Part shown: positions 1-64,000 of the stretch, in pieces
Numbering within the stretch: the first letter of the stretch is position 1
Layout: the number at the start of each line of letters is the position of its first letter
Assembly: GCF_041740695.1 (NCBI RefSeq)
Contig: NZ_JBGSLK010000006.1
Span: 23,639 to 87,638 of the forward strand
From: Haliscomenobacter sp.
Lineage (GTDB): Bacteria > Bacteroidota > Bacteroidia > Chitinophagales > Saprospiraceae
Reading direction: 5' to 3'
Length of the DNA stretch: 64,000 nt
Notes under the pieces: model-generated
The model's database searches: none
What the model saw: only the letters and a program-made list of their open reading frames with translations
What the model was told of the DNA's origin: nothing
Program-made: the position numbers and the translations under genes

Positions 1-638
1 AAACGCACCTGGCCTCCGAGGCCAAAGAGGAGCACCTCTACATTTACGAGTCGCAAAAAATCTTCCAAGAAAACTGGAATTTGGAGTCCACCGACCCAGT
101 GTCGATGTACAATCGCAGCCTCAACAATACCCAAACCCGCCGTTTGTGGAACCGCGAGAACTACGAACCCAAACGGATGATGTTGGAATTCTGGCGCATG
201 CAGCCTGATTTTGTCAAACAGATGTTTCAAGACCTTTTTGATGAAAATAAAAAAGTCGATGGCAGGGTAGGGCGCTTTGTTTTTTATTGTGATGAATTGT
301 TGACCGAATTTTTGGAAAAACACCCCCGTAGCCGGGAAGGCAAACATTTTCATCAGGACGGTTACCAAATCGTATCGCTGTACCTGGCTTTTCGGTATCC
401 GGACCACTACAGCCTGTATCATTTTGATCGTTTCAAACGCCTGCTCAGCGCCTTGGGCACCCCGGATATGCCAGCTACCCACGATTTTGAAAGATTTTGC
501 AAAGTGGTGAAGACACTTTGGGGTTTTATGCAAAAAGATGATGAATTGATGGCTGCTCACCGAGAGCGACTGGAAGAAGGCAAACATTACCAGGGCGAAA
601 GTTTATTGCCAGTTTACGAATTGATGCAGATCATTTAA
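1..638 (+). CDS. hypothetical protein, 5' end outside the window
   Basis: The reading frame stays open from base 3 to the stop at 638; the track ORF 81-638 begins at an internal TTG. I recognise no conserved motif. Confidence 0.4.
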   Translation, partial: THLASEAKEEHLYIYESQKIFQENWNLESTDPVSMYNRSLNNTQTRRLWNRENYEPKRMMLEFWRMQPDFVKQMFQDLFDENKKVDGRVGRFVFYCDELLTEFLEKHPRSREGKHFHQDGYQIVSLYLAFRYPDHYSLYHFDRFKRLLSALGTPDMPATHDFERFCKVVKTLWGFMQKDDELMAAHRERLEEGKHYQGESLLPVYELMQII

Positions 639-708
639 TCTCATTTGACGGTTTAATTCTCAGTAGTTCAGTAGTTTTGCCGCAACCTATTCCATAAACC
701 TGTACACT

Positions 709-1743
709 GTGCCCTTGAAAATTCTAATCATCCGTTTTTCATCGATTGGCGATATTGTGCTGACTACTCCTGTAGTGCGTTGTCTGAAACAGCAACTACA
801 GGCAGAAGTACATTTTTTGACCAAAAAACCATTCAGAAGCATCCTGGACGCCAATCCATATGTCGACAAGGTTTATGCGATTAAGTCGAAAATCGGTGAA
901 ATCAGTCAGGAATTAAAACGCGAACAATACGATTGGGTGATCGATTTGCACCACAACCTGCGCAGTTTCCAAGTCAAACGTTTGTTGCGCGTTGCCAACC
1001 GTTCTTTTGATAAAATCAACTTACAAAAATGGCTAATGGTACGTTTTAAATGGAACGTATTGCCCCGCGCCCACATCGTCCACCGCTATCTGGATACGGT
1101 CAAAAAACTAGGCGTTCAATACGACGGCCAAGGCCTGGATTATTTTATCCCAGAAGCACAGGAACTCCCCCTTCGCAATCTGGCTACCGACCAAAACCTC
1201 TCGCCAGAACTCCGCAATGCCCTGCAACAAGGTCAATACATTGCCCTAGTCATCGGCGCTGCCCACGCTACCAAACGTTTGCCCGTCAATAAATTAATCG
1301 AAATATGCCAAGGCATCAAGTTACCGATTTTACTATTGGGTGGGCCCGATGATCGCCCGGCAGCAGAACAAATTGCCCGTGCTACTGGAACCCACGTTGT
1401 CAACACTTGTGGGCAATATAGCTTGCATCAATCGGCATCATTGGTTCGCCAGGCCCAACAAGTTATCACCCACGATACTGGGCTGATGCACATCGCTGCG
1501 GCCTTGCGCAAGCCCATAGTTTCGGTGTGGGGCAATACCATCCCTGAATTTGGCATGACTCCGTTTTACCCGGATGGGATGGATGAGAATACTACGGTTG
1601 AGGTAAAAAACCTGAGCTGTCGGCCTTGCTCCAAGATTGGCTTTGATGCCTGTCCCAAGGGCCATTTTAATTGCATGGAGCAAATTGACCCTGAAAAAAT
1701 CTTTCTAGCGATCGAGCCCTTCATTCCTATCAAGATTAGCTGA
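709..1743 (+). CDS. glycosyltransferase family 9 (ADP-heptose:LPS heptosyltransferase-like)
   Basis: The N-terminus 'ILIIRFSSIGDIVLTTPVVRCLK' and the C-terminal 'ITHDTGLMHIAAAL' are typical of RfaF/WaaC-type GT9 enzymes. It has a GTG start. Confidence 0.75.
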   Translation: MPLKILIIRFSSIGDIVLTTPVVRCLKQQLQAEVHFLTKKPFRSILDANPYVDKVYAIKSKIGEISQELKREQYDWVIDLHHNLRSFQVKRLLRVANRSFDKINLQKWLMVRFKWNVLPRAHIVHRYLDTVKKLGVQYDGQGLDYFIPEAQELPLRNLATDQNLSPELRNALQQGQYIALVIGAAHATKRLPVNKLIEICQGIKLPILLLGGPDDRPAAEQIARATGTHVVNTCGQYSLHQSASLVRQAQQVITHDTGLMHIAAALRKPIVSVWGNTIPEFGMTPFYPDGMDENTTVEVKNLSCRPCSKIGFDACPKGHFNCMEQIDPEKIFLAIEPFIPIKIS

Positions 1744-1868
1744 TGGGTGACAATAAATAAAAAAAAACGCTAAAAGGGCTTTACACAATCCATAATTCCA
1801 GCGAATCTGCGTTAATTTGTTTGTGCGGTCGATAGATAACCGCTAACTTACCGTTTAAAAACCAGCGT

Positions 1869-2957
1869 ATGAGAATTTTCTACCGGCTGAGCTGCTTTTT
1901 TTTGCTTTGCACTACGGTCCATCTGGGAGCCCAAGACATTCACTTTTCCCAGTACAACATGTCGCCCCTTACCCTAAACCCCGCCCAAGCCGGAGCTTTT
2001 TTTGGCACTGCCAGGATCGGTGGAATTTACCGGGATCAGTGGTTGTTTCTTCCCAAAGATTATTCCACTCGTTCCTTTTTTATTGATGCCCCGGTCATCA
2101 AAGGTTTTCGCAAAAAACGCAACGACTGGGTCGGCGCTGGCTTTTCATTTTATGGCGACCGGGCAGGTACTTCTCGTTTGGGCTCCGCGCAGCAAGGTGC
2201 CATCAACGCATCTTACCATTTTGCACTGACCAAAAAAGGAGATCAACACTTGACTCTGGGGATTTCAACCGGGAGCACCAAGTATTCAGTACGGGCAGAT
2301 AGTTTGCGTTTTGAAGAAGATATTCTGGGGCCTGGTGGCGGTGGTGGACAAATTAGTTCTGATCGGCAACGCTTCGGACAAGGCTCTAGTGATCCAGATA
2401 ACCCTTATTTCGAATCTCAGGCATCGCGTACTTTTTCAGTTGGCTTGATGTTCAAATCGACCAATAAGGAAGGTGATTTGTTGGAGCTTGGGGTTTCTGC
2501 AGCACACATCAACGGCCCGGAATATGGCTTTGGCCTCGGCAATCGGGATACCACCGATACTGGTAAACGGGCCAACAAAGTTAAAAAACCAACTCGAACC
2601 ATCTTTCATGGTTTGTACACCAAAAACCTGACCGATAAAATAAGCATTTCGCCCTCCCTTTTGTTCCAGTCGGTAGCGAATTCTACCGAGATTGTACCAG
2701 AATTAATGGGTGGCTACAAGTGGACCAAAGACATTCGTTTCAATGCGGGTTTGGGTTACCGCGTAGGGGATGCAGCCATCTTACTGTTGGGCGTAGACCA
2801 CAAAGACCTGCGCATTGGTGCGTCCTGGGACATGCGTTTGGGCGAATTGTCCAGCGCCCGGGGCATCAAAGGTGGTTTTGAACTGGCGGCCAACTACATC
2901 ATCAAGTTGTACAAAAAGCCCAATGTGCCACCTTCACTTTTGTGTCCAAGACTTTAA
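1869..2957 (+). CDS. T9SS-associated PorP/SprF family outer-membrane protein
   Basis: It has a signal peptide ending 'LGAQD'. The N-terminal motif 'IHFSQYNMSPLTLNPAQAG' is the hallmark of PorP/SprF, and the length of about 360 aa suits a beta-barrel. Confidence 0.75.
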   Translation: MRIFYRLSCFFLLCTTVHLGAQDIHFSQYNMSPLTLNPAQAGAFFGTARIGGIYRDQWLFLPKDYSTRSFFIDAPVIKGFRKKRNDWVGAGFSFYGDRAGTSRLGSAQQGAINASYHFALTKKGDQHLTLGISTGSTKYSVRADSLRFEEDILGPGGGGGQISSDRQRFGQGSSDPDNPYFESQASRTFSVGLMFKSTNKEGDLLELGVSAAHINGPEYGFGLGNRDTTDTGKRANKVKKPTRTIFHGLYTKNLTDKISISPSLLFQSVANSTEIVPELMGGYKWTKDIRFNAGLGYRVGDAAILLLGVDHKDLRIGASWDMRLGELSSARGIKGGFELAANYIIKLYKKPNVPPSLLCPRL

Positions 2958-3040
2958 ATTTAGTATGCCAATAGACGTTATGAACAGAGGGTTCTGGCCG
3001 ACCAAACTTTTGTGCATAAAGTCTAATATCCTTAGTTGAT

Positions 3041-5581
3041 ATGAAAAGTTATTTTTCAATTTTGTTGTTGCTTCTTTTTGCTGGGCTTAGTTTACATGCT
3101 CAGCCCTTGCGCAAGTCTTCCCGGGAAGCAAATATGGAAGCTGCCGAGGCCGCTATGGCGGACAAGAATTACTATCAGGCAGTCCTCCTGCTGGAAAAGG
3201 CTTACGAGGAAGTAGAAGATGAGTCGCTGCTACCACAATTGGCGGATATGAATTACCAACTGCGGGATTATACCAAAGCGGCGCGTTATTACCGGGCTTT
3301 GTTGCGCAAAGACAAACAGAACAACTTTGTCGAGCTGCGCTACAAATTTGGTCGTTCACTCAAGATGAACGGAGACTGTGAGGAAGCCCTGGATGAGTTC
3401 CAAAAATTCATCGGTGCCACCAAAGATGAAAAACTCAAGGAGTTGGCGCAATACGAAGTGACGGGCTGTGAATTGGCCATGTCCAAAACCAAAGCTAAAG
3501 TAACACCCAAGGCTTTGGACAAAAACGTGAGCAACGCTTTTTCGGAGTATTCTCCGTCCTTGTACCGCGATGGTAGCCTCTATTACGTCAGTTTTGAAAC
3601 CGACGAGGTGGTGATTGCTTCCGATTCTGCGGAGGAAAAAGGGGCCAAAATTTACAAAACTACCAAAACGGATAAAGGCTGGAATAAACCCGAAGTGTTG
3701 GATCAAAAAATCAACCGCGAGGGTTACCAAACCTCCTTTGTATCCTTCTCACCCGATGGCAGTCGCATGTACTTCACCCGTGCGTTAATGCAAGGCAATG
3801 AAGTATCCGAAAGTAAAATATTCTTCAGCCAGGGCGGCGGCGACTCCTGGGGCGCTGCAGAGGAATGCACCGGTGTTAATGGCGAATATTTGTCACTACA
3901 CCCCATAGTTGGCGAACTGTTTGGCAAAGAAGTGCTCTTTTTTACCTCCAATATGGATGGTGGACAAGGAGGTTTAGACCTCTATTATGCCACTTACAAA
4001 GGGGAAGGAGTATACGGTGATCCAATCAATTTGGGCCCAAAAATCAACACCCCTGGGGATGAAGTTACGCCGTTCTATTTTGATGGTACCCTGTACTTCA
4101 GTTCAAGCGGCCATCCCGGTTATGGTGGTCAGGATATTTTCTTTACAGTTTGGAATGGTCAGGTATGGAGCGAACCCCGCAACCTTGGCAATGGCTACAA
4201 CTCTTCTACCGATGATCAATACTTCTCATTGGATCGGGAAGGGTACAAGGGCTTTTTTACCTCCAATCGCCCTGGCACCAACCGCTCAGTACGTGCCAAA
4301 ACCTGCTGCGACGACATCTATGAGTTTGAAGTGCCACGTATCAAGGCAGATTTGGTAGTTGGGGTGTTTGACATCGCTAAAAAGCCACTCAAAGGTGGGA
4401 CCACCAACCTCGGAACAGTTGCAACCACCGAAATTACCCCGGTTGATCAAAAACTCAATACCGATGGCAACCGCTTTGATTTCCCCTTGACATTGGACAA
4501 AGCCTATAAAGTTAAAGTGACCGTGCCCGGGTATTTCCCCGATAGCGCGCAGGTTTCCACGATTGGCTTGAAAGAAACTAAGGTTTTGGAAAAAAGATTC
4601 TTCCTGAAAGCCCGTCCCGAAACCAAGGTGAAAGAAGAACCTGAATACGATACGGTTACTACTGAGCAACCCATTCTTTTGGACAACATCGTTTATGGCT
4701 ACGACGACGATAAAATCACGCCAGAATCCGAACCCGACCTCAATCTGGTTTTGGACCTGATGAAAAAATACCCCGAGATGGTCATCGAGCTAAGCTCACA
4801 TACCGACTACCGGGGCCGGGATACCTACAACCAGGATTTGTCTCAACGCCGCGCTGAATCTGCGCGTAAATGGTTATTGGCAAAAGGAATCGCTTCTACC
4901 CGGATTCAGGCCAAAGGTTATGGTGAAGCTCAACCCAAACCTGTGAATGAAAAAATGGCGGGGGAGAACTTGTTCATGACCGTGAAAGATACCCTCACCC
5001 AGACCTTCATCGACAACCTGGAAACCAAGGAACAACAGGAAGCTGCACACCAGTTGAATCGCCGTACGGAGTTCAAAATTATCAAGGGGCCGACCAAAAT
5101 TGTGATCAAACGGGCGGAATTGCGCAAAAAACCGACCACCACCAAACCTGCGCCCAACCGCAATAAGTTGATTGATACGGTTCCGGTTCCTGCTCCAGTG
5201 AAAGATACCATTCACCGCTTCTCCACGCTGTATTATGCGAAAGACCTCAAAGGGGTTCCAGTTATGCAGTTCAAAATCCGCGAAGTAGATTTTGGCAAAG
5301 TGAAAAAGGGTGAGAAACGCGAATATACCTTTGAATTCACCAACAAAGGGGATGCTGAGCTCAAAATTGCCATCATCACCGCCTGTGATTGCACCACAAC
5401 GGATTATTCCACCGATGCAGTGAAACCTGGCGAGTCGGGCAAAATCAAAGTGACTTTCGATAGCACCGATAAAACCGAAAGTGAAACCATCGATGTGGAC
5501 ATCATCCTGGAGAATACCATGCCGGGGAAGGATAGTCCAATTATCGAAAGGTTGCAGTACAAGTTTGAATTGGTGAAGTAG
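3041..5581 (+). CDS. OmpA-family protein with TPR, TolB/PD40-like repeats and a DUF1573-like C-terminus
   Basis: It has a signal peptide, TPR-like helices and WD40/PD40-like 'YFSS/YFTS' repeats. The OmpA-like segment is 'LSSHTDYRGRDTYNQDLSQRRAESARKWL'. A C-terminal DUF1573-like module carries 'FGKVKKGEKREYTFEFTNKGDAELKI'. Confidence 0.75.
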   Translation: MKSYFSILLLLLFAGLSLHAQPLRKSSREANMEAAEAAMADKNYYQAVLLLEKAYEEVEDESLLPQLADMNYQLRDYTKAARYYRALLRKDKQNNFVELRYKFGRSLKMNGDCEEALDEFQKFIGATKDEKLKELAQYEVTGCELAMSKTKAKVTPKALDKNVSNAFSEYSPSLYRDGSLYYVSFETDEVVIASDSAEEKGAKIYKTTKTDKGWNKPEVLDQKINREGYQTSFVSFSPDGSRMYFTRALMQGNEVSESKIFFSQGGGDSWGAAEECTGVNGEYLSLHPIVGELFGKEVLFFTSNMDGGQGGLDLYYATYKGEGVYGDPINLGPKINTPGDEVTPFYFDGTLYFSSSGHPGYGGQDIFFTVWNGQVWSEPRNLGNGYNSSTDDQYFSLDREGYKGFFTSNRPGTNRSVRAKTCCDDIYEFEVPRIKADLVVGVFDIAKKPLKGGTTNLGTVATTEITPVDQKLNTDGNRFDFPLTLDKAYKVKVTVPGYFPDSAQVSTIGLKETKVLEKRFFLKARPETKVKEEPEYDTVTTEQPILLDNIVYGYDDDKITPESEPDLNLVLDLMKKYPEMVIELSSHTDYRGRDTYNQDLSQRRAESARKWLLAKGIASTRIQAKGYGEAQPKPVNEKMAGENLFMTVKDTLTQTFIDNLETKEQQEAAHQLNRRTEFKIIKGPTKIVIKRAELRKKPTTTKPAPNRNKLIDTVPVPAPVKDTIHRFSTLYYAKDLKGVPVMQFKIREVDFGKVKKGEKREYTFEFTNKGDAELKIAIITACDCTTTDYSTDAVKPGESGKIKVTFDSTDKTESETIDVDIILENTMPGKDSPIIERLQYKFELVK

Positions 5582-5586
5582 TTGGA

Positions 5587-5628
5587 AACTTACAGTAGTG
5601 ATTTTTTGTTACATCACTACTGTAAGTT
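5587..5628 (+). terminator. intrinsic terminator: 16-bp perfect stem (AACTTACAGTAGTGAT / ATCACTACTGTAAGTT), 10-nt loop, then a T-rich tract
   Basis: I read it directly. It begins 6 nt after the stop at 5581 and is followed by TTTTACAATCATTTT. Confidence 0.55.
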
Positions 5629-5643
5629 TTACAATCATTTTAA

Positions 5644-5904
5644 TTGATTTTTATGCAAAAACTCATTCTAAACATAGAAGAAAGTCGATATGGATTAATT
5701 CTTCAATTTTTAAAAACTTTGGATTATGTGAAAATTGAAGAAGAAGTTCCTTCTCCTAACCTAGAGCGAGAAGAGGTAAAGCCTAGCTCTGATAGTCAAC
5801 TGTTCTTATTGCAAGAAACACTCAAAAAACAGACCTCCCCTCTTTTTCAGGATATTATTAATCCTGTAGAATGGCAAAATCAACAAAGGAATGAGTGGTC
5901 GTAG
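5644..5904 (+). CDS. putative antitoxin of a type II TA pair
   Basis: This 86-aa ORF overlaps the downstream PIN toxin gene by 14 nt, which is the classic VapB-VapC arrangement. I do not recognise its family. Confidence 0.45.
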   Translation: MIFMQKLILNIEESRYGLILQFLKTLDYVKIEEEVPSPNLEREEVKPSSDSQLFLLQETLKKQTSPLFQDIINPVEWQNQQRNEWS

Positions 5905-6265
5905 ACTTTTGCTGGATTCCAATATCATTATTTATGTTGCAAAAAAACAATTAGACCCTGGAGGCTTTATTCAGCCCGAGGACGAGCTTTTTATTTCGGA
6001 CATTTCATACATGGAGACTCTGGGCTATCCTTTTTCTGATGAAAATGAAAAACGAGAGACCACAGCCATACTAGATGTTTTGTTCCGTTTCTCCATCGAA
6101 GAATCTATAGTCCAGAAAGTAGTTGAAATCAAGCAACAGCGCAGAATTAAGTTGCCAGATGCGATTATCGCAGCAACGGCAATCGTTCGCAACTGTGCAA
6201 TAGTCACCAGGAATGTAAGCGACTTTCAAAACTTTGCAGGCCTTGTGGTTATTAACCCGATGTAA
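5891..6265 (+). CDS. vapC: PIN-domain toxin (VapC family)
   Basis: 'LLDSNIIIYV' supplies the N-terminal Asp. 'DAIIAATAIVRNCAIVTRNVSDF' is a PIN C-terminal acidic motif. The protein is 124 aa. Confidence 0.75.
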   Translation: MSGRRLLLDSNIIIYVAKKQLDPGGFIQPEDELFISDISYMETLGYPFSDENEKRETTAILDVLFRFSIEESIVQKVVEIKQQRRIKLPDAIIAATAIVRNCAIVTRNVSDFQNFAGLVVINPM

Positions 6266-6279
6266 TATCTTGGCAGGGC

Positions 6280-7590
6280 TTAACTTCGCTTTAGTGCTCT
6301 TGACCGTTCTTTTAAAGCCTGATAGCCCATTTCCCAGGTGAATGAAAACAAGTGGAATCCCTCCAAATTGAGTACATCATTGTCCAAATCTTCCATTACT
6401 CGATTCAGTACATTGAGCATGGCTTCTCGTTTTAAATCCAGCCCTGCTAGGTCTTTTGTTTCTTGCAAATCATTGACAATGGCCATTACCTCCTTGGCAT
6501 ATTGATCTGCGGTATTCTTCTGCCGTTCAATCCGATTGGTGTACCAGCCCAAGGCACCAGAAATAAGGGGCAAAAGGATCGAGATCAAAATGCCAAACAG
6601 CTCGATATTTTCGCTGAAAAAATTAGGCTTTTCCCGATCATAAAATGCTTGAGCGCCGGGATGAAGTGGGATAAAGGTGCCTTGCCTTCCATCAGGCTGG
6701 GTGATTGAACCGCTTAGGTGTTGGTATTCCATTCCCAGCGCTTTGATCAGGTCATTGCGGCGCTCAAATAACAATTGGGTAAGCAGGCGCACAGCTTCCT
6801 TATCGGTTTGATCTCTAGCCACCAAAAGACGAGGCACTGCAATTGTATGGGTTATTTCCCCTGGAATATAGGGGCTGCCTCCATACGCACCGCGAGGGAT
6901 GACGCCTGCGGCTAAGGAAGGTCGATCAATTCGAAAAGCATCAATGTCTTCAATGGGTACCAGTTTGGCTTTTCCTGAACGCAGCAAACCTTGCACAAAA
7001 TGATTGCCAAGTGCTCTTACCGCAAAGGTTGCATCCAACGAGTCTAACATCATCCCTTGCTCAATTTCCTGATTGGACAAATGAAAGGCCTGGATGTCCG
7101 ATTCTTGAATACCATAATAGTGGGCCAAAGCCCAGAAAGAACTGTACTGCCCACTTCCTTTTTCAGGCAAAGCAATTTTTTTGCCTTTGAGGTCGCGCAT
7201 ATGCTGAATACCACTGTTGTTGCGCACCACCAATTGAAACAAATCTGCATACAGAATAGCAACAATACCACCATTGTCAGGAAAATGTTCTACATCGGCC
7301 TGAAGCAAGGCAAAGTCAGCACTTTTGCGGCTAATTGAGTCAGAATTGGCCTCCGACCCAGGCGTTTCAATGATGTCGAACCTTTTGATTTTGTAGGAAT
7401 AATGTTCTCGCAATACCACTTTAATGGCTTGTGCAAAATGGTAACCTTCCCCATCTTTACGACCAGCACAAATGTTGAGGTTGACCTGGCGGTAAAGTTT
7501 GAAATAAAAAGAGAGGGCAAACGAGGCCAGAAGAATCAACATGGAGACACTGGCAAAAATGAGGAGCCGTTTTAGGAGTTGAGGATGCAT
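6280..7590 (-). CDS. TAXI-family TRAP-transporter solute-binding protein-like with a C-terminal TM segment
   Basis: An internal Met (MHPQLLKRLLIFASV...) gives a proper N-terminal TM/signal. The periplasmic binding fold signature is 'KGKKIALPEKGSGQYSSF'. The track ORF is extended to 7731 upstream of this Met. Confidence 0.6.
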   Translation of the reverse strand: MHPQLLKRLLIFASVSMLILLASFALSFYFKLYRQVNLNICAGRKDGEGYHFAQAIKVVLREHYSYKIKRFDIIETPGSEANSDSISRKSADFALLQADVEHFPDNGGIVAILYADLFQLVVRNNSGIQHMRDLKGKKIALPEKGSGQYSSFWALAHYYGIQESDIQAFHLSNQEIEQGMMLDSLDATFAVRALGNHFVQGLLRSGKAKLVPIEDIDAFRIDRPSLAAGVIPRGAYGGSPYIPGEITHTIAVPRLLVARDQTDKEAVRLLTQLLFERRNDLIKALGMEYQHLSGSITQPDGRQGTFIPLHPGAQAFYDREKPNFFSENIELFGILISILLPLISGALGWYTNRIERQKNTADQYAKEVMAIVNDLQETKDLAGLDLKREAMLNVLNRVMEDLDNDVLNLEGFHLFSFTWEMGYQALKERSRALKRS

Positions 7591-7630
7591 GGTTGAGCGT
7601 TTGCCCACAAATAAATTCGTGGGTTGGGGG

Positions 7631-8308
7631 TCATTTGCTGAGTTCTTCAAAGGGGATGTCCGTAATGTCAAAGCGTTGAAAGCCAATGAAATCGTAGTGC
7701 CACCACTCGTATTTGTAAATGGCGAAACCATGTTTGGTCATCACTTCGCGCAATATTGCCCGGTTTTTGCGTTCTTCTGCTGTGCCTCCTGCATAATCGT
7801 GGAAAGAACGTTCAGTGGTTTCGTCGTAGCCGGAGGGCATGGGCAGTTCTTTGCCCGTTTTAAGATTGATCAGGGTCAGGTCGATGGCACAACCCCGATT
7901 GTGTCTTGAACCATGCCAAGGTGCAGCCACAAAGGTGGTATCCCGAATGGCGGCGTAGAATAGGCAAGTGACGGCATAGGGGCGATAGCCATCAAAAACC
8001 TTGATGCCCAAACCCTGGGTATTGAGTTCGGCCTGGATTTTTTGCAAGGCTTCAACTACTGGCTTACGCGCAAAAGCCCGGGCCTGTTTGTACACCCGCT
8101 GGTGCACCAGGTTGTCTTTGGTGGCGTATTTGATGTCGAGTTTCACGGAGGGAATGGCTTTGATGATTTCGACCAATTCATTCTCGGGATTTTCTACTAC
8201 TTTTTGGCGATAACCCTCCAGGGTATTGACTACTTTTAGCCCACAAGACTGCCCCCGTAGCCCCACAAAACTTGTCAATACTAAAATCAACGGTAATAGC
8301 TTTTGCAT
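7631..8308 (-). CDS. D-alanyl-D-alanine dipeptidase (VanX/DdpX-like, peptidase M15D)
   Basis: 'SRHNRGCAIDLTL' and 'WWHYD' are M15 zinc-site motifs. A signal peptide starts at the internal Met 'MQKLLPLILVL'. The track ORF over-extends to 8518. Confidence 0.7.
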   Translation of the reverse strand: MQKLLPLILVLTSFVGLRGQSCGLKVVNTLEGYRQKVVENPENELVEIIKAIPSVKLDIKYATKDNLVHQRVYKQARAFARKPVVEALQKIQAELNTQGLGIKVFDGYRPYAVTCLFYAAIRDTTFVAAPWHGSRHNRGCAIDLTLINLKTGKELPMPSGYDETTERSFHDYAGGTAEERKNRAILREVMTKHGFAIYKYEWWHYDFIGFQRFDITDIPFEELSK

Positions 8309-8363
8309 AATGGTAGTGTTTGAGTAAGCTCTTTGTAAAAATGTTGGATAAAAATAACATTCC

Positions 8364-10235
8364 ATGGAACGATTATTAAAATTCGTGGCACTTTTCGCCG
8401 TTTTTTTGCCCATTTGCCTCGGAGCACAACCTTTCAAATTTGCCCACATCAGCGATACGCATATCGGTAGCGGCGCAACTGCCGCCGAAGACCTGGAGCG
8501 TACGGTACGCGACATCAATGCTCAAGCTGATATTGCATTTGTCATTCATTCAGGGGACGTTACCGAATTTGGGTCGGATGTGGAACTAAAACAGGCCAAA
8601 AACATCCTTAGCCAGCTCAACAAACCCTTGTACATCGTACCTGGCAACCACGATACCAAGTGGTCCGAAAGTGGTTGCAATAGTTTCCGTGCCATTTTTG
8701 GCGCCGATCGATTCGTTTTTGACCATGCCGGGTATCGCTTCATTGGATGCAGCAGTGGCCCCAATATGCGCATGGCCCCAGGTTTGGTGCCTCGGGAGGA
8801 TCTGGTTTGGCTGGATTCCATCCTTACCGCAACTCCAGCTACACAGCCCATCGTTTTTGTCAACCATTACCCCCTGGATGAAGGTTTGGCCAATTGGTAC
8901 CAAGTGCTGGAAAAATTGAAAAAACGCAATACCCAACTAGCCCTCTGTGGGCATGGCCACCGCAACAAATTCCTGGACGCAGCCGGTATTCCCAACGTGA
9001 TGGGGCGTTCCAATTTGCGTGCCAAGGAGCCCGTGGGCGGGTATAACCTGGTCAATGTCCAGTTTGACACCCTGTATTATGCCGAACGCCGCCCGCTGCG
9101 TGCACAGGCACCAGAGGGCATTCAAGTGGTGGAAGCAGAAGGCGAAACCTTGCCCGTGTGGCATAAAGTTTTTCTCTACAAACACCGCTACGAAAACACC
9201 GACCAGCCTCAGCCTGATTTTTCCGTCAACGAAAAGTTTTTCCAGGTCAAAACCATTTGGAAATTTCAAGACAAAAGCGACGTGGGTGCAGGCATTGTAG
9301 CCAATGCCGAACTCGCCGTTTATCCCAATAGTGCTGGCCAAATTGTAGCCCTGGATGTAAAAACGGGTAAAAAGTTGTGGCACTACACTACCCGAGGTAA
9401 AATATTCTCCACCCCCGCCCTTGCAACTGATCGGGTGGTGGTCGCTTCCACCGATAGCAATGTTTATTGTTTGAACCTCAAAACAGGTAAACTCCTTTGG
9501 AAAACCAAGACCGGAAAATCGATCGTCGCTTCACCTTTAATTGATGGCGAACTGGTGTACTTGGGAAGCTCCGAAGGCAAGTTTCGGGCACTGAACCTGA
9601 AAGACGGTAGCTCCCGTTGGACTTTTAATGGGGTGGTCGATTTTGTGGAAAGTACCCCATGTGTGGATGCCGACCGGGTTTACTTCGGCGATTGGGGCAC
9701 CTTCTTTTATGCTTTGGACAAAAAAACGGGCAAATTCCTCTGGCGTTGGAGCAATGGGCAAAGTTCCCGCTTGTATTCCCCTGCCGCCTGCCTCCCGGTT
9801 GTAGCGGCTGGCAAGGTGTTTATCGCCGCGCCCGATCGCTATTTTACGGCACTGGATGCCGCTACAGGTAAAGAAGTGTGGCGGAGTAATTATGCCAAAG
9901 GCCGTGAATCAATCGGCATCTCCAGCGACCGCCAGGAACTGTACAGCAAAACCATGCAAGACTCGCTAGTCGTTTTTAACCTGAAGGGAGAGAAAGCCTG
10001 GAGCCTCAACCTGAAATTTGGCTATGAAATTGGCCCTTCACCCACCGTGGAAAAAGATGGCAAAATTTACATTGCCAGCGATAAAGGTGTGATTTATGTG
10101 GTGGATCGTGAAAAACGGCAACTACTCTGGGCGCATAAATTGTCGAATGCCCTGGTCAACAATGTTGTCCCACTTGGCAATGGGGAGATTCTGACCACCA
10201 CGATGGATGGTTGGGTCGCAAGACTCAAAGAGTAA
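8364..10235 (+). CDS. calcineurin-like metallophosphoesterase fused to PQQ/BamB-like beta-propeller repeats
   Basis: The N-terminal phosphoesterase motifs are 'HISDTHIG', 'GDVTEFG' and 'GNHD'. The C-terminal half has repeated 'G.VYCL...TGK..W' PQQ-like blades. It has a signal peptide. Confidence 0.7.
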   Translation: MERLLKFVALFAVFLPICLGAQPFKFAHISDTHIGSGATAAEDLERTVRDINAQADIAFVIHSGDVTEFGSDVELKQAKNILSQLNKPLYIVPGNHDTKWSESGCNSFRAIFGADRFVFDHAGYRFIGCSSGPNMRMAPGLVPREDLVWLDSILTATPATQPIVFVNHYPLDEGLANWYQVLEKLKKRNTQLALCGHGHRNKFLDAAGIPNVMGRSNLRAKEPVGGYNLVNVQFDTLYYAERRPLRAQAPEGIQVVEAEGETLPVWHKVFLYKHRYENTDQPQPDFSVNEKFFQVKTIWKFQDKSDVGAGIVANAELAVYPNSAGQIVALDVKTGKKLWHYTTRGKIFSTPALATDRVVVASTDSNVYCLNLKTGKLLWKTKTGKSIVASPLIDGELVYLGSSEGKFRALNLKDGSSRWTFNGVVDFVESTPCVDADRVYFGDWGTFFYALDKKTGKFLWRWSNGQSSRLYSPAACLPVVAAGKVFIAAPDRYFTALDAATGKEVWRSNYAKGRESIGISSDRQELYSKTMQDSLVVFNLKGEKAWSLNLKFGYEIGPSPTVEKDGKIYIASDKGVIYVVDREKRQLLWAHKLSNALVNNVVPLGNGEILTTTMDGWVARLKE

Positions 10236-10274
10236 CGAGTTAGAAGTAACAATTCCGATGCATAAGCCCTAATT

Positions 10275-10394
10275 GCTGAGGTGCCTCTTCGGTGCCTTTG
10301 GTTTCTTAGGTGGTAAAAATAAGTCCCTTCTACGAAGGAACGTTTCTCTTTTTCACCACCTAAGAAACCAAAGGCACCGAAGAGGCACCTCAGC
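10275..10394. repeat. 40-bp perfect inverted repeat with a 40-nt spacer, in a convergent intergenic region
   Basis: The left arm is GCTGAGGTGCCTCTTCGGTGCCTTTGGTTTCTTAGGTGGT (10275-10314). Its exact reverse complement lies at 10355-10394. The spacer holds a smaller hairpin (CCTTCtacGAAGG). Confidence 0.85.
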
Positions 10395-10402
10395 TTAAAA
10401 CT

Positions 10403-11446
10403 TTACGGTGCCGGATCCGGTATGGCCGCATGCACCGCTTCAATCTCACTCAACACCTCCGCTGACAAATTCACCTCAATACTGTCAATGTTTTCCTTCA
10501 ACTGCTCCATAGTCGTTGCCCCAATGATGTTGCTGGTCAAAAAAGGGCGACTGTTGACAAAACCCAGCGCCAACTGTGTCAAACTGAGCCCATGTTTTTC
10601 AGCAATCTGCAAATACTTTTCCACGGCCTCCAAACACTGCGGGCTATTGTAGCGGGTATATTGCTTGAAGAGATTGATTCGCGCCTTGCTCAAATCCTCA
10701 CCGGGCCGATTGAACTTGCCCGACAAACGGCCAAAACCCAGGGGCGAATAAGCCAATAAGCCCACTTTTTCTCGAATCGCCATTTCGGCCAAACCGACTT
10801 CAAACAAACGGTTCAGCAAATTGTAAGGGTTTTGAATGCTCACAACCCGTGGTAAATCGTGCCGCTCTGATTCCTGCAAAAAGCGCATCAGCCCCCAGGG
10901 TACTTCGTTGGAAAGCCCGATGTGGCGAATTTTCCCCGCTTTGACCAGTTCGTTCAAGGCATGTAATACTTCGTTGAAATTGTCAACCCAGGGATCCTGG
11001 GGGTCGTAAACAAAGCCCCGTTTGCCAAACATGTTCATTTTGCGCTCCGGCCAGTGCAGTTGGTAGAGGTCGATGTAATCGGTTTGTAGGCGCTGCAAAC
11101 TGCCCTCCAAAGCGGCATTGATTTGTGCTGCCGAAAAGTTAAAGGGGCCGCGGTCCAACTGATATAGGCTAAATGGGCCCGTCACTTTAGAAGCAAGGAT
11201 AATTTTATCCCGATTGCCCGTTTTTTTGAACCAGCTACCAATGATACGTTCGGTGCTGCCCTGGGTTTCCTTGCGGGCAGGAACGGAATACATTTCGGCA
11301 GTATCAAAAAAATTGATGCCACGTTCCAGGGCATAATCCATTTGGGCATGGCCTTCGGCTTCGGTGTTTTGTTCTCCAAATGTCATGGTGCCCAGGCAGA
11401 TGGCACTTACCTGGAGTTCAGTTTTTCCCAGTTGTCGGTATTGCAT
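10403..11446 (-). CDS. aldo/keto reductase (Tas/YajO-like NADP-dependent oxidoreductase)
   Basis: 'LGKTELQVSAICLGTMTFG', 'INFFDTAEMYS' and 'GLSNE' are canonical AKR motifs. The protein is 347 aa. Confidence 0.85.
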   Translation of the reverse strand: MQYRQLGKTELQVSAICLGTMTFGEQNTEAEGHAQMDYALERGINFFDTAEMYSVPARKETQGSTERIIGSWFKKTGNRDKIILASKVTGPFSLYQLDRGPFNFSAAQINAALEGSLQRLQTDYIDLYQLHWPERKMNMFGKRGFVYDPQDPWVDNFNEVLHALNELVKAGKIRHIGLSNEVPWGLMRFLQESERHDLPRVVSIQNPYNLLNRLFEVGLAEMAIREKVGLLAYSPLGFGRLSGKFNRPGEDLSKARINLFKQYTRYNSPQCLEAVEKYLQIAEKHGLSLTQLALGFVNSRPFLTSNIIGATTMEQLKENIDSIEVNLSAEVLSEIEAVHAAIPDPAP

Positions 11447-11595
11447 AATTAGGTGTTGTGAATGGTTTTGGCGTAAATTTAGGCTTGAAAAGCCCTATTC
11501 AAACGCGGTGATAAGAAAAAAGGATTAACTTAGAACATCTTTTTTCGTAAAGACACCTATTAAAGCGTCCGATTCACTGACCAACACCTAAACCT

Positions 11596-12363
11596 ATGTC
11601 CAACCAATTGAGCTGCGTTACCTGCGGGCAACTCATTCTTGCCGAGAATGTCAATTTGCAAAACATGGTGGCCAAATGCCGCAATTGCAATGCTGTTTTT
11701 TCTTTTGTGCCAGCGAATGCAGATTCCTCTAAATCAAGTATATTAGAGACCGTTCAGGCATTAATGAAGGAAGCCAATCGAGGGGAAGGTGGTACCTTAC
11801 AAAGGCCCAGTGATGGCCGAAAAATAGAAATGCCCAGAGGAGTGATCACCGAACGCGATTTTGGCGAGTTGCGCTTCATCATTCCCTGGCGTAATACCCG
11901 GCGTTGGGGTTTCTTTTTGTTATTTACTATTGTGTGGAATGCCATCCTAACGCCCTTTGTTGTGGTAGGCGTCGCTACTGGTGAATGGATTATTTTATTG
12001 GTTACTAGCCTTCACCTCATTGTAGGAGTTTCTTTTTTATTGTACACACTCGGTTTGTTGTTCAACAAAACCAGTATCGTGGTCACCAGCCAAGGGGTTG
12101 ACATCAAAAATGGCCCAATTCCCATTCCTTTTAACCCCAATCGCTTCATGGCAGTAAGGGATATTGAGCAGTTGTTTGTCGAGGAATATGTACCTAGTAA
12201 AACAAATGGTCAACCCGATTACACCTATGCCGTCACGGCTCTAACCACCAGTGCGGAGCGTCAACGTTTGGTTGGCGGCTTTTCTCAGTCAGGGCATGCA
12301 TTGTATCTGGAACAGGAGATTGAGACTTTTTTAGGCATCGAAAATCGAGCTGTACCCCATTAA
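11596..12363 (+). CDS. hypothetical membrane protein with an N-terminal Cys4 zinc-ribbon
   Basis: It has CxxC...CxxC at the N-terminus and two predicted TM helices. Confidence 0.5.
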   Translation: MSNQLSCVTCGQLILAENVNLQNMVAKCRNCNAVFSFVPANADSSKSSILETVQALMKEANRGEGGTLQRPSDGRKIEMPRGVITERDFGELRFIIPWRNTRRWGFFLLFTIVWNAILTPFVVVGVATGEWIILLVTSLHLIVGVSFLLYTLGLLFNKTSIVVTSQGVDIKNGPIPIPFNPNRFMAVRDIEQLFVEEYVPSKTNGQPDYTYAVTALTTSAERQRLVGGFSQSGHALYLEQEIETFLGIENRAVPH

Positions 12364-12372
12364 TTCAAATTT

Positions 12373-12912
12373 ATGCCTGCTAACATACATCAACAAGTGC
12401 TGGATCTACCCGTGCCTGAAGACCTGGAAATCAAGCGGACTGAAGATTCTTTGGAATTCACTTTGCCATTTACCAATGAATCAAAGTTTTGGATTTGGTT
12501 TGCTGCACTTTTTTGGGCAGGAGGAGTATTGATAATCTATATTTTTGCAATTGCCGAGCAGGAAGAGTACGTATTTATTGGTGGATTCTTTCATTTGTTA
12601 ATTGGTGTTTTTTTAGTTATAAAGGCCTTGGCCTCATCTTACAATACGGTTAAAATCACGGTTACTCGAACAACAATTGAGAAGCACGAAGGTCCAGTAT
12701 TTGTCCCTTTTCGCCGCATGCACTATTCCAAAAGCTGGGCAGACGTGAAAAAAATTTACGTGGATACCATTATTGTTGATAGATACACCTACGACCGGCT
12801 GAATTTGAAGACACATTACGAAACGGATCGCATGTTGGTAATGTGGAGTTATGGGGGTTACCTCAAAGTAGTCATGAGGGAAATCAAAAGTTTCCTCTCT
12901 GAAATTGAATAA
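12373..12912 (+). CDS. hypothetical membrane protein
   Basis: It starts 10 nt after the previous gene and has two hydrophobic helices. It is a likely operon partner of 11596-12363. Confidence 0.5.
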   Translation: MPANIHQQVLDLPVPEDLEIKRTEDSLEFTLPFTNESKFWIWFAALFWAGGVLIIYIFAIAEQEEYVFIGGFFHLLIGVFLVIKALASSYNTVKITVTRTTIEKHEGPVFVPFRRMHYSKSWADVKKIYVDTIIVDRYTYDRLNLKTHYETDRMLVMWSYGGYLKVVMREIKSFLSEIE

Positions 12913-13030
12913 ACCTTTAGTCGATATCCAAGAGGGAATTGTCGAAGCAATTGTTGGAATCCCCTTGCTTTTCCATTATATTTAGCCTGTCTTTCCCAAA
13001 AATTTAACCAACTCAAAAATCCAAATTGCT

Positions 13031-14056
13031 ATGGGATTTTTTAATGAAATCAAAAAAGTGTTGTTTGGCGCACAGTCTTTAGGTAAATCGGCTGCCAATA
13101 AGGCCGTTGAAACCGCTAAAGAAGCTGGACAAGAAATAAAAGAGCGTTCGGGGGAATTCGTCCATAAAGCAGAAGATTTCTTCAGCGATGCACTGGATAA
13201 AGTAGAAGACCTGGGGGCTAAAGTGATCGACAAGGCCCAGGACGTGATGGGCACCAAAAAGGAACCGGAAACGCCACCGGTAGCTTCCACTCCGCCGCCA
13301 ACTTCCTCTCCAATGGAAAGCGTCAATGACCTTTTTGAAGAAACCCAAAAACAAACGACGCCACCACCACCGCCACCTCCCGTGACCAATCCGATTGTGG
13401 AAGATCGCCCACTCAATTTCGATACCTTGGACAGCGCAGATTCAAGCATTCCTCGGGAAAAAACAACGGCTGAAAAAATTGGTGCCAAAGTACTGGATAC
13501 CACCATTGAAGCTGGTAAAAAAGTAGAAGAAGTGGCTGCCAAAGCAGGTGAAAAACTGCTAGACGTGGGCAGTTCCGTTTTTGAAACGATGAAAGGAGTA
13601 GCTGGAACAGTAGGAGAGAAGGTGATGGAAAAGGGCGGTGAAGTGTGGGAAAAGGTGAAAGAAATGCAAGGCGAGGTTATCACTAGAACCGATGAACTTT
13701 ACGAAAAAGCCAAAAAAGAAGCCTCCTCGGAAAAAAACCAAAACTCCATGGACGACCTCATCCAAAAGGCCAAAGAAATGGGCGATAAAATTGAGGAGAA
13801 GGCCCAAGACAAAGACCGCACCTTCATGGATGTGATGGACGATGCCAAAAAGAACGACCTCGGCAAACACGATGACTTCTTTGACAAAGCCAAGCGTTGG
13901 GCCGATGGCGACAGTGGGGCGTTCTCAAGCGAAACCAAGATCAGCAAAGACCCAGATTTTCAATCTACCAAAGGGAACAAAACCCACGGATTCGAAGATG
14001 GCGACAAAGATGGCAATGATCTGATTGATGATGCCATTATTGATGACGCAAAATGA
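13031..14056 (+). CDS. hypothetical charged, low-complexity protein (K/E/D-rich, Pro-rich linker)
   Basis: The ORF is long and uninterrupted with repeated 'KAKE.G.K' type segments. I assign no family. Confidence 0.5.
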   Translation: MGFFNEIKKVLFGAQSLGKSAANKAVETAKEAGQEIKERSGEFVHKAEDFFSDALDKVEDLGAKVIDKAQDVMGTKKEPETPPVASTPPPTSSPMESVNDLFEETQKQTTPPPPPPPVTNPIVEDRPLNFDTLDSADSSIPREKTTAEKIGAKVLDTTIEAGKKVEEVAAKAGEKLLDVGSSVFETMKGVAGTVGEKVMEKGGEVWEKVKEMQGEVITRTDELYEKAKKEASSEKNQNSMDDLIQKAKEMGDKIEEKAQDKDRTFMDVMDDAKKNDLGKHDDFFDKAKRWADGDSGAFSSETKISKDPDFQSTKGNKTHGFEDGDKDGNDLIDDAIIDDAK

Positions 14057-14060
14057 TGTG

Positions 14061-14148
14061 TAGGGGCGCCCCTATGTGGGTGCCCATATTTGCGCCCCCA
14101 TGTGGGTGCCCATTCGCCGTATCAAGGGCGCCCACATAGGGGCGCCCC
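14061..14148. repeat. GC-rich palindromic repeat cluster (GGGGCGCCCC + ATGTGGGTGCCCAT units)
   Basis: GGGGCGCCCCTATGTGGGTGCCC (14063-14085) is repeated as a near-perfect reverse complement at 14125-14147. Between them is a direct repeat of (T/C)ATGTGGGTGCCCAT. Confidence 0.7.
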
Positions 14149-14160
14149 AACAAACAACCC

Positions 14161-14709
14161 ATGCCTTCCAACCCACTTTCCTGGCAACTCCAACACTCCG
14201 AGCCAGGCCCCGATCTAAAACTCTTCCAGGCGCGTTTCGACCACCTGACCAACCCGCGCAATGGCATCACCCAACGGATGATCATCCTCAACTCGCCGGA
14301 TGCTGCGAATGTGGTTGCTATCACGCCCAATCAAGAGCTGATTCTGGCCCGTCAATACCGGGTGGGCATCGGTTTTGAAACCCTGGAACTACCGGGAGGA
14401 ATAGTCGACCCTGGTGAAGAACACCATTTTGCTGCTCAGCGCGAACTGCGCGAGGAAACGGGTTATGCCAGCCAAAATTGGACCTTTTTGGGCAGTATTC
14501 CTTCCAATCCCGTCTTTATGGATTCCTACATCCACCACTGGTTGGCCACCGATTGTGAACCCAATCATGCCATCGATTTGGATACCGGTGAGGCAGTCGA
14601 TCTTGAATTGATGCCCCTTGAAGAAGCCTTTCAGTGCTGGAAATCAGGCTTTTTTCAACATCCTCACACCGTTAACGGACTATTGTTGTATTTTCGCGAC
14701 AGGTTTTAG
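14161..14709 (+). CDS. NUDIX hydrolase (ADP-ribose pyrophosphatase-like)
   Basis: The Nudix box is 'GGIVDPGEEHHFAAQRELREETG'. Confidence 0.85.
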   Translation: MPSNPLSWQLQHSEPGPDLKLFQARFDHLTNPRNGITQRMIILNSPDAANVVAITPNQELILARQYRVGIGFETLELPGGIVDPGEEHHFAAQRELREETGYASQNWTFLGSIPSNPVFMDSYIHHWLATDCEPNHAIDLDTGEAVDLELMPLEEAFQCWKSGFFQHPHTVNGLLLYFRDRF

Positions 14710-14720
14710 TAGTTCAGAGA

Positions 14721-14876
14721 GCTTGTTTAAGTTTTTGGGATCGGGCTGCAAACGGCCCATTTTTGACCAAATTTCGTTCCGAAAATGCTCATTTAGCGCT
14801 GCTAAACTCCGCTTTTCGTGCCTCATTTGGTCAAAAATGGCCTCGTTTTCGCCTTCACCCCAAAAACTTAAACAAG
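14721..14876. mobile_element. MITE-like element with 19-bp terminal inverted repeats (GCTTGTTTAAGTTTTTGGG ... CCCAAAAACTTAAACAAG) and a nested inner inverted repeat
   Basis: I read the terminal inverted repeats directly. The inner inverted repeat is CCATTTTTGACCAAAT ... ATTTGGTCAAAAATGG. The same CTTGTTTAAGTTTTT termini recur at 26574-26629. Confidence 0.5.
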
Positions 14877-14933
14877 TTCTAAGGCAGCGAATTAGACCAT
14901 TGTCGGCTCTATTCAATAAGACCTGTTAAACTT

Positions 14934-15467
14934 GTGACGGAAAAAGAAATCATCGAAGGTTGTTTGCGGCAAAAACGAGAATGCCAACAGGAACTTTTCA
15001 AGCGTTACGCTGGAAAGATGTTGTCGGTATGTATGCGGTATGCCCGCCATCACATGGAAGCGGAAGATGTTCTTCAAGACGCTTTCATCAAAATCTTCGA
15101 TCATTTGCATCAGTTTCAGAACAAAGGCTCCTTTGAGGGCTGGATCCGCCGTGTGGTGGTGAACACTGCACTGAAAACCTTTGACCGCAAAAGTTTTACA
15201 CATGAGCAATACGGCCTGGAAATAAGGGAGGATTTTTCCGCCGCCGAACCCAGTGTTTTTTCCCAGCTCAGTGAAGCAGAACTCTTGGGGCTGATTGCCC
15301 GCCTACCCGAAGGCTACCGCATCGTGTTCAACCTGTACGCCATTGAAGGCTACAGTCACGCCGAGATTGCGGACACCTTGGGCGTTCAAGAGAGTACTTC
15401 CCGGTCACAATTGGTGAAAGCCCGCAAGATGCTGCAGGCAATGGTCATGAATTTAGAGCATGTTTAA
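14934..15467 (+). CDS. RNA polymerase ECF-type sigma-70 factor
   Basis: The region 2 / region 4 architecture is present ('DVLQDAFIKIF', 'GYSHAEIADTLGVQESTSRSQLVKARKML'). It is 177 aa with a GTG start. Confidence 0.85.
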   Translation: MTEKEIIEGCLRQKRECQQELFKRYAGKMLSVCMRYARHHMEAEDVLQDAFIKIFDHLHQFQNKGSFEGWIRRVVVNTALKTFDRKSFTHEQYGLEIREDFSAAEPSVFSQLSEAELLGLIARLPEGYRIVFNLYAIEGYSHAEIADTLGVQESTSRSQLVKARKMLQAMVMNLEHV

Positions 15468-15501
15468 TCAAGGTTAAACTGCTCCTACAAAAAGTTACGG
15501 T

Positions 15502-16875
15502 ATGAGTGAGCACAATCCATTGGATGATCTTTTTCGGGACAAGTTGTACCACCACAGCATGGAAACCCCTATGCACTTGTGGGCCGCACTGGACGCCCGG
15601 AAAACCGCTCAAGATAAAGAAGCCCAACGTCGCCGCCTGGCCTGGTTTCTGACTGCGGCTATCCTATTGCTTAGTTTGACTGGGGCCATCTGGATGTGGG
15701 CGGAGCAAATGAACAATCAACCAGAACAGGTCAAACCGCTTAAACAGGCTCAGTCGGATACGCCGATTGTGGCTATAGATCCTGCGGCGAAAGCTGAACC
15801 AGGGCTACTCCAATCTGCCTCAAATAGTGAGGAACAAAGGATGGAAGAAAAATTCCAGGAACAAAGTTTTGGCAATTATAAAACTGCGGTATTGATGCCC
15901 AATCTGGACAGCCGGGCCGCCGCGCAACTCAACAAGGCATCCAAAGGAAACGAGCAGGCTGCTGCAAGTGCTAGTCCTCCAAATCGGCTTTTGGATGGGA
16001 CAGTTCAGGAAGAAACGCCACTTAATACTTCGGCTGCGCAAAATTTGAATACCGCTGCTTCTGCTCAACTACCTGGGGAAGCAGAAGCAATAAATACAAC
16101 TTCATTAGCAACGGAAGAATCGGGGAAAATAGAAAACTTCAATCTTCTGGATTTACGCAATTCCAATTTGGACTACCAGACCGAACTTGGCCTGGATGGT
16201 ACCAAACCATTGTACCTACCCAGAACCCGCGGCTGGCGGGTGTACGGCGAGTTAATGGCGGGTATGGATGTGCCTACCCGTAGTTTGCAGGCTCGTGAAC
16301 CGGAATTTGAACTGTACCGCCAAGCGCGGGAACAAAGTGAAGCGGTGCAAAATGGCTACCGAGCCGCGCTGCGTTTTTCGATGATTTCCATTGATGGCAT
16401 CGCGGTGCGCAGTGGCTTGAGCTACAACAACCACCGCGAAACGTTTACTTACCAACAGCAAGCACAACAGAATAGCTTTCAAACCATTGATATCCCCGTT
16501 GTGGTAGGTTACGAGCGCAACAACTTGGGCAAGTTTACCCTTTCGGCCAATGCTGGGGTGTATCTGAACATGACCTTCAATCAAAAGGGCAATTTTTTGT
16601 CGCCCGACTTAAATAGAGTACTGGATTTTTCCAGCAAAACGCCGGATGCTTATCCGGCTTTCCGCAATAGTTTAGGCCTAGCTTTTTACGGAAGTATCGC
16701 CGCGAGTTACCCCATCACCCCACGCTTGCGGCTGGTGCTGGAGCCTTATGTATTGCGCCATTCCGGTTCGTTTACGGCTAATGATTACGCCATTGATCAG
16801 CGTTACCAAAACTGGGGCATCCAGCTTGGCCTGCGCAAAAAGATCAACAAGTACATTTATTTTGCTAAACCTTAA
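15502..16875 (+). CDS. putative anti-sigma factor-like membrane protein with a C-terminal outer-membrane beta-barrel-like domain
   Basis: It lies immediately downstream of the ECF sigma gene. It has a short cytoplasmic N-terminus, one TM ('LAWFLTAAILLLSLTGAIWMW'), a low-complexity linker, and a C-terminal region with alternating hydrophobic residues ending in an aromatic. Confidence 0.55.
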   Translation: MSEHNPLDDLFRDKLYHHSMETPMHLWAALDARKTAQDKEAQRRRLAWFLTAAILLLSLTGAIWMWAEQMNNQPEQVKPLKQAQSDTPIVAIDPAAKAEPGLLQSASNSEEQRMEEKFQEQSFGNYKTAVLMPNLDSRAAAQLNKASKGNEQAAASASPPNRLLDGTVQEETPLNTSAAQNLNTAASAQLPGEAEAINTTSLATEESGKIENFNLLDLRNSNLDYQTELGLDGTKPLYLPRTRGWRVYGELMAGMDVPTRSLQAREPEFELYRQAREQSEAVQNGYRAALRFSMISIDGIAVRSGLSYNNHRETFTYQQQAQQNSFQTIDIPVVVGYERNNLGKFTLSANAGVYLNMTFNQKGNFLSPDLNRVLDFSSKTPDAYPAFRNSLGLAFYGSIAASYPITPRLRLVLEPYVLRHSGSFTANDYAIDQRYQNWGIQLGLRKKINKYIYFAKP

Positions 16876-17022
16876 AAAATAATGGATCGGCGGGCAGCAC
16901 ATTTTAAGTATGCCGGGTCTTACTTTTGAAATGACCAGAAACCCACGATTCTTCGTGGTCTCACGAACCTGCTCGTGAGTTTGTATTGATCTGACACCGA
17001 GATTTTTCTTCAACATGCAGCG

Positions 17023-17061
17023 GGCCGCCGATCTAGGGAACTGGATCGGCGGCCTTTTTTT
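17023..17061 (+). terminator. intrinsic terminator (GGCCGCCGATC-loop-GATCGGCGGCC followed by T7)
   Basis: I read it directly. It closes a structured stretch of about 185 nt after the stop at 16875. Confidence 0.6.
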
Positions 17062-17070
17062 ATTGCAAAA

Positions 17071-19242
17071 TCAAATCTCCTCCCAAAACATCTCAATCTG
17101 CCGTCTCTGCAAATTCGTGCTCACGATCCGCACCTGAATCTCTTGACCCATTGTGAACTCCTTTTTGCTATGCACCCCTCGAATCCTAAGACGGCCAGGG
17201 TCAATTTCAAAAGGTTCGTTCATGGTTTCGAAGCTCACCATTCCTTCGCAGCGGTTGCCGCGTAGTTCGACGAAAATGCCTCGGTCGCCAATGCCAGAGA
17301 TGAAGCCAGGGAAAACTTCGCCCAAGTGTTTGGACATGAATTCAACCTGTTTGTACTTGATCGATTCCCGTTCGGCGTCGGCGGCGCGGCGTTCCTGTTT
17401 GGACACGTGTTGGCACATTTCCTCCAGTTTTTCCTTGTTGACCCGGTGAGTGGCCTTCAGGTTTTGGAACAAAATGCGGTGCGCCAGCACATCCGAGTAG
17501 CGGCGGATTGGTGAAGTGAAGTGGCTGTAAAAATCAAAAGCCAGGCCGTAGTGCCCAATGTTGTCGCTCGAATAGGCCGCTTTGGCCATGGTGCGGATGG
17601 CAATGGGCCCGAGGATGCTCAAGGCTTCGTTTTCTTCGGCCAGTTCGGCCAGCTTATTAAAGGAGCGGGCGATGTCTTTGGGCGTAGCCACGTTCATCTC
17701 CACACCCATTTGGCGGGCAAAACGGGCGAGTTCTTCCACCTTGTCCAGGTTAGGCTCGTCGTGTACGCGGTAAATGAAGGGGATTTCAGCTTCCTCTTTG
17801 GTGCCTTTTTCGGAAACATAAGTGGCTACCTCGCGGTTGGCCAGCAGCATGAAGTCTTCGATCAACATGTGCGCGTCCTTGCGCTCCTTGGTGAACACCT
17901 CGATGGGTACACCCGCGTCATCCAGGCGGAAGCGGACTTCTTCCGATTCAAAATTAATGGCCCCTTTTTTGAAGCGCTCTTTGCGGAGTTTGTGCGCGAT
18001 TTTGTTGAGCACTTTCAATTCTTGGGCAAAGTCACCTTCCACCGTGTCCAGCACTTCTTGCGCTTCTTCGTAGGAAAAGCGACGGTTGGAGTGAATGACC
18101 GTTTTGCCAAACCAGCGCTCCACAATTTTTTCATCCTTGTCAAAGGTGAATACGGCGGAAAAGGTCAACTTATCCTCGTGTGGGCGCAGGGAGCAAAGCT
18201 CGTTGGACAACTTTTCGGGCAACATCGGGCAAACGCGGTCGACCAGATACACCGAAGTAGAACGGGCCAGCGCTTCTTTGTCCAAAGCCGTGTTTTCATG
18301 CACGTAGTGCGTCACATCAGCAATGTGAACCCCAATTTCCAAGTTGCCATTGGGCAGGTAGAGGAAGGAGAGTGCATCGTCAAAGTCGCGGGCGTTTTCA
18401 GGGTCGATGGTGAAAGTGGGCGTTTTACGCATGTCGCGGCGAATGGCGATTTCCACTTCCGGGATTTCGGTGCCCAGTTCTTCTGATTCCTTGATGACTT
18501 CGGGTGGAAAATCCAGATTGAAGCCATTGTTGATCAGGATGCCTTTCATCTCGATGTCGTGCGATCCCGCTTTGCCCAGTACATAAGTCAATACCCCCAT
18601 GGGTTGGCGGTATTGTCCGCCAGTCCAACTTTCAATTTTGACCACTACACGGTCTTCATCTACGGCATTCATGATCTTGGCGGGATCAACAAGAATCTCT
18701 AAGGAAGAAGGTGGATCGGTGACCACTACGGCGTAACGGGGGTGAATCCAGATGGTACCGACAAAATGCTCGCGGGCGCGTTCCAAAACTTCCAAAACCT
18801 CACCTTCTGGGCGGTTGCGACCTCGGGGTACCCAGGCTTTGATTTTGACCTTGTCGCCATGCAGGGCGGTGTTCATGTTTTTGGCTGCTACAAAAATATC
18901 GTCTTGTTGGCCTTCTACCGTCACATAGCCAGCGCCGGAGCGGGTCATGTCCATGGTGCCATTCAGCACTTTGCGATCCTGACCCAGCAGGGCCCCGCTG
19001 GTGCCGCGTAGTTTGTATTTGAAGTCTTCTAACTCAATGATGTAGCCGAGTTTGACCAATTCCTGACAAGCATGAAGAACGGAATCCTTATTGTTGTCGA
19101 TGCTGAGTTTTTTGGCAATTTGCTTGGGGTTCAAGCGTCTTTTCGGGTCTTTTTGAAAGAGGAGCAATACGTTTTTTTGCAGGTCTTTAGTAGTCAATCT
19201 ACGAATGTCTTCTTTCCCTCTTTTAGGGTTTCTTTTTCTCAT
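17071..19242 (-). CDS. rnr: ribonuclease R
   Basis: The RNB catalytic domain and a C-terminal S1 domain are present with a basic N-terminus. It is 723 aa with strong similarity to RNase R. Confidence 0.9.
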   Translation of the reverse strand: MRKRNPKRGKEDIRRLTTKDLQKNVLLLFQKDPKRRLNPKQIAKKLSIDNNKDSVLHACQELVKLGYIIELEDFKYKLRGTSGALLGQDRKVLNGTMDMTRSGAGYVTVEGQQDDIFVAAKNMNTALHGDKVKIKAWVPRGRNRPEGEVLEVLERAREHFVGTIWIHPRYAVVVTDPPSSLEILVDPAKIMNAVDEDRVVVKIESWTGGQYRQPMGVLTYVLGKAGSHDIEMKGILINNGFNLDFPPEVIKESEELGTEIPEVEIAIRRDMRKTPTFTIDPENARDFDDALSFLYLPNGNLEIGVHIADVTHYVHENTALDKEALARSTSVYLVDRVCPMLPEKLSNELCSLRPHEDKLTFSAVFTFDKDEKIVERWFGKTVIHSNRRFSYEEAQEVLDTVEGDFAQELKVLNKIAHKLRKERFKKGAINFESEEVRFRLDDAGVPIEVFTKERKDAHMLIEDFMLLANREVATYVSEKGTKEEAEIPFIYRVHDEPNLDKVEELARFARQMGVEMNVATPKDIARSFNKLAELAEENEALSILGPIAIRTMAKAAYSSDNIGHYGLAFDFYSHFTSPIRRYSDVLAHRILFQNLKATHRVNKEKLEEMCQHVSKQERRAADAERESIKYKQVEFMSKHLGEVFPGFISGIGDRGIFVELRGNRCEGMVSFETMNEPFEIDPGRLRIRGVHSKKEFTMGQEIQVRIVSTNLQRRQIEMFWEEI

Positions 19243-19246
19243 TTGG

Positions 19247-19741
19247 TTAATGGGTTATAATCTGCCCTTCCGGCAGCAATTCTAGTTTTTGAGTGCGGGT
19301 ACCGGAAGCGTCGTAGTTGGTGTCGGATGAAGATTGTCCAGACACCATTAAAATCGTCCAATCTTCGTCAATTGTAGCCACGGTAGTTGTCAACGTTTTG
19401 CCGTCGTAGAAAGTTCCCGCGATGACTTGTTTGTCAATGAGCTGGCCTTCCTTACCAACGGTTAGCATCACGAATTGATAGTTCATCAAATGGGCAACCC
19501 AATACACTACGGCATGAAAGTCGTAGGTTTCCGGGATGCGAAAACAAGGAACAAATTCGGTGAACTCATCCACTTCCTCTTCTTCCAGGGGGAGTAGGTA
19601 CTGGTCGATCATGCGTTGAGGAAAAGGCTCATTGCTTTGACTGAATATGCGACTGCTTTCATCCGTCAAAGTGATGGGCAATTTTACTTCTGGAAACTGT
19701 TCCAGAAAACCTGCAAGCGATATGTTTATTTCTTCTGCCAT
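19247..19741 (-). CDS. hypothetical protein
   Basis: This ORF is directly downstream of rnr. The probable start is the internal Met 'MAEEINIS'. I assign no family. Confidence 0.4.
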   Translation of the reverse strand: MAEEINISLAGFLEQFPEVKLPITLTDESSRIFSQSNEPFPQRMIDQYLLPLEEEEVDEFTEFVPCFRIPETYDFHAVVYWVAHLMNYQFVMLTVGKEGQLIDKQVIAGTFYDGKTLTTTVATIDEDWTILMVSGQSSSDTNYDASGTRTQKLELLPEGQIITH

Positions 19742-20017
19742 GTTAAAAAACGCGAATTGATGCCACAAAAGTCCAAAAAATCAATTAAACATTTTGATTA
19801 CGTGGCTATTATTTAGACTCGTTCAAAATTAAAGCCAATGGGGTAACTTGCGTCACACACTTTTGTGCATCTAGCCTCAAATATATAGCTTTGTAGATGT
19901 TTTAGGGGCGATAAAAAATGAACATTTATTTTGCCCCACTACTTATCGGCACAACACTTGAAAAACTTCAATGGTTGTGGCCGGCACAAAAATACACAAA
20001 ACACAAAACGAAAACAC

Positions 20018-20755
20018 ATGAGTTGGCTGACAAACACGCTTTCACCAGTAGGACTGGGCTGGTTTGGCGGGTTCCTGACTTCCTCCATTGGTAAAAAAGT
20101 ACTGATGGCGCTGACAGGGCTTTTCCTGATCTCTTTTTTACCGATTCACTTGTTAGGTAATTTATACTTGATGAAAGATGATGGTGGACGTGATTTTAAT
20201 CTGTATGCGGAGTTTATGACGCACAACAAAATCATCAAAATAGTCTCTTACACCCTTTACCTGTCGATTGTACTGCATGCGATTCAGGGGCTGCTCTTGT
20301 GGAGACAAAACGCCAGCGCACGTGGGCAAAATTATGCGGTGAAGGTTACCCGTGCAGTAGGCACCAATGCTCGTGCTGCCACCCGTATGGGTTGGTTGGG
20401 TACAATTCTGCTGATTTTCATCTTGTTGCACATGTACCAGTTTTGGTTACAGATGAAGTTGGGCAATGTTCCAAGAGCAGCTTATGGAAATGGAGAAATA
20501 GTGAAGGATTTGTACAATCCAGTCATGGATGCCTTTGCCAATCCAACTTTCGTAATCATTTATGTGGTTTCCATGATTGCCATAGCATTCCACCTTTGGC
20601 ATGGTTTCCAAAGTGCCTTCCAGACGCTTGGATTGAATCACAGCAAATATACGCCCCTCATCAAGGCATTGGGTAAGGCGTATTCAGTGTTGATTCCTGC
20701 AGGTTTTGCGCTCATTCCAATATATGTTTATGGAGACACCATGGGATGGTGGTAG
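20018..20755 (+). CDS. sdhC: succinate dehydrogenase / fumarate reductase cytochrome b subunit (b558 family)
   Basis: It has about five TM helices with conserved His, it precedes sdhA and sdhB, and its start is the internal ATG 'MSWLTNTLSP'. Confidence 0.8.
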   Translation: MSWLTNTLSPVGLGWFGGFLTSSIGKKVLMALTGLFLISFLPIHLLGNLYLMKDDGGRDFNLYAEFMTHNKIIKIVSYTLYLSIVLHAIQGLLLWRQNASARGQNYAVKVTRAVGTNARAATRMGWLGTILLIFILLHMYQFWLQMKLGNVPRAAYGNGEIVKDLYNPVMDAFANPTFVIIYVVSMIAIAFHLWHGFQSAFQTLGLNHSKYTPLIKALGKAYSVLIPAGFALIPIYVYGDTMGWW

Positions 20756-20864
20756 GGACAACCCTGTGTGGTTGTCCGCATAAAAAGAGGAACCACACAG
20801 AGTTGCCCGTACGAATGCCCGAATTTCAGAAAATTGAATTTTTTCAATATAAACATTACACATC

Positions 20865-22868
20865 ATGGCTCTTAATGGTAAAGTTCCAGCGGGAAATTTA
20901 ACGGAAAAGTGGACAAAATACCGCGCTTCCATGCCACTGGTAGCTCCCAATAATAAAAGACGCCTTGACATCATCGTAGTAGGTTCAGGTTTGGCGGGTG
21001 CTGCAGCTGCGGCTTCGCTAGGCGAACTGGGCTACAACGTCAAGTGCTTTACCTTTCACGATAGTCCACGCCGGGCGCACTCCATCGCGGCGCAAGGGGG
21101 GATCAACGCGGCGAAAAACTACCGCAATGACGGCGACAGTACTTACCGCCTCTTTTACGATACCATCAAAGGTGGCGACTACCGCGCTCGTGAAGCCAAC
21201 GTTTACCGCTTGGCTGAAGTGAGTGCGAGCATCATCGACCAGGCTGTGGCGCAGGGGGTTCCTTTCGCACGCGAGTATGGAGGTTTGTTGGACAACCGCT
21301 CTTTTGGTGGCGTGCAGGTAAGCCGTACTTTTTATGCCCGGGGTCAAACTGGTCAACAGTTGTTGATTGGTGCTTACCAGTCTTTGTCGCGCCAAATTTC
21401 GCTGGGTACTGTGGAGATGTACAACCGCCACGAAATGCTCGATGTGGTATTGGTGGATGGCAAAGCCCGCGGCATCATTGCCCGTAACCTGCTTACGGGA
21501 GAGTTGGAGCGCCACGCTGCCCACGCGGTGGTACTGGCGACGGGTGGATATGGCAACGTATTCTATTTGTCTACCAACGCAATGATGTGCAACGTAACCG
21601 CGGCCTGGCGTTCGGTACGCCGAGGTGCGCTGATGGCCAACCCTTGTTTTACCCAAATTCACCCTACCTGCATTCCCGTGAGTGGTGACTATCAATCCAA
21701 GCTGACCCTGATGTCGGAGTCGCTGCGGAACGATGGTCGGGTATGGGTACCTAAAAAGCAGGAAGACGCGGCTGCAATCCGCTCCGGCCATAAAAATGCC
21801 CTGGACATTCCTGAAGAAGACCGCGATTACTTCCTCGAACGCCGTTATCCAGCCTTCGGTAACCTGGTGCCTCGTGACGTAGCTTCACGTGCTGCGAAAG
21901 TTGCCTGCGACGAAGGTTTGGGTGTAGCACCAACTGGTTTGGCCGTGTACCTAGATTTTTCTGCTGCCATCGAACGTTACGGACGCTCCAAGGCTGGCGT
22001 GATGGGCCTCCACAATCCCGAGCACAAAAAGGTGATCGAATTGGGTGAAAATGTGGTAGAAGAAAAATACGGCAACCTCTTCGCCATGTACGAAAAGATC
22101 ACTGGCGAGAACCCGTATAAAATGCCGATGAAAATTTACCCAGCCGTACACTACACTATGGGTGGCTTGTGGGTAGATTACAATCTGGAAACCAATATCC
22201 CTGGCTTGTTTGCAGCGGGTGAGTGCAATTTCTCCGATCACGGCGCCAACCGCCTCGGTGCCTCGGCTTTGATGCAAGGTTTGGCTGATGGCTACTTTGT
22301 ATTGCCTTATACCATCGGCAATTTCTTGTCCAACGACATCCGTACGCCGAAGTTTGATCCAAATTCAGCAGAATTTTTGCAGGCTGAAGCAGACGTGAAA
22401 GGCCGCATTGATCAACTGATGGGTGTACAAGGCAAACAATCGGTAGAAAGTTTCCACCGCCGCTTGGGCAAAATCATGTGGGAAAAATGTGGCATGGCCC
22501 GCAACGCCGAAGGTCTGACCGCCGCCCGCCGTCAAATCCAGGAGTTGCGCGAAGAGTTCTACAAAGACGTATTTGTTCCAGGGAGTGCTACCGGGGATTA
22601 CAATCCAGAACTGGAAAAAGCCCTCCGGGTAGCCGATTTCTTCGAAATGGGTGAATTGATGGTTGTGGACGCACTCAACCGTGAGGAATCCTGTGGCGGC
22701 CACTTCCGCGAAGAACACCGAACCGAAGAGGGTGAAGCCCTGCGCGACGATGCCAACTTCGCCTACGTTGCTGCCTGGGCCTACAACGGCTGGGATTCCG
22801 ATCCCGTGCTGAACAAAGAAGAACTGGTCTTCGAAAACGTAGAGCTTAAGAGCAGAAGCTATAAGTAA
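20865..22868 (+). CDS. sdhA: succinate dehydrogenase flavoprotein subunit
   Basis: The FAD-binding motif is '[15 protein letters not shown]'. '[11 protein letters not shown]' carries the covalent FAD His. Other active-site motifs are '[10 protein letters not shown]' and '[14 protein letters not shown]'. Confidence 0.95.
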
Positions 22869-22947
22869 GTTTAGAAGGTTGAGAAAGTTGAGAAGGTTTA
22901 GAACCGGCTCACTTAAAATTCTACCATCTATCTTTAAACTCCGCCAA

Positions 22948-23006
22948 CCCACGGATTTATCCGTGGGAGGCACCACCTCGCCCCACCCCACGAATTTATT
23001 CGTGGG
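22948..23006. repeat. pair of REP-like palindromes (CCCACGGATTTATCCGTGGG and CCCACGAATTTATTCGTGGG)
   Basis: I read them directly in the sdhA-sdhB spacer. Related copies lie at 7604-7623 (CCCACAAATAAATTCGTGGG) and 16942-16959 (CCCACGATTCTTCGTGG). Confidence 0.6.
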
Positions 23007-23038
23007 ACATACAGGGAGGGCGATAAAAAGAGATTCCA

Positions 23039-23827
23039 ATGGAAAACATGCATTTAAAACTTAAAATATGGCGCCAGGGCGGCAAATTTCCCAAAAAAGG
23101 GGAATTCGTCACTTACGAACTGGACAACGTCAGCGAGCACATGTCCTTTTTGGAAATGTTGGACGTGCTCAATGAAAAACTTATCACCCAGCGCGAGGAA
23201 CCGGTAGCATTCGAACACGACTGCCGCGAGGGCATTTGTGGTACCTGCTCGATGGTCATCAACGGCCACCCACACGGGCCCAACACTGGAACGACCACCT
23301 GCCAATTGCACATGCGTTTCTTCCGCGACGGCGACACCATCACCGTGGAGCCTTTCCGCGCCAAGTCTTTTCCGGTCATTAAAGACCTGGTGGTAGAGCG
23401 TGCCGCTTTTGACCGCATCATCCAAGCGGGGGGCTTTGTATCGATCAACACTGGTCAGGCCCAGGATGCCAATGCCATCCCGGTGTCTAAAGAATCCGCA
23501 ACAGTTGCTTTTGATGCTGCGGCCTGTATTGGTTGTGGTGCCTGTGTAGCCGCTTGCCCGAATGCTTCAGCGATGTTGTTTGTGAGTGCAAAGGTATCTC
23601 ACCTGGCTATGTTGCCACAAGGTAAGGTCGAAGCCAAACGTCGCGCACTGGCCATGGTGAAACAAATGGACCTGGAAGGCTTCGGAAACTGCTCCAACGT
23701 AACGGCTTGTGAAGCAGAATGTCCGAAGGAAATTTCGGTAGAAAACATCGCTCGCCTCAACCGCGAATACATCTCAGCAGCCTTTGTATATGATGAAAAA
23801 GAGGAAAAAAGCGGCGGTGCGGGATAA
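23039..23827 (+). CDS. sdhB: succinate dehydrogenase iron-sulfur subunit
   Basis: The Cys clusters for 2Fe-2S, 4Fe-4S and 3Fe-4S are '[11 protein letters not shown]', '[12 protein letters not shown]' and '[12 protein letters not shown]'. Confidence 0.9.
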
Positions 23828-23990
23828 TGAAAGCTGCGCTCGGGTAGTTTTTTGACCGTAGATTGACAAAATTGCACCGTTTACCAAAAAAAAACTACCG
23901 TTCCTTTTGAAAAGGGATTGCTTTTAAAAAAATAAGGGTGTACATTTGTACTTTACAGTTGCCCTTCAGATATACGAATATCTGGTGATG

Positions 23991-24024
23991 CCCGGAGTTA
24001 TCCCCTCCGGGTATTTTTATTTTA
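23991..24024 (+). terminator. intrinsic terminator (CCCGGAG-TTATCCCCT-CCGGG + T-rich tract) after the sdh operon
   Basis: I read it directly. A second 7-bp hairpin (CAGATATacgaATATCTG) precedes it at 23968-23985. Confidence 0.55.
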
Positions 24025-24175
24025 GGCAGGTACGGTCGTGCGTCTTCGTCTATTTTAAGCCTTCCCATTTTATTGTGGCTCAATGATATTTTAACGGATG
24101 TTAAATGTTTTAATACTGCGTACTGCATTTGAAATTCGACGTTATTAGAACAAACCTTCACAAAAAAAACTCAAT

Positions 24176-24850
24176 ATGTCGAATCGAATTGCACTTACGA
24201 GCTTATGCTTGTTGATTGGCCTGACTGTTTTTGCTCAAAATGGCTCCAAGTGGAGAATTGGGGTAAAAGCGGGAGTGAATTATACAGATCAATTAGCCAG
24301 TAATTTTCCCTCCTCAAGTTCTGTCAATTTGAACAAATTGTACAACCAGAGTACTGAACGGCTGTTAGGGTTGAATGCAGGGCTGCATGGTAAACTACAC
24401 TTATCCGAAAAAGTAGGCTTGAATGCTGATCTCGTGTACAATCAAAGAGGCTTCAAAGGAATCACCAAAGATTCCAGCTTTCAGGATGTAAATTATTCTA
24501 GCCGCTTCCATTACCTCAGTTTACCCCTCTACGGGAATTTACGGCTCATGCCTCGCTTGGCATTTGAACTCGGCGCAGAAACTAGCTATTTTTTAAACTT
24601 GGGTGGAAAATATGGCGACACCAAAAGAAATGGGGAAAGCAACGAATCCGTTACTAATTTAGATTTTGGGCTGATTGCTGGCCTATCTTTCGAGCTTACG
24701 GATCGGCTTAGTTTGCAAGGTCGATATTATCGAGGATTAAAGGATGTGTTTGATGTCACTTTTACAGACGTCAATGGGGCAGAGCTTGATATCAATCCAA
24801 GGTTCGTCAACCACGGCTTCCAACTTTCGCTTACGGTTTTTCCTTTTTAA
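24176..24850 (+). CDS. outer-membrane beta-barrel protein (OmpA-like beta-barrel/porin family, OMP_b-brl)
   Basis: It has a signal peptide, alternating amphipathic strands and a C-terminal '...LSLTVFPF'. It is 224 aa. Confidence 0.6.
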   Translation: MSNRIALTSLCLLIGLTVFAQNGSKWRIGVKAGVNYTDQLASNFPSSSSVNLNKLYNQSTERLLGLNAGLHGKLHLSEKVGLNADLVYNQRGFKGITKDSSFQDVNYSSRFHYLSLPLYGNLRLMPRLAFELGAETSYFLNLGGKYGDTKRNGESNESVTNLDFGLIAGLSFELTDRLSLQGRYYRGLKDVFDVTFTDVNGAELDINPRFVNHGFQLSLTVFPF

Positions 24851-25081
24851 TAAACCCTTTCTTTGGGAAACGCTCTCTCATTTTGAATCAGGGGGAGAAG
24901 TTGCTCTCCCCTGAATTAAACCATGACAAACAACAAACGGCCACGGCAATCAAACCGAAGTTTGACCGCCTGGCCGTAAGTTGTGTGCATGGAATTAGGA
25001 TAGAAAATATTCCTGGGTTGCCTCTGCACCATATGTAGCAAGCAGGATATGTTGTTGTATGGGTTTCGCTTTAGACTAGCA

Positions 25082-25813
25082 CTAACGGTACAAGCTGCCA
25101 CTATTCAGCGGTATTGGCTGCTGCTGGGCTGCTGCCGGCCGAACTCCACCAAAATAGTAGCGAATCCCTACCGAAAAATCCAAAGCATTGGTCCAGGTAA
25201 CAGAAGTCCTGCTGATTTCCCCCACATTAATCTGGCTGTCACTTTTGGCAAAATTGTATTTTACCAACGCTTCGAGGGCAATCCCGTCACTGGCAAAAAT
25301 GGTGAAACCAGGCCCGACCCCGATCGACAACAAACTATTATCGATGATTTGTGTCTCTTTGTTTTCAATAAATTGATTTCTCGAATTACCAAAACCAATC
25401 GTAGCATCTAAGAAGTACGCCTTGTTTTCACCAGAAGGAATATAATAGCGCACAAACGGACCAAAAAGGAGATTGTCGTTTTCAGAACGCACGGGGGGAA
25501 CTGTTGCATCTCCCAGGTCCACGCCGGCAGTGCTGGTAGTTCTGAGCCAATCCATGCCAATACCCATCACAAAATTTTGCCCCAGAAAATAACCAATACT
25601 GGGCGAAAGGTTGAATTGGGAAGCCCTACCACCATCTCCCTGAACGGAACCAGTGTTGGATTGAACATCTATGGATGATTTGGAGATAGAAAACCCCATG
25701 CTTGAACCAATCATAAAATTGCCCCGTTGGGTAGGATAAAAGTTTGATTGTTGTGCCGATAAGCCTCCGAATGCGATCAAGATCATAAAGAGGATGGCTG
25801 CGATAGTTTTCAT
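25082..25813 (-). CDS. outer-membrane beta-barrel protein (porin family)
   Basis: It has the signal peptide 'MKTIAAILFMILIAFGGLSAQQ', a beta-strand pattern and a terminal aromatic. Confidence 0.6.
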   Translation of the reverse strand: MKTIAAILFMILIAFGGLSAQQSNFYPTQRGNFMIGSSMGFSISKSSIDVQSNTGSVQGDGGRASQFNLSPSIGYFLGQNFVMGIGMDWLRTTSTAGVDLGDATVPPVRSENDNLLFGPFVRYYIPSGENKAYFLDATIGFGNSRNQFIENKETQIIDNSLLSIGVGPGFTIFASDGIALEALVKYNFAKSDSQINVGEISRTSVTWTNALDFSVGIRYYFGGVRPAAAQQQPIPLNSGSLYR

Positions 25814-25899
25814 TGTAGAATTTTTCGTAGTATGAAATAGGAAGTTTGATTGCCCTTAAGGGAATTGATCTTAGTAGTGATGGGCAAATGCGATTTTAA

Positions 25900-26020
25900 G
25901 TTAGTTGCATTGTCCAAGTGCTACCCAGATGATGATGAATACAATGATAGTTCCCAGGCAACCTCCGCCTAGTTTCATGGCACCATAGCCTGCTATAAGG
26001 CCTTTGAAAAGATTATTCAT
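25900..26020 (-). CDS. candidate 39-aa hydrophobic small protein (MNNLFKGLIAGYGAMKLGGGCLGTIIVFIIIWVALGQCN)
   Basis: It is not in the ORF track because it is shorter than 60 aa. I translated it by hand. It has a single TM-like segment in an intergenic region. Confidence 0.25.
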
Positions 26021-26197
26021 GATTTGTATTTTTTGGGATTGTGAAACAGGCCTACTCAGCCCTTGAAGCTTCACCATTCGGATGGGCTACAAGAAGAGGA
26101 AAAAGAGGGAGAGAAATTCCCTCCCTCTCTTTTGTATGGATTAACCTTTGGATTAGTCTTCTGCCGCACTTGAAAGTGCGATCAGGAAAAGTTTAGG

Positions 26198-26528
26198 CTA
26201 CCGCGTTTTTGAGGCAGATGGCAAGGCCCATTCTTCTCTCTTTTCATTTTGAGGGTTATGCATGTTTTTGTTTTCTGGATTGGGGTTGTGCATGTTTTTA
26301 TTTTCGGGATTGCGGGTGTGGCCTGATTCCTCCTTGCTTCCTGAAGCACCATAGAGGCTACCTACAATTCCTGTAATGGCAGTGGCTACTCCGCCAGCGT
26401 TCTGGCTAGTGAATTCAGCAATTTTTTTGCGCAGTTCTGCTCCTTTTTTGGTGCCATACAAAGCTGCAACAGCAGAGCCAACAGCAACACCGGCTGCTAC
26501 GCGCCATGCGATTTTTCTTGCATTCATG
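26198..26528 (-). CDS. hypothetical Gly/Ala-rich small protein (YtxH/glycine-zipper-like) with a tandem-repeat C-terminus
   Basis: The probable start is the internal Met 'MNARKIAW'. The N-terminus is Gly-zipper-like ('AAGVAVGSAVAALYG'). The C-terminus has the tandem repeat 'NPENKNMH', which is encoded by a DNA tandem repeat of about 30 bp. Confidence 0.45.
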
Positions 26529-26573
26529 TCATTCGTTTTTAAAGGTGATGAGATGGTAAAAATGGGAGTTAGA

Positions 26574-26629
26574 GCTTGTTTAAGTTTTTTTGGCAGAAGT
26601 AAAAAAGACTGCAAAAAAACTTAAACAAG
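26574..26629. repeat. short hairpin element with the same terminal inverted repeats as 14721-14876 (GCTTGTTTAAGTTTTTTT ... AAAAAAACTTAAACAAG)
   Basis: I read it directly. It sits between two minus-strand genes and may act as a terminator for the upstream one. Confidence 0.55.
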
Positions 26630-26648
26630 TGCTTATGCCAGAGTAGGT

Positions 26649-26879
26649 TTAACCGTTGCTATTGGCAGTACCTTTGCTACTTACCAGCACGACAACTCCG
26701 CCAATTAACAGCACCAAACCTACTATGGGTGACCAGCGAACGGGATTGTTTTCTTTCTTTTCAATCTCTAGTGGACCAATGTCCACTACTTTTTCGCGCG
26801 TTACAAAATTGAATCCGGTGTATGCCATCATCACTATACCTAGGATGATGAGGATAACTCCTAATGGTCTTGATCTCAT
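26649..26879 (-). CDS. small membrane protein (two TM helices)
   Basis: 'LGVILIILGIVMMAY' and 'IVGLVLLIGGVVVLV' are predicted helices. The protein is 76 aa. Confidence 0.4.
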   Translation of the reverse strand: MRSRPLGVILIILGIVMMAYTGFNFVTREKVVDIGPLEIEKKENNPVRWSPIVGLVLLIGGVVVLVSSKGTANSNG

Positions 26880-27071
26880 ACGTGTTTTGGTTTTTCGTTG
26901 GTGGTGGAAAAAAGTTGGTTTTTTGGGGCTGGGGTTTTCTCATAGTATGTTGCATCTAAAGGATAAAAACTCTTGCCACAGGGTTTACGGGGAAATACGG
27001 GGTTTCTTTTCCCCAACTGAGGGTCTTTTTGTCCTTATTCGAGGTTTGAGGCATGGGCTGTTTGGGTTTTA

Positions 27072-28277
27072 TCAGCGGTTAAAAGAAAAAATACTGGCGT
27101 CGGGGTTTTTGTGCCCCAGCGCTTCGTCGCGAATGAGCTCAGCAGCGATTTGACTAAAGGTGATGCCGTTGCCCCCAAAACCCAGGGCATAAATGGTATG
27201 CTCATGCTCGGGAATGCTGCCAATGTAGGGTAGCCCGTCGGCGGTTTCAGCGAAGGTCCCCGCCCAATGATAATCTACTTTTAGGGGTGCCAGTTGGGGG
27301 AACAGTTTTTCAAAGTCTCGGGTCAATTGCTGGCTTTTGCGCTTGAGCAAACGGTCGCGCCGCCCGGCATCCTGAAAAGTTTCATCTCTGCCTCCTACCA
27401 ATACACGGCGATCGCTGGTAGTTCTGCAATACAAATAAGGACGGGCCGTTTCCCAAACCAGAGCGTTTTCGTGCCAGAGGGTTTCAGCAGCATAGGGTTC
27501 GCTGACGAGGGCATAGGAAGAATTTAGAGAAGCGATTTGACGCGGCAACCATTGTCCCGATTCGTACCCTGCTGCAATGACCAATTTGCGGGCGTGCACG
27601 CTGTAGCCTTCCTTTGTTTCCAGATTTACCCCATTTTTGTTGCGATGGATGGCGGTCACAGTTGTTTTGTCAAAAATGGCGGCACCTTGGCCGATGGCGT
27701 CTTGTAACAAGCCGTGAGTTAAAGTGTAGGCATCCACTTGGGCACCTTCTTTGGAATACAAGGCACCTGGGGCAGCAAAAGGAAACAAAGCCTGCAAAGC
27801 CACCTGATCCAGGAATTCAACTACAAAGCCATGTTTTTGGCGCATGGCCAGTTCTGTCTTTAGACCGGGCAAATCAGCCTTCCGCGAGGCGTAATAGAGG
27901 CTGGGTTTTTTTTCAAAATCGGTGGCTACAGCCAATTGATTGCAAATGATTTCCAACTTATTGATGGCTTCAGCACACAACCAATAGCTGCGGGCTGCAT
28001 GCTCTTCACCCACTATTTCGGCCAATTGGTACATGGGCGTATCTATTTCATATTGCAACATCGAGGTGCTGGCACAAGTGCTCCCCATGCCAATATGCCT
28101 CCGGTCGAGCAATGCGACGGATACGCCCGCACGCGACAAATACCAAGCAATCAGCGCACCGGTTATACCACCTCCGATGATGACATAGTCGGTTTTTAGG
28201 TTTTGTTGCAGGGAAGGATACTCAAAAAGTAGACCACTCTTGAGCAGCCAGTATGGGTTAGCAGTGTGAAGATTCAT
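27072..28277 (-). CDS. FAD-dependent oxidoreductase (DAO family)
   Basis: The Rossmann dinucleotide motif 'DYVIIGGGITGALIAWYLSRAG' is present. The protein is 401 aa. Confidence 0.8.
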   Translation of the reverse strand: MNLHTANPYWLLKSGLLFEYPSLQQNLKTDYVIIGGGITGALIAWYLSRAGVSVALLDRRHIGMGSTCASTSMLQYEIDTPMYQLAEIVGEEHAARSYWLCAEAINKLEIICNQLAVATDFEKKPSLYYASRKADLPGLKTELAMRQKHGFVVEFLDQVALQALFPFAAPGALYSKEGAQVDAYTLTHGLLQDAIGQGAAIFDKTTVTAIHRNKNGVNLETKEGYSVHARKLVIAAGYESGQWLPRQIASLNSSYALVSEPYAAETLWHENALVWETARPYLYCRTTSDRRVLVGGRDETFQDAGRRDRLLKRKSQQLTRDFEKLFPQLAPLKVDYHWAGTFAETADGLPYIGSIPEHEHTIYALGFGGNGITFSQIAAELIRDEALGHKNPDASIFSFNR

Positions 28278-28333
28278 TGGATTCGGTTTTGGAAAGGATC
28301 AGATCAGGATTAACAGTATACCCAAACAGCCGA

Positions 28334-29353
28334 TTATACATTTGGGACTTTGCTGCCTTTTTCTTTTTCAATCTCATCGCGATTCTTTTCTGCAAGACTA
28401 ACCGTCGAATCCTGGGTTTGAATTTCTTTTTTCTCAACAAAAACAGCATACTGATTGGGGCGAATCCGGCTTCCGTATTTGTTGGCGTATACTTTAGTAA
28501 ATTCTGCTCCAAAATATAGAATGGCAGCCGAGTAATACACCCACAAAATGATCAATACCATGGCCCCGGCTGCGCCATAAACGGACATGGTAGAAGAGCG
28601 ACTTAGGTAATAGTTGATCAACCATTTGCCCAATAAAAACAGCAGGGCAGTCAATAGAGCTCCTACCATCACATCGCGCCAATGAATCGTAGCATCCGGC
28701 AAAACTTTAAAAATGATCGCAAAAAGCAAAACGACTGCGGCGACGTTGATGGCGTTGGAGATCGTCCAGCTTAACCATGCAACTTCTCCAAAATGCTGAT
28801 TGACAAAATTATACACCACCGAAAGCATCGCACTAAGCACCAAGGATACCAAAAGCAAAAAGCCAATGCCGATGATCAGGGAAAAGGAAAGCAAACGATT
28901 TTGAATGAATTTTAACCAGCTTCGTTTGGGTTTGGCTCGAATGCTCCAAATGGTGTTGATGGAATCCTGAATTTCCAAAAAAACACCCGTAGCCCCTAGC
29001 ACCAATGTTGCAATTCCGATAATGGTAGCCAGCGGGGTATTGCCTGAGAAATGGGCATTGCTGATCATTTCCTGGAGTTGGATGGCACCTGTAGTACCCA
29101 AAAGGCCCTCAAATTGCGTATACAAGTATCCCTCTGCAGCCTCTTTGCCAAACCAAATACTGCTGATTGCGATGACGATAATCAGCATGGGTGCCAATGA
29201 GAACAAAGTGTAATACGACAAGGAAGCACTTAATTTCAGTGCATTGTCATTGCTGAACTCATAAGCAGACTGGTAAAGCAAATGAAAAAAATTCCGCAGA
29301 TTGAACCAGATTCGCCGGAGGGCTTTGTTGAGGTATGAAATGGTGCTGTTCAT
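28334..29353 (-). CDS. YihY/BrkB family inner-membrane protein
   Basis: 'LSASLSYYTLFSLAPMLI' is present, it has six TM segments, and it carries the C-terminal charged tail characteristic of YihY. Confidence 0.8.
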   Translation of the reverse strand: MNSTISYLNKALRRIWFNLRNFFHLLYQSAYEFSNDNALKLSASLSYYTLFSLAPMLIIVIAISSIWFGKEAAEGYLYTQFEGLLGTTGAIQLQEMISNAHFSGNTPLATIIGIATLVLGATGVFLEIQDSINTIWSIRAKPKRSWLKFIQNRLLSFSLIIGIGFLLLVSLVLSAMLSVVYNFVNQHFGEVAWLSWTISNAINVAAVVLLFAIIFKVLPDATIHWRDVMVGALLTALLFLLGKWLINYYLSRSSTMSVYGAAGAMVLIILWVYYSAAILYFGAEFTKVYANKYGSRIRPNQYAVFVEKKEIQTQDSTVSLAEKNRDEIEKEKGSKVPNV

Positions 29354-30315
29354 GATAACCGGGGAAAAAGTGGAGGAGTTGCTAGAGTACTGTCTATCAC
29401 CGCTCTATTCCACCAGGGTCGTAATTTTACAGCGATTACAATTAGTAAAATGGCTATACCGGCATAAGCAGTAAAAATAATAGTGGATAAAGAGGTATTG
29501 AACAATTCCTGATGCTTGAGCGAAATCCCGAAAAGCGCCCAGGTGACAGCCAAAGCGTAAGGAATGTTGCGCCTTACGAATAGCATTCCCAGCGATAGCG
29601 CTATTGCCACAAGTATCATCATTACAGTCCAGAGTTTTTCGGATAAACCGCCACCATCCCACTGTGCGCCCTTAAGCCAAGCAGTTACGTTTGCAATACT
29701 GGCAACCGAAATCCAACCCAGGTACAATCCGAAGGGAATTTGTAAAAAATTGCGGTAATCCTGGGTGTGGGGTAGTATATAAAATGCCTGGCGATTGACA
29801 CGAATGAGCTGAAAAAGCATCAAAAACATCACAACTATACTGGCTGACACAAATTCGTAGTGCCAACAGAACAACCAAGCCATGTTGAGGAAAGATACGA
29901 ATACGAAGCGCCATCCAAGCGCGTCAATGGCGCGATTGCGATCCAGGCGGCGTTGGGCGGAACGTAGTGGCCAGATTTGCCAGACTGAAAAGAACAGCAG
30001 TAGCAAATAAATCAGGCTCCAAATAGAGAAAGTCAAGCCTGCTGGGGTGAATAAATTGGGGTATTGATCGGATAGCTCCTGGGTAGTCTTGTTGTTGAGG
30101 GGTAAAAAGACTGCCAGGAAATTAAACCCGATACACAACAAAAAAAACAATATATTTGCTGATTTGAGTAAGGTCAAGCGGGTTTTGGAAATTCCCGGGG
30201 AGGTATTGATGATTTGAGCTTCCATGCGAGAGAGTTTTACATTTACTGAACTTTTAAAGTTTAGTAAATGTCGAATGTTAAAAGCTGTTTGAGTTATTAG
30301 AATGGCAGTTTCCAA
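29350..30315 (-). CDS. hypothetical polytopic membrane protein, Trp-rich (possible TspO/MBR-like)
   Basis: It has multiple TM helices with conserved Trp/Pro ('FSIWSLIYLL', 'NMAWLFCWHYEF', 'LYLGWISVASIANVTAW'). There is an alternative start at an internal Met (end 30225). The family assignment is tentative. Confidence 0.45.
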   Translation of the reverse strand: METAILITQTAFNIRHLLNFKSSVNVKLSRMEAQIINTSPGISKTRLTLLKSANILFFLLCIGFNFLAVFLPLNNKTTQELSDQYPNLFTPAGLTFSIWSLIYLLLLFFSVWQIWPLRSAQRRLDRNRAIDALGWRFVFVSFLNMAWLFCWHYEFVSASIVVMFLMLFQLIRVNRQAFYILPHTQDYRNFLQIPFGLYLGWISVASIANVTAWLKGAQWDGGGLSEKLWTVMMILVAIALSLGMLFVRRNIPYALAVTWALFGISLKHQELFNTSLSTIIFTAYAGIAILLIVIAVKLRPWWNRAVIDSTLATPPLFPRLS

Positions 30316-30353
30316 TCTAATAACTCAAACAGCTTCAGAGAAAATGAACAGTA

Positions 30354-30824
30354 TTATTTGTCCACTACCTCTTGCAGACGGGCAGCTTCCTCAATAGCCT
30401 GATGTGCTGATTTCAAAGCTTGCTTGTGCTCAGCAATCATCACCCGAATGTTGTCGGGTAAGTGGGCATCCATCTGTAATGCGTCATCATAAGCTTTCAA
30501 CGCGGCGCTCTCACCATAGGCGCAGGAATCCAGAACAGATTTGCGATCTTTTCCCATCACTGTGGCTTTAAAATCCATCCAAACGCGAAACAACTTACCA
30601 CGCGTAGTAGAATCCGTTACGGGTTCGCCACCCAAACCACGGATGGTTTGCTGGAGTTCGCTGACGTACTTGCGACTTTGGCTAACGTAACGATTGAACA
30701 GGGTGCGCAAATCCACATCGGTGCTGCCTACTTCCTCTATCGCTTTTTCATAACCAAAAACGCGGTCGTAGTTGATACTTACCAGTTCGTTAAGGGCCGA
30801 AACCAATTTTTCATTGTTTTGCAT
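30354..30824 (-). CDS. PA2169-family four-helix-bundle (ferritin-like, DUF2383) protein
   Basis: 'ALNELVSINYDRVFGYEKAIEE' and the paired helices with 'AYDDALQMD' are typical of this family. The start is the internal Met 'MQNNEKL'. Confidence 0.6.
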   Translation of the reverse strand: MQNNEKLVSALNELVSINYDRVFGYEKAIEEVGSTDVDLRTLFNRYVSQSRKYVSELQQTIRGLGGEPVTDSTTRGKLFRVWMDFKATVMGKDRKSVLDSCAYGESAALKAYDDALQMDAHLPDNIRVMIAEHKQALKSAHQAIEEAARLQEVVDK

Positions 30825-30975
30825 GATGGTTGATTTTACATTGATCAATAGTTAAATACAATCATTCTTTCAAGCATCTGGGCACAAAAAACGAGCCACG
30901 CCTTAGTGCTTAGTTTATGGGCAAAAAATTGGTATTTTTTCTACGCTATGGGTAAAAGTGGGTAATCTGTATTCA

Positions 30976-31033
30976 AAAACACAGAGGCTGCCTCCTTCCT
31001 TTCGTTTGGAGACAGCCTCTACCGTCAAAAAAA
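30976..31033 (-). terminator. intrinsic terminator for the flotillin gene (AGAGGCTG...CAGCCTCT stem with a U-run on the minus strand)
   Basis: I read it directly. Confidence 0.5.
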
Positions 31034-31040
31034 ATCCTGA

Positions 31041-32960
31041 TTAAGCCTGTTCTTCTTTTTTATCCGTCTTGAGCATGTCCAACAATCTCAAGCCCAGCAT
31101 ACCGCCGATGGCACCATTGCCACCAGCACCACCTTCACCGGTGATGAGTACGTCCGGGATGATTTTAACTTTTTCCTGCCCAATCGTTTCCATCACTTTC
31201 ATCTTGGTAAAGTTGTCGCCCCCCATCGCTTCTACGGCGAGGCGGTATGCTTCGGCGCTAGACTGACCCACGGCTAGAGTCTTTTCAGCTTCCGCTTTAC
31301 CAGTGAGTTCAATTTTTTCGGCTTCGGCCTGCGCCATCAGTCTCACCTTTTCAGATTCGGCAGCAGCACTCATTTTGGTACGTTCGGCGTCGGCCGAGGC
31401 GATCATCTTGGTGCGTTCCGCTTCTGCTGAGGCGGCAATTTTTACCCCATTCGCTTCACCGGTCGATTTTTTCACGGCAGCATCGGCGATGCGTTCGGCG
31501 ATCAATACACCCTGATCGGCTTGGACGATCTGCTTTTGGATGTCGGCAATGGCGGTCTCTTTTTCAAGGGCCTGCCGGGTTTCCTGAGCCATTTTCTGGG
31601 TGTCGTAAGTCACCTTTTGTTCTTCGGCCAACTTGCGGTCGGTCAGTGTTTTCATCAGCGAATCGGGCGGTACGATGTCGCCAATCAGGGTGTCCACCCC
31701 GTGTACGTTGTATTCTTCCAGTACCTGGCCAATGTGTCGTTTTGCTGAATCCTGGCGGTCTTTACGCGAGGTCAGGAACGAGATCACATCGGCATCCTGG
31801 GCCGAGTTGCGGAAGTAGTTGCCAATGGTCGGTTCCAGTACCTGGCTGACCAGGTTGTGCATGCTACCAAAGCGAGCGATTACCTTGGGTGCCTCGGTGG
31901 CCGGGATGTGAATGATCTGCGACACATCGAGGTTGAAAGGGAAACCGTCTTTGGAACGTACTGTAATGGTAGACAAATGTTTGTCCAACATGTGTGACTC
32001 AGTGCGGGCGGTAGCCCAGTTGAGTACCAAGTTGGTGGTGGGTACCAATTCCACCTTATACAAATATTTATTAACGGGGTATTTACCAGGGCCAAGGGGT
32101 TCTGCCCAAACGCCTTTTTGGCCTTTGGACACAATGTTACCGTGACGGAATTCGTCGCCACTGAGGTCGACACCTTCTTTACCGTAGAAAGAGATGACTA
32201 CCCCCACGTTGCCGATCGGAATTTGCGTCATTTCATGTTCTTCAATTTGTGCAAACCAGGGGTTGAGGTTGTACGAACCTGCCAGGAGCACCTGCGGTTG
32301 TAAACCTTTGTTGCCGCCGCCGCGCAAAAAGGCATCGGCGTCCTGGAAGTTGTTGTGGTCGAGGACTTCGCGTCCGGCGATTTGTCCCATTTCAATCGGC
32401 GCACCATCCAGGGTCGTGATGACGCCCAGCATGTTTTCCTTGATTTGGTTCATCGGCGCCAATACAAGGTCGAACACGAAGGTATTGATCCTGTAAACCC
32501 CGGTAGTAATGTAGGCGGTTTGACGGCCTTTTTGACCACCGTTGCGGATGAAGGCGGCAGCGTCTTGGTAGGCGTCGCAATCTACACGTTTGCCCAGGAT
32601 CGAGTTGGTCGGCAATTCGGCGCCATCTTTAGCGATTAACAAACCAATTTGCCCGGGAGGAATCACGGTCAGTGGCTGTAGGTTGATTTCGTATTGCCAA
32701 ATCCAGTACCAGAAGTGAATTCCCGGGGCCAGGGTTTGGGCCTGGAAACCCGCTTCGCCATCAACCGCGATGATCCGGTTGGGCGGTAGTTCTTTCTTTT
32801 CGCCAAAAAGCGAAAACTTCAGTGTGACGAGTCCGATTTTGTCTTCCGGCACCAGAATAATTCCCAGCAGCCTGAACCAAAAACGGTAAGTGAGCAAAAA
32901 AATCAAAATGGCGAGGAAGATGCCACCCCACCATAAGGCAATCATACCAATAGGGTTCAT
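31041..32960 (-). CDS. flotillin / SPFH (band 7) domain protein with a C-terminal Ala/Glu-rich coiled-coil repeat
   Basis: It has N-terminal TM helices and an SPFH core. The C-terminus has the repeats 'AEAERTKMIASADAERTKMSAAAESEK...AEAEK'. Confidence 0.8.
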   Translation of the reverse strand: MNPIGMIALWWGGIFLAILIFLLTYRFWFRLLGIILVPEDKIGLVTLKFSLFGEKKELPPNRIIAVDGEAGFQAQTLAPGIHFWYWIWQYEINLQPLTVIPPGQIGLLIAKDGAELPTNSILGKRVDCDAYQDAAAFIRNGGQKGRQTAYITTGVYRINTFVFDLVLAPMNQIKENMLGVITTLDGAPIEMGQIAGREVLDHNNFQDADAFLRGGGNKGLQPQVLLAGSYNLNPWFAQIEEHEMTQIPIGNVGVVISFYGKEGVDLSGDEFRHGNIVSKGQKGVWAEPLGPGKYPVNKYLYKVELVPTTNLVLNWATARTESHMLDKHLSTITVRSKDGFPFNLDVSQIIHIPATEAPKVIARFGSMHNLVSQVLEPTIGNYFRNSAQDADVISFLTSRKDRQDSAKRHIGQVLEEYNVHGVDTLIGDIVPPDSLMKTLTDRKLAEEQKVTYDTQKMAQETRQALEKETAIADIQKQIVQADQGVLIAERIADAAVKKSTGEANGVKIAASAEAERTKMIASADAERTKMSAAAESEKVRLMAQAEAEKIELTGKAEAEKTLAVGQSSAEAYRLAVEAMGGDNFTKMKVMETIGQEKVKIIPDVLITGEGGAGGNGAIGGMLGLRLLDMLKTDKKEEQA

Positions 32961-33112
32961 GTTAAAAATTTTGAGTGTTTGTTATTTTTTGGTTTTGCTG
33001 ATCGTATGTTGAATTGCGATCATAGGGCAAGTATGGGGGTGGAAGGAGAAGATTTGCTATTTTATTCGATGACGCCGGATTGGAAAGCGATGAAGGTGGG
33101 GGAAATGGGGGT

Positions 33113-33982
33113 CTAGAAGATTTGGGTTTGTATAAAGATTTGAAAGGATCGATTTATGATGGGCTGAAACTCCTGTTCTATAAATGGCAAAAGGATGGTA
33201 TCAAAGTTGGATACGATGTTGATGTATACGAATGAGTATTCTACATTAGGCTTTCTTCCGTCAAATATTCTTTTAAAAATAAGGTTCATTTGGCGTTGAA
33301 ATTGATCAGGAGTGAGGGGTTCTATAGGGTTCAAAAGCTCTATCAATTGTTTGTTGAGGTCATGAAAAAATTGATTGATGATTGTTTGCCGCCGAATTCT
33401 CAACCCCTCACGGTTTAAGTTGTAAACATCAATGCTTATGTTACCAGAGTTGCTTTTTCCATGCAAAAACCCATCCTGATCTAAATATAAATGATCCAAA
33501 GGATCTACTATTTCTGGATTCAGCAAGAGAGGCTTCTCAGCTTGCATGGCTTCATGTAAAATCGAATAATGAGCGACATCGCTTGGATGGTTCAAAAGTC
33601 GAATTCCCGCAATTGGAAAGCGATTCCCTTTAGCACCTTTCCCATTGCAATTTTGACAAGCTAAAAGGAGATTTGACCATTCATTGCCCAGCCAATAATA
33701 ACCTTGATGGGTTTCTCCTGCTTTTAGGTCTTGTTGATCTAATTTTGCTTTAGGTCGGTAATGTTCTACCTGTAGAGGGGCGCTGTGGGTAATAGTGGAT
33801 TCACAATAGGCGCATTTATGGTGATAAATCTTGGATAAGGCAGTTTTGACCGGGGGGTGTTTGTAATTCCTGATGTACATACTTCCGTCTTGTGCCGCAA
33901 CAGCGGCAAGTGTTTGCTGTTGAGCAGTCTTTTGAGTAAGGTGACGTGGAATTGCCTCGAAGTCCTTATGTACTTTGATCAT
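33113..33982 (-). CDS. HNH endonuclease (TIGR02646-like), PtuB-like
   Basis: The HNH motifs are 'CAYCE...H(x)YRPK' and 'LLACQNCN..KG'. It overlaps the upstream ATPase gene by 4 bp. The local sequence is AT-rich. Confidence 0.65.
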   Translation of the reverse strand: MIKVHKDFEAIPRHLTQKTAQQQTLAAVAAQDGSMYIRNYKHPPVKTALSKIYHHKCAYCESTITHSAPLQVEHYRPKAKLDQQDLKAGETHQGYYWLGNEWSNLLLACQNCNGKGAKGNRFPIAGIRLLNHPSDVAHYSILHEAMQAEKPLLLNPEIVDPLDHLYLDQDGFLHGKSNSGNISIDVYNLNREGLRIRRQTIINQFFHDLNKQLIELLNPIEPLTPDQFQRQMNLIFKRIFDGRKPNVEYSFVYINIVSNFDTILLPFIEQEFQPIINRSFQIFIQTQIF

Positions 33983-35145
33983 TTCAATGCTTGCGCGAGC
34001 TTTTTTAAACGATTTTTAATTTCTTCATTTGCCATCGCTTCTTCGAAAGAGTCTTCAGTGAGTAAATCTTTCGGGCCAGTATTTGCCGTGGGAATAATTT
34101 CCTCAAGGTCAAAAATAGGTGAGGTAAGCAAGCTATTGGGCAGCAGCCTTGTCAAGTCAATATCCAATTTTTCAACAGTAATACCTGCTTCACTGCTTTG
34201 GTGTACTTTTAATACTACACTTTCTTTTGGTGCACCTAAAAGTGGGATGGGGCTGTGGGTGCTGGCGATGAACTGGATTTTTGGGAAAATTTCAGACAGA
34301 AGGCCGGGCAGGGCTTTTTGCCAGGTGGGGTGAAGGTGGACGTCGAGTTCGTCGATTAGGACGATGCCTTCTAATTGTTCCGGAGTACTAATTTCAGGTT
34401 GAGTATTAAATAGACGGATCACCATGTCTCCAATCATTGCAATAATATTACGATTACCTGAAGCCAATTGATTGAAGTTTTTTGCAGTATTAAGCTTTTC
34501 TCCAAGATCATCTTTTTCATAGAAAAAAACTTTGTCTTTTGCTACATCGACTTCTATCTTCTCAATATTGGGCATAAGTCGAAGGAATAAGCTTTTAATG
34601 GCTTCAACTCTTTTTTTGAGAAGGTTGACAAGCTTTTCGTCTTTATACATAAGTTCTGGCAAAGAACTTCTATAAGTCATCACCCTTAATTCTGGGTCAA
34701 TATCTAATAAGATGCCATCAGAGTTGAACAAACTGTATGATTGAGCACTTTTTTCCTCGCCAAAAACACTCACATTGAGTCTGGATGCGCCATATGCTAA
34801 AGTTTTTCGAATTAGATCGTCATCAGATGGTAAATCATTAACACCTGCAGATGCACCATCAAGTAGTCCCGTTGTAGCTTTGAAGTAAGATGATTTTCCA
34901 TGTCTTAAACCTATATTAATATCAAATTCGCCATCTTCTAAAATCAGTTTTTTATCTCTATTCCCAAACAACCCCACAAACAACGCCTGCAACACACTCG
35001 TCTTACCCCCTCCATTTTTCCCCGTCAAAAAAATCCACTTGGTATCAGCAGGAATACCTTCCACTGAGGTGTCTTTGATGCCTCGAAAGCCTTCGATGTG
35101 AAAAGAAGTAATGCCAAAGCTGGGACCGTTGCTCATATTGGTCAA
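33979..35145 (-). CDS. ABC/SMC-like AAA ATPase (AAA_15/AAA_21 type), PtuA-like
   Basis: The Walker A is 'LTGKNGGGKTSVLQALF'. The ABC-signature-like motif is 'LASGNRNII'. The Walker B is 'IVLIDELDVHLHP'. The H-loop is 'IASTHSP'. Confidence 0.65.
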   Translation of the reverse strand: MTNMSNGPSFGITSFHIEGFRGIKDTSVEGIPADTKWIFLTGKNGGGKTSVLQALFVGLFGNRDKKLILEDGEFDINIGLRHGKSSYFKATTGLLDGASAGVNDLPSDDDLIRKTLAYGASRLNVSVFGEEKSAQSYSLFNSDGILLDIDPELRVMTYRSSLPELMYKDEKLVNLLKKRVEAIKSLFLRLMPNIEKIEVDVAKDKVFFYEKDDLGEKLNTAKNFNQLASGNRNIIAMIGDMVIRLFNTQPEISTPEQLEGIVLIDELDVHLHPTWQKALPGLLSEIFPKIQFIASTHSPIPLLGAPKESVVLKVHQSSEAGITVEKLDIDLTRLLPNSLLTSPIFDLEEIIPTANTGPKDLLTEDSFEEAMANEEIKNRLKKLAQALK

Positions 35146-35190
35146 ATTTTACCACTAAAGTACGCCCTTTTTGGGAAAAAGGAAAGTGAG

Positions 35191-36069
35191 TTAATACTTC
35201 CGCCTCTTCCGCCACTCCTCCAAAATATTCAAATCCTGCTCATTCTTAATTAAGGTATGCAAATGAGGCGGAAGCTGCTCCTTGAGATCAGTTTCAGCCA
35301 AAGCGCTGGCGGGCAATTGTTCAAACAACAAAAGGCTGATCCAATCCAATAACTCGCTGGTGGAAGGCCGCTTTTTTAAACCCGTCACTTCGCGCAGCGC
35401 ATAAAACAATTGCAGGGCGTTGTTGAGCAATTCCTCGCGGATATTGGGAAAATGCACGTGGACAATGTCCAACATGGTAGCTTTATCCGGGAAACGGATG
35501 TAGTGGAAAAGGCAGCGCCGCAGGAAGGCATCCGGCAATTCTTTTTCGTTGTTGGAAGTGATGATGACGATGGGGCGGTTCACCGCTTTGATGGTTTGTT
35601 GCAGCTCGTACACATAAAACTCCATGCGGTCCAGTTCCAGCAATAAGTCATTGGGGAACTCGATGTCGGCTTTGTCAATTTCGTCGATGAGCAGTACCAC
35701 TGATTCGTCGGCGGTGAACGCTTCCCAGAGTTTGCCCTTTTTGATGTAGTGGCTGATGTCGTCTACACCCTCTTTGCCCAATTGGGAGTCGCGCAGGCGC
35801 GATACTGCGTCGTACTCATACAGGCCTTGTTGGGCCAAGGTAGTCGATTTGATGTGCCAAGTCAGCAGCTTTTTACCCAGCGCATTGGCAATCTCGTGGG
35901 CCAGTAGGGTTTTGCCCGTGCCCGGCTCGCCTTTAACCAGTAAGGGGCGTTGAAGATAAATGGCCGCATTGACAGCTATTTGCAATTCTGAGGTGGCGAC
36001 GTAAGAGGATGTTCCTTGAAATGACATAGCAGCAGTTAATTTTAGGGTTCCAGATTCCCCATCAGGCAC
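35191..36069 (-). CDS. MoxR-family AAA+ ATPase
   Basis: The Walker A is 'GEPGTGKT'. The Walker B is 'VLLIDEIDKA'. The sensor region is 'VIITSNNEKELP'. The track ORF uses a GTG start at 36069, and an alternative ATG start lies at 36027. Confidence 0.8.
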   Translation of the reverse strand: MPDGESGTLKLTAAMSFQGTSSYVATSELQIAVNAAIYLQRPLLVKGEPGTGKTLLAHEIANALGKKLLTWHIKSTTLAQQGLYEYDAVSRLRDSQLGKEGVDDISHYIKKGKLWEAFTADESVVLLIDEIDKADIEFPNDLLLELDRMEFYVYELQQTIKAVNRPIVIITSNNEKELPDAFLRRCLFHYIRFPDKATMLDIVHVHFPNIREELLNNALQLFYALREVTGLKKRPSTSELLDWISLLLFEQLPASALAETDLKEQLPPHLHTLIKNEQDLNILEEWRKRRKY

Positions 36070-36120
36070 CTCGGCTTCGCTCGGCGACCGATGGGGAATC
36101 TGGAACCCTAAAATTAACTG
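36034..36120. repeat. 30-bp perfect inverted repeat (CAGTTAATTTTAGGGTTCCAGATTCCCCATC) with a 26-nt GC-rich spacer
   Basis: The arms lie at 36034-36063 and 36090-36120. They sit in the divergent region between the MoxR gene and nqrA. Confidence 0.85.
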
Positions 36121-36243
36121 TTGTCGTGGATTTGCTCGAAAATATTTTTATGTACACTAGGAAAGAATATTTTTTTTACATTTGGAATGAATTGAAATTT
36201 TCATTTTGTTTTGTTGCGCTGCGCAAAATGCTAACCGAAAGAC

Positions 36244-37666
36244 CAAGTATCGCATGGAAAGTAGAATAGCAGAAGCTCCAACTGCAGACAGTCCTGAAGG
36301 AGAGCCAGTTATTGTGAAGCTGAAACGCGGCTTCGATGTTCACTTGTACGGGGAAGCTCCCAAAAAAGTCCATTCCGAGGTATCCGTAAATCGATTTGCT
36401 GTTCAAGCACCCAATTACCTGGGCTTGGCACCTATGCCAAAACTAATGGTAGAGGAGGGGCAGCACGTTTTGGCGGGTGAGGCTTTGTTTTTTGACAAAA
36501 ATCGACCGGAAGTCCTTTTTGTTGCACCAGTGAGTGGCGAATTGATTGCCATCAACCGGGGTGAGCGGCGAGCGATTCAAGAGCTGGTGATTCTGGCGGA
36601 TAGAACCATCCAATACCGCACGTACGACAAAATTCCTAGCCTGGATAGTTCACGAGAAGAACTGTTTGCCTTTTTACAAGAAAGCGGCGCCTGGTCCCTG
36701 TTTCGTCAGCGACCGTATAATCTTCTGGCTGATCCTGATGCGGTGCCAAGGGATATTTTTATCTCCACTTTTGATACAGCCCCTTTGGCGCCCGACCTCA
36801 ATCTGGTGGTCAGTGGCCGCGAAGCTGCTTTTCAAAAAGGCCTGGACGTGCTGGTCAAACTGACCACGGGTAAAGTATACCTGGGCCTTGACGCCCGTGG
36901 CAACGCGGTATCCAGCGCTTTTAGTCAGGCAAGAGGGGTGCAAAAAATCGGGTTCAAAGGTAAACATCCGGCTGGAAATGTAGGGATTCAAATCCACCAC
37001 ATTCGCCCAATTCGCTCCAGAGAAAAGGTATGGACGCTGGGTGTACAGGAAGTGATCACACTGGGTACCTTGTTTCTGGAAGGTAAATACGATGCATCGC
37101 GGATCGTCGCTTTGACGGGTTCTGCGCTTGACAAACCTGCTTATGTGCGTACCTATGCAGGGGCGAATCTTGGTGACTTGCTGAAAAACCAGGGTGTTGC
37201 TGCAAATTCCCGCATCATTTCCGGGGATGTACTCTCTGGCAAAACCAAAACAGCCGAGCAGTTTTTGAATGTTTACGACGATCAAGTCAGCGTCATTCCA
37301 GAAGGAAATGATTATGAAATGTTTGGTTGGTTGGCACCAATGAGCGCGAGGCCCTCCACTTCTCGTACATTTTTTAGTGGTATTCTGCCCTTTGGCTGGA
37401 TTTACAATGCCACGACGAATACCCACGGTGAAAAGCGCGCCTTTGTTATGACAGGTCAGTATGAAGATGTGCTGCCGATGGACATTTTTCCTCAACACTT
37501 GTTGAAGGCCATCATTACCAACGACATTGAACGCATCGAAGGATTGGGCATTCACGAAGTGGTAGAAGAGGATTTGGCAATCTGCGAGTTCGCCTGTACT
37601 TCCAAACAACCCTTGCAAAAAATCCTACGCGAGGGCATTGACATGATGATTAAAGAAGGGCTATAG
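36244..37666 (+). CDS. nqrA: Na+-translocating NADH:quinone oxidoreductase subunit A
   Basis: 'VKLKRGFDV' at the N-terminus is typical of NqrA, and it is followed by nqrB through nqrF. The start is an internal ATG of the track ORF. Confidence 0.85.
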
Positions 37667-37668
37667 TC

Positions 37669-38931
37669 ATGAAAGAAAAAATAATCAGTCTTTTTAAACG
37701 TATGGAGCCGGACAAGGAGAAATCTCCACTGTTGCACACGGCCTACGATGCATTTTTTACTTTTGCTTTTGCACCCAATTCCGTTACCAAAGATGGCGTA
37801 CACATCCGCGATGGGATGGACCTCAAGCGGACGATGGTTATAGTGGTGATTGCCTTGCAACTCTGTTATCTCTGGGGCACCCTGAACATCGGGCACCAGC
37901 ATTTTGCGGCACTGGGATTGTACCAAAACCTGATTTTGGAAGGTTTTCACCTGAAGTTGTTCTACGGTTTGGTGCAATTGTTGCCGATCTGGATCGTGGC
38001 ACATGTGGTAGGTTTGGGCGTTGAGTTTTATTTTGCGGCGCGCAAAAAACATGCTGTGGAAGAAGGTTTCCTGGTTACAGGTGCCCTGATTCCCTTGATT
38101 ATGCCTCCTGATGTGCCGCTTTGGATTTTGGCTTTTTCCATCGTATTCGCCGTTATCATCGGCAAAGAAGCCTTTGGTGGAACCGGGATGAACGTGGTCA
38201 ATATTGCCTTGCTGGCGCGGGTATTTGTGTTTTTTGCCTACCCCGCTACCATTTCCGGCGATGAAGTATGGGTAGCTGGCCTGACCAAGGCTGGCCCTGG
38301 CGGCATGGCCGATTATGGCTGGATTCACCTCCAGGTACTCAATCCCATTTTTGAATCCTTTGGGTGGGATACCTTTAATCAAGGCTATGCCGTGGTGGAT
38401 GGGTATTCGGGGGCTACTCCGATGGCCCTGGCTGCTAAAGGCGGCTGGGCTGCGGTGATGGAGCATTACACGCCCGGGCAAATGTTCTGGGGGTTGATTC
38501 CCGGATCAATTGGAGAAACGAGCAAACCATTCATCATCATTGGTGCTTTGATGTTGATTGGAGCAGGCATTGCCAGTTGGCGCATCATGGTATCCATGAG
38601 TTTGGGTATGGTATTTATGGCCTTGATTTTCAACATGTGGGGTTACAATGCCTTCATGGAAATTCCTTGGTACTACCATTTTTCGATGGGCAGCTTTTTG
38701 TTTGCCATGGCTTTTATGGCCACTGATCCGGTCACTGCTGCTTCCACCAATCGAGGCAAGTGGATTTACGGCTTTCTGATTGGCGTCATTGGCCTGATCG
38801 TAAGGGTGATGAACCCGGCATATCCCGAGGGCTGGATGTTGGCCATCCTGCTGCTCAACGTATTTGCACCGCTGATCGATCATTTTGTATTGCAGTCCAA
38901 CATCAATAAACGAATGAAGCATGTACAGTAA
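37669..38931 (+). CDS. nqrB: Na+-NQR subunit B
   Basis: It is a polytopic membrane protein with the FMN-binding threonine region 'MATDPVTAASTNRG'. Confidence 0.9.
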   Translation: MKEKIISLFKRMEPDKEKSPLLHTAYDAFFTFAFAPNSVTKDGVHIRDGMDLKRTMVIVVIALQLCYLWGTLNIGHQHFAALGLYQNLILEGFHLKLFYGLVQLLPIWIVAHVVGLGVEFYFAARKKHAVEEGFLVTGALIPLIMPPDVPLWILAFSIVFAVIIGKEAFGGTGMNVVNIALLARVFVFFAYPATISGDEVWVAGLTKAGPGGMADYGWIHLQVLNPIFESFGWDTFNQGYAVVDGYSGATPMALAAKGGWAAVMEHYTPGQMFWGLIPGSIGETSKPFIIIGALMLIGAGIASWRIMVSMSLGMVFMALIFNMWGYNAFMEIPWYYHFSMGSFLFAMAFMATDPVTAASTNRGKWIYGFLIGVIGLIVRVMNPAYPEGWMLAILLLNVFAPLIDHFVLQSNINKRMKHVQ

Positions 38932-39634
38932 CCGCTATATCACGATCTATACCCTGATCATGACCCTGGTCGTATCGGTGGTACTCGCTTTTGCCGTTAC
39001 GGGCTTAAAACCTTTTCACGATGAGGCGGAAGCGATATATAAAAAGCGCGATATTCTGAGCGCGATTGAAAGCCAATTGCCCAAAAAGCTCAAAGATATG
39101 AGTGACGAGGAGGTGTTGAGCTTATTTGATTCCAAAGTCGAGCAGGTGGTGATCAATGCTGAAGGAGAGAGCCTGCAAGGCATTAGCGCCGAAAAAGTAG
39201 ACATGGCATCGGAAGAAAAGAAACCAGAAAATGAACGCAAGTATCCATTGTACATTTATCAAAGTGAGCAAGGTAAAATATACCTCGCTTCAGTACGTGG
39301 AAATGGGCTTTGGGATAAAATCTGGGCATATGTTGCCATCAAAGAAGACTTGAACACCATTGTTGGGACAGCATTTGGGCACGTCGGTGAAACACCTGGT
39401 TTGGGTGCAGAAATTAAAGACAATCCCAGTTTTCCTAAACAATTTGAAGGAAAAAAATTGTTGAATGATCAGGGTGAATACGTTTCGGTCAGAGTAGTAA
39501 AAGGTGGTGTAAAAGATCCGCTACATGAAGTAGACGCGATTTCGGGTGCCACCATTACCTCGGTTGGGGTTTCGGACATGATGGTTCGTGGCCTCGAAGT
39601 GTATCTCCCTTATTTGCAAGCGCAGAAAAAATAA
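38921..39634 (+). CDS. nqrC: Na+-NQR subunit C
   Basis: It has a single TM helix and the FMN-attachment motif 'DAISGATITS'. Confidence 0.85.
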   Translation: MYSNRYITIYTLIMTLVVSVVLAFAVTGLKPFHDEAEAIYKKRDILSAIESQLPKKLKDMSDEEVLSLFDSKVEQVVINAEGESLQGISAEKVDMASEEKKPENERKYPLYIYQSEQGKIYLASVRGNGLWDKIWAYVAIKEDLNTIVGTAFGHVGETPGLGAEIKDNPSFPKQFEGKKLLNDQGEYVSVRVVKGGVKDPLHEVDAISGATITSVGVSDMMVRGLEVYLPYLQAQKK

Positions 39635-39639
39635 ATTCC

Positions 39640-40341
39640 ATGGCAGAAACAACGACAACAACAGTAGAAAAAGAAAAGCTGGAGTGGTTTGGGCCCAAGG
39701 AGCGAAAGCTCGTTACTGACCCACTGGGAGATGACAATCCCATCACCGTTCAGGTTCTTGGTGTTTGTTCGGCCCTTGCGGTCACAACCATGCTCAAACC
39801 CGCTTTGATTATGGCCATAGCGGTGACTCTGGTAACAGGCTTTTCCAATCTGGTCATCTCCTCGCTGCGCAATGGTGTTCCGAAACAAATCCGGATGATT
39901 GTTCAATTGGTAGTGATTGCCTTTTTGGTAACCATCGTAGAACAAGTCCTGAAAGCCTACAGCTATCCCATTTGGAAGCAGTTATCGGTATTCATCGGAC
40001 TGATCATCACCAATTGTATTGTAATGGGGCGTTTGGAAGCATTTGCCATGGCCAATCCTCCCTGGCGTTCGTTTTTGGACGGATTGGGGAATGGCGCAGG
40101 CTATGGGTTGATCTTGATCGCAGTAGCTGCCATACGTGAGTTTTTTGGTCGGGGTGCGCTTTATGGCTACAAAATCCTGGGGGCTACCGATGAATTTTTG
40201 CTCAATACCAGCAAACATTGGTGGTTAAGCTGGTATCAGCCGAATGGCTTAATGGTCATTCCGGCATCGGCAATCTTTTTGGTTGGTATTTTTATTTGGA
40301 TTCAACGTTCGCGCAATCCAAAATTGGTTGACGCATCTTAA
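39640..40341 (+). CDS. nqrD: Na+-NQR subunit D
   Basis: Its membrane topology and the 'VLGVCSALAVTT' motif match the NqrD/RnfE family. Confidence 0.9.
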   Translation: MAETTTTTVEKEKLEWFGPKERKLVTDPLGDDNPITVQVLGVCSALAVTTMLKPALIMAIAVTLVTGFSNLVISSLRNGVPKQIRMIVQLVVIAFLVTIVEQVLKAYSYPIWKQLSVFIGLIITNCIVMGRLEAFAMANPPWRSFLDGLGNGAGYGLILIAVAAIREFFGRGALYGYKILGATDEFLLNTSKHWWLSWYQPNGLMVIPASAIFLVGIFIWIQRSRNPKLVDAS

Positions 40342-40352
40342 ATTGATATACA

Positions 40353-40961
40353 ATGGACAATCTGCTGAATGTCTTTATCAAGTCCGCCTTTATCGAAAAC
40401 ATGGTACTATCCTACTTTCTGGGGATGTGTTCCTTCTTGGCGGTATCCAAATCTGTAAAAACGGCCATCGGCCTGGGTGCAGCGGTTATTTTTGTGTTGG
40501 CGCTTACGGTACCCATCAACTGGGTGATCAGCGAATTTGTGCTGGGGCCAAACGGTATTTTTAAAACCGACCTGACCTTTTTGCGCTTTATCCTATTCAT
40601 TGCCAGCATTGCCGCTTCGGTGCAATTGGTGGAAATGGCCGTAGAGAAATATTCGCCGTCTCTGTACAATGCCTTGGGGATATTTCTACCCCTGATCACG
40701 GTAAACTGTGCCATCCTCGGAGGAGCACTGTTCATGGTGGCACGCGAGTACAATTTTAGCGAAGCGGTGGTGTACGGTATTGGTTCTGGCTTTGGATGGG
40801 CTTTGGCGATTGTAGCCATGGCGGCCATTCGGGAAAAAATCCGTTACTCCAACGTGCCTGCACCACTGCGGGGCCTGGGGATTGCGTTCATCCTGACTGG
40901 TTTAATGGGGATGGCTTTTATGGCACTGATGGGGATTAACCCGGCAACGTATATGCAATAA
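40353..40961 (+). CDS. nqrE: Na+-NQR subunit E
   Basis: '[11 protein letters not shown]' matches the NqrE/RnfA family. Confidence 0.9.
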
Positions 40962-41044
40962 GCTTTCAGCTGTCAGGAATCAGCTTTCAGCAATAAGCTG
41001 TCAGCAGTGAGCAATCCGCATGTAACCTTCAAATTTTTACAAAA

Positions 41045-42337
41045 ATGATCTTACTTTTCGATATACTACCGATTGTTTACGGCGCCATTGCTTTTACTGC
41101 CGTGATTATGTTGCTGACTTTTGGGTTGATTTATGCTCAAATGAAGTTGGTGCCGCAGGGGAATGTCAAAATCATCATCAATGGTGATGACGAAAATCCG
41201 GTTTTGGTTTCACCGGGTTCCTCCTTGTTGTCTACTTTATCGAACCAAAACCTCTTTTTACCTTCGGCGTGTGGAGGTGGAGGCACTTGTGCCATGTGCA
41301 AATGTTGGGTAGACGATGGTGGGGGCGACGTATTGTCGACTGAACTCAACCACCTTTCGCGGCGGGAAGTAGCGGAACACAAACGGTTGGCTTGCCAAGT
41401 GAAAGTGCGGCAGGATATGAAAATCCGGGTACCAGAAGAGGTATTTGGCATCAAAAAATGGGAGTGTGAGGTGGTTTCCAATTACAATGTGGCCACTTTT
41501 ATCAAGGAGTTTGTGGTGAAATTGCCCGAGGGGGAACACCTGGAGTTCGAATCGGGTGGTTACATCCAAATTGACGTGCCGGAGATAGAGTGTGACTTCA
41601 AAGACATGGACATCACCGCGCATCCACGTTTGACCGACCGCGCCCCGGATTGTTACCAGCCGGATTGGGACAAGTTCAAATTGTGGGACTTAAAAATGAA
41701 GAACCCCGAGGAGCAATTCCGGGCGTATTCCATGGCCAACCACCCTGCGGAAGGCAACATCATCATGCTCAACATCCGGATTGCCACACCACCCTGGGAT
41801 AGGGCTGCCAACAATTGGATGAAAGTCAACCCGGGGGTTTGTTCTTCTTATACGTTTACCCGCAACCCAGGGGATAAAGTGATGGTGTCGGGCCCTTACG
41901 GTGAATTCCACATCAAACCGACCAAAAAGGAAATGGTGTACATTGGTGGTGGTGCGGGTATGGCACCACTGCGTTCGCACATTTTCCATATGTTCCACAC
42001 CGAAAAAATGCGGGATCGGAAAGTGTCGTTCTGGTATGGTGGCCGTTCAGGTAAGGAATTGTTTTACCAGGATGATTTTGAAGCTATTGAGAAGGAGTTT
42101 GACAATTTCAAATTCAATATCGCCTTGTCGGAACCACTTCCTGATGAAAACTGGACGGGGTACAAGGGCTTCATTCACCAGGTATTGTTCGAAAACTACC
42201 TGAAGAATCACCCCGAACCTGAAGAGATTGAATACTACATCTGCGGCCCACCCATGATGCTTTCAGCAGTGGAAAAGATGCTGGGGGATTTAGGCGTTCC
42301 GGATGAGAACATTGCATATGATGATTTTGGAGGGTAG
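41045..42337 (+). CDS. nqrF: Na+-NQR subunit F (2Fe-2S ferredoxin + FAD/NADH-binding reductase)
   Basis: It has an N-terminal TM helix. The 2Fe-2S cysteines are '[12 protein letters not shown]'. The FAD motif is 'RAYSMAN'. The NAD motif is 'GGGAGMAP'. Confidence 0.9.
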
Positions 42338-42375
42338 GAGCGACTAAAGCGACTTATTTTCACAAAGAACACAGA

Positions 42376-42450
42376 GGCAGCACAAAGGGCACAAAGTTAG
42401 ACGTTGACGGCGTTTTGTTGGGTGTTCTTGGTGCTGCCTTTTTTATTTGG
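42376..42450 (+). terminator. probable intrinsic terminator after nqrF (AGGCAGCAC ... GTGCTGCCT then TTTTTTATTT)
   Basis: I read it directly. The large loop may carry internal structure. Confidence 0.45.
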
Positions 42451-42764
42451 GCTAGATTACCACTTTCTGCCTATGAAATGTTACAAGGAATTAACACTAA
42501 TATGCCCTCTTTTTAATGTCGCGAATCAGGTAAACGGTGAAAAAAAGATAGCAAAACTATGATATGAAGTACTTAAGTTGCATATTTGTGTCGTATTTTT
42601 AAAGCCGACTAAAATCAAAGTCCAACCTACACTGCCATCAGACTGCCCCAAGTCAAGAAAAACGGCAAAAATCTGTATGCTTGTATTTTCCCAAAACCTA
42701 GAATGGTCTGTCGCAGCACAGACTGTACCTGCGACTGTTATTTTATCAACCAAATAAATCATTT

Positions 42765-45700
42765 ATGAAGCTTTTGCATTTTACACTCACAGGAATGCTG
42801 TTGCTCGTAGGGCTTTGCCTGGGGGCACAGACCACAGTTCGAGGGGTCATTACCTCGATTAAAGGTGGTGAGCCGCTTATTGGGGCCACCGTTGTAATCA
42901 AAGGCACTGCAGTAGGTACGACTACTGATGTTGATGGAAAGTTTGAGTTGCAAGCTGACCCATCCAAAGATGTCCTTTTACTGAGCTACACGGGCTTCAC
43001 TTCTCAGGAGATTGCATTGAATGGTCGCACAACGGTTGACCTTCAGATGGAAGAATCCATTGCGCTCTTGGGCGAAGTCATCGTAACTGCTTTTGGAGAA
43101 TCTACCCGTGAAAAATTTACGGGTTCAGCGGCTACAGTAACTGCTGAACAAATCGCCAGACGGCCCATTACCAACGTTGGTCAGGCTATTGCAGGAGCAG
43201 GATCCGGGGTGCAAGCCACCATCGGGAGTGGCGCTCCAGGTTCAACGCCTGCGATTCGTATCCGTGGTTTTGGTTCAGTATCAGCATCCAATGCTCCATT
43301 GTATGTAGTAGATGGGATTCCTTACGATGCGGCTATTTCCAACCTCAATCCGGACGATATTGAAAACATCACGATCCTGAAGGATGCTGCTTCTACTTCA
43401 TTGTACGGGTCCAGAGCTGCCAACGGTGTGGTGATGATCACCACCAAAAAAGGCACCAAGGGTCAGGGTCAGATCAGCCTGAAGTACACTCGGGGTACTT
43501 CTCAGCGTGGTTTGCCAGAATACGACCGTTTGAACGCGGCTCAATATTATCCCTACATGTGGGAATCTTACCGCAACAGTTTGATGTCGCGTACCGCAAG
43601 TCCACTTTCGTTGGAAGCAGCCAGTACCAATGCCTCTGCCAACATCGTAGGACTCTTGGGTTACAATGCCTACAATGTACCAGCTGCTGATTTGGTGAGC
43701 ACTGCCGGAGTCTTGAACCCCAATGCACAATTGGTCTTCAGAGAAGAAGACCTCAACTGGGAAACTCCCCTTACGCGCGCAGGGCAACGTGACGAGGTCA
43801 ACCTTAACTTCAGTGGCGGCGATGACCGCAGTAACTTTTATGCTTCTTTTGCCTATTTGAACGACAAGGGCTTCTTGATTCGTTCCGATTTTGAGCGTTA
43901 CAGTGCACGTTTACAATTCAATACCCGTTTGAAGTCCTGGTTTTCGACTGGGGTGAATATTTCCTACACCAACTCTACTGCTAATCAGGATGACGCGGGT
44001 GGGAACACTTCATTTGTAAACCCCTTCTTTTTTTCCAGAGGGATGGGGCCAATCTATCCAGTTTATGCGTATGATCCCAATAATCCAGGAGAGTATCTGC
44101 TCGATGGCAATGGTCAGCGGCAGTACGACTTTGGTAACTTGAATGCGCTGGGTTTGCCTAACCGCCCTCAGTACGGTGGCCGCCATGCGGTTGCGGAAAC
44201 CGAACTGAACCAAAACTTCTTCCGTCGGAACCTCTTCAGTGGCCGTACTTACGGTGAAGTTTCTTTCTTGAAAGATTTCAAGTTTAGAGTCAATGTAGGT
44301 GCGGATTACGTCAACGTCAACGACAATACCTTTGGTAACCCAATCATTGGAGACGGTGCACCTGCGGGTCGGGCTACGGTAGAATTTACCAACCAATTGA
44401 CCCTGAACCTGAACCAGCAACTGACCTACAAGAAGAAGTTTGGAGAACACAATATTGATGTATTGTTGGGTCACGAGAATTACGATTACCGTACCAACTT
44501 CTTGACGGGTTCACGCTCACAATTGATCCTGGATGGTAACATTGAATTGGTCAACTTTACGACCACGACTAACCTGAACTCGGGGGCTGATTTCAACCGC
44601 CAGGAAGGCTACTTCTCTCGGGTTAACTACGACTACAAGAACAAGTACTTCGTTACCCTTTCGGCTCGCCGTGATGCGAGCAGTCGTTTTCAACAAGAAG
44701 TGCGTTGGGGTACCTTCTTTGGGGTCAGTGGCGCCTGGCAGTTGCACCAGGAGGAATTCCTGAAAGGCTCTTCATTGATCAACAATCTGAAGCTGCGTGG
44801 TTCTTATGGCCAAACGGGTAACAATGCCGGGATTGGTTTCTACGCTTGGCAGCCATTGTACAACCTGGGCTGGAACAACGCTGGCGAGGCTGGTATTTTA
44901 CAGGGTAGCTTGGGGAACCGCGGCCTGTCATGGGAGTCAAACAACCAGTTTGACCTGGCTTTGGAATTCGGCATCCTGAAAAACCGCATTGCGGGTACTT
45001 TTGAATACTTCAACCGCCAGTCGGATGATTTGTTGTTTGCCGTTCCACTACCAGTTTCAACGGGTACTGCATCACAAACCCGCAACATCGGGGCCATGTA
45101 CAACCGGGGCTTGGAATTGGAACTGAACCTCACGCCGGTACAAACCCGCGACTTTACCTGGGAAATCAACTTTAATGCTACCCGTTATCAGAACAAAATT
45201 ACCCGGATGCCGGAGAGCAATAAGGAGATCATTTCTGGAACCAAAAAACTCCAGGTCGGCAGTTCTTTGTTTGACTTCTGGTTGAGAGAGTGGGTAGGGG
45301 TTAATCCTGAAAACGGCAACGCAGAATACCGCGCCAATGCTTTCGTTGCTTCTAACTCACGGATCACCGAAGATGGTGATACCTTGACAACGACTTTGAA
45401 CAACGCACGTTTCCGTTACAATGGCTCCGCTATTCCTGACTTTAGTGGGGGTCTTACGAACACCTTTGAATTCAAAGGTTTCACTTTGTCCGTATTGTTC
45501 ATTTATCAGGTCGGTGGTTTGATTTACGATGGTGCCTACCAAGGCTTGATGAACTCTTCTGGGTATGGTGCTTCCAAGCATGTGGATGTGCTGAATCGTT
45601 GGCAAAAACCTGGGGACATTACCGATGTTCCTCGGGCAGACTTGGGCCGTTCGGTTGATCATGATGGAACTTCCGATCGCTGGTTGACTGATGCAACTTC

Positions 45701-45917
45701 CTTGAACTTGCGGAACGTTTCCCTGACTTACAGCTTGCCTGCAAGCCTGACTAAAAAAGTGAAAATCCAGGGTGCACAAATTTTTGTGACTGGTGAAAAC
45801 CTCGCTTTGTGGAACAAACGCAAAGGTATGGATGGCTTGGGTAGCTTTGAAGGCGTTACTGCCAACACTTATTCTTTCTACCGCAACTTTGTCGGTGGGA
45901 TTAACTTAACCTTCTAA
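42765..45917 (+). CDS. SusC/RagA-family TonB-dependent outer-membrane receptor
   Basis: It has a signal peptide and the carboxypeptidase-regulatory-like N-terminal domain 'VRGVITSIKGGEPLIGATVVIKGT'. The TonB plug motif is 'ITILKDAASTSLYGSRAANGVVMITTKKG'. It is 1050 aa and ends in a C-terminal Phe. Confidence 0.9.
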   Translation: MKLLHFTLTGMLLLVGLCLGAQTTVRGVITSIKGGEPLIGATVVIKGTAVGTTTDVDGKFELQADPSKDVLLLSYTGFTSQEIALNGRTTVDLQMEESIALLGEVIVTAFGESTREKFTGSAATVTAEQIARRPITNVGQAIAGAGSGVQATIGSGAPGSTPAIRIRGFGSVSASNAPLYVVDGIPYDAAISNLNPDDIENITILKDAASTSLYGSRAANGVVMITTKKGTKGQGQISLKYTRGTSQRGLPEYDRLNAAQYYPYMWESYRNSLMSRTASPLSLEAASTNASANIVGLLGYNAYNVPAADLVSTAGVLNPNAQLVFREEDLNWETPLTRAGQRDEVNLNFSGGDDRSNFYASFAYLNDKGFLIRSDFERYSARLQFNTRLKSWFSTGVNISYTNSTANQDDAGGNTSFVNPFFFSRGMGPIYPVYAYDPNNPGEYLLDGNGQRQYDFGNLNALGLPNRPQYGGRHAVAETELNQNFFRRNLFSGRTYGEVSFLKDFKFRVNVGADYVNVNDNTFGNPIIGDGAPAGRATVEFTNQLTLNLNQQLTYKKKFGEHNIDVLLGHENYDYRTNFLTGSRSQLILDGNIELVNFTTTTNLNSGADFNRQEGYFSRVNYDYKNKYFVTLSARRDASSRFQQEVRWGTFFGVSGAWQLHQEEFLKGSSLINNLKLRGSYGQTGNNAGIGFYAWQPLYNLGWNNAGEAGILQGSLGNRGLSWESNNQFDLALEFGILKNRIAGTFEYFNRQSDDLLFAVPLPVSTGTASQTRNIGAMYNRGLELELNLTPVQTRDFTWEINFNATRYQNKITRMPESNKEIISGTKKLQVGSSLFDFWLREWVGVNPENGNAEYRANAFVASNSRITEDGDTLTTTLNNARFRYNGSAIPDFSGGLTNTFEFKGFTLSVLFIYQVGGLIYDGAYQGLMNSSGYGASKHVDVLNRWQKPGDITDVPRADLGRSVDHDGTSDRWLTDATSLNLRNVSLTYSLPASLTKKVKIQGAQIFVTGENLALWNKRKGMDGLGSFEGVTANTYSFYRNFVGGINLTF

Positions 45918-45928
45918 AAACAACAACC

Positions 45929-47413
45929 ATGATGAAGTATAAATTTCTAATCTTATCTATTTTGACCTTGGGCCTGAGCTTGAGCTCATGTGAGAAAGAT
46001 TATCTCAATACTACGCCAACTGGTAGTGTAGATGCCGGTTCGGCCTACGCTACAACCAAAAACGCCAAAGCTGCAATCAATGGCATTTATCGCTCGATGA
46101 TGGTGCGTTATCGGGGCTCACAGGGCCATTCAGGCTTCCCAGCCTTGATGATCATCAACGATGTAATGGGGGAAGACCTGGTTTTTGCCAATGCCTCCAA
46201 TGGCTGGCATTTTGGGGAGCAGCGTTGGTTGTCGCACCGGAGCGATGTGGGTACCATGGCTTTATTCCCTTACGAAATGTTTTACCGCTTCATTGCCAAT
46301 GCTAACGTGGCCATTGCGAATATTGATAATGCAGTAGGTTTGCCTGCTGAGCGGGATCAATTAAAAGGAGAGGCTCTGGCTTTTCGTGGGTTTTCTTACT
46401 TCTATTTGGTACAATACTATGGCAAGCGTTATGATGCGAGTGCCAAACCGAACAGCGGACTAGGTGTACCATTGGTTTTGGAGCCAACTCAAGAAGGTTT
46501 GCCTCGTTCTACCGTGGAAGAAGTTTACGCCCAAATCAATACGGATTTAGAAGCTGCGGCTGCACTGCTTACTACCGCTCGTTCTGCAAAATCACACTTC
46601 AACAAAAATGTATTGAGAGGTATTCAGGCTCGGGTTGCATTGGCACAGCAAGATTGGGCCAAAGCTGCAACATTTGCGGCTGAAGCGCGTCAAGGGTTCA
46701 CCTTGATGTCGATCGCTCAATACCAGGATGGTTTTGCCGATGTTTCGAACCCAGAATGGATGTGGGGATTTGACCACCTGGAAGATCAATCGGAGTTCTT
46801 TGGTGGCTACCACAGCTACATTTCTTGTAACTACAACGCTTCTGTGATTCGTCAAACGCCAAAGACGATCAATAAATTGATTTATGACTTGATTCCAGCG
46901 ACGGATGTACGGGCCAAAATGTGGGTGAAAGCACCAACTGCTGCCAACGCAATTACCCCGCCAGGAGGAGTTAGAGCACCTTACATGGTACAAAAATTCC
47001 GCTTGCCCGGTACCCCAAGTACCAGTGTCATGGGTGATGTACCTTTCATGCGTGCGGGAGAGATGTACTTGATCGAAGCAGAGGCTAAAGCAAAATCAGG
47101 TGATGATGCGGGTGCTGCCAAAGCTTTGTTTGACATGGTGAGCAAGCGCGACCCTTCCTATGTACTGTCCACTAAAACCGGAGCAGAGTTGCTGGATGAG
47201 ATTTATTTCAACCGCCGTATTGAGCTCTGGGGTGAAGGTCACCGTTGGCTGGATCTGAAGCGTTTGAACCTGCCGCTGGACCGCAATGGGATTGGCCACT
47301 TGCCCGCAGTTGCCCAACTTTTTGAGGTTCCTGCTGGTGATGTGCGTTGGGAGTATTTGCTTCCTCGTGCAGAATTGGATGCCAATAAGGCAGCGGTACA
47401 GAATCCGTTGTAA
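45929..47413 (+). CDS. SusD/RagB-family nutrient-binding outer-membrane lipoprotein
   Basis: It lies immediately downstream of SusC. It has a lipoprotein signal ('LSLSSCEKD'), and 'RGFSYFYLVQYYG' is SusD-like TPR packing. Confidence 0.85.
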   Translation: MMKYKFLILSILTLGLSLSSCEKDYLNTTPTGSVDAGSAYATTKNAKAAINGIYRSMMVRYRGSQGHSGFPALMIINDVMGEDLVFANASNGWHFGEQRWLSHRSDVGTMALFPYEMFYRFIANANVAIANIDNAVGLPAERDQLKGEALAFRGFSYFYLVQYYGKRYDASAKPNSGLGVPLVLEPTQEGLPRSTVEEVYAQINTDLEAAAALLTTARSAKSHFNKNVLRGIQARVALAQQDWAKAATFAAEARQGFTLMSIAQYQDGFADVSNPEWMWGFDHLEDQSEFFGGYHSYISCNYNASVIRQTPKTINKLIYDLIPATDVRAKMWVKAPTAANAITPPGGVRAPYMVQKFRLPGTPSTSVMGDVPFMRAGEMYLIEAEAKAKSGDDAGAAKALFDMVSKRDPSYVLSTKTGAELLDEIYFNRRIELWGEGHRWLDLKRLNLPLDRNGIGHLPAVAQLFEVPAGDVRWEYLLPRAELDANKAAVQNPL

Positions 47414-47480
47414 GAAGTTTAACTATTCTCCTGGTATTCCTGGATTGACTAATCATAGTTGATCCAGGAATACCATTACG

Positions 47481-47516
47481 AAAAAAGCCAGACTGAACAT
47501 TCAGCCTGGCTTTTTT
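47481..47516. terminator. bidirectional intrinsic terminator (A6-GCCAGACTGAA..TTCAGCCTGGC-T6) between convergent genes
   Basis: I read it directly. An additional 14-bp inverted repeat (TGGTATTCCTGGAT/ATCCAGGAATACCA) lies at 47432-47475. Confidence 0.65.
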
Positions 47517-47559
47517 CGTTTATAACCCGAGGATCAATTGCATTTGATTCCAGTCAAAA

Positions 47560-48156
47560 TCAACTCGACTTCCGCCGTTCAATCTCATCCCGAATCTGTG
47601 CCGCTTTCTCATAATTTTCTTCATCCAGCACCTCATCCAACATGCGCGTCAGAGCCTCGGTAGAGTAGGAGGCAAGTGGGTTGTCGGACATACCCGTGGA
47701 AGGTGCGGCAGCAAATAGCTCTTCATCTTCATCGCTACCTTCGGTATCTTCGAGGACTACCCCAGCAGCATCCAAAATGAACTCGTAGGTATAGATTGGA
47801 CAGTTGAACCGAACGGCCATGGCCAGCGCATCGGAGGTGCGGGAGTCCACCTCGGTTACATCGCCATCGCGCTCACACACCAGGCGGGCGTAAAAGATGC
47901 CATCGAGCAGGTTGTTGATGATGATCTCCTTGAGGTTGATGTTGAAAGTCTCCAGGGCGTTTTTGAACAAGTCGTGGGTGAGCGGGCGGTTCGGGGTCAT
48001 TCTTTCCATGGCTACAGCGATGGCTTGCGCCTCGAAACTGCCAATGACAATCGGTAAACGGCGAGCACCTTTCTTCTCTCCCAGCACTACCGCATAATTG
48101 TGGGACTGGGTAACGCTATGGGAAAGTGCAACTATATCCAACTCAATTTTTCTCAT
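47560..48156 (-). CDS. bifunctional nuclease (BFN/DUF151) domain protein with a C-terminal UVR motif
   Basis: 'ARRLPIVIGSFEAQAIA' is the BFN core. 'YEKAAQIRDEIERRK' is a UvrB/UvrC-type UVR helix. Confidence 0.7.
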   Translation of the reverse strand: MRKIELDIVALSHSVTQSHNYAVVLGEKKGARRLPIVIGSFEAQAIAVAMERMTPNRPLTHDLFKNALETFNINLKEIIINNLLDGIFYARLVCERDGDVTEVDSRTSDALAMAVRFNCPIYTYEFILDAAGVVLEDTEGSDEDEELFAAAPSTGMSDNPLASYSTEALTRMLDEVLDEENYEKAAQIRDEIERRKSS

Positions 48157-48268
48157 CGTTTGGGCTTAAACGGTATTCCTGTTCAACAATGTAGCTCGGC
48201 CTAAGGTTGATTTTAGGGCGAAAGCGGCGCAAAGGTAGGAAATAAATGGGAGAAATCCAAATGGGTTT

Positions 48269-48680
48269 TTGGAGTTCAAAAGTGTAAACAAATAAAAAAG
48301 GGATCCATCTGCAGCGGGAACAAAATCAATAAAAAACCGCTACAACTGGATCCCTTTGTGAATAATACAACACTAAAGTCACAGTGCCATATTGTGAACA
48401 AAATCAGACAAAATAAGGCGTACTATCATTGTGCATGTTTAATAAGCTTGGTAAAAAGTGCAGCCCGGAGGCTACACTTCGGATTTGTGGCTACAAGTAA
48501 TTAAGTTGGAACTTACATGGAAGGATCGTCTTCCTTTTCTGTTTGTTCTTAGGACAAAGTAAGGGGAAAAAGGGCGCAATTTAGGTGTCGTTTTACAGAA
48601 AAAAAAGATATAGGAGATTTGGGGATTTTGGTTAAATTTTGAGCAGTAAATTTCTGATTTTTAATATTTTAAAATTCTAG
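48269..48680. repeat. copy A of a noncoding direct repeat of about 400 bp (about 90-95% identical to copy B at 50289-50690)
   Basis: I aligned the two copies by eye. On the minus strand it ends with a strong terminator hairpin (AAAGGGATCCA...TGGATCCCTTT + T6) located at 48293-48360. Confidence 0.75.
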
Positions 48681-48748
48681 AAACAATTACTATTTATACA
48701 TTTTGATGCTGAATCGGGAGTATTATTGTATCAGCCAGATGCTCATTC

Positions 48749-49591
48749 TTAGTTAGTGAGCTGCCAATATCCGCCTTTGTCGGCACCTACCCTTTGGATT
48801 GTCCCGTTTTCTTTTAATTTGTTGAGCAAATACTCTACCCCTCTGCGTGTGAGTCCGGTTTCTCTCATCATCTCTTTGCTTGTAGTTTTAGCGTTGGATT
48901 TAATGAGGAGGAGGATTTTTTCTTCCGAAGTTTTCTCCACAGTTTTTAACGGACGTTGGAATGTCACAGTGAACATTCCTTCTGTACTGTATTGAGGCAA
49001 TGGTAAATTTGTTGCTTTCATTGACTCGTTCATTCGGTTGATTCCTGATCCGATTTGTTCAACGAGATGCATTTTTGCAAAGAGTCCAAAAATGAGCGGG
49101 TTACGGGAATGGCTTCGCTTGCCAAAATCTGCGGGGCTAATTGCACTTACTAATCCATCAGGGTTGCTGATTTCGATGCGGTCGGTGAATAATTCAACAG
49201 TAGTGACGGCGCCTTTGTCGTAGTAGTCGCGATGAGATAAATAGTTGATGATGGCTTCTTTGAATACCGTTTCGGGTATTTCCCAGATTTCATTCCTGGG
49301 GCCAGAGCCTTGGCCTTCAATGTCATACCGAACGTCCAGTTTTTCTCTGAGCCATAAAATAGCTTTGAGGTACTGAGCATACAAGGGGCCACCAAAAGGC
49401 TTGTCATCAATAATGTAACGTTTATTCGTGCCAGAGAAAGCAACGCAACGGATGATGGCTTTTTCAAAATAGGTTTCTGGCGCTTTGCCAAAGAACAAAA
49501 CTGCACCACTTTTTACAAATCCTTCACCCGTAAACAACTTCAGATTGTTGTACACCTGGAAATCGGGTACTGTGGCGCTCAAATGAGCCAT
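48749..49591 (-). pseudogene. C-terminal part (HATPase_c_4-like + winged HTH) of a RecG-like/AlbA_2-type ATP-binding regulator, separated from its N-terminal part by a frameshift
   Basis: It overlaps ORF 49579-50091 by 13 nt in a different frame. The two ORFs together have the typical length of about 450 aa for the family, and the C-terminal HTH is 'TSKEMMRETGLTRRGVEYLLNKLKENG'. Confidence 0.5.
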
Positions 49592-50091
49592 TTCCTTAAA
49601 AATAGCTGCGTTGGTTTTGTCAATTTATTGGCAGCATCAAAATCTCTACAGGGACTTTCATCAAAATAAATTTTCCCAGACTGCTGGAAAAAGCCCCTCA
49701 TTTCCTCTGCGGTAGTCAATTTTTGGCTATTCGGACCAAGATGAATGTATATGGCACCCGAAAAAATGTAAGGCTTTTCGGTACCCGAAGGCACCTCAAT
49801 TACACCGATATTTTTTCCTTCCACTTCAACCATAGATAAGGTACAATACAACGCAGGGCTAATGTCGCTAATGCTGTTTTGAATGGCGGAACGTTTGGCA
49901 TTGTCGATGTTGATGCCCTTGATTTGGTTATGGTCATCTACACCTAATAGTACTACACCTCCAGCCGCGTTGGCAAACGCGCATACTTCCTCAGTGAGTT
50001 CCCTTACTTTTGAAGGAACTGCAACCTTGAACTCGGCATTATAACCCTCGCTGCTGGTAACGATTAATTGGATGTCTTCTGCTGAAAGCAT
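49579..50091 (-). pseudogene. N-terminal part (AlbA_2/Schlafen-like DNA-binding domain) of the same split regulator
   Basis: 'EGYNAEFKVAV' and 'VCAFANAAGGVVLLGVDD' are typical of AlbA_2. Confidence 0.5.
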
Positions 50092-50288
50092 GGGTCGCTT
50101 GATGGTTGTGGAAGCTTTTGAAGGCTTGGTTTATTGGTCTTGCAAGATAAAAATAATTAATTGTTTGTGGAAAATAATTTTTGTTTGTTTTTTAAATAAT
50201 CGAACTTATCCTCAAATTGTTCAAACACTGTCCGAACAATTTGAAGATAAGTTTGATAAAACTGCTGGTAGAGGAACTTTGGTCAAGT

Positions 50289-50690
50289 TGGAGTTCAGAG
50301 GCGTATACAAACAAAAAAGGGATCCATTTGCAGCGGGAACAAAATCAATAAAAAACCGCTACATCTGGATCCCTTTGTGAATAATACAACACTAAGGTTA
50401 CAGTGCTATATTGTGAACAAAATCAGATAAAATAAGGCGTACTATCATTGTGCATGGTTAATAAGCTTGTGAAAAAGTGCAGCCCGGAGGCTACACTTCG
50501 GATTTGTGGCTACAAGTAATTAAGTAGGAACTTACATGGAAGGATCGTCTTCCTTTTCTGTTTGTTCTTAGGACAAAGTAAGGAGAAAAAGGGCAGGGTT
50601 TAGGTGTCATTTTGCAGAGTGAAATGATGGGAGAGATTTTGTGGTTTTGCTTGAATTTAGAACAGTAAATTATTGATTTTTATATAGTTA
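50289..50690. repeat. copy B of the noncoding direct repeat of about 400 bp
   Basis: See copy A. The terminator hairpin lies at about 50312-50378. Confidence 0.75.
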
Positions 50691-50716
50691 ACAAAAATAA
50701 ATGGCTAAATTTGGAA

Positions 50717-51655
50717 CTACAAATTAAACCGATACCCTAATAAACATTCTAACCCAAATGAATTATTACTGGCCAGTTGCTGGAGGTTATAGCCACCCAA
50801 TATTCCGATCCGAAGTTTTCCATCTTGTAGAATTCCATCTTTGAGAATTACCCCGGCCTGTAGCGAGACTTGCCCCCCCGAAGCATAGGATACCCCCGTC
50901 CAAAAGGTATCTTCTAATTCATAGTTGAGATTGATGGAGTATCCGAGCAGATTTGGTTCTGAAAAATGCAGCCAGATCGAAGGCTCGAGGTAGGAAAAAT
51001 CATACGGGATACGGAACCCAACGAAGGTATTGGCTGCAAAAACACGATTGAGATGACCAATGGTGTTGGCTGAACTGCTGGGAATTTTACTGCGAATCAA
51101 TTGATTGGCGGCTAACCCAAAGAAAAACCAGGTTTCATCGTAATCAAAACGATAATGTGAAGTATAAACCATACCAAAACCAGCATTGAAGCGACCTACA
51201 TTGTTGAAATCAACAATTGCTTGAGGGTCATCGGCATCCGCCACAACTGCACGATTGGCTGCAAATTGATATTGCTGGAAGCTGGTAGACAAACCAAAAG
51301 TGATTTGATCATCTGATCGCAAGCCCAATTCCATTTTATAAGCATAAGTCAATGCAAGACTGTTGGTGGTGAATTGACCTACCTCATCGTGTTGTAAAAA
51401 ACCGCCCAGGCTTAACTTGCGATGAATGGCTGGCACATGGATAAATGCTTGAGCAGTGGCAGGGGCACCAGAAAAACCAAGCCATTGCTGGCGATAAAAT
51501 GCACCGAACTCCATGAAGTCTTCAGCTGAAGTAAGCCCGGGATTGTAGATAAAGTCGGTGGATCCCATCGGTGAACGATAAGGAAGCTGTTGCGCTCCCA
51601 GTGTAGTACTTAAAAATAGAGCACAGCATATATAAACTGCATTTAGATTTTGCAT
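50717..51655 (-). CDS. T9SS PorP/SprF-family membrane protein (type-B CTD partner)
   Basis: It has a signal peptide and the PorP/SprF-like N-terminal region 'GFSGAPATAQAF'. It lies immediately downstream of a gene with a type-B CTD. Confidence 0.75.
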   Translation of the reverse strand: MQNLNAVYICCALFLSTTLGAQQLPYRSPMGSTDFIYNPGLTSAEDFMEFGAFYRQQWLGFSGAPATAQAFIHVPAIHRKLSLGGFLQHDEVGQFTTNSLALTYAYKMELGLRSDDQITFGLSTSFQQYQFAANRAVVADADDPQAIVDFNNVGRFNAGFGMVYTSHYRFDYDETWFFFGLAANQLIRSKIPSSSANTIGHLNRVFAANTFVGFRIPYDFSYLEPSIWLHFSEPNLLGYSINLNYELEDTFWTGVSYASGGQVSLQAGVILKDGILQDGKLRIGILGGYNLQQLASNNSFGLECLLGYRFNL

Positions 51656-51656
51656 T

Positions 51657-54600
51657 TCAATTGCGGATTATGGTGAGTGAATTTTTGAGAACAACTTCAT
51701 CAAGTTCCAAAACATAGTAATATACACCAGGAGGAAGTGGCCTGCCATTGTAGCTTCCATCCCAGTCATTTTGATAATTATCTTGTTTAAAAACAATCCC
51801 GCCCCAACGATTGAATACCGTTATTTTAGTGGTGTTGAACAACTCCAGGTCATTGAATTTTAGAACATCATTTTTCCCATCGCCATTAGGGGTGAATAAG
51901 TTGATCGGTTTGACCAATTCAGTGATATTGGAATAAACGCCAACAAAAACAGTATCCCTAAGTATACATTTGTTGTCATCCTGAATGCTTACAACAAAGT
52001 AGGTGCTATCCTTGGGTGCTACTTCAGGATTGGAGATTGTTTCGTTGCTTAATTCAAATTCAGGTGTAGTCCATTGATACATCTTACCTCCGCTTGCTTG
52101 TAGTTTAAGTTTCCGGCCAACCAGTATGACGGTATCTTTTCCAGCGGAGCCATTTACTTTGCGTACCTCGATTTGGGCATAGGCTGTATCGGTACCACAA
52201 CGGTTTTCACTTATATAGCCATAAGTAGTATTAATATTGGGTTTGACCCGAATTTTATCCGCTGTCAATGGTTTACTCGTATTGCTAGGGTCTAACCAAC
52301 GCAGCGGACTGCCACCTTTTCCAACAAGTGTCGTAGAATCGCCCTGGCAAATAAAACTGACAGTTCTGTCAATTGTCGCTACGGGTAAATTGAGTGCAAT
52401 AACCCTAGTAGAGCCTTGTCCAATACACCCGTTTCGATCAGTAACAGTAACTTGATACAAACCGGCGGTGGCCGCAGTGATTAACCCTGTAGTGGAGCCG
52501 GTATTCCATTTGAAAATTTGCCCCCAGGAGCGCACATCTAAGGCCAGGTTTTCATTGGGACAAATGGTATCCGTGGGTACCAAGCTCACTACTGGGTTGG
52601 CCCATAAAATCAAACGGGTACTATCTGTCGTTTGGCAACCAAATTCATTGCTCACTTTAACCCGGTATACTTTGGCGTCTTCAACCGTAATACTACCCAC
52701 TTGGGCGCCAGTATTCCATTCATACATTTTTCCAGAACTCCTAACATCGAGGGTAGTTGTGGTGCCGGAACAAATGCGCAAGCTATCCGGTAGTGAAGGA
52801 TTGGGGTTGTTGTAAAAAATTGTGCGCAGGCTATCCAACGTTTCACAGCCAAATTTATCGAGGTAATTAACGGTATAAAGGCCAGCTGTACTCAGTTGAA
52901 TCATTGGGTCTGTGCTTCCATTGCTCCATGAGATGACCTTACCCAGTGAACTTGCATCAACACCAATGGTTTTGCCAAGACAGGCCGTAAGTGGGTTGGG
53001 CCATTGACGGGCAATGGTTGGTCTATTCTCAAGTAATACGCTATCAACAGCTGAGCAACCCTGTTCATTACTGACCATTACACTGACGCGCCCTGCTTGG
53101 GCTACTTCAATTGTTCCAGTGCTGGCACCACTGCTCCAGCTAAATTTGGTCCCCAGTTTTGACACATCCAAGGTAACTGCCTTATTCGGGCAAAGGATCA
53201 TTTTATCGGGAAGGTCTATTTTGGGGTTTGGAGCTATCGTGATGGTCGTAGAATCCAGAACGGAACAACCCTCTGGATTGGCAATAGATACACTATACAT
53301 TCCCGATTTGCGTGGAACAATTGAGGCGCTGGTTTCGCCAGTGCTCCATAGATACTTTAGAGGACCAGTACCCGCCACAATTTTTTTCGTATCTACTTCA
53401 CAATCATTGATGACTCTGGGTAAAGTACGTTGAGGAGCTGCCTTGAAGGTTATGGTTACACTATCGATAGATTGACAATTGGCGATGTTGCTTACCGTCA
53501 CGGAATACAAACCAGATTTTGCGGATTCTATAGACGGTAATTTTTCATCGGTACTCCAGCGGTAACGGTAACCTACGGAGTCGACAACGCTTAGTTTGGC
53601 AATTTTTCCATTACAAAGAGATTGATCCGGCCCCAGGTTAACGACTGGTGCGGGTAAAAAGGCCACGCTAGAGCTGTCTTTTATCACGCAACCTTCAGCG
53701 TTCGTGAGTGTAACAATATAAAGTCCACTCTTTTTGGGTGAAATAATTGCAGTTGTATCGCCAGAACTCCAGTTGAATTTTATAGCCGTGGTGACGGGAT
53801 TCAAAGTAATCGACTCTGATGCGCAACGGTTAACCTCAGAAGGGAGATTACTAATCGGGAGTGCTGCAGTGGCGACTTCAGTACTTGTTGTGCTTCTACA
53901 CCCTGCTGAATTACTGGCGTTGACTTGATAGATTCCTGCTTTCCGTACTGTGATACTGGCAGCCGTATCTCCGGTGCTCCAGCGGAAAAATTCTGCACTA
54001 CCACCAGGTTTTAGTACCAGTGAGTCACCAAAGCACAAATTGGTTCTTAGCGGAAGTGAGACCATAGGTGGGTCCACAAAAGTGACTTTGATGCTATCTA
54101 TACTGCTGCAATTGGTGGCATCGGTTAATTTAAGTTTATACCAGCCGGGATTTTTCACTGCAAGGAAATAGGTGCTGTCTCCGGTGTTCCATTGATAAGT
54201 AGTTGCAAGGTTTTGAGGAGCACTAAGTTGAAGGCTATCACCTTTGCAGATATCCCGATTGGCACCCAATTCTAAAGCCGGACGGGCATTTACAACCAAG
54301 TCCACTCCTTTTTCATTGGTGCAACCAAAAGCGGTGCTTACGACAACACTGTAACGACCTGCTTTACTTACTGCGATAAAATTGGCTTTGGAACCGGTAC
54401 TCCAGCTAAAGCTTGCACTTTTTACATTGGTGCTCACTTCAATCCGGGCAGTTTCCCCCTGGCAAATTTGTGGAGAAGAGGAGCTGAGGTTTACTTCTGG
54501 AATAATTTTTAGGTCTTTTATTTCAATGCTTTGTGTTTTTATACACCCTTTTAAAGAAACCGTTAACGTGTAAACTCCACCCGTTTCAGTGCTTAGTTTT

Positions 54601-55232
54601 GATCGACTGCTGATCACCCCCAAACTGTCGGTTGACCATTGAAATTTTGCACCAATGACATCAATTTGTGGATTAAGTTCAATTTGAGGTTCATTGCAGG
54701 TGATGGTGTCCAGGGCTGGTAGTGTAAAATTGAAGTTTGGAGAGATGGCGTTTAACTGCTCGAGCCGATCGATCGCCAGGTTTTGGAAACCAGGATTTTG
54801 ACTGTTTTCTATTCCTTCAAATTTAGTCGTGATCAAATCGTCTTCAATGGTACACCCATTTGGTAAGATGATGCGAAATTTGAGAGGTTCATTGGACAAA
54901 AAACCTTCATCTCCCTCGGCTGTTTTGCCATAGACTTGCAGGATCACCGATTTTTCCTGCCAGGTAATTTGGCCAGCGCACCTTAAGGTATCCGCAGATT
55001 CAAAAACGACAGAAATGATGCTGCCCTTAGGAAGGGCTTGCCCGTCCAGCTTGGGTACTCCCACTGGTATAAGGATAATGTGAGCATTCGGATTGGGTAA
55101 AACGCAGTCTTGTTGGGCGTAGCCCATAATATACAACCCTAACGCCAGCAAGGTTAGGTATAGTTTCCTCCATTTGAACATGTCAAAAGGTATTTGAGAT
55201 GAAAAGAAGTGTGGAGCAAATGCTTTATTCAC
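51657..55232 (-). CDS. large surface protein with about 13 tandem Ig-like repeats and a T9SS type-B C-terminal sorting domain (gliding-motility-associated CTD)
   Basis: The C-terminus 'FTPNGDGKNDVLKFNDLELF...VFNRWGGIVFKQDNYQNDWDGSYNGRPLPPGVYYYVLEL' matches the type-B CTD. It has repeated units of about 75 aa with conserved C...W..G..Y.V patterns. The likely signal-peptide start is the internal Met 'MFKWRKLYLTLLAL'. Confidence 0.75.
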   Translation of the reverse strand: MNKAFAPHFFSSQIPFDMFKWRKLYLTLLALGLYIMGYAQQDCVLPNPNAHIILIPVGVPKLDGQALPKGSIISVVFESADTLRCAGQITWQEKSVILQVYGKTAEGDEGFLSNEPLKFRIILPNGCTIEDDLITTKFEGIENSQNPGFQNLAIDRLEQLNAISPNFNFTLPALDTITCNEPQIELNPQIDVIGAKFQWSTDSLGVISSRSKLSTETGGVYTLTVSLKGCIKTQSIEIKDLKIIPEVNLSSSSPQICQGETARIEVSTNVKSASFSWSTGSKANFIAVSKAGRYSVVVSTAFGCTNEKGVDLVVNARPALELGANRDICKGDSLQLSAPQNLATTYQWNTGDSTYFLAVKNPGWYKLKLTDATNCSSIDSIKVTFVDPPMVSLPLRTNLCFGDSLVLKPGGSAEFFRWSTGDTAASITVRKAGIYQVNASNSAGCRSTTSTEVATAALPISNLPSEVNRCASESITLNPVTTAIKFNWSSGDTTAIISPKKSGLYIVTLTNAEGCVIKDSSSVAFLPAPVVNLGPDQSLCNGKIAKLSVVDSVGYRYRWSTDEKLPSIESAKSGLYSVTVSNIANCQSIDSVTITFKAAPQRTLPRVINDCEVDTKKIVAGTGPLKYLWSTGETSASIVPRKSGMYSVSIANPEGCSVLDSTTITIAPNPKIDLPDKMILCPNKAVTLDVSKLGTKFSWSSGASTGTIEVAQAGRVSVMVSNEQGCSAVDSVLLENRPTIARQWPNPLTACLGKTIGVDASSLGKVISWSNGSTDPMIQLSTAGLYTVNYLDKFGCETLDSLRTIFYNNPNPSLPDSLRICSGTTTTLDVRSSGKMYEWNTGAQVGSITVEDAKVYRVKVSNEFGCQTTDSTRLILWANPVVSLVPTDTICPNENLALDVRSWGQIFKWNTGSTTGLITAATAGLYQVTVTDRNGCIGQGSTRVIALNLPVATIDRTVSFICQGDSTTLVGKGGSPLRWLDPSNTSKPLTADKIRVKPNINTTYGYISENRCGTDTAYAQIEVRKVNGSAGKDTVILVGRKLKLQASGGKMYQWTTPEFELSNETISNPEVAPKDSTYFVVSIQDDNKCILRDTVFVGVYSNITELVKPINLFTPNGDGKNDVLKFNDLELFNTTKITVFNRWGGIVFKQDNYQNDWDGSYNGRPLPPGVYYYVLELDEVVLKNSLTIIRN

Positions 55233-55256
55233 ATTTGCTCCACGATAAAACTCAAA

Positions 55257-58200
55257 TTACTGGATGATGAGTCGATGGGTTTGACTGTAATCAGCAAAGG
55301 TTACCTTGACCAAGTAGACACCTGGATTGATGTCTGCCAGTTGTAGCTCTTCTTTGTGACGCCCCTTATCGAGTTTCAATTTAAGCTCTGGGCGAATTAA
55401 GCGCCCCTGGACGTCAGTTACAGCGATAATCACCTGACTGCTCTGGATCAGATCAAGATGCAACCAAGTGCTCTCTTGAGTTGGATTAGGTGCCAATAAT
55501 ACCTTTGACCGGAGCAGAGGAAGTGACACTCTACTCGTTTTTGCCCAAATCAAATCATTGGTACGATAAGTCAAAGAGGGCAATGAAACGTTGAGATCCT
55601 CCAACTTGAGCGTACTGCCATCAGGTGTTACAAAATGAACTTCAAATGCTTCATTTTCCCAGAGGCCATCCTTTTCACGAGTATAGGGATCATCACCCCA
55701 AATGATAACCTGCAAATTTTGACCAGTGAATGTTTGTTGTCCACGTAGCACGCCTTGTTTATCCCAAACTTTAACTACAGATTCGATCGGGAGCTGAGTT
55801 AATAATTCTTTATAAAACAGAATAGACGCGTTGTGTGCGGTAATGACTTGGGCTTCGTCACCGCGTAGTTCGGGTACAATTGGGTCTCTCAACGCAGTAC
55901 AAGTTGCCCCACCACAATTCAGCAATAACTGACGTTTGGTTCCGTTGCGGATTTGTACCTGAAAGGCCTGCCCTGGTTGCATGCAAATCTCATCAGGAGA
56001 AGAAAAGCCTGGAATATAGGTATTGGTCAAACTTTTAACCGCTGTAATGCCTAAGGCAGGGTCGGAAAATATTTCACCAACAGGTCGGTTTACGTCACAG
56101 AAGTACGGCACAATCTGCCAACCTTCCCGGAGTGGAATGGACACCTGATTTGGGTCAATTCTGCTACCTGGAATGGAAAGGGTGACATCATTTTTGGCTT
56201 TGACAAAATAGCCCTGTAAGATGTCCCAATTGCCCAAATCGTTGGAAAATCCTGGAACGAATGAAGCTGATATAGACTTCACCAACTGAATTTGATCAAT
56301 AATAGGCTGGAAAACCACCTCCATATCGGGAGCCTGCGGAGTAACCTTTGAACTAATCAGATTCCAGCCCTTCTTCAGGAGAATGTCATGGGTGGCATTG
56401 TTTCCGGAGCGAAGTTTACCAATTGCACTGAGTGCCTGGTTTTTGAATTTATCCGTTGCGTCAACAAACGCATTGCCAATGGCAGTGCCAATAGAGAGAT
56501 AGTCAGCGTTTACGTCGTAAACTTGTTGATCTGCGGCACGCCAAACTTTGAGGACCAAAACTTCTCCATCCTTGAACCCTTCTTGTTCATTGGGCGTACT
56601 TGGGTCATCTCCATTTACGGTGATCAAGGTGTTTTTGTCTTCCCAGATTTTTTTGCCAGCAATAACCAGCGTACCGTTTGATGCTTTATAGAAAAAGCCA
56701 AAATAATCTCCAACTTGTAATGGATTTCCTCCGACCTCTGCATCAACATTGCGTAGCACCGCAACCGTATGACTCAGTAAAGAAGAAGTAGGTTCACCCC
56801 AAGGAGGAGTACCACCACCTGTGCCCCCAGAACCGCCTGCTTCTTGATTGATCTGAATGCTAACCCGGTTTCCACTACATGAAAGTGAAACTGTTCCAGA
56901 TCTTGCTTGGGTTGAATTATTAGGATCAACTTGAATTCTTAACAAATTTGTACCTAATAAGGTGGTTACTCTAAGCCACGAAACGCTTGGTGTTGCCACA
57001 TTCCAAGTTGAATTGGCCGTAACTGTTACCGTTTGTTCGCCTCCTGTTTTGGAGAAATTTAGCGTGCTAGGACTTACGGATAGCTGGCAGCTCTGTTGGC
57101 CACATGGAATTCGGACACAACAGTATCTCCAGGTCTGGCTGATTGGATCGTAGTAGCGCACCGAAATGATGCGATCAACGCAAGGTGTAGGCGCAGGCAC
57201 ACTGATTACTCTTACATTTTGGTTGAGTACGGCACCATTGTTGTTGTCGTCTAGCCAAACAATCTGGTTGGCATTGCCATCATCCAGTGATAGTTCATAA
57301 TTGGAGCCAGTAACATTGTACACCAAAGATTGGCAGTTAAACGGATCACAAATTACGATGCGTTGGCAGCAGAAATACCAGGTGCCATTCTTATAGTAAC
57401 GAACACTAATGGTGCGGGTAATGCAGTTGCCATTGCTTGGTGGTCGTACAAACGTTGAGATCAAACCTTCACCGATGTCTTCATTGGTCTCGTCAATGGT
57501 CCAGGTTTGATTGGAGGTGCCTGGCTCATCGAGCGTGAATTGGTATCCTTGCTCTGAATATTTGTAAATAATTGGATTACAATTAAAAGGATTGCACAAC
57601 CAAATTTTTCTGCAACAAGTATAGACCTGCCCATTCAAAGTGTATTGAACAACAAAGGTTCGGACTTGACAGTCGGCCAATGGCCGCAACCCCCCAATGG
57701 TCACCCCTGTTCCCAATTGCTGCCCGGTTTCAAGTACAGACCAACTGATATTTGAAGCCCCAGCTTGACTCAATGTAAACTGAAAACCAGTATTTTCAAA
57801 GTACCGGTAGGCAATGAGGTTACAATTGTCGTTGGTGCAACTCGGTGGGGGTGTTCCACATTTGATCAATACACAACAATATCGCCAGGTACGACTGATC
57901 GGATCATAGTAACGTACTGAAATGAGTCGGTCACGGCAAGGTGTCGGAAGTGGAACAACGGTCGTCGGAGTACCTGTAACCAAAACCTGGCTGTTGTTGT
58001 CGTCATCCAGCCAGGAGATTTGCTCCGCGTTGGTATCATCCAGGGTAAGCTCATATCCATTGGATTGGGTGACGTAACGAATGACATTACAGGACAATGG
58101 ATCACAGAGTCGAATCCGCAAACAACAAAAATACCAGATTCCATTTTTGAAATAACGGACACTGATCGTATAATTCACACAATTACTAGGCGGCCGTACA

Positions 58201-61200
58201 TATTGGGTATTTAAACCAGTTCCAATGTCTTGTCCCGTTTCATCTATGGTCCAGCTTTGACTAGTGGTGCCTGGCTCCGTCAAAGTAAATTGGAACCCTT
58301 GATTAGGGACGTAACGATAAACGATGGGGGTGCAATCCAGAGGGTTACACAACCAAATACTCCGGCAACAAATGTACCAGCGGCCATTCCAAAAATAACG
58401 TACAGATATTGTTCTACGAATACATGTTCCCGGAACAGGCAACAAGGATGATGCATTGCCAGTTCCAAGATTTTGACCAGTATCATCCACAATCCAGCTG
58501 ATGTTGCTCGCACCTGGTTTGTTTAAGTCAAATTGATATCCACTGGATTCGACGTTTGATACGAAGCGATAGTCAAAGTCGTAGCAATCAAAAGGATTAC
58601 ACAACCAGATGGTCCGGCAGCAAATGTACCATCGGCCATTCCAATAGTATTTGACGGTGATGGTGCGGAAAACGCAAGTACCAGGTCGTGGCAGTAAATT
58701 TGAGGTTGAGCCGCTGCCCAAGCCTTGGCCTGTATCATCTACAATCCAGCTGATGTTGCTGGCTCCGGTACGATTGAGCCGAAACTGGAACCCATCAGAA
58801 GTTTGACTGTACAAATAATCGAAATCAAAACATTCAAAAGGGTTGCTGACATAGACGTTGTAACAGCAGTATTCTAAACAACCGCTGGCATTGATGTATG
58901 GAAAACAAACTTCATAGTTGCCAACAGAAGGAAAAGTATACTCGAAATTATTGCCAGTCGCGTAGCTGATTTCTTGGTTGTTGACCAACCATCTTCGACC
59001 TGGAGCTATACTTTGGGTACTGCTAAAGGCAAATTTCAAACTTCCTCCCGTACCAGTATAACGGTAGGAAATTGAACCACAATTGTAGTTTTTTTGAGCT
59101 TGTTCACAACAATTAACAGAAAGCTGAAAAGCACCTGCGGAGCTGACAAATTGGCCATCTACTACAATGTAATAAGTACCTGGATCAAGGGTTATTGTAA
59201 TGGCCTCCTGGTTAGTGGTGCGATTGTCCGAAGAACTTTCGGCAACACATTGACTTGTAGCGCCAAATTGAATATTGTTACATTCTCTCAATAAAAAAAG
59301 GTCCAGATCCAACCCTAAAGTTTGGATGGCCATATTGATGGTAACTGGAGTACGTTGGCTCAACGTAAACTTATAGGCTTTTTCTGGCCCAACAAAAGTC
59401 GATGCAGTAAGACAATTGTAGGAACTAAGAATGTTTGTTTCAGCAACAGTAGATCCACTCAAGGTAGTTCCACAATTTATCGGAGTTGCTTTTTCACAAA
59501 TACTCCCGTTTTGCCCACAACTTACGGAGATCTGGAAGGCCCCCATCGAAGTGGTAAATTGCCCATCAACGATGATGTAATAGGTTCCAGGATCGAGGAT
59601 TCGAGTGATGTTTTCCCGATTGGAAATGCGATTGTCCGATGAACTTTCGGCAATACAGATGTCACCTGAAACTTTGAAAACGTCATTCTCTCCTGAAAAA
59701 TAGTTACAAACATCACCTAAAAGGAACAAATCAAGATCTAAACCTGCATTTTGGATGGCTAGGTCAATACTTACCGAAGTCCGCTGGGTTAAGACCAATT
59801 TGTATACCTTTTCAGGACCCAATAGGGTAAATCCTCCTAAACAGTCGTATTCCCGGAGCAAATTACTCTCGTTGACTGTAGTGCCGTTTAAGGTGTTGCC
59901 ACAACTGATGGGCATTGCCTTAGAACAAATACTTCCACCTTCATTGCCTCCACAAACCAGTGATAGCTGGAATGCACCTTGGGAGTAAGAAAATTGCCCG
60001 TCAATAACAATGTAATAGGTGCCAGGGCCTAAGGTTTTAGTAATATTCTCGCGGTTGGAACTGCGATTGTCCGAAGAACTCTCAGCAATGCAGATGTCAC
60101 CGGAAACTTTAAAAACATCATTCTCTCCTGAAAAATAGTTACAAACATCTCCCATTAAAAATAAATCCAAATCAAGACCGGAGGTTTGAATGGCCAAAGC
60201 GATTGAAACTGTTGTGGTTTGAGTTAAAGTGAATTTATACACTTTCTCTGGGCCAACTAAAGTAAACCCACCCAAACAGTCATAATTTTGCAGTTGATTG
60301 GTTCCGCCTACAGTTGTGCTATTGACCGTATTGCCACAACTGATGGGAACGGCTTTGGAACAAATACTCCCGCCACCTTCTCCACCGCCTCCGGTATTGC
60401 CACAATTTAAAGACAATTGGAAGGAACCCCTGGAGGTAGAAAATTGACCATCAATGACGATATAATAAGTACCTGGGTTTAAGGTTTTTGAAATAACCTC
60501 TTTATTGGACAATCGGTTATCACTTGAACTTTCAGCAATACATGAATTGTTACCACACCCGGAAAGCAAAAAAAGATCAAGGTCAAGACCTTGAGCCAGT
60601 ATACTCATGTCCAAAGTTACCGTAGTCGTTTGGCTGAGTGTAAAGGAATAAACCTTTTCTGGGCCAACTAAAGTAGACGCTGTTAAACAATTGTAGCTGC
60701 TTATGATATTGGTTTCGGAATTGGTACTGCCAGAAGTAGTACTCCCACAATTGATAGGAGTGGCTTTTTCACAAATATTACTCGGAGAACCCCCTCCTCC
60801 TTCGCCACCCCCGCCAGTGTTTACATTGCTGCAGCTCAACGACAATTGAAAGGAGCCTCTGGAAGTGCTATATTGACCGTCTACCACAATGTAATAAGTT
60901 CCTTCTTCCAGATAAGTGCTGATGTTTTCCAGATTGGAACTGCGATTGTCTGCACTACTTTCAGCAACACAATTACGGACTTCCCCGCTGCAGCCATCAA
61001 ATATAAATACATCCAAATCAAGCCCTAATGCCTGGATAGCCATTCTGACATTAACCGTCGTTGCTTGGCTAAGGGTAAAAGAATATACTTTGTCTGGACC
61101 GACTAAACTAGAAGGTAAACAATTGTAACTGGATATCGAATTTGTTTCCGAAGAAGTACTGCTATTTATGGTGTTCCCACAACTAATCGGGATAGCCTTT

Positions 61201-61628
61201 GTACACAAACCTTCAAATATAATCCCTTCCTCATCTACGACAACATATTGTGGGGATTCCAAATTTATTCCATTTGTCCGGATTTCATATTCCCCAGGAT
61301 CATTTACCCTTAGCTTTGTTGAGGTTTCAAAGGGTACTAAAGCTTGTGTACAAATGGTATTCGTTGTACGACTAACCGCTACATCAAGATCAATGTACCT
61401 TCCACTTACACTTACTTTTGTAATGGTGGCACCAGTGTAACAACCGTTGGGAAAGTAACCCTTTAAGGTTATGCTGAAATCCCGAACAACCAAAGGTGTG
61501 CCAGGATCAACAATAACCTCGGTGACTGTCTGTGCCCCGGTCAAATTAATGATGGACATGAATGACCATACCAAGAGGAAAAGTCTAAGCATAATGTTTG
61601 TTTTTAGCATTGTTATTTTGTGGGTCAA
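55257..61628 (-). CDS. giant (2123 aa) secreted protein with PPC-like repeats, Cys-rich repeats, a BACON/Ig-like domain and a T9SS type-A C-terminal sorting domain
   Basis: It has a signal peptide. There are six repeats of about 125 aa ('YNCL...LVGPEKVY.FTL.Q.T.V.....I...GLDLDLFL......C.AESS.DNR.SN.E.I...L.PGTYYIVIDGQF..S.G.FQLS..C'). There are about eight repeats of about 90 aa ('CNPF.C....Y.......GYQF.L..PG..N.SW...DTGQ.LG.G.......P.....C..RTISVRY...G.WY.CC..I.LC'). The C-terminal Por-secretion CTD is '...GVYLVKVTFADYSQTHRLIIQ'. Confidence 0.75.
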   Translation of the reverse strand: MTHKITMLKTNIMLRLFLLVWSFMSIINLTGAQTVTEVIVDPGTPLVVRDFSITLKGYFPNGCYTGATITKVSVSGRYIDLDVAVSRTTNTICTQALVPFETSTKLRVNDPGEYEIRTNGINLESPQYVVVDEEGIIFEGLCTKAIPISCGNTINSSTSSETNSISSYNCLPSSLVGPDKVYSFTLSQATTVNVRMAIQALGLDLDVFIFDGCSGEVRNCVAESSADNRSSNLENISTYLEEGTYYIVVDGQYSTSRGSFQLSLSCSNVNTGGGGEGGGGSPSNICEKATPINCGSTTSGSTNSETNIISSYNCLTASTLVGPEKVYSFTLSQTTTVTLDMSILAQGLDLDLFLLSGCGNNSCIAESSSDNRLSNKEVISKTLNPGTYYIVIDGQFSTSRGSFQLSLNCGNTGGGGEGGGSICSKAVPISCGNTVNSTTVGGTNQLQNYDCLGGFTLVGPEKVYKFTLTQTTTVSIALAIQTSGLDLDLFLMGDVCNYFSGENDVFKVSGDICIAESSSDNRSSNRENITKTLGPGTYYIVIDGQFSYSQGAFQLSLVCGGNEGGSICSKAMPISCGNTLNGTTVNESNLLREYDCLGGFTLLGPEKVYKLVLTQRTSVSIDLAIQNAGLDLDLFLLGDVCNYFSGENDVFKVSGDICIAESSSDNRISNRENITRILDPGTYYIIVDGQFTTSMGAFQISVSCGQNGSICEKATPINCGTTLSGSTVAETNILSSYNCLTASTFVGPEKAYKFTLSQRTPVTINMAIQTLGLDLDLFLLRECNNIQFGATSQCVAESSSDNRTTNQEAITITLDPGTYYIVVDGQFVSSAGAFQLSVNCCEQAQKNYNCGSISYRYTGTGGSLKFAFSSTQSIAPGRRWLVNNQEISYATGNNFEYTFPSVGNYEVCFPYINASGCLEYCCYNVYVSNPFECFDFDYLYSQTSDGFQFRLNRTGASNISWIVDDTGQGLGSGSTSNLLPRPGTCVFRTITVKYYWNGRWYICCRTIWLCNPFDCYDFDYRFVSNVESSGYQFDLNKPGASNISWIVDDTGQNLGTGNASSLLPVPGTCIRRTISVRYFWNGRWYICCRSIWLCNPLDCTPIVYRYVPNQGFQFTLTEPGTTSQSWTIDETGQDIGTGLNTQYVRPPSNCVNYTISVRYFKNGIWYFCCLRIRLCDPLSCNVIRYVTQSNGYELTLDDTNAEQISWLDDDNNSQVLVTGTPTTVVPLPTPCRDRLISVRYYDPISRTWRYCCVLIKCGTPPPSCTNDNCNLIAYRYFENTGFQFTLSQAGASNISWSVLETGQQLGTGVTIGGLRPLADCQVRTFVVQYTLNGQVYTCCRKIWLCNPFNCNPIIYKYSEQGYQFTLDEPGTSNQTWTIDETNEDIGEGLISTFVRPPSNGNCITRTISVRYYKNGTWYFCCQRIVICDPFNCQSLVYNVTGSNYELSLDDGNANQIVWLDDNNNGAVLNQNVRVISVPAPTPCVDRIISVRYYDPISQTWRYCCVRIPCGQQSCQLSVSPSTLNFSKTGGEQTVTVTANSTWNVATPSVSWLRVTTLLGTNLLRIQVDPNNSTQARSGTVSLSCSGNRVSIQINQEAGGSGGTGGGTPPWGEPTSSLLSHTVAVLRNVDAEVGGNPLQVGDYFGFFYKASNGTLVIAGKKIWEDKNTLITVNGDDPSTPNEQEGFKDGEVLVLKVWRAADQQVYDVNADYLSIGTAIGNAFVDATDKFKNQALSAIGKLRSGNNATHDILLKKGWNLISSKVTPQAPDMEVVFQPIIDQIQLVKSISASFVPGFSNDLGNWDILQGYFVKAKNDVTLSIPGSRIDPNQVSIPLREGWQIVPYFCDVNRPVGEIFSDPALGITAVKSLTNTYIPGFSSPDEICMQPGQAFQVQIRNGTKRQLLLNCGGATCTALRDPIVPELRGDEAQVITAHNASILFYKELLTQLPIESVVKVWDKQGVLRGQQTFTGQNLQVIIWGDDPYTREKDGLWENEAFEVHFVTPDGSTLKLEDLNVSLPSLTYRTNDLIWAKTSRVSLPLLRSKVLLAPNPTQESTWLHLDLIQSSQVIIAVTDVQGRLIRPELKLKLDKGRHKEELQLADINPGVYLVKVTFADYSQTHRLIIQ

Positions 61629-62179
61629 CTTATTTCTGCAAATCGCTTTACTTGCAGCTTTTCTTTGATCCTTCGTTTGTGGGTGTTTACTGTATTTGTT
61701 GAGATGAATAAGCGCTCGGAGATTTGTTTGCTACTCAATCCTCTTCGAATCAACTGCACGATTTCTTGCTCACGAAGGCTCAGCTGTTTTAGTTTATCCT
61801 GGATGTTTTTTTTGGATAAATTATTCAGATTGAGTTGAATAAGCCGCAGCGTGGCGATCATTTGTGCTTCGGTAATTGGATCAATGAGTATGGCTTCAGG
61901 TTGAGTTATCCAGGCCTTATCCAGGGCATCCAGATTGAGATCACTTGAATAATACAACAAGCGGAACGAAATGTGATCCTGCAAATCCTGGATCCATTTA
62001 CTGTATTTCAAATCTATTGGTAATGGTGCTACCAATAAATCGGGCTGTCGCTCCTGCCAAGTTTCGGTGTCTTGGAGTTGCTCAATCGGAGCTTCCCAAA
62101 ACATCTTACTATGGCTCTTTAGCAAAACTTTCCAATTGGAATGAAATTCCACCGAGGCATTAAGCATTAATATTCGCAT
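61625..62179 (-). CDS. LuxR/GerE-family HTH transcriptional regulator with an atypical N-terminal domain
   Basis: The C-terminal HTH is 'LSLREQEIVQLIRRGLSSKQISERLFISTNTVNTHKRRIKEKL'. Its stop overlaps the start of the giant cargo gene by 4 nt. Confidence 0.65.
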   Translation of the reverse strand: MRILMLNASVEFHSNWKVLLKSHSKMFWEAPIEQLQDTETWQERQPDLLVAPLPIDLKYSKWIQDLQDHISFRLLYYSSDLNLDALDKAWITQPEAILIDPITEAQMIATLRLIQLNLNNLSKKNIQDKLKQLSLREQEIVQLIRRGLSSKQISERLFISTNTVNTHKRRIKEKLQVKRFAEIS

Positions 62180-62517
62180 AAGAATGAGGTGCGATCGTTG
62201 GAAACGACTGCAATAATTATTTTGTTAGTAAATTTTAAGTATTGACAATTAGTTTGTTAATCTTTGGTGTGTTAGACTTTGGTTTTAAAAATTCTACCTT
62301 ACTCAAGATCGAGATGTAAGATTAATGGGAAATTACAGGAATATTATTTTTGGGATATACAATAATTAGAGTCAATACATAATGGTAAAACTACAATGTT
62401 CAATTTACACCGTTTGTCACTATTTTTGGTGAATTTGAATGAATTAAAATTAAAATAATTTTTGAGGGTTTATAGAGACGAGGCTTAGCTCGCCTCCATA
62501 AATTTCCATGGGACCAA

Positions 62518-63966
62518 TCAATGACTAATGATCATTGATTTAGACTCAATAACCCCTTCTCCTTGTATCCGATAATAATAGAGCCCAGGAACCATGGTTG
62601 ATGGCGTGAGAAAATCCCAACGGTTAAGCCCCTTTGAGAACTCTCCTTGATCATGATGGACTTTGCGCCCTTGAGTGTCGAATATCTGGAGATCAATTTT
62701 CATTGATTCAGGTAAGTCGAACACAATTGCAGTCTGTTGATTAAAAGGATTAGGGGTGTTGTGTAAATTGACTCGTGTGGTACCGACTTGATTTTTACTT
62801 TTATAGCCTGTTAGCTCATTCAAGCTTGGTTTATCTCCTGGAGTAGCACTAAGTTCCTCAAAAGCAACGCCCTCGACATAGTTGCCACAATTCACACTGA
62901 GATTGAAGGCACCCTCTTCAGTACTATTATACCCGTCGATGACGATATAGTAGGTGCCTGGAGATACCTGTACCCGAATCCGTTCATTGTAATTGTACCC
63001 ATTGGTACTAGAGGCTACACAGCGTGGGGTAGGCTGACAAGCGGTCAAAAGAAACATATCCAAATCACGACTATGGCCATAAAGTTGCAAGTCGAGTATC
63101 GAAGTGGAATTTACTTGGACTTTATATACCAGTTCACGGGCATTAAAGCTGCTTCTTGAGGCGTAACAATTTTGATAACTATTGATAGTAAATTGTGCCG
63201 TGCCATTCATGGTATTGCCACTTACTGTGCGACCACAGGTGATTGGGATGGCTTGAGGGCAGGTTTCGGTTTGGGCAGTTTCACATTCCAGATGCAGTAA
63301 GAAACTACTTTCCTCCCCGGCACGATACCCATCTACTACTACATAATAGGTCCCAGCAGAAAGATTTGCGCTGATGATTTCAGCATTGGTACTGCCATTG
63401 ATGCTGTAAGCTATACAACTGGCCGGATTACATGAACTCAACAAGAACATATCAATATCCTCAGAAAGTCGACTCAACCGTAGATTGACCTTGGTGCTGC
63501 GTGGGAGTGTAAATTTGTAGAGCTTGTCATTGCCATTGAAACTGTAGTCATCATAACAACTACGGTAATCTGTGGAGGTAAAATTGTTGCTTTCCCCTAC
63601 TGTGCTCCCCGACACGGGTACATCACATTGCAAAGCAGTAGCCCTTTCACATGGTTGAAGACTGGGGCCTCCAGTGCTTTGTTCGCTTACACAGGCATCA
63701 ATTAGTGCATAATTGTAGGTGTCGCTTCCCCAAAAATTGATGGCACCGAGGCCCTTTGTTATATTGGACGATCCGGCACTATAACGCCAGGAGTGGATGC
63801 TTACTCCATTGATCGACATGGTGACCAAATCTCGATTTAAGTCAACGATGAATTTCATCGGAACCCTTGAAAATGTGCCATAACCTTGACCGACAATGGG
63901 CTGGAAAGAGAAATTTTTTATGGTGTTTTGATTGACTCGAATGGAACCTGTGTTGTTTTCGGTCAA
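62518..63966 (-). CDS. secreted protein with PPC-like repeats and a T9SS type-A CTD; the N-terminus may extend beyond the window
   Basis: It has two repeats of about 125 aa paralogous to those in 55257-61628 ('...DIDMFLLSSC.P.SC.A.S.NG...E.I...L..GTYY.V.DGY......F.L...C'). The CTD is '...GLYYYRIQGEGVIESKSMIISH'. The frame is still open near 64000. Confidence 0.6.
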   Translation of the reverse strand: MTENNTGSIRVNQNTIKNFSFQPIVGQGYGTFSRVPMKFIVDLNRDLVTMSINGVSIHSWRYSAGSSNITKGLGAINFWGSDTYNYALIDACVSEQSTGGPSLQPCERATALQCDVPVSGSTVGESNNFTSTDYRSCYDDYSFNGNDKLYKFTLPRSTKVNLRLSRLSEDIDMFLLSSCNPASCIAYSINGSTNAEIISANLSAGTYYVVVDGYRAGEESSFLLHLECETAQTETCPQAIPITCGRTVSGNTMNGTAQFTINSYQNCYASRSSFNARELVYKVQVNSTSILDLQLYGHSRDLDMFLLTACQPTPRCVASSTNGYNYNERIRVQVSPGTYYIVIDGYNSTEEGAFNLSVNCGNYVEGVAFEELSATPGDKPSLNELTGYKSKNQVGTTRVNLHNTPNPFNQQTAIVFDLPESMKIDLQIFDTQGRKVHHDQGEFSKGLNRWDFLTPSTMVPGLYYYRIQGEGVIESKSMIISH

Positions 63967-64000
63967 AAAGACTTCAAATGCCCAATTTCCGGGGGCATTG

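Follow-up and report, generated by a model that had tools for sequence, protein, structure and literature searches.

The window, by which we mean the whole 64,000-nt stretch of Haliscomenobacter sp. DNA analysed here, holds a NUDIX gene (14161–14709, stop codon 14707–14709) followed by an ECF sigma factor gene (14934–15467). In the spacer between them lies a palindromic repeat, element 1, that starts 6 nt past the NUDIX stop and is followed after 54 nt by the start codon of the sigma factor gene (Table 1). A shorter relative, element 2, is found between two minus-strand genes, one for a DUF202-like membrane protein of 76 aa and one for YtxH, a protein 100% identical to one that NCBI names as Haliscomenobacter sp. 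A third related short hairpin has two minus-strand genes either side of it and shows no clear duplication; its first 15 nt match the termini of the full-length copies L128, L137 and L121. All three window copies occupy short spacers between co-directional genes.

Table 1. Positions of the three repeat copies in the window and of their parts
Feature	Position	Strand	Remark
Element 1, full-length, 161 bp, GAGCTTGTTTAAG...CTTAAACAAGTTC	14719..14879		Probable palindromic non-autonomous transposon in the NUDIX–ECF sigma spacer
Left target-site duplication copy of element 1, AGA	14716..14718		Degenerate; TAA expected from the closest empty site, L183
Right target-site copy of element 1, TAA	14880..14882		Original TNA target; at the same point, TAA, TCA or TTA in empty sites
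Left terminal inverted repeat (outer stem P1)	14719..14739	+	Outer 10 nt GAGnnTGTTT conserved family-wide
Right terminal inverted repeat, GAACTTGTTTAAGTTTTTGGGG on the minus strand	14858..14879	-
Inner stem P2, left arm, CCATTTTTGACCAAAT	14757..14772	+	Hypervariable among copies; the other arm always compensates
Inner stem P2, right arm	14825..14840	-
Conserved asymmetric core, TTCGTTCCGAAAATGCTCATTTAGCGCTGCTAAACTCCGCTTTTCGTGCCTC	14773..14824	+	Apical palindrome TTTAGC-GCT-GCTAAA
Element 2, short form, 61 bp, GAGC...GTGC	26572..26632		Termini of the same subfamily around a 19-nt centre, without the core
Left target-site duplication of element 2, TTA	26569..26571		Read from sequence
Right target-site duplication of element 2, TTA	26633..26635		Read from sequence
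Third related short hairpin, AAAGCTGTTTGAGTTATTAGA...TCTAATAACTCAAACAGCTTC	30281..30336		Termini of the GAAGCTGTTTGAG subfamily

RESULTS

Two elements with common termini

The first-pass annotation of this DNA had described a MITE-like unit whose terminal 15-mer recurs at a second site. Indeed, the 15-mer CTTGTTTAAGTTTTT is present in four exact copies that make up two inverted pairs, at 14722(+), 14862(−), 26575(+) and 26615(−), and the nested inner repeat CCATTTTTGACCAAAT / ATTTGGTCAAAAATGG reported with it is exact at both P2 arms. When up to two mismatches are allowed, CTTGTTTAAGTTTTT has four matches in the window against 0.6 expected. For the longer half-site AGNNCTTGTTTAAGTTTTT the four matches compare with 0.54 expected, and none of 100 shuffles reaches four. 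The terminal inverted repeats stand as well, only not at the 19 bp first given for them, since the perfectly complementary arms of element 1 measure 18 nt. Similarly, both elements are real while their ends had to be moved: alignment of the family shifts them from 14721–14876 to 14719–14879 (GAGC...GTTC) for element 1 and from 26574–26629 to 26572–26632 for element 2.

The arms of element 2 are 18 nt long and 100% complementary (26575–26592 and 26612–26629). Counted over the window copies, the terminal arms measure 18–22 nt and reach the very ends, and the helix that they form, helix 1, is conserved in 26 copies. As one long imperfect palindrome, element 1 is predicted to fold into a single rod-like hairpin of 163 nt on either strand, with energies of −75 and −81.5 kcal/mol and z ∼ −11. 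It matches the full nhmmer model of the family (E = 1.6e–44) and was aligned with 25 other distinct copies.

The window also holds palindromes of other kinds. Those at 10275–10394 (45-nt arms, 98% complementary), 36030–36123 (41-nt arms, 90% complementary) and 50199–50257 (29-nt arms, 86% complementary) are intergenic and unrelated to the family, and so are two adjacent hairpins with 20-nt arms at 47432–47519. A G+C-rich palindrome with arms TGTAGGGGCGCCCCTATGTGGGTGCCC lies at 14059–14152, just upstream of the NUDIX gene, and a similar one (GTAGGGACAACCCTGTGTGGTT) is found 6.6 kb from it at 20752–20812. The two may represent a second repeat family; a 22-mer at up to three mismatches is matched by the first pair alone. 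A third small repeat family consists of a 61-bp hairpin with 21-nt arms AAAGGGATCCATYTGCAGCGG, present in two copies 2 kb apart (48297–48357 and 50316–50376). The genome seems to be generally rich in palindromic repeats.

Distribution of the family

We collected about 30 distinct full-length relatives of element 1 (∼160 bp), mostly from Saprospiraceae and activated-sludge DNA. In a scan of one genome per species with a 19-nt half-site as the query, the matches listed are mostly single ones that arise by chance; among them are full-length copies of ∼160 bp from Microscilla, Emticicia, two Saprospiraceae bins and one bin of Haliscomenobacter. A Lewinellaceae bin contributes a diverged copy, and two short forms are listed as well. 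The core seen in the window is common to all full copies from Saprospiraceae and Microscilla, and a metagenome scan with this core returned 32 loci, again mostly from activated sludge. The family thus ranges over Saprospiraceae (Haliscomenobacter, other bins and the diverged Lewinellaceae copy) and some Cytophagales (Microscilla and Emticicia).

Plasmid pHALHY01 of H. hydrossis DSM 1100 carries one copy, and this was the single true copy in PLSDB, searched with the element and with the terminus alone, the remainder of the matches being noise. In viral collections the core is absent, while an 18-mer of the terminus matches only conserved phage coding sequence; the GenBank phage set gave no match at all. 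As a lower bound on copies per genome, one Haliscomenobacter contig has at least three loci with the terminal pattern (one full-length and two short), and at least nine contigs of one sludge assembly carry the element. A search of the literature on these sequences and on Haliscomenobacter MITEs found no description. The family is undescribed, but it is an ordinary kind of element.

Flanking sequences are unrelated among the copies, and homology stops sharply at GAG..TGTTT ... AAACA..CTC. In some copies the core is joined to a second class of termini, GGRnnCCTCTAWTAAC. Two loci, L131:6522-6639 and L149:115-276, consist of the core and one arm with a terminus of this second class (CCAAAAGGAATTAATAGAGG...), their other arm being replaced or interrupted; these are truncated or chimeric members from other taxa. 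Two short forms from relatives, L033 and L004, derive from full copies by internal deletion at microhomologies (AAAAC and AAAC). Element 2 differs from both of them, as only the termini are left, around a centre of 19 nt. Beside a copy of the element on a metagenome contig we noticed inverted arrays of the octamer GGGTTCGR, ∼0.85 kb apart (L119:3653-4534 and L130:3084-3965).

Target-site duplications and empty sites

Duplications were counted for 30 copies, namely the 26 of alignment A1, at the ends defined by it, the two short forms element 2 and L033, and two diverged copies. Direct repeats of 3 bp flank the element perfectly in 13/30 and agree at two of the three positions in 9/30, while at a control offset none of 26 copies has a perfect repeat. 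The duplicated triplets are mostly TTA, TAA or TGA; a TNA triplet stands at the left flank in 16 and at the right flank in 23 of the 30 copies.

Several relatives retain the NUDIX–sigma arrangement and lack element 1: L183, whose sigma factor is 97% identical, L151 and L184 (92–93%), L152 (89%), and L154 and L155 (88%). At the junction of their empty sites stands one triplet, TAA, TCA or TTA, and next to it GGCAGCG. The closest of them, L183, reads GGTTC-TAA-GGCAGCG, and the window reads GTTC-AGA-(element)-TAA-GGCAGCG. Since the window has AGA where the empty site has TAA, it is the left copy of the duplication that has degenerated. The duplication of element 1 is consequently imperfect (AGA versus TAA), while that of element 2 is perfect (TTA/TTA). 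Because a relative with a 97% identical sigma factor is free of the insertion, the entry of element 1 is recent. Element 2 is present in the relative L160 (YtxH 86% identical) and absent in L163 and L165 (YtxH 74% identical), whose spacer is shorter by exactly 64 nt, that is by the 61 nt of the element and the 3 nt of the duplication.

Insertion polymorphism together with target duplication means that the unit is mobile DNA, and the element is a real mobile insertion. The earlier MITE-like reading gains in this way from many further copies in relatives and metagenomes, from the target-site duplications and from empty orthologous sites for both window copies. The contrary outcome envisaged with it, of two copies only and no duplicated target, is at odds with ∼30 copies and perfect duplications in 13/30.

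A conserved core between covarying arms

Over the 26 distinct copies, the near-constant parts are the outer 10 nt, GAGnnTGTTT, and a central asymmetric core of ∼52 nt; two short segments of the arms, GCTGCAAAnGG on the left and CTCnTTTTCGC on the right, are also near-constant. Within the left terminus, alignment columns G7, A8, T12, T14, T15 and T16 are invariant or nearly so. The remaining sequence of the arms varies among copies, even inside one terminus subfamily, with complementarity kept. In the 26-copy alignment 95.9% of the cells are paired, and 36 of 58 pairs have changes on both sides, versus 24 in shuffles and 12–17 in controls with slid partners. Cells with a double change number 241 versus 72 in shuffles. 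Helix 2 has changes on both sides in 14 of its 19 pairs.

The pHALHY01 copy has the same core between entirely different arms. In more distant copies (Emticicia, Lewinellaceae) the core has diverged and the architecture is retained. It should be noted that constancy of the core comes partly from the search design, as 26 of its bases were the query, but neighbouring positions that were not searched with are conserved too. The idea that members of the family share their termini and differ in the interior holds for the 61-nt copy, which has the termini only. For the family as a whole it is incomplete, as conservation there is strongest in the core and the termini are variable.

The element is not coding. 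As a small protein or an in-frame element it was rejected, because any one frame is open in 7 of the 26 copies at most and the differences are mostly non-synonymous. With its 78-aa ORF as a protein query, only 9 spurious called ORFs were found among 5.8 billion proteins.

DISCUSSION

Our data are best explained by a non-autonomous cut-and-paste DNA transposon (MITE) of an undescribed family that is moved in trans by an IS5-family transposase, and we put the probability of this at roughly 80%. The enzyme would be an IS1031/IS427-like member of the IS5 family, with DUF4096 and a DDE domain, encoded elsewhere in the genome. The element enters a TNA trinucleotide and duplicates it. The ends and the 3-bp TNA duplication place the element with transposases of this kind. 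Mobilisation by an IS5-family enzyme is most likely judging from these two similarities, which carry the assignment because no transposase gene with matching ends was found: a search for a partner IS by long-range inverted repeats and a YREK-type motif gave none in ∼0.5 Mb of Saprospiraceae loci, and ∼140 kb of the 164-kb pHALHY01 carry no transposase annotation.

Within the IS5 family, elements of the IS1031 group favour TNA targets and generate repeats of 3 bp only; one of them, ISLrh, has the terminal repeat GAACCTGTCTAGTATCT (PMC12016507). ISLrh (GAACCTGTCTAG) and the window element (GAGCTTGTTTAAG / GAACTTGTTTAAG) are alike in the 3-bp TNA duplication and in ends of the form GAG/GAA..TGT. 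The window ends GAGCTTGTTTAAG and GAACTTGTTTAAG can be compared with GAACCTGTCTAGT of ISLrh, GAGCCCGATCC of a Komagataeibacter IS and GAGCGTGTTAATG of Hymenobacter elements. Unlike the members of the IS1031 group, the window element is without a transposase and is palindromic over its whole length, not just at the termini; a partner IS of this group with ends identical to those of the window element was not found in the loci searched. The Komagataeibacter IS, of 930 bp, lies on plasmid pGX5 of K. xylinus and encodes a protein with DUF4096 and DDE_Tnp_1. Its ends are GAGCCCGATCCGAAAGTTTTT and TCA stands on both flanks, so that the 3-bp TNA duplication is reproduced on real sequence. It resembles the window element in combining GAG/GAA..TGT-type ends (GAGCCCGATCC...) with TNA duplication (TCA/TCA).

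IS5-family elements on Hymenobacter plasmids (NZ_CP095047 and NZ_CP094535) are 853 bp long, with a DUF4096 orfA and a DDE orfB. They come from the same phylum, and their ends GAGCGTGTTAATGACT are almost identical over the first 9–12 nt to variants of our family such as GAGCGTGTTTAAAT (L134). They differ in that they belong to a different bacterial order and are flanked by CTA...TAG, not by a TNA triplet. These flanks suggest a duplication of TA within CTAG, as in IS427-like elements, and their occurrence around all three Hymenobacter copies suggests CTAG as a preferred target. On two plasmids (L186:1105-1957 and L187) the Hymenobacter element abuts the end of a replication-initiation gene, and the third copy, L188, is located elsewhere.

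Similar ends are also known from MITEs of Bacteroidota. IS5-family ISPg elements of Porphyromonas and their MITEs start with GAGAC..TTGCA, and the P. gingivalis MITEs BrickBuilt and MITEPgRS share with our element the phylum and the GAG-starting IS5-type ends GAGACCTTTGCA and GAGACTGTTGCA (PMC4596501). In contrast to the window element, they have an interior of tandem repeats and variable duplications and are not palindromes over their whole length. Architecturally, Correia elements (NEMIS) of Neisseria and ERIC of enterobacteria are alike in being intergenic palindromic MITEs of 100–160 bp that form long hairpins when transcribed and occur in full and short forms. These duplicate TA, however, and have no sequence relation to the window element. 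The centre of Correia elements holds an IHF site, while the core of the window element has no recognised motif. In plants, the target duplicated by Tourist and other PIF-Harbinger MITEs is TWA (TTA/TAA), their ends are of the GGnnTTGTTTGG type, and their superfamily, PIF/Harbinger, is a relative of IS5. These elements are eukaryotic, and their likeness to ours does not go beyond the superfamily.

The location of element 1 directly upstream of an ECF sigma factor gene had led to the suggestion that it could influence the expression of this gene. By analogy with known elements such an effect is plausible. The host might have co-opted the MITE, whose hairpin, when read through, would serve as a transcription barrier or as a site for RNase III/E and uncouple the ECF sigma factor from NUDIX; the insertion may thereby separate the sigma operon from upstream read-through. 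This would be a function added on top of mobility and is compatible with the MITE explanation. It would fit with the presence of all three window copies in short spacers between co-directional genes, with the predicted high stability of the RNA hairpin on both strands and with the precedents of Correia and ERIC, whose hairpins can affect the stability of neighbouring mRNA (PMC10969869). Against it speaks the recent date of the insertion, which is absent from close relatives. As even the closest relative lacks it, element 1 is not a conserved regulatory feature of the sigma locus, and we consider co-option rather unlikely. A sigma-70 promoter scan, with a tool that does not cover Bacteroidota promoters, gave none in the element, and a terminator scan gave only two weak terminator-like sub-hairpins inside it, which are not conserved in other subfamilies.

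The MITE model alone does not explain all properties of the family. A classical MITE has its conserved sequence at the termini, but in our family conservation is higher in the core, and this is only partly an artefact of the search. Selection for propagation of the element itself probably acts on the core, which may be bound by the transposase, for example, or by a host factor. A bolder proposal, which we hold to be improbable, is that the core, with its apical palindrome and conserved internal loops, is a functional module in its own right (a site for a host regulator, or a structured DNA or RNA signal) with MITE arms as its carriers, or else that the elements transpose by way of a hairpin or cruciform of a kind undescribed for IS5-type enzymes. 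If the core is a module, its spread through Saprospiraceae and Cytophagales would be due to the arms together with termini of two or more unrelated classes (GAGnnTGTTT, GGRnnCCTCTAWTAAC).

A conserved core between covarying stems could also result from selection on an RNA fold, with dispersal being secondary, if the copies were genes for a structured non-coding RNA or cis-regulatory RNAs. The covariation is very strong, unpaired segments are conserved and the predicted fold is very stable, all as would be expected of such RNAs. However, the whole window has no Rfam 15 match at the gathering score, and at E ≤ 10 the region of the element gives only spurious matches to plant microRNA precursors. 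There is no excess of G-U, as 16 G-T cells stand against 30 A-C beside 1376 Watson–Crick cells, and the orientation of copies relative to flanking genes is unbiased (6 sense, 7 antisense, 3 divergent and 1 convergent). The unit is, moreover, polymorphic in its presence and duplicates its target, which marks it as mobile DNA, and we regard the RNA explanation as very improbable. The lack of G-U excess, orientation bias, Rfam match and kept frame sets the element apart from an RNA gene and leads us to infer that symmetry of the arms is maintained at the level of DNA. Correction of one arm by the other through template switching in quasi-palindromes is established in bacteria, and such copying of arm onto arm might keep the transposon symmetric. 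Alternatively, there might be selection for a hairpin or cruciform, for instance during transposition.

The first-pass annotation had also offered the label 'REP-type', which does not suit an element with terminal inverted repeats and a 3-bp duplication. A REP or REPIN would owe its movement to RAYT, a Y1 HUH transposase whose substrates are hairpins of single-stranded DNA, and the long hairpin, the dispersed intergenic palindrome and the several other palindrome families in the window are in keeping with this. But REPINs and elements of the IS200/IS605 type make no target-site duplication and are without terminal inverted repeats at the very ends, while our family regularly has 3-bp duplications and GAG...CTC ends and its unit is 160 bp long. 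These features fit a DDE transposase and not RAYT, for which reason we reject the REP type; its probability is even smaller than that of the RNA explanation. In a non-systematic look, no RAYT gene was noticed near any copy. Chance likeness of two terminator-like hairpins, which might come to mind as both window copies stand between co-directional genes, where terminators are expected, is practically negligible in view of ∼30 homologous copies with unrelated flanks, existing empty sites, half-site counts far above those of shuffles and hairpins that are not G+C-rich stems followed by a run of T.

Other kinds of recombination or protein-binding site were considered too. The ends GTTTAAG / CTTAAAC are off the consensus RYYYAAC ... 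GTTRRRY of an integron attC by inspection, and the copies are isolated and occur in both orientations. Readings of the ends and the core as dif or IHF sites were considered by eye and dropped.

Taken as a transposon family, the elements give the Saprospiraceae a defined family of MITEs. The mobile DNA of these filamentous activated-sludge bacteria has been described only poorly. Its clear ends, target and empty sites make the family useful as a strain marker, and it is useful as an annotation mask because spurious ORFs are called across the element. The contrast of a conserved core and covarying arms is the only feature that goes beyond the routine. It offers a test case for how palindromes stay symmetric over their whole length during sequence drift. 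Should the core be bound by a protein, we would have here a case of a MITE that spreads a cis-element, and if the core is indeed a module of its own, the elements would wire a shared cis-element beside many genes, here an ECF sigma factor.

What the first reader, a model, noticed from the sequence alone, without database searches (positions are those of the whole stretch)
33113..36120. AT-rich three-gene islet: MoxR-like AAA+ ATPase + PtuA-like ABC/SMC ATPase + PtuB-like HNH nuclease (Septu-type defense candidate with an extra ATPase)
The two distal genes (33979-35145 ATPase; 33113-33982 HNH) overlap by 4 bp. They carry the Walker A/B, signature and H-loop motifs of an AAA_15/21 ATPase and a CxxC...H / CxxC HNH that I read as TIGR02646-like; that family call is unverified. 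This is the gene order and domain content of Septu (PtuA-PtuB). Only 45 nt upstream on the same strand is a short MoxR-family AAA+ ATPase (35191-36069). It lacks the usual VWA partner, and to my knowledge MoxR is not a described Septu component. The islet is markedly more AT-rich than the flanking flotillin and nqr genes. It is wedged between two housekeeping loci and is preceded by a 30-bp perfect inverted repeat. This is consistent with a horizontally acquired, possibly novel defense variant.
Basis: partly seen in the sequence, partly recalled or inferred. Interest (0 to 1): 0.8.

Follow-up and report, generated by a model that had tools for sequence, protein, structure and literature searches.

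The report
Two-gene Septu cassette beside core gene
The region holds an ordinary two-gene Septu (PtuA ATPase + PtuB HNH nuclease) anti-phage cassette that is present or absent between closely related Haliscomenobacter strains. The "extra" MoxR-like ATPase is a conserved resident chromosomal gene that merely borders the insertion site.

Summary
All three ORFs exist as described. The two distal genes are a clear stand-alone Septu type I pair (PADLOC PtuA E = 1.3e-82, PtuB E = 3.7e-66, 4-bp overlap, intact Walker A/B, H-loop and HNH/CxxC motifs).

The three-gene reading is refuted:
- **Composition.** The AAA+ gene has host-like composition (GC3 0.62, second highest of 44 window genes). ptuA and ptuB have the two lowest values (0.36, 0.39).
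- **Conservation.** The AAA+ protein is 92-98% identical in relatives whose PtuA is only 63-78% identical.
- **No co-occurrence.** AAA+ orthologues lack any PtuAB within 10 kb in 80 of 80 loci from other genomes. In 59 of those 80 loci a VWA_CoxE gene lies in the locus.
- **Empty site.** The identical AAA+ protein lies on two near-identical contigs, one with PtuAB (L116) and one without (L117).
- **Variable spacer.** In relatives, other genes separate AAA+ from ptuA, including an opposite-strand gene. The closest PtuA relatives (75-78% identical) have no AAA+ upstream.

The cassette is window 33106-35190: a conserved leader of about 50 nt, then ptuA and ptuB. Its left edge abuts the AAA+ stop codon because a 252-aa lipoprotein gene present in relatives is missing here. 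The inverted repeat is real, but it lies in the AAA+/nqrA spacer and is not an islet boundary.

Verdict: a new member of a known system, of low interest.

The parts
33106..35190 (-). Septu (ptuAB) cassette as delimited by comparison with an empty site
   Evidence: blastn of the PtuAB-free contig L117 against the window: homology runs to window 35191 (the AAA+ stop codon) and resumes at window 33105. The occupied relative L116 shares the cassette ends.
35137..35190 (-). Conserved cassette leader upstream of ptuA, a probable own promoter region
   Evidence: Alignment A3. About 50 nt (TTTCCTTTTTCC.AAAAAG..CGTAyTTTAG...AAAATTT) are conserved in 8 cassettes whatever gene lies upstream. Homology to the different upstream contexts ends here. 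The promoter role is inferred.
33979..35136 (-). ptuA: ABC-type (AAA_15/AAA_21) ATPase of Septu, 385 aa, short form
   Evidence: PADLOC PtuA PDLC00287 E = 1.3e-82. Pfam AAA_15 1.5e-15 and AAA_21 3.3e-14. Solved PtuA chains 8ee4 1.5e-17 and 22bu 2.2e-19. Motifs found. Exact match to WP_373548259.1.
33113..33982 (-). ptuB: HNH nuclease of Septu, 289 aa
   Evidence: PADLOC PtuB PDLC00316 E = 3.7e-66, full length. Pfam HNH 25.3 bits, above 21.4. The profile of 7 orthologues hits solved PtuB/TIGR02646 chains first, best E = 3.8e-5. CAYC, EH and CQNC are invariant.
35191..36027 (-). NOT part of the system: resident MoxR-family (AAA_5) AAA+ ATPase that forms the left flank of the insertion site
   Evidence: GC3 0.62. 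92-98% identical in relatives. Its 90%-identity cluster has 90 members including H. hydrossis. 0/80 orthologue loci have PtuAB. Occurs with and without the cassette.
31041..32960 (-). NOT part of the system: flotillin-like SPFH/Band_7 core gene that forms the right flank
   Evidence: Pfam Band_7 6.6e-23. 95-97% identical in relatives. 100% identical between occupied L116 and empty L117. Relatives at 70-82% identity lack PtuAB upstream.
36030..36123 (-). Long hairpin in the AAA+ leader / nqrA divergent spacer, unrelated to the cassette
   Evidence: the repeat finder I1. RNA fold -67.3 kcal/mol, z = -11.4. The homologous spacers in L083 and L085 do not fold significantly. Single copy in the window and absent from 95 loci. 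No Rfam match.

Best explanation
Window 33106-35190 is a self-contained two-gene Septu type I anti-phage cassette: a short conserved leader, ptuA and ptuB. It sits in a variable interval of the Haliscomenobacter chromosome between a resident MoxR-family AAA+ gene and a flotillin gene.

It carries no mobility genes and no flanking repeats. Its presence or absence and its allelic diversity between strains are best explained by homologous recombination through the highly conserved flanks (inferred).

In this strain the cassette abuts the AAA+ stop codon because the 252-aa lipoprotein gene that normally follows AAA+ is missing. That creates the appearance of a three-gene operon.

Mechanism, inferred from characterised homologues and not shown here: PtuA, an ABC ATPase, oligomerises and holds the PtuB HNH nuclease in check. 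A phage cue, probably read by the hypervariable central insert of PtuA (aa ~81-200), licenses PtuB to cut nucleic acid (DNA nicking and/or tRNA-Tyr cleavage in studied systems). This stops phage replication in an abortive-infection-like way. The AAA+ protein plays no part.
For: **Identity (shown)**
- PADLOC PtuA E = 1.3e-82 and PtuB E = 3.7e-66.
- Pfam AAA_15, AAA_21 and HNH above gathering scores.
- Matches to solved Septu and retron PtuA chains and PtuB chains.
- Intact catalytic motifs.
- 4-bp gene overlap.

**Two genes, not three (shown)**
- GC3 of ptuA and ptuB is the lowest of 44 window genes. AAA+ is the second highest.
- Against relatives, AAA+ is 92-98% identical, NqrA 92% and flotillin 95-97%. 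PtuA is 63-78% and PtuB 58-65%.
- 0/80 AAA+ orthologue loci hold PtuAB.
- The identical AAA+ protein P0130 occurs on L116 (with ptuAB) and L117 (without). The flanking DNA is 97-98% identical and the flotillin 100% identical.
- The H. hydrossis type strain has AAA+ without ptuAB.
- The content between AAA+ and ptuA varies: a 252-aa gene, a 509-aa AAA_35 ATPase, an opposite-strand DPRP gene, or DPRP plus HTTM.
- L081, L082 and L091 carry ptuAB with no AAA+.

**Own leader (shown)**
- A leader of about 50 nt is conserved in all cassettes.

**Mechanism (literature)**
- Septu is a stand-alone PtuAB ATPase-nuclease pair with hexameric PtuA. Its DNA nicking is inhibited by ATP, and a phage tail fibre sensitises it (PMC12819146).
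- Septu cleaves tRNA-Tyr, and the Walker A/B and HNH residues are essential (PMC13096335).
Against: - No experiment shows anti-phage activity for this allele.
- No terminator was detected in the 45-nt AAA+/ptuA gap, so read-through transcription from the AAA+ promoter cannot be excluded in this strain.
- The NCBIfam PtuA and PtuB equivalogs and TIGR02646 are all below their curated cut-offs. Those models are built on retron-associated proteins.
- PtuB has no single-sequence PDB hit.
- AAA+ and ptuAB lie within about 2.5 kb of each other in several related genomes. I attribute this to shared synteny within one genus.
- The recombination route of cassette gain and loss is inferred, not demonstrated.
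Confidence: 0.9

Rival explanations
1. One reading: a novel three-component Septu variant in which the MoxR-like AAA+ ATPase is a functional third subunit or regulator, co-transcribed with PtuAB.
For: Same strand, a 45-nt gap and no detectable terminator between AAA+ and ptuA. AAA+ lies within about 2.5 kb upstream of ptuA in several related genomes: L083, L085, L086-L090, L110 and L116.
Against: - 0/80 AAA+ orthologue loci have PtuAB.
- The same AAA+ protein occurs with and without ptuAB.
- Intercalated genes vary, including an opposite-strand gene.
- The closest PtuA relatives lack AAA+.
- The codon composition is at the opposite extreme.
- AAA+ is 92-98% conserved while PtuAB is 58-78%.
- In other lineages a VWA_CoxE gene is found in 59 of 80 AAA+ loci, directly adjacent in the two examined.
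- The literature describes Septu as a two-gene stand-alone system, and no paper links it to MoxR.
Confidence: 0.03
2. Regulatory hitch-hiking only: the deletion that removed the lipoprotein gene placed ptuAB under read-through transcription from the AAA+ promoter in this strain. Expression is coupled, but there is no protein-level interplay.
For: No terminator-like site in the 35146-35190 gap. In the empty site, the 56 nt that follow the lipoprotein gene in L117 contain an inverted repeat (TTCGGGTTTTGGAT...ATCCTAAAATCCGAA) that is absent from the window.
Against: The cassette keeps its own conserved leader. That leader must suffice for expression in L086-L089, where the upstream gene is on the opposite strand. 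The promoter and terminator scans are weak evidence for Bacteroidota.
Confidence: 0.2
3. The pair is the effector module of a type I-A retron (PtuAB with a reverse transcriptase and ncRNA) rather than stand-alone Septu.
For: PADLOC also reports ATPase_I-A (1.9e-40) and HNH_I-A (5.7e-15) hits. The best PDB matches include retron PtuA and PtuB chains.
Against: - There is no reverse-transcriptase ORF between the flanking core genes.
- There is no retron RNA or other Rfam family.
- The retron equivalogs NF041760 (128.8 vs 500) and NF041761 (43.2 vs 150) are far below cut-off.
- The stand-alone PtuA and PtuB profiles score much higher.
- The cassette is only 2.1 kb.
Confidence: 0.01
4. The cassette is an inactive or decaying remnant rather than a working defence system.
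For: A relative (L091) has PtuB truncated to 111 aa. The cassette is absent from sister strains. The signature motif has N where Ec78 PtuA has Q.
Against: Both ORFs are full length, with all catalytic motifs invariant across orthologues. The ATPase core is 75-100% conserved and only the central insert diversifies. That pattern indicates purifying plus diversifying selection, not decay.
Confidence: 0.05

Closest known systems
Septu type I (stand-alone PtuA + PtuB; Doron et al. 2018, cited from my own knowledge; structures 8EE4/8EE7)
   Same: The two adjacent, overlapping genes are in the order ptuA then ptuB. PtuA is an ABC/AAA_15-AAA_21 ATPase with Walker A, Walker B and H-loop. PtuB is an HNH nuclease with CxxC pairs and a helical C-terminal part. 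There are full-length PADLOC PtuA and PtuB matches. There is no RT and no ncRNA.
   Different: This is a short PtuA (385 aa against 465 aa for 8EE4). It lacks the roughly 197 N-terminal positions of the best-matching profile. The signature motif reads LASGNR. Sequence identity to solved proteins is detectable only in the motif-bearing C-terminal half. The host is a Saprospiraceae (Bacteroidota) bacterium.
Retron type I-A (Ec78/Eco7) PtuAB effector
   Same: Homologous ATPase and HNH proteins. The best PDB hits include these chains.
   Different: There is no RT, ncRNA or msDNA. It lacks the retron-specific N-terminal extension (PtuA here is 385 aa against about 550). NCBIfam equivalog scores are far below cut-off.
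MoxR-family AAA+ / VWA_CoxE pairs (for the neighbouring gene only)
   Same: The AAA_5 domain is above the gathering score, and sources name the protein 'MoxR family ATPase'. A VWA_CoxE-like gene is found in 59 of 80 orthologue loci, directly adjacent in the two examined.
   Different: There is no VWA gene in this 64-kb window or in the Saprospiraceae loci. In Haliscomenobacter the usual downstream neighbour is a 249-252-aa lipoprotein of unknown family, which is missing here. PF07726 (MoxR proper) is below threshold.

Membership tests
Septu type I (PtuA+PtuB) | PtuA: ABC-type ATPase recognised by PtuA profiles | tested here: met
   PADLOC PDLC00287 E = 1.3e-82, and 24 further PtuA profiles in the 25 listed. 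Pfam AAA_15 and AAA_21 above the gathering score. Solved Septu PtuA 8ee4 E = 1.5e-17.
Septu type I (PtuA+PtuB) | Intact Walker A, Walker B and H-loop in PtuA (Walker A/B essential for defence, PMC13096335) | tested here: met
   GKNGGGKT at aa 39, IVLIDE at aa 258, STHS at aa 292. These align with the motifs of the solved PtuA.
Septu type I (PtuA+PtuB) | PtuB: HNH nuclease recognised by PtuB profiles, with the catalytic H/N and CxxC pairs | tested here: met
   PADLOC PDLC00316 E = 3.7e-66 over aa 1-283. Pfam HNH 25.3 bits, above 21.4. C57xxC60, E73-H74 and C109xxC112-N113 are invariant in 7 orthologues. The profile hits solved PtuB chains.
Septu type I (PtuA+PtuB) | ptuA immediately followed by ptuB on the same strand (one operon), with no further required gene | tested here: met
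   4-bp overlap. The pair is conserved as a unit in all relatives, whereas the neighbours vary.
Septu type I (PtuA+PtuB) | PtuA oligomer binding PtuB through the PtuA C-terminal extension and the PtuB C-terminal domain | not testable with these tools
The only relevant data are that the PtuA C-terminus is 75-100% conserved among relatives.
Septu type I (PtuA+PtuB) | Protection against phage | not testable with these tools
   Needs heterologous expression and phage challenge.
Retron type I-A PtuAB (NCBIfam NF041760 / NF041761) | Scores at or above the equivalog cut-offs, with an adjacent RT and ncRNA | tested here: not met
   128.8 bits vs 500 and 43.2 bits vs 150. No RT ORF. No Rfam hit.
TIGR02646 (retron-system putative HNH endonuclease) | Score at or above the curated cut-off of 52.15 bits | tested here: not met
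30.4 bits, E = 3.4e-7.
MoxR-family AAA+ ATPase (neighbouring gene) | AAA_5/AAA_3-type AAA+ module | tested here: met
   PF07728 AAA_5 48.2 bits, above 22. PF07726 AAA_3 is only 16.7 bits, below 27. The best PDB matches are midasin AAA modules. Sources name it 'MoxR family ATPase'.
MoxR-family AAA+ ATPase (neighbouring gene) | Adjacent VWA-domain partner | tested here: not met
   No VWA_CoxE homologue anywhere in the window (best tblastn E = 1.5). One is present in 59 of 80 orthologue loci elsewhere.
Hypothetical 'MoxR-Septu' three-gene system | Co-conservation of the AAA+ gene with ptuAB across genomes | tested here: not met
   0/80 AAA+ loci have PtuAB. L081, L082, L091 and L092-L095 have ptuAB without AAA+. 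L116 and L117 share the identical AAA+ protein, with and without ptuAB.

The most novel reading that the evidence does not exclude
In this one strain, loss of the intervening lipoprotein gene has fused the Septu cassette directly to the 3' end of the MoxR-family AAA+ gene with no terminator. The two could therefore be co-transcribed, and the AAA+ remodeller might have been recruited to act on the PtuA oligomer, which would be an incipient three-component Septu. A weaker version of the novel reading also stays open and is better supported. In that version, the AAA+-to-flotillin interval is a genus-specific defence hotspot free of mobility genes. Promoter-bearing ptuAB alleles with a hypervariable PtuA sensor insert would be exchanged there by flank recombination.
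Probability: 0.03. Interest if true: 0.55.

Novelty: new member of a known kind. Interest (0 to 1): 0.15.

Why it matters
It mostly does not matter much. PADLOC's own PtuA and PtuB profiles match both proteins strongly, so a standard defence-system finder should detect this as canonical Septu. The proteins are already in RefSeq, as 'AAA family ATPase' and 'HNH endonuclease'.

The useful outcomes are three:
- It is a clean worked example of how tight spacing to a conserved neighbour can mimic a novel multi-gene system.
- It gives a precisely delimited occupied/empty-site pair for a defence cassette that has no mobility genes.
- It shows that PtuA diversification is concentrated in the central insert (aa ~81-200). 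If that insert is the phage-sensing surface, this would be a handle for specificity-swap experiments.

Tried and rejected
- **Structure prediction of PtuB.** I did not pursue it.
- **Single-sequence PDB search with PtuB.** It found nothing. Only the profile search worked.
- **What NCBIfam 'MadB family AAA-type ATPase' is.** Two literature searches returned no papers. The hit is in any case far below cut-off (116.7 bits vs 475).
- **A VWA partner of the AAA+ in the window.** None found.
- **A remnant of the 252-aa lipoprotein gene in the window.** None found, best E = 0.14 elsewhere in the window.
- **Flotillin as a Septu partner.** I considered this because ptuAB-flotillin adjacency recurs. 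I rejected it for four reasons. Flotillin is 95-97% conserved with host-like GC3. It has no PADLOC hit. It is 100% identical with and without the cassette. It lacks PtuAB upstream in the seven relatives at 70-82% identity that have at least 5 kb of upstream sequence, and L083 and L092 have ptuAB without flotillin.
- **The inverted repeat as an islet boundary or MITE.** I rejected this. It is single-copy, absent from 95 loci, outside the mapped cassette and not conserved as a hairpin.
- **The sigma-70 promoter scan.** It found no more sites than the shuffled controls and does not cover Bacteroidota promoters.
- **The Rfam hit to mir-253.** At E = 0.26 and 22.8 bits vs 72, it is noise.
Full report
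**1. What is in the sequence**

The two distal ORFs overlap by 4 bp.

Exact-sequence look-up shows which starts the public records use. The AAA+ protein starts at the ATG at 36027 (278 aa, WP_373548260.1). The ATPase starts at the ATG at 35136 (385 aa, WP_373548259.1). The organism is a Haliscomenobacter sp. (Saprospiraceae, Bacteroidota).

- The ATPase has Walker A GKNGGGKT, signature-like LASGNR, Walker B IVLIDE and H-loop STHS.
- The nuclease has C57xxC60, E73-H74 and C109xxC112-N113.

**2. Family assignment of the distal pair**

PADLOC profiles match both proteins strongly. PtuA (PDLC00287) matches at E = 1.3e-82. PtuB (PDLC00316) matches at E = 3.7e-66 over the full length. Nearly all other listed hits are further PtuA or PtuB profiles.

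Pfam gives AAA_15, AAA_21 and HNH above their gathering scores.

PtuA matches solved Septu PtuA (8ee4, E = 1.5e-17) and retron-associated PtuA chains (E = 2.2e-19) across the signature, Walker B and H-loop region.

PtuB alone finds nothing in the PDB. A profile of seven orthologues returns PtuB / TIGR02646-family chains as its top seven hits, best E = 3.8e-5.

The retron-specific NCBIfam equivalogs and TIGR02646 are below their curated cut-offs. No reverse transcriptase or known RNA lies nearby. The pair is therefore stand-alone Septu type I and not a retron I-A effector.

**3. Is the AAA+ gene part of it? Composition**

Only ptuA and ptuB are AT-rich. Both have GC 0.398, with GC3 0.36 and 0.39. 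These are the two lowest GC3 values of 44 window genes (z = -2.1 and -1.7).

The AAA+ gene has GC 0.50 and GC3 0.62, the second highest (z = +1.7). The flotillin gene is at 0.61. The "AT-rich three-gene islet" is really a two-gene islet.

**4. Is the AAA+ gene part of it? Comparative evidence from the AAA+ side**

A scan of one genome per species found at least 599 relatives. The best 80 are 64-79% identical and span Saprospiraceae and Alpha-, Beta- and Gammaproteobacteria.

None of these 80 loci encodes a PtuA or PtuB homologue within 10 kb. A VWA_CoxE-like gene is present in 59 of the 80 loci, and it is directly adjacent to the AAA+ gene in the two loci I examined (L045, L010). This is the classical MoxR-VWA pairing.

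At 90% identity the AAA+ protein belongs to a 90-member cluster that includes the H. hydrossis type strain. Sources name it "MoxR family ATPase". PtuA and PtuB are each singletons at 90%.

**5. Comparative evidence from the PtuA side**

The closest PtuA relatives are L081 and L082 (78% and 75% identical). Together with L091 (65%), they sit behind a YCII gene and a RhuM/Fic gene and have no AAA+ gene nearby.

Other relatives share the nqr/AAA+ neighbourhood but have different genes between AAA+ and ptuA:
- a 252-aa lipoprotein gene (L083, L116);
- a 509-aa AAA_35/AAA_22 ATPase (L085);
- an opposite-strand DPRP gene (L086-L089, L110);
- DPRP plus an HTTM gene (L090).

A more distant pair (50% identical, L092-L095) lies among T9SS cargo genes.

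Against these genomes, NqrA is 92% identical, AAA+ 92-98% and flotillin 95-97%. PtuA is only 63-78% and PtuB 58-65%. PtuA similarity also does not track the AAA+ similarity. L083 has a 98% identical AAA+ but a 67% identical PtuA.

**6. The empty site**

One and the same AAA+ protein sequence (P0130) is encoded on two contigs:
- L116 reads nqr <- | -> AAA+, 252-aa gene, ptuA, ptuB, flotillin.
- L117 reads nqr <- | -> AAA+, 252-aa gene, flotillin.

Their DNA is 97-98% identical on both sides and their flotillins are 100% identical. In L116, 2,233 bp carrying ptuAB take the place of 56 bp in L117.

Window homology to L117 stops exactly at the AAA+ stop codon (35191) and resumes at 33105, 8 nt past the ptuB stop codon. 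The window's cassette is therefore 33106-35190, 2,085 bp.

The H. hydrossis type strain has AAA+ plus the lipoprotein gene but no ptuAB.

Flotillin orthologues at 94% identity or more carry ptuAB upstream (L096, L110). The seven at 70-82% identity with at least 5 kb of upstream sequence have no PtuA, PtuB or AAA+ homologue. In the two of these I examined, L097 and L098, an ordinary DUF5916/CBM9 gene lies upstream of flotillin.

**7. Why the gap is only 45 nt**

All cassettes share a conserved leader of about 50 nt immediately upstream of the ptuA ATG, whatever lies further upstream (alignment A3). In the window this leader fills the whole space up to the AAA+ stop codon.

The lipoprotein gene that separates AAA+ from the cassette in L083 and L116 is absent from the window, with no remnant. 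The tight spacing is therefore a junction artefact, not operon architecture.

The leader contains TAyTTTAG. From my own knowledge, this is close to the Bacteroidota -7 promoter element TAnnTTTG. In L086-L089 the upstream gene is on the other strand, so the cassette must have its own promoter (inference).

No terminator was detected in the gap. Read-through from AAA+ in this particular strain cannot be excluded.

**8. How it most likely works**

This part is inferred from characterised homologues.

Septu is described as a stand-alone PtuAB ATPase-nuclease pair. PtuA is an ABC ATPase that forms a hexameric, inflammasome-like assembly. PtuB is a beta-beta-alpha-Me HNH nuclease bound through its C-terminal domain to the PtuA C-terminal extension. 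DNA nicking is inhibited by ATP, and a phage tail fibre sensitises the system (PMC12819146, which cites Li et al. 2024).

An E. coli Septu cleaves the variable loop of tRNA-Tyr. It needs the PtuA Walker A/B residues and the PtuB H/N residues, and it behaves like abortive infection (PMC13096335).

All of those residues are present here. I therefore propose the same logic: PtuA restrains PtuB until a phage cue releases nuclease activity.

One local observation fits a sensing role for the PtuA central insert. Among syntenic relatives, the ATPase core is 75-100% identical (aa 1-40 and 241-385), while aa 81-120 are only 17-37% identical.

**9. The inverted repeat**

It is real: 41-nt arms with a 31-bp perfect core at 36030-36123. 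The RNA fold is -67.3 kcal/mol (z = -11.4).

It lies upstream of the AAA+ ATG in the spacer shared with nqrA, about 0.9 kb from the cassette edge. It is single-copy and absent from 95 fetched loci. The homologous spacers of L083 and L085 are only imperfect palindromes that do not fold better than shuffled controls. It is a strain-specific oddity of the AAA+ leader and not an insertion scar.

**10. Verdict**

The Septu call is right.

This is a new member of a known kind, a short-form PtuA Septu in a Saprospiraceae genome. It shows strain-level presence/absence and carries no mobility genes. Interest is low (0.15).

The residual novel reading is functional recruitment of the AAA+ gene after the fusion-like juxtaposition in this strain. 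I put it at about 3%.

Noticed in passing
window 36030-36123: Very stable hairpin (41-nt arms, 31-bp perfect core, -67 kcal/mol, z = -11.4) immediately upstream of the AAA+ ATG, in the spacer shared with divergent nqrA. The homologous spacers in L083 and L085 are only imperfect palindromes. No Rfam family matches, and the function is unknown. It could occlude the translation start region of the AAA+ mRNA.
   Followed up: partly
window 35137-35195 compared with L116:8853-9611, L117:7230-7988, L083:5174-5932, L114:8859-9608: A 249-252-aa predicted lipoprotein gene (no Pfam or PADLOC family; 59% identical between H. hydrossis and L116) follows the AAA+ gene by 15-25 nt in relatives. It is completely missing from the window. 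It may be the lineage's functional partner of the orphan MoxR-like ATPase.
   Followed up: partly
window 33979-35136 (PtuA aa ~81-200, roughly window 34537-34896): PtuA is mosaic among syntenic relatives. The ATPase core is 75-100% identical, while the central insert is hypervariable (17-37% identical in aa 81-120). blastn homology between the window and L116 breaks exactly over this part.
   Followed up: partly
window 35191-36027; loci L001-L080: The AAA+ protein is unusually conserved across phyla (64-79% identical from Saprospiraceae to Proteobacteria). A VWA_CoxE-like gene is found in 59 of 80 loci, but not in the Saprospiraceae loci or in this window. It gives only a sub-threshold NCBIfam hit to 'MadB family AAA-type ATPase', for which I found no literature.
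   Followed up: partly
L081:4908-5876, L082:4918-5886, L091:4907-5875: A RhuM/Fic-domain gene directly upstream of ptuAB matches PADLOC candidate defence family PDC-S23 (E = 1e-135). The interval upstream of flotillin therefore collects more than one defence-type gene in some strains.
   Followed up: no
L085:4413-5942: A 509-aa AAA_35/AAA_22 (STAND-like) ATPase occupies the slot between AAA+ and ptuA in Haliscomenobacter sp. GCA_033763495. It has only a weak PADLOC hit (PDC-S01, E = 1.3e-4) and could be another defence gene in the same hotspot.
   Followed up: no
L091:7179-7514: In this relative ptuB is truncated to 111 aa while ptuA is intact, an example of cassette decay.
   Followed up: no
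window PtuA aa 224-229 (LASGNR): The signature-motif position that is Q361 in retron Ec78 PtuA is asparagine here. In the ATPase-inactive stand-alone Septu PtuA of PMC12819146 it is leucine. ATPase competence of this allele is therefore uncertain.
   Followed up: no
proteins P0071, P0075, P0097, P0115 (relatives of PtuA): Long-form relatives (572-668 aa, 42-45% identical in the ATPase part) carry 200-300 extra N-terminal residues. In P0097 these include a weak, sub-threshold HNH match (19.7 bits vs 21.4), suggesting a PtuB-PtuA fusion. In P0075 they match no Pfam family. The best PADLOC profile (PDLC00287) is of this long form.
   Followed up: partly
window 50717-63966: A run of large T9SS-cargo genes (1191 aa with CHU_C; 2123 aa with PPC/BACON/Por_Secre_tail) has the next-lowest GC3 values in the window (0.40-0.42). 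Low GC3 alone is therefore not specific to the defence cassette.
   Followed up: no

Follow-up and report, generated by a model that had tools for sequence, protein, structure and literature searches.

A perfect inverted repeat, consisting of two exact 31-nt arms (36033-36063 and 36090-36120) around a 26-nt spacer (36064-36089), is located in the untranslated leader of a conserved AAA+ ATPase gene within the window, the 64-kb stretch of Haliscomenobacter DNA analysed in this work. Comparison with orthologous leaders suggests, at a probability of roughly 0.6, that a replication template switch (quasi-palindrome correction) in this leader produced the repeat as a single-copy, lineage-specific structure.

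A perfect inverted repeat upstream of the ATPase gene

The arm CAGTTAATTTTAGGGTTCCAGATTCCCCATC (31 nt) is read at 36033-36063 and its exact reverse complement at 36090-36120. The initial annotation described a perfect 30-bp repeat with a 26-nt spacer, positioned 7 nt upstream of the ATG at 36027 in the divergent region common to the ATPase gene and nqrA. The perfect pairing, the spacer length and the divergent position all hold, whereas the arm is one nucleotide longer and the distance to the start codon is 5 nt. Pairing continues three positions further outward with one mismatch (36030-36032 with 36121-36123), giving 33/34 matches overall, and reaches partly into the spacer, where a repeat search returned 41-nt arms at 90%. 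In the sense of the ATPase mRNA, which is encoded on the - strand, the distal (5') arm at 36090-36120 is preceded by the outer extension CAA (36121-36123), which is CAG in relatives, and the proximal (3') arm at 36033-36063 is followed by the outer extension CTG (36030-36032) and ends 5 nt before the ATG. The spacer is GC-rich and weakly self-complementary, and contains a GCGAAGC motif (36074-36080, - strand) with its centre at 36077, next to the symmetry axis of the repeat at 36076.5.

Palindromes are a known source of misassembly and the source genome is seemingly metagenome-derived, which would be in keeping with a fold-back chimera that does not exist in the organism. However, the repeat is internal to the contig with both flanks collinear with relatives, and a homologous imperfect palindrome is present both in L018 (ENA and NCBI) and in the independent Logan assembly L019. 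Furthermore, the independent Logan assembly of run SRR28170468 branches exactly at the arm 31-mer, breaking at 36062, exactly 30 nt into the arm. This length is k-1 for the Logan assembler, presumably run at k = 31. A k = 31 graph would be expected to break at just this position if the 31-nt inverted repeat is perfect, so it is unlikely that an artefact of one assembler created the palindrome. An assembly artefact is considered very improbable, and the 31-bp inverted repeat in the leader is real.

The neighbouring genes and the Septu islet

The gene whose leader carries the repeat (35191-36027, - strand; 837 bp) encodes an AAA+ ATPase of 278 aa with Pfam AAA_5/AAA matches and a MoxR-like character. 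Of 8000 homologues scored, the best 120 were 72-100% identical, with Haliscomenobacter and Saprospiraceae MoxR family ATPase among the source names. The NCBIfam models returned a sub-threshold MadB-like match alone (116 bits against a cut-off of 475), and no family name beyond AAA_5/MoxR-like is given. All orthologues start with M-[S/P]-F-Q-G-T-S at the ATG at 36027 and the sequence upstream is not conserved, which disposes of a GTG at 36069 previously put forward as a possible start. The divergent neighbour is nqrA (36254-37666, + strand; Pfam NQRA_N, NQRA_2nd and NQRA_SLBB), with its start chosen by homology with genes called in L004, L016 and L018. In the Logan assembly nqrA is split over several contigs, and contig L001 begins at 37551; an exact-match search with the NqrA protein gave no record.

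On the far side of the ATPase gene lies a Septu system, adjacent PtuA ATPase and PtuB HNH genes, which was confirmed by PADLOC (PtuA, 33979-35136, - strand, 1.3e-82; PtuB, 33113-33982, - strand, 3.7e-66). The boundaries of the islet, at approximately 33106 and 35190 (- strand), were set by blastn against an empty site (L019) and a filled site (L018). The best PADLOC matches of the leader-bearing ATPase were weak Walker-motif matches only, and it was rejected as a Septu component. When PtuA, PtuB and flotillin were compared by tblastn with a first set of relatives no matches were found, so the PtuAB cassette is not linked to the ATPase. The ATPase gene adjoins nqr in L004, L008, L016, L019 and L020, all without PtuAB, and judged by this distribution it is a core Saprospiraceae housekeeping-type gene and not a component of defence. 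The ‘MoxR/PtuAB-like cassette’ of the initial annotation is thus dissolved into a core gene and a separate islet.

The repeat had also been suggested to mark the edge of the islet or of a mobile element. Proximity alone (843 bp from the islet) and the GC content of the islet (0.36-0.44, below that of its flanks) would point towards a boundary, or a recombination or attachment site, of the Septu islet. However, the islet ends at 35190 and the whole 837-bp core gene stands between it and the repeat, with sequence resembling the arm at neither islet junction. The comparison with relatives lacking the islet, proposed earlier and performed here, revealed a related leader in L019 and in others without PtuAB; L019, with its site empty, and L018, with its site filled, share the same leader. 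This comparison refutes a boundary role, which is regarded as extremely unlikely.

Copy number of the repeat

The architecture of the repeat, resembling terminal inverted repeats over 88-94 bp, is also that expected of a dispersed MITE or REP-like element inserted upstream of the ATPase gene, and the same window does contain MITE-like repeats (14718-14878 and 26575-26629) and REP-like repeats (14059-14152 and 20752-20812). In common with MITEs and REP/BIME palindromes, the repeat is about 90 bp, intergenic and potentially hairpin-forming. In contrast to these elements, it is present as a single copy in the window. No second copy of the arm was found in the window at up to three mismatches (0/100 shuffles gave any match), nor at seven substitutions in the 191 kb of compared sequence. 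A 20-mer of the arm was absent from 185,579 species genomes bar one lone arm in a SAR324 MAG, and the arm had no matches in JGI metagenomes or viral contigs. The SAR324 match was dismissed as chance, since it is a lone arm in coding-like sequence without a partner and approximately one chance match is expected for a 20-mer in 596 Gb. The dispersal that the initial annotation proposed to look for is therefore not seen in any of these collections. Neither the 31-nt nor the 34-nt arms are surrounded by a direct repeat that could represent a target-site duplication, and the GTAG-type head is lacking, whereas both REP-like repeats of the window begin with GTAGGG. The window differs from L013 and L016 by more than a clean insertion, and the native leaders of relatives contain homologues of the distal arm and spacer, as detailed below. 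Insertion of a dispersed element is accordingly given a very low probability.

Comparison of orthologous leaders

Ten orthologous leaders were compared; they are rich in indels and unsuited to unbiased alignment. In close relatives the coding sequence and promoter region are 86-96% identical to the window, as against 27-62% for the leader core, and between L018 and L020 the coding sequence is 95.2% identical and the leader core 59%. This contrast indicates an instability localized to the leader core. The centre of the leader has been lost in L013, L016/L017 and L015, leaving 59, 68 and 28 nt compared to 121 nt in the window.

L004, L016, L013, L018 and L020 carry the outer 14-22 nt of the distal arm at the orthologous position (AGTTAATTTTAGGG / TTATTTTTAGGGTTCC), with L004 carrying AGTTAATTTTAGGG and the other four TTATTTTTAGGG(TTCC). 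Differences between the distal arm and close relatives are restricted to 2/18, 3/17 and 4/22 positions. The proximal arm, compared with the corresponding segment of L018, L013 and L016, shows 7/27, 8/27 and 9/27 differences, indels included, and every one of them increases pairing. Change in the repeat is, on this comparison, asymmetric and clustered in the proximal arm, as read from the outer ~22 nt, the inner 12 nt of each arm not being polarisable with the centre deleted in L016 and L013. The proximal side pairs with CAGCAG, as found in L013 and L016, and not with the CAACAG now present in the distal flank of the window, and so corresponds to the reverse complement of a distal arm carrying the ancestral sequence.

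The core of the spacer, GAGCGAAGCCGAGGTGCC, is matched with one mismatch at the orthologous position in L009 (GAGCGAAGCCGAAGTGCC) and nowhere else in the 191 kb compared. A dispersed motif, common to the distant L009 and not to the closer L018, was considered for the spacer and set aside, as no other copies occur in the window or the loci compared. The simpler reading, in which the spacer is ancestral and was replaced in L018, was retained. On these homologies the distal arm is the native, ancestral side of the repeat and, together with the spacer, is not foreign to the leader.

The leader of L018/L019 (ATPase coding sequence 88% identical in nucleotides) is of the same length as that of the window and contains an imperfect inverted repeat with 27/37 matches, folding at -33 to -29 kcal/mol (z = -3.5 to -4.2), which would represent the kind of precursor palindrome expected at this site. 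L020 retains an 8-bp outer stem, TTTTAGGG/CCCTAAAA, and L009 has stems of TTTTAAGA/TCTTAAAA (8/8) and AAACGG/CCGTTT (6/6). The leaders of L004, L010, L014 and L009 fold no better than shuffled sequence (z -1.9 to +0.9).

A probable template-switch origin

The favoured reading is that the proximal arm was copied from the distal arm. The ancestral leader would already have contained an imperfect inverted repeat, formed of the outer stem TTTTAGGG...CCCTAAAA, a GC-rich centre and the GCGAAGC mini-hairpin. During replication the nascent ATPase-sense strand would have passed the distal arm and spacer, folded back and copied the newly made distal arm, before returning to its proper template near CTG/CTATG. 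A single event of this sort would replace approximately 30 nt immediately before the ATG by a precise reverse-complement copy of the distal arm; the one outer mismatch would date from a subsequent G-to-A change in the distal flank. The switch points are proposed only, given that the nearest relatives (L016, 91.5%; L013, ~88%) have the leader centre deleted. The motif d(GCGNAGC) has been reported to form an extraordinarily stable DNA mini-hairpin (PMC13037366), and GCGAAGC at the symmetry axis may have served as the nucleus of the fold-back. The origin of the palindrome would require no function, and at the DNA level the palindrome would be a hotspot for further deletion.

Arms that are exact reverse complements over 31/31 positions, extending to 33/34, are what a templated copy would leave. 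In E. coli, intramolecular template switching renders quasi-palindromes ‘perfect or more perfect’ (PMC7202029), and template switching can generate a perfect stem in a single event and can imitate compensatory change (PMC8794818). Several observations sit less comfortably with a template switch. No sequenced relative is close enough to display the immediate pre-event state. The centre of L018 is unrelated to the spacer of the window even though L018 is closer than the spacer-sharing L009, and an extra replacement event is needed in L018 because the spacer is common to the window and L009 and not to L018. Finally, four lineages have a hairpin of some kind at this site, and in L009 it shows a seemingly compensatory difference (GGG/CCC versus AGA/TCT); this recurrence and pairing could reflect selection for structure.

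Experimental cases of quasi-palindrome correction involve few corrected bases and arms of roughly 10-20 bp. Here, by contrast, comparison suggests that about 30 nt were rewritten, in one or few events and in a natural population. The likeness to the E. coli thyA and lacZ quasi-palindrome reporters (Ripley model; PMC7202029) is that an imperfect repeat is perfected through multi-nucleotide changes in one arm templated by the other, with a stable central hairpin that could nucleate the fold-back. A second parallel is provided by RNA hairpins created by template switching (Monttinen and Loytynoja 2022, PMC8794818), in which a perfect stem likewise arises in a transcribed region from a neighbouring reverse-complement copy and apparently compensatory differences separate lineages at the same stem. 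Those hairpins are functional stems retained in structural RNA genes, whereas the stem described here is in an mRNA leader and sister lineages delete it. Its function is doubtful for this reason.

Predicted folding and promoters

Strong folding of the repeat, anticipated by the initial annotation, was borne out by prediction on either strand. The + strand RNA folds at -71.8 kcal/mol (z = -12.1 against shuffled sequence), the - strand RNA, in the sense of the ATPase, at -67.7 kcal/mol (z = -12.4) and the DNA at -39.2 kcal/mol (z = -10.7), with the spacer forming small inner helices (CGCC/GGUG and GC/GC). A scan of Rfam at a permissive E-value gave no family at its gathering threshold. Plant and animal miRNA precursor models scored 39 and 26 bits against thresholds of 195 and 230, and were rejected as generic long-hairpin matches. 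An intrinsic terminator was also rejected; in place of a U-tract, CTGCTATG follows the stem on the - strand and TTGTCGTGG on the + strand, a terminator scan called no terminator-like site at the hairpin, and the hairpin is placed between divergent gene starts, not gene ends.

A sigma-70 promoter scan found nothing at the hairpin. The sigma-70 consensus is not applicable to Bacteroidota, and the -7 box consensus and spacing of this phylum, TAHHTTTG (PMC6847099), were used in its place. A putative -7 element of the ATPase gene, TATTTTCG (36137-36144, - strand), agrees with 5/6 near-invariant positions, and a putative -7 element of nqrA, TACATTTG (36177-36184, + strand), is an exact match that is conserved as CCAAATGTA in nqrA-adjacent relatives. 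The motif is itself enriched in the window (55 found versus 35 +/- 5.5 expected). For the ATPase element, most orthologous leaders retain the block A[AT]ATTTTCG, of which L013, L004, L014, L010 and L020 have small variants. From this element, transcription of the ATPase gene is predicted to start near 36132 and to produce a 105-nt 5' UTR holding the whole hairpin. The hairpin is upstream of the putative nqrA -7 element and so would be outside the predicted nqrA transcript.

Perfect dyad symmetry in a divergent promoter region would also suit an operator, a palindromic site for a dimeric regulator of the ATPase and nqr promoters. However, as the initial annotation rightly remarked, arms of this length are far beyond those of a typical operator or terminator, and 31-bp arms with a 26-nt separation exceed the usual operator geometry by a wide margin. 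The repeat is downstream of the predicted ATPase transcription start and at least 57 nt before the nqrA -7 box. The closest relatives, with identical promoter blocks, lack it, and no regulator gene is adjacent. An operator is judged even less probable than an assembly artefact or a dispersed element.

Possible consequences for the ATPase transcript

The ATPase mRNA is predicted to carry a hairpin of -67 kcal/mol that begins about 10 nt from its 5' end and finishes 5 nt short of the AUG. Initiation is tuned by structure around the start codon (PMC6847099). Since initiation in this phylum makes no use of Shine-Dalgarno pairing and depends on an initiation region free of structure, reduced ATPase translation is predicted, and the hairpin probably lowers translation of the ATPase; it may also stabilize the 5' end of the mRNA. 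No terminator was predicted in the 54-nt gap between the ATPase gene and PtuAB, so a hairpin effect could extend to PtuAB if the genes are co-transcribed. The regulatory hairpin controlling a defence cassette, as first proposed, survives in part: an effect on the ATPase mRNA is predicted as a side effect, and the ‘MoxR/PtuAB’ cassette that it was to control is absent.

Some 5'-UTR stem-loops, among them RNA thermometers and the ompA-type 5' hairpin, prevent initiation or shield the 5' end of the mRNA. The leader hairpin resembles these in being a stable stem near the predicted 5' end that abuts the start codon. It differs in being a prediction and in its lack of conservation among orthologues, and at -67 kcal/mol it is far too stable for the physiological melting of an RNA thermometer.

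A selected cis-regulatory RNA or DNA structure (translational repressor, thermosensor or 5' stabilizer), strengthened in this lineage, would be compatible with an origin by template switching. Some hairpin is found at the same place in the window, L018/L019, L020 and L009, and the outer stem differs in a pair-preserving manner between the window and L020 on the one hand and L009 on the other. The position of the stem, which stops 5 nt short of the AUG and would be entirely contained in the predicted 5' UTR, and the possible co-transcription of PtuAB are further points in its favour. However, L013, L016/L017 and L015 delete the region while the ATPase protein is still 93-99% identical, four leaders fold like shuffled sequence, and the leader core is hypervariable. 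Compensatory change can be mimicked by template switching alone (PMC8794818), and no Rfam family rose above noise. Selection for a regulatory structure is therefore considered unlikely, although with an appreciable share of the probability.

A more speculative extension is that the leader acts as a hairpin-based contingency locus, where palindromes are repeatedly gained, perfected, rewritten and deleted by template switching, so that expression of the highly conserved ATPase would be toggled or tuned between closely related strains, along with any defence genes that have landed directly downstream and are reached by read-through. This is considered improbable, less so than an artefact and more so than a selected structure. 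If it were true, the hypervariability seen between L018 and L020 and the recurrence of hairpins would have been selected for at this site and would not be neutral churn.

Implications

As a mutational product the repeat is ordinary and belongs to a known kind, and the main value of the analysis is as a correction: the hairpin is unrelated to how the Septu islet moves or where it ends, and ‘MoxR’ is a core gene, not a defence gene. For annotators it is a warning that long perfect palindromes beside defence islets are not necessarily the scars of mobile elements. At one Haliscomenobacter site the leaders form a natural series in which the palindrome is imperfect (L018/L019), perfect (the window) or deleted (L013, L016 and L015). 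If the template-switch origin is correct, this series would illustrate the making of a long perfect stem by template switching in a bacterial 5' UTR and the subsequent loss of such stems.

A perfect 31-nt inverted repeat upstream of an AAA+ ATPase gene

The leader of the gene encoding a 278-aa AAA+ ATPase (35191–36027, minus strand; Pfam AAA_5/AAA) contains a perfect inverted repeat, with the ATG-proximal arm CAGTTAATTTTAGGGTTCCAGATTCCCCATC at 36033–36063, its exact reverse complement, the distal arm, at 36090–36120, and the 26-nt spacer AGGCACCTCGGCTTCGCTCGGCGACC between them. The initial annotation described this repeat and its spacer correctly, except that the arms are 31 nt rather than 30 nt long. 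Pairing runs outward for three further positions with one mismatch (36030–36032 with 36121–36123) and reaches partly into the spacer, a repeat search returning 41-nt arms at 90%. Relative to shuffled sequence, the predicted folds are highly stable as RNA of the plus strand (−71.8 kcal/mol, z = −12.1), RNA of the minus strand (−67.7 kcal/mol, z = −12.4) and DNA (−39.2 kcal/mol, z = −10.7).

Such a structure could be an error of assembly. A contig of the Logan collection (run SRR28170468), an independent assembly, is 100% identical to the window and ends at 36062, exactly 30 nt inside the arm. For the Logan assembler, whose k we take to be 31, the de Bruijn graph would branch at this end if the reads hold both arms, and an assembler-specific artefact is therefore unlikely. 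The palindrome is real and striking.

The ATPase gene is divergent from nqrA (start 36254, plus strand; followed by nqrB–F). Beyond it on the minus strand lie the Septu genes ptuA (33979–35136; PADLOC 1.3e-82) and ptuB (33113–33982; PADLOC 3.7e-66), and a gene for a flotillin-like SPFH protein (31041–32960). NCBI names the ATPase ‘AAA family ATPase [Haliscomenobacter sp.]’. At least 8000 candidate homologues were found, the best 120 of which are 72–100% identical and, where named, are Saprospiraceae or Bacteroidota MoxR-family ATPases; from this abundance and identity the ATPase behaves as a core gene. Its orthologues all begin M-[S/P]-F-Q-G-T-S at the ATG with no conservation upstream, so the GTG at 36069, previously considered as an alternative start that would place the repeat within the coding sequence, is not the start codon.

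Other repeats in the window

Several other repeats were observed in the window. A near-perfect palindrome at 10275–10394 (arms of 45 nt with 98% complementarity around a 30-nt spacer) occurs once in the window, between convergent ORFs at 8364–10235 (plus) and 10403–11446 (minus); by eye, it has the 9-mer GAGGTGCCT in common with the spacer of the 36033–36120 hairpin, and may represent either a terminator-like structure acting in both directions or a further product of template switching. Intergenic GC-rich REP-like hairpins starting (T)GTAGGG at 14059–14152 and 20752–20812 (GTAGGGGCGCCCCTATGTGGGTGCCC, GTAGGGACAACCCTGTGTGGTT) resemble members of a single GTAG-headed dispersed family, and the elements at 14718–14878 (~160 bp) and 26575–26629 (~55 bp), with common inverted termini CTTGTTTAAGTTTTT...AAAAACTTAAACAAG, look like a small MITE family. 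The two copies of a 300-nt direct repeat (48269–48568 and 50288–50587) are 95% identical and lie 2 kb apart; at 59119–60967 a unit of ~430 nt occurs five times in tandem (66–72% identity), probably encoding a repeated protein domain.

The hairpin has no dispersed copies in the collections searched and is not part of the Septu islet

A dispersed MITE/REP repeat, for which a check was proposed initially, is not borne out by the searches. No further arm copy with up to three mismatches was found in the 64-kb window, nor in 100 shuffles, and no arm-like sequence was found across 191 kb of the window and the relatives' loci with seven substitutions allowed. Among 185,579 species-representative genomes a 20-mer of the arm had one match, about the number expected by chance in a collection of that size; this match, in a SAR324 MAG, is a lone arm in coding-like sequence without its partner. 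The 20-mer had no match in JGI metagenomes, and a 23-mer had none in viral contigs. As a MITE/REP element, an intrinsic terminator or an Rfam family, the hairpin lacks a defining feature in each case.

The hairpin had also been placed at the promoter of a MoxR/PtuAB-like cassette. In several relatives (orthologous loci L004, L008, L016/L017 and L020) the ATPase gene adjoins the nqr operon without ptuAB, and tblastn found no PtuA, PtuB or flotillin in the first set of relatives, so that the ATPase and PtuAB do not form one cassette. Two further loci, L018 and L019, encode an identical ATPase and have the gene orders nqrA–ATPase–252-aa gene–ptuA–ptuB–flotillin and nqrA–ATPase–252-aa gene–flotillin, respectively. 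The blastn match between the window and the ptuAB-free L019 covers 36300–35191 and resumes at 33105 onward, and this gap defines a Septu insertion at ~33106–35190. The insertion and the hairpin are on opposite sides of the ATPase gene, the leader is common to the filled-site L018 and the empty-site L019, and no arm-like sequence is present at either islet junction. An islet att site was likewise rejected, as the hairpin is not at the islet–core junction. The hairpin is neither a mobile-element scar nor a component of a defence cassette.

The islet itself occupies 7611–9843 in L018, with a clean empty site at 7610–7667 in L019. The 252-aa gene between the ATPase gene and ptuA in L018 is absent from the window, and the middle of ptuA (window ~34575–34970) is too diverged from L018 for blastn, with flanking parts 87% identical. 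The gap between the ATPase stop and the ptuA ATG (35136) is only 54 nt (35137–35190), and a near-consensus −7-like element, TAAAATTTG, is located 6 nt upstream of that ATG. Because no terminator is predicted in this gap, transcription from the ATPase promoter may continue into ptuAB; otherwise the ptuAB mRNA may be nearly leaderless. Such putative read-through may be the sole remaining link of the hairpin to the defence genes.

Predicted transcripts and effect on translation

The Bacteroidota −7 element is TAHHTTTG, with its G at −5 (PMC6847099). A putative ATPase −7 element, TATTTTCG (36144–36137, minus strand), matches 5/6 near-invariant positions and predicts a transcription start at ~36132 and a 105-nt 5′ UTR holding the entire hairpin. 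The putative nqrA element, TACATTTG (36177–36184, plus strand), is an exact match and puts the hairpin outside the predicted nqrA transcript. TAHHTTTG is enriched in the whole window (55 matches versus 35 ± 5.5 in shuffles), which is in line with an origin in Saprospiraceae and makes the motif a helpful guide to promoter positions there.

Within the predicted mRNA, ~10 nt precede the stem and 5 nt lie between it and the AUG. Ribosomes of Bacteroidota initiate without Shine-Dalgarno pairing, and in Flavobacterium johnsoniae structure around the start codon tunes initiation, with −20 to +20 generally unpaired (PMC6847099). Given these rules, a stem of −67 kcal/mol at −6 to −93 should lower ATPase translation; it may also protect the mRNA at its 5′ end.

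The leader core is a hotspot of rearrangement

Ten orthologous leaders were retrieved by looking up close homologues as exact protein matches and by scanning metagenomes for the conserved beginning of the coding sequence. Identity to the window over the ATPase coding sequence is 91.5% for L016, 88.4% for L018, 87.8% for L020, 82–83% for L004, L014 and L015, 79% for L009 and 78% for L010; L013 is about 88% identical, measured over nqrA. The block A[AT]ATTTTCG, represented in the window by the putative −7 element TATTTTCG, is kept in most leaders; L013, L004, L014, L010 and L020 carry small variants of it. From this −7 block to the ATG the leader measures 121 nt in the window, 125 in L018, 120 in L004, 116 in L010, 103 in L009, 90 in L014, 68 in L016, 59 in L013 and 28 in L015. 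From the nqrA ATG to the start of the leader core, close relatives are 86–96% identical to the window, similar to the coding sequence; the core itself is only 27–62% identical. Likewise, L018 and L020 are 95.2% identical over the ATPase coding sequence and only 59% (with gaps) over the leader core. By these alignments, indels and rearrangements are concentrated locally in the core.

The cores of L018 (5900–6000) and L020 (2545–2645) are almost unrelated. By eye, the segment CCCTGAAAGTCAGAAACC, from the L018 leader's 3′ half, looks like the reverse complement of GGGTTCTGAGTTTCAG, a segment from the 5′ half in L020, an inverted likeness that may point to additional inversion-type template switches at this site.

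Origin of the perfect arms

Relatives retain the outer distal arm, recognizable in L004 as AGTTAATTTTAGGG and in L016, L013, L018 and L020 as TTATTTTTAGGG(TTCC). The spacer core GAGCGAAGCCGAGGTGCC recurs, with one mismatch, solely at the corresponding position of L009. In L018/L019 an imperfect inverted repeat occupies the place of the window palindrome (27/37 matches; as high in 2/60 shuffles), the leader folding at −33 kcal/mol (z = −3.5; core alone z = −4.2); L020 retains an 8-bp outer stem (TTTTAGGG/CCCTAAAA), and L009 has the stems TTTTAAGA/TCTTAAAA and AAACGG/CCGTTT. Over its outer 17–22 nt the window distal arm has 2, 3 and 4 differences from L016, L013 and L018, versus 9, 8 and 7 differences in 27 (indels included) for the proximal arm. 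The changes are thus concentrated in the ATG-proximal arm, and all raise pairing. Reverse-complementing the distal arm with CAGCAG, the state in L013 and L016, gives exactly the window proximal arm GGAACCCTAAAATTAACTGCTG; the single outer mismatch would have arisen as the distal flank since changed CAGCAG to CAACAG, the proximal arm keeping the old complement. Judged from these comparisons, the native parts are the distal arm and spacer, and the derived part is the proximal arm.

Such arm differences fit quasi-palindrome correction through intramolecular template switching, whereby a growing strand folds back to serve as its own template and an inverted repeat that was imperfect becomes ‘perfect or more perfect’ (PMC7202029). 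Template switching can build perfect stems in one event and mimic compensatory substitutions (PMC8794818). On the ATPase-sense strand the spacer contains GCGAAGC (36074–36080), centred at 36077, the palindrome axis being 36076.5; d(GCGNAGC) is described as an extraordinarily stable mini-hairpin (PMC13037366) and would be a plausible fold-back nucleus. Synthesis of this same strand from distal arm through spacer to proximal arm would agree with the polarity of the arm differences. The leader centre is wholly lost in L013, L016/L017 and L015; in L013, L016 and L015 the deletion brings the outer portions of both arms together, as would be expected of hairpin-mediated slippage. With 0 mismatches in 62 nt of arms, the event is probably young relative to divergence from any sampled relative.

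The hairpin might instead be a selected regulatory structure, since some hairpin recurs here in four lineages (the window, L018/L019, L020 and L009). However, the remaining leaders fold no better than shuffles, leaving most without significant structure, and three lineages have lost the region while retaining an intact ATPase. Selection for a regulatory hairpin is accordingly considered less likely. Template switching remains the preferred origin, and the palindrome, though striking, is a mutational product of an ordinary sort that lies in a core gene's hypervariable leader.

What the first reader, a model, noticed from the sequence alone, without database searches (positions are those of the whole stretch)
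48269..50690. Two copies of a noncoding element of about 400 bp, each ending in a strong minus-strand intrinsic terminator, flanking a split RecG-like regulator gene
48269-48680 and 50289-50690 are about 90-95% identical over about 330 bp and diverge toward the AT-rich end. The conserved part has no ORF on either strand. On the minus strand each copy ends in a long hairpin (AAAGGGATCCA..TGTAGCGG-loop-CCGCTGCA..TGGATCCCTTT) followed by a U-run, which is a textbook rho-independent terminator. Each copy lies 3' of one minus-strand gene and 5' of the next. This fits either a duplicated sRNA gene or long structured 3'UTR, or direct repeats generated when the [repeat + regulator gene] unit was inserted or duplicated.
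Basis: seen in the sequence. Interest (0 to 1): 0.6.

Follow-up and report, generated by a model that had tools for sequence, protein, structure and literature searches.

The report
Duplicated structured small-RNA gene copies
Two near-identical copies of a ~375-bp unit, which most likely encodes a ~260-nt folded small RNA with its own terminator, sit on either side of a broken regulator gene; the RNA family is absent from Rfam, but it is an ordinary kind of element and was found only in a few uncultured Saprospiraceae.

Summary
The repeat is real: 48269-48663 and 50288-50682 are 90% identical over 395 bp, 95-96% in the core. There are only two copies in the window.

It is not a neutral duplication. 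The same unit occurs in 1-3 copies at this one locus, upstream of the BFN nuclease gene, in related Saprospiraceae MAGs. It is 84-94% conserved there, while four-fold degenerate sites of the neighbouring gene are 56-71% identical.

Fifteen copies share six helices (98.4% of cells paired). Five pairs show compensatory changes. There are 102 G·U cells against 4 A·C cells, so the fold exists only on the window's minus strand. No ORF is conserved.

An invariant TACTTTGY box matches a promoter motif described in Flavobacterium. It lies 5 nt before the first helix, which predicts a ~259-nt RNA ending in a -31 kcal/mol terminator.

There are no hits in Rfam or among phages and plasmids, and none elsewhere in a 4.5-Mb contig of a relative.

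In different strains the copies flank different genes (SprB-like adhesin, AAA-ATPase/PDDEXK, the SLFN/AlbA_2 regulator). They therefore also serve as homology arms for swapping cassettes.

Best reading: sibling copies of a clade-restricted small-RNA gene. Expression and targets are untested.

The parts
48289..48663 (-). Copy A (next to BFN) of the ~375-nt conserved unit: upstream regulatory part, RNA body and terminator
   Evidence: nhmmer profile of 14 copies matches 48663-48289, E = 2.3e-117. The covariance model scores 337 bits on the minus strand and 28 bits on the plus strand.
48554..48561 (-). Copy A: the box TACTTTGT (TTACTTTG with its flanking T), the predicted -12..-5 promoter box; its CTTTG is invariant in all 15 copies
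   Evidence: T14 T15 C17 T18 T19 T20 G21 are invariant in alignment A4. The box matches the TAnnTTGY 'SM5' motif placed at -12 to -5 in F. psychrophilum and validated by mutagenesis at remFG-sprCDBF (PMC9723704). Its role as a promoter here is inferred.
48291..48549 (-). Copy A: predicted ~259-nt small RNA (the transcription start is inferred 5 nt after the box; the 3' end lies in the U-tract)
   Evidence: The MFE equals the centroid and reproduces the consensus fold. The body without the terminator has z = -4.88 on the minus strand and z = -1.57 on the plus strand. Consensus of six helices.
48290..48357 (-). Copy A: intrinsic terminator. The arms are 21 nt and the 19-nt loop carries the conserved AUUGAUUUUGUU (core AUUUUGUU invariant in all 15 copies), followed by a U-tract
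   Evidence: -31.2 kcal/mol, z = -7.2. Helix 6 has 3 pairs changed on both sides and 8 pairs changed on one side only.
50308..50682 (-). Copy B (next to PorP) of the same unit
   Evidence: nhmmer matches 50682-50308, E = 1.6e-116. The covariance model scores 337 bits.
50573..50580 (-). Copy B: TACTTTGT box
   Evidence: Same alignment columns as in copy A. Sequence read.
50310..50568 (-). Copy B: predicted ~259-nt small RNA
   Evidence: Same fold as copy A, MFE -84.6 kcal/mol.
50310..50376 (-). Copy B: intrinsic terminator
   Evidence: -31.0 kcal/mol, z = -5.8.
48269..48288 (-). About 20 nt of 3' flank shared by the two window copies only (partner 50288-50307). It marks the edge of the duplication or conversion tract
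   Evidence: Alignment A1. Copies upstream of SLFN in L005 and upstream of BFN in other strains lack this shared flank.
49579..50091 (-). N-terminal fragment (SLFN_AlbA_2 domain) of the split regulator gene, the cargo between the copies
   Evidence: Pfam PF04326, E = 4e-21.
48749..49591 (-). C-terminal fragment (HATPase_c_4 + winged HTH) of the same gene
   Evidence: Pfam PF13749 at 1.8e-20 and PF13412 at 1.6e-6. The frameshift site at 49621-49629 was read.
48230..48261 (-). BFN's own sigma-A-type promoter, TTTG-N20-TACCTTTG, downstream of the copy A terminator
   Evidence: Sequence. This 73-130-nt stretch is kept in strains that lack the element (L001, L003, L008, L009).
47560..48156 (-). BFN (bifunctional nuclease + UVR) gene, the fixed anchor of the locus
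   Evidence: Pfam PF02577 at 7.5e-40. The protein is identical in L001-L010.
50717..51655 (-). PorP/SprF gene immediately upstream of copy B
   Evidence: Pfam PF11751 at 2.8e-36.

Best explanation
Each copy is a self-contained gene for a ~260-nt structured non-coding RNA, read on the window's minus strand.

Proposed anatomy and function:
- About 110 nt of conserved upstream DNA ends in a TACTTTGY box, a -12..-5 motif of Bacteroidota promoters.
- Transcription starts at about 48549 (copy A) and 50568 (copy B). This is inferred.
- The 5' end, GAACAAACAGA, pairs with UCUGAUUUUGUUC and closes a multi-helix domain. A 12-bp hairpin follows, then a long intrinsic terminator.
- The large terminator loop repeats the same U-rich motif, AUUGAUUUUGUU.
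- The RNA most likely acts in trans as a base-pairing or protein-binding regulator. The two invariant AUUUUGUU motifs are the likeliest contact surface for A-rich translation-initiation regions. This step is inferred.

Origin of the two copies:
- The window copies are sibling genes. The ancestral state is one copy between a SprB-like gene and BFN.
- The copies were made or homogenised recently (96% identical) in connection with the SLFN/AlbA_2 cassette lying between them.
- As 375-bp direct repeats they also act, as a by-product, as homology arms through which cargo genes at this variable locus are swapped, deleted or duplicated.
For: Shown:
1. The repeat is real and confined to this locus. 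The window holds two copies. The genome-contig scan found 5 stretches in 4 MAG records, all Saprospiraceae / Haliscomenobacter-like. The 4.54-Mb contig has only two matches, and both lie at this locus.
2. Purifying selection. The element core is 83.5-94.4% identical between the window and relatives. Four-fold degenerate sites of the adjacent BFN gene are 56-71% identical.
3. Structure. Across 15 distinct copies, 62 pairs in 6 helices have 98.4% of cells paired. Five pairs changed on both sides, against 1.0 ± 0.8 in shuffles (0 of 500). Sliding the partners drops pairing to 37-55%.
4. Strand. There are 102 G·U cells against 4 A·C cells. The RNA body has z = -4.88 on the minus strand and -1.57 on the plus strand. 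The covariance model scores 337 bits against 28 bits.
5. Terminators: -31 kcal/mol followed by a U-tract.
6. No conserved ORF.
7. An invariant TTACTTTG lies 5-7 nt before helix 1. It matches TAnnTTGY at -12..-5 (PMC9723704).
8. The element is independent of the downstream genes. BFN keeps its own TTTG-N20-TAnnTTTG promoter and loses the element in L001, L003, L008 and L009. The SprB-like gene has the same upstream region with or without the element.
9. Paralogue clades a and b are about 85% identical to each other and 92-99% identical within a clade across strains. Duplicates are therefore retained for a long time.
Against: - There are no expression data of any kind.
- The promoter call rests on one 8-nt motif known from another family. 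No -33 element was found, and TAnnTTGY is only 2.4-fold enriched in the intergenic DNA of this window.
- Covariation is modest. Only 5 pairs show double changes, helices 1 and 2 never vary, and the model's effective sequence number is 1.42.
- The family is confined to one narrow clade, so shared ancestry inflates conservation.
- The element is dispensable. It is lost or reduced to remnants in L003, L008 and L009, and the L001 copy has lost the 3' strand of helix 1.
- No target stood out among the 44 translation-initiation regions of the window.
- The element always directly follows a gene on the same strand, so a 3'UTR origin cannot be excluded.
Confidence: 0.6

Rival explanations
1. The element is a 3'UTR or a 3'UTR-derived RNA. 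It has no promoter of its own. It is the structured tail and terminator of whichever gene lies upstream (PorP, SLFN, the SprB-like gene or the TonB-dependent receptor), possibly processed into a stable RNA.
For: Every copy starts 35-170 nt after a gene on the same strand, and no intervening terminator is seen in the window. In 'filled' sites the element replaces the upstream TonB-receptor gene's own terminator. 3'UTR-derived sRNAs are known in Bacteroides (PMC11697453).
Against: The upstream genes are four unrelated families, while about 110 nt of DNA upstream of the folded part is conserved together with the element. An invariant promoter-like box sits at the right distance from helix 1.
Confidence: 0.17
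2. The element is a DNA-level recombination module and the RNA is irrelevant. The repeats are cassette junctions at a hypervariable locus. They are kept because they mediate the capture and exchange of cargo genes.
For: [element then gene] units recur with different cargo and in different orders: SLFN, SprB-like and AAA-ATPase/PDDEXK_9. The unit boundaries are sharp and shared by three paralogue lineages. The window and L005 share the arrangement element-SLFN-element (a remnant in L005).
Against: The substitutions preserve RNA pairing on one strand only: 102 G·U cells against 4 A·C cells. Single-copy genomes conserve the element equally well (L004, L011). No recombinase is encoded in the 64-kb window. 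The remnant breakpoints differ (model positions about 277, 313 and the terminator loop), so recombination is not site-specific.
Confidence: 0.1
3. The element is a cis-acting leader or attenuator. Its promoter drives the downstream gene, and the terminator is a regulated read-through point.
For: The element is always co-oriented with, and 5' of, the next gene. No canonical promoter box was found between the a-type copy and the SprB-like start codon.
Against: The downstream genes are unrelated. BFN, SLFN and the AAA-ATPase gene each have their own promoter-like box after the terminator. BFN and the SprB-like gene keep identical upstream regions in strains without the element. No conserved alternative (antiterminator) pairing was found by inspecting alignment A4.
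Confidence: 0.06
4. The repeat is a neutral recent segmental duplication with no function, or a small-protein gene.
For: The two window copies are 96% identical, and the gene between them is a pseudogene. A 39-58-aa ORF recurs in several copies.
Against: Orthologues are far more conserved than synonymous sites. The ORF's ATG is ACG in 4 of 15 copies, and 1-nt indels shift the frame in 7 copies.
Confidence: 0.03

Closest known systems
Multicopy ('sibling') sRNA families of Bacteroidota, e.g. FopS/GibS of Bacteroides thetaiotaomicron (PMC11697453)
   Same: Paralogous non-coding RNA genes with a Bacteroidota-type promoter box and a Rho-independent terminator. They are mostly intergenic and conserved within a clade. 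Their presumed action is base pairing near start codons of mRNAs that lack a Shine-Dalgarno sequence.
   Different: FopS RNAs consist of a single-stranded 5' seed plus a terminator, and the 14 copies are dispersed around the genome. This RNA is about 260 nt with a closed multi-helix body, occurs in 1-3 copies, and all copies lie at one locus. The Rfam scan, which per the paper should include the FopS model, gave no hit. No sequence similarity was seen.
Structured 'Indep' sRNAs of Flavobacterium psychrophilum (e.g. Rfp18) and the SM5 promoter class (PMC9723704)
   Same: An independent transcript class with strong predicted folds. The promoter box TAnnTTGY lies at -12..-5. In F. psychrophilum that box drives the sprB gliding operon, and here the element neighbours SprB-like and PorP/SprF genes.
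   Different: The organism belongs to a different family (Saprospiraceae), there is no sequence homology, and promoter use was not tested here.
Tandem sibling sRNA genes in Proteobacteria and Firmicutes (OmrA/OmrB, LhrC1-5), from my own knowledge
   Same: Adjacent, co-oriented, near-identical sRNA genes kept alike by duplication or gene conversion.
   Different: Those pairs are directly adjacent. Here a 1.6-kb cargo gene, or a 4-kb one in other strains, separates the copies, and the cargo differs between strains.
tRNA/tmRNA genes as anchors of genomic islands, and integron attC cassette arrays
   Same: Copies or 3' fragments of an RNA gene flank variable cargo. L005 has a full copy, then SLFN, then a terminator-only remnant. 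The terminator is a 61-nt imperfect hairpin.
   Different: No integrase is encoded in the window. The repeats are full-length (375 bp), not a short att core. The remnant breakpoints are heterogeneous. The 250 nt upstream of the hairpin are conserved, which is unlike attC.

Membership tests
Any Rfam 15 family | Score at or above the family's gathering threshold | tested here: not met
   There were no matches at gathering level in the whole window. In E-value mode only sub-threshold miRNA-precursor models hit the terminator hairpin, for example mir-191 at 33.7 bits against a gathering score of 54.
Trans-acting bacterial sRNA gene | Rho-independent terminator at the 3' end | tested here: met
   Stems with 21-nt arms followed by U-tracts, -31 kcal/mol, z = -5.8 to -7.2. 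Pairing is kept in 15 copies, with 3 pairs changed on both sides.
Trans-acting bacterial sRNA gene | Non-coding: no conserved reading frame | tested here: met
   Six-frame ORF comparison of 15 copies. The start codon is lost in 4 copies and there are frame-shifting 1-nt indels.
Trans-acting bacterial sRNA gene | Conserved sequence and secondary structure beyond neutral expectation, on one strand | tested here: met
   Element identity of 84-94% against 56-71% at four-fold degenerate sites. 98.4% of cells are paired, with 0 of 500 shuffles as good. G·U to A·C cells are 102:4.
Trans-acting bacterial sRNA gene | Own promoter and a primary 5' end | tested here: inconclusive
   An invariant TACTTTGY box matches the published TAnnTTGY motif, but there is no -33 element and no transcript data.
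Trans-acting bacterial sRNA gene | A discrete transcript and base-pairing targets | not testable with these tools
   No RNA-seq data were available. A duplex scan of 44 initiation regions in the window found no outlier.
MITE or dispersed repeat | Many dispersed copies, terminal inverted repeats and target-site duplications | tested here: not met
   Only this locus matched: 2 matches in a 4.54-Mb contig and 4 MAG records in all. There were no real hits in the JGI metagenome, viral, plasmid or phage collections. The comparison of empty and filled sites shows replacement of a terminator, not an insertion with a target-site duplication.
Integron cassette array (attC) | An integron integrase nearby, with cassettes bounded by attC hairpins recombined at a fixed site | tested here: not met
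   No recombinase domain was found in any ORF of the window. The remnant breakpoints are heterogeneous. The R'/R'' core sites were not specifically searched.
Riboswitch or attenuator leader | A constant class of downstream gene that depends on read-through, with alternative terminator and antiterminator folds | tested here: not met
   There are four unrelated downstream genes, most with their own promoter box. The downstream genes keep the same upstream region without the element.

The most novel reading that the evidence does not exclude
The element could be more than an sRNA gene. It could be the junction module of a previously undescribed, integrase-independent cassette system. In that reading, [RNA element then gene] units (SprB-like adhesin, AAA-ATPase/PDDEXK_9, SLFN/AlbA_2 regulator) are captured, stacked and exchanged upstream of BFN by recombination at the RNA gene, and the RNA or its long conserved terminator hairpin takes part in or regulates that process.
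Probability: 0.1. Interest if true: 0.6.

Novelty: new member of a known kind. Interest (0 to 1): 0.3.

Why it matters
If transcribed, this would be a new structured small-RNA family from the Saprospiraceae, a little-studied lineage of Bacteroidota. No regulatory RNA from this group turned up in the literature searched. The RNA is unusually large and has an unusual terminator, whose 19-nt loop repeats an internal U-rich motif.

The locus also shows how duplicated RNA genes can act as portable homology that reshuffles adhesin and defence-like genes between strains.

The scope is narrow: four species-level MAGs and one locus. The kind of element, a sibling sRNA with an intrinsic terminator, is well known.

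Tried and rejected
- Rfam, at gathering and E-value thresholds, gave nothing but spurious miRNA hits on the hairpin.
- Protein-coding reading: rejected.
- Dispersed repeat or MITE: rejected. The genome scan, metagenome scan and two viral scans found nothing beyond this locus. The three metagenome matches were chance hits with no further similarity.
- Plasmid or phage origin: no blastn match.
- Ancient leader of BFN: rejected. Relatives with about 80% BFN identity have MazG-BFN with a 185-nt spacer and no element.
- Integron or island att site: no recombinase, and the breakpoints are heterogeneous.
- Target search with the conserved unpaired segments against 44 start regions in the window, and a search for the complement of the loop motif: no enrichment.
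- Extra contigs for the 97%-identical BFN variants (L024, L025) were too short or lacked the element.
- A canonical sigma-A promoter (-33 TTTG plus TAnnTTTG) for the element: not found. Only the box with a spacer one base shorter is present.
Full report
**Observation.** The two segments are a genuine direct repeat.
- The repeat finder reports 48269-48568 and 50288-50587 at 95% over 300 nt.
- blastn extends this to 48269-48663 vs 50288-50682 at 90.1% over 395 nt, E = 8e-155, with no other copy in the 64-kb window.
- Similarity fades in the AT-rich end and stops about 20-25 nt beyond the T-run.
- Each copy ends, on the minus strand, in a hairpin with 21-nt arms and a 19-nt loop followed by TTTTTT. 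The hairpins fold at -31.2 and -31.0 kcal/mol, with z = -7.2 and -5.8.

**Genes in the region.** All lie on the minus strand.
- BFN bifunctional nuclease + UVR: 47560-48156.
- A SLFN_AlbA_2 / HATPase_c_4 / winged-HTH gene split into 49579-50091 and 48749-49591.
- PorP/SprF: 50717-51655.
- A CHU_C adhesin-like protein: 51657-55232.

The split is a 1-nt frameshift in AATAAATTG at 49621-49629. An independently assembled 1154-nt contig (L019) is 100% identical across it.

**Organism and distribution.** The BFN protein is found, identical in sequence, on contigs of uncultured Saprospiraceae labelled Haliscomenobacter sp., Chitinophagales or Saprospiraceae bacterium.
- In those loci the element recurs at 69-88% identity in one to three copies. 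It is always intergenic, always co-oriented with BFN, and always in the stretch upstream of BFN.
- A 19-base conserved pattern scanned across one genome of each of 185,579 species found only 5 stretches in 4 MAG records. The 4.54-Mb contig holds just two matches, and both lie at this locus.
- The JGI metagenome scan returned three matches with no further similarity.
- Viral contigs, plasmids and phages gave nothing.
- Relatives whose BFN is about 80% identical have MazG-BFN with a 185-nt spacer and no element.
- The element is therefore a clade-restricted, locus-specific unit. It is not a mobile dispersed repeat.

**It is under selection and it folds, on one strand.**
- Between the window and its relatives, four-fold degenerate sites of BFN are only 56-71% identical, whereas the element core is 83.5-94.4% identical. 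For L011 the figures are 59% and 94%.
- Fifteen distinct copies align with almost no gaps (A4).
- RNAalifold gives six helices. Helix 1 (GAACAAACAGA with UCUGAUUUUGUUC) closes a domain that contains three hairpins. A 12-bp hairpin and the terminator follow.
- On this structure 98.4% of 918 cells are standard pairs. Five pairs changed on both sides, against 1.0 ± 0.8 in shuffles (0 of 500). Eighteen pairs vary on one side only while staying paired. Sliding the partners by 1-3 columns drops pairing to 37-55%.
- The one-sided changes are G·U↔A·U/G·C transitions. There are 102 G·U cells against 4 A·C cells, so the fold is maintained only for the window's minus strand.
- Without the terminator, the minus-strand body folds with z = -4.88 (0 of 200 shuffles as good) and its MFE equals the centroid. 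The plus strand gives z = -1.57.
- A covariance model scores the copies at 337 bits on the minus strand and 28 bits on the plus strand. It finds nothing else in 248 kb of held sequence.
- Caveats: helices 1 and 2 never vary, and the sequences are closely related (effective number 1.42).

**Not coding.** A 39-58-aa ORF recurs in several copies. Its ATG is ACG in four copies, and single-base indels in otherwise invariant blocks shift the frame in seven.

**Promoter and transcript model (inferred).**
- All 15 copies carry TT(A/T)CTTTG(Y) 5-7 nt before helix 1.
- TACTTTGY fits TAnnTTGY. That is the 'SM5' box, placed at -12 to -5 in Flavobacterium psychrophilum and shown by mutagenesis to drive remFG-sprCDBF (PMC9723704).
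- This places the transcription start at about 48549 (copy A) and 50568 (copy B). It gives a 259-nt RNA that begins exactly at the base of helix 1 and ends in the U-tract near 48291 or 50310.
- About 110 nt upstream of the box are also conserved, including AAAAYGACAYC, as expected for a regulated promoter. No -33 element was recognised.
- The terminator loop is unusually large and conserved. Its AUUGAUUUUGUU repeats the 3' strand of helix 1, and both are complementary to the RNA's 5' end. This suggests either an alternative or pseudoknot pairing, or two copies of a U-rich seed or protein-binding site. That step is speculation.

**Independence from neighbouring genes.**
- BFN has its own textbook Bacteroidota promoter, TTTG-N20-TACCTTTG (48230-48261), downstream of the copy A terminator.
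- Strains L001, L003, L008 and L009 keep that promoter but have lost the element or retain only remnants.
- SLFN and the AAA-ATPase gene also have promoter-like boxes after the terminator.
- Aligning 'empty' sites (L004, L011) with 'filled' sites (L002, L006, L007) between a TonB-dependent receptor gene and the SprB-like gene shows what the a-type copy did. Together with a spacer, it replaces the receptor gene's own terminator and leaves the SprB upstream region unchanged.
- The element is therefore not an obligatory leader of any one gene.

**Why there are two copies.** Locus layouts:

| Strain or locus | Layout |
|---|---|
| Window | PorP, E-SLFN, E-BFN |
| L010 | PorP, E-SprB, E-BFN |
| L002 / L006 / L007 | TonB, E-SprB, E-BFN |
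| L005 | TonB, E-AAA-ATPase, SprB, E-SLFN, terminator remnant-BFN |
| L001 | PorP, degenerate E-AAA-ATPase, BFN |
| L004 / L011 | SprB, E-BFN |
| L003 / L009 | a defence-like island (nSTAND, TIR, UvrD-like), half-terminator remnant-BFN |

- Outside the window lineage the copies form two old paralogue clades, about 85% identical between clades and 92-99% within. The window's two copies and L011 form a third clade, and winA and winB are 96.3% identical.
- The SLFN cassette of L005 is 88.7% identical to the window's over 1.5 kb. It is followed by a deletion that leaves only the terminator of the second copy. The arrangement E-SLFN-E is therefore older than the 96% identity suggests.
- The window copies have probably been homogenised by gene conversion. 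The conversion tract would also explain the extra ~20-25 nt of shared 3' flank.
- No recombinase, integrase or transposase is encoded anywhere in the window, and the remnant breakpoints differ. Ordinary homologous recombination between the 375-bp repeats therefore explains cassette gain, loss and replacement better than site-specific recombination does.

**Verdict.** The best-supported reading is a pair of sibling genes for a clade-specific, ~260-nt structured small RNA with an intrinsic terminator. It is absent from Rfam and from the literature searched. The duplicates also serve as recombination anchors at a variable locus.
- Shown: the repeat, its conservation, the one-strand structure, the terminator, the absence of coding potential, and its independence from downstream genes.
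- Inferred: the promoter, the transcript ends, trans action through the U-rich motifs, and gene conversion.
- The closest known analogues are multicopy sRNA families of Bacteroidota such as FopS (PMC11697453). This is a resemblance in kind, not membership.
- This is a new member of a known kind, of modest interest.

Noticed in passing
window 50199-50257: A near-perfect inverted repeat (29-nt arms, 86% complementary, 1-nt spacer) lies between the copy B terminator and the SLFN promoter-like box TATCTTGC (50142-50149). It is partly conserved upstream of the SLFN gene in L005. It could be an operator for the HTH regulator itself.
   Followed up: partly
L010 9822-9922 (same as L013): A palindromic insertion of about 100-115 nt (37-nt arms; the outer 19-nt arms are 95% complementary) lies between the element's terminator and the BFN promoter. 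It is absent from all other strains and looks like a small MITE-like insertion.
   Followed up: partly
L003 1-9800 and L009, upstream of BFN: In these strains the space upstream of BFN holds a defence-like island (nSTAND1, WG-repeat/LRR, TIR_2 + FGE-sulfatase, AAA-ATPase_like, UvrD-like helicase), and only half of the element's terminator survives. The BFN upstream region is a hotspot for variable genes.
   Followed up: partly
L005 8418-9791: The SLFN/AlbA_2 regulator is fragmented in L005 as well (239 aa with AlbA_2, then 88 aa with the HTH). The cassette seems to be decaying independently in two lineages, unless both cases are assembly errors.
   Followed up: partly
window 33113-36069 (-): Three adjacent minus-strand genes: an AAA/AAA_5 ATPase (35191-36069), an AAA_15/AAA_21 (AbiEii-like, SMC_N) ATPase (33979-35145), and a 289-aa protein with no Pfam hit (33113-33982). 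L008 carries a similar trio near BFN. This may be a defence module.
   Followed up: no
window 5891-6265 (+): A stand-alone PIN-domain protein (124 aa), possibly a VapC-type toxin. The short region upstream was not examined for an antitoxin.
   Followed up: no
window 48230-48261 and 50142-50149; L001 and L005 upstream of the AAA-ATPase gene: Both the canonical TAnnTTTG box and the TAnnTTGY box (spacer one base shorter) occur upstream of genes in this Saprospiraceae genome. Each is about 2.4-fold denser in intergenic than in coding DNA of the window.
   Followed up: partly
window 1869-2957 (+) and 50717-51655 (-): There are two PorP/SprF paralogues in the window, each next to large T9SS-cargo-type proteins. 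Only the second is followed by the RNA element.
   Followed up: no
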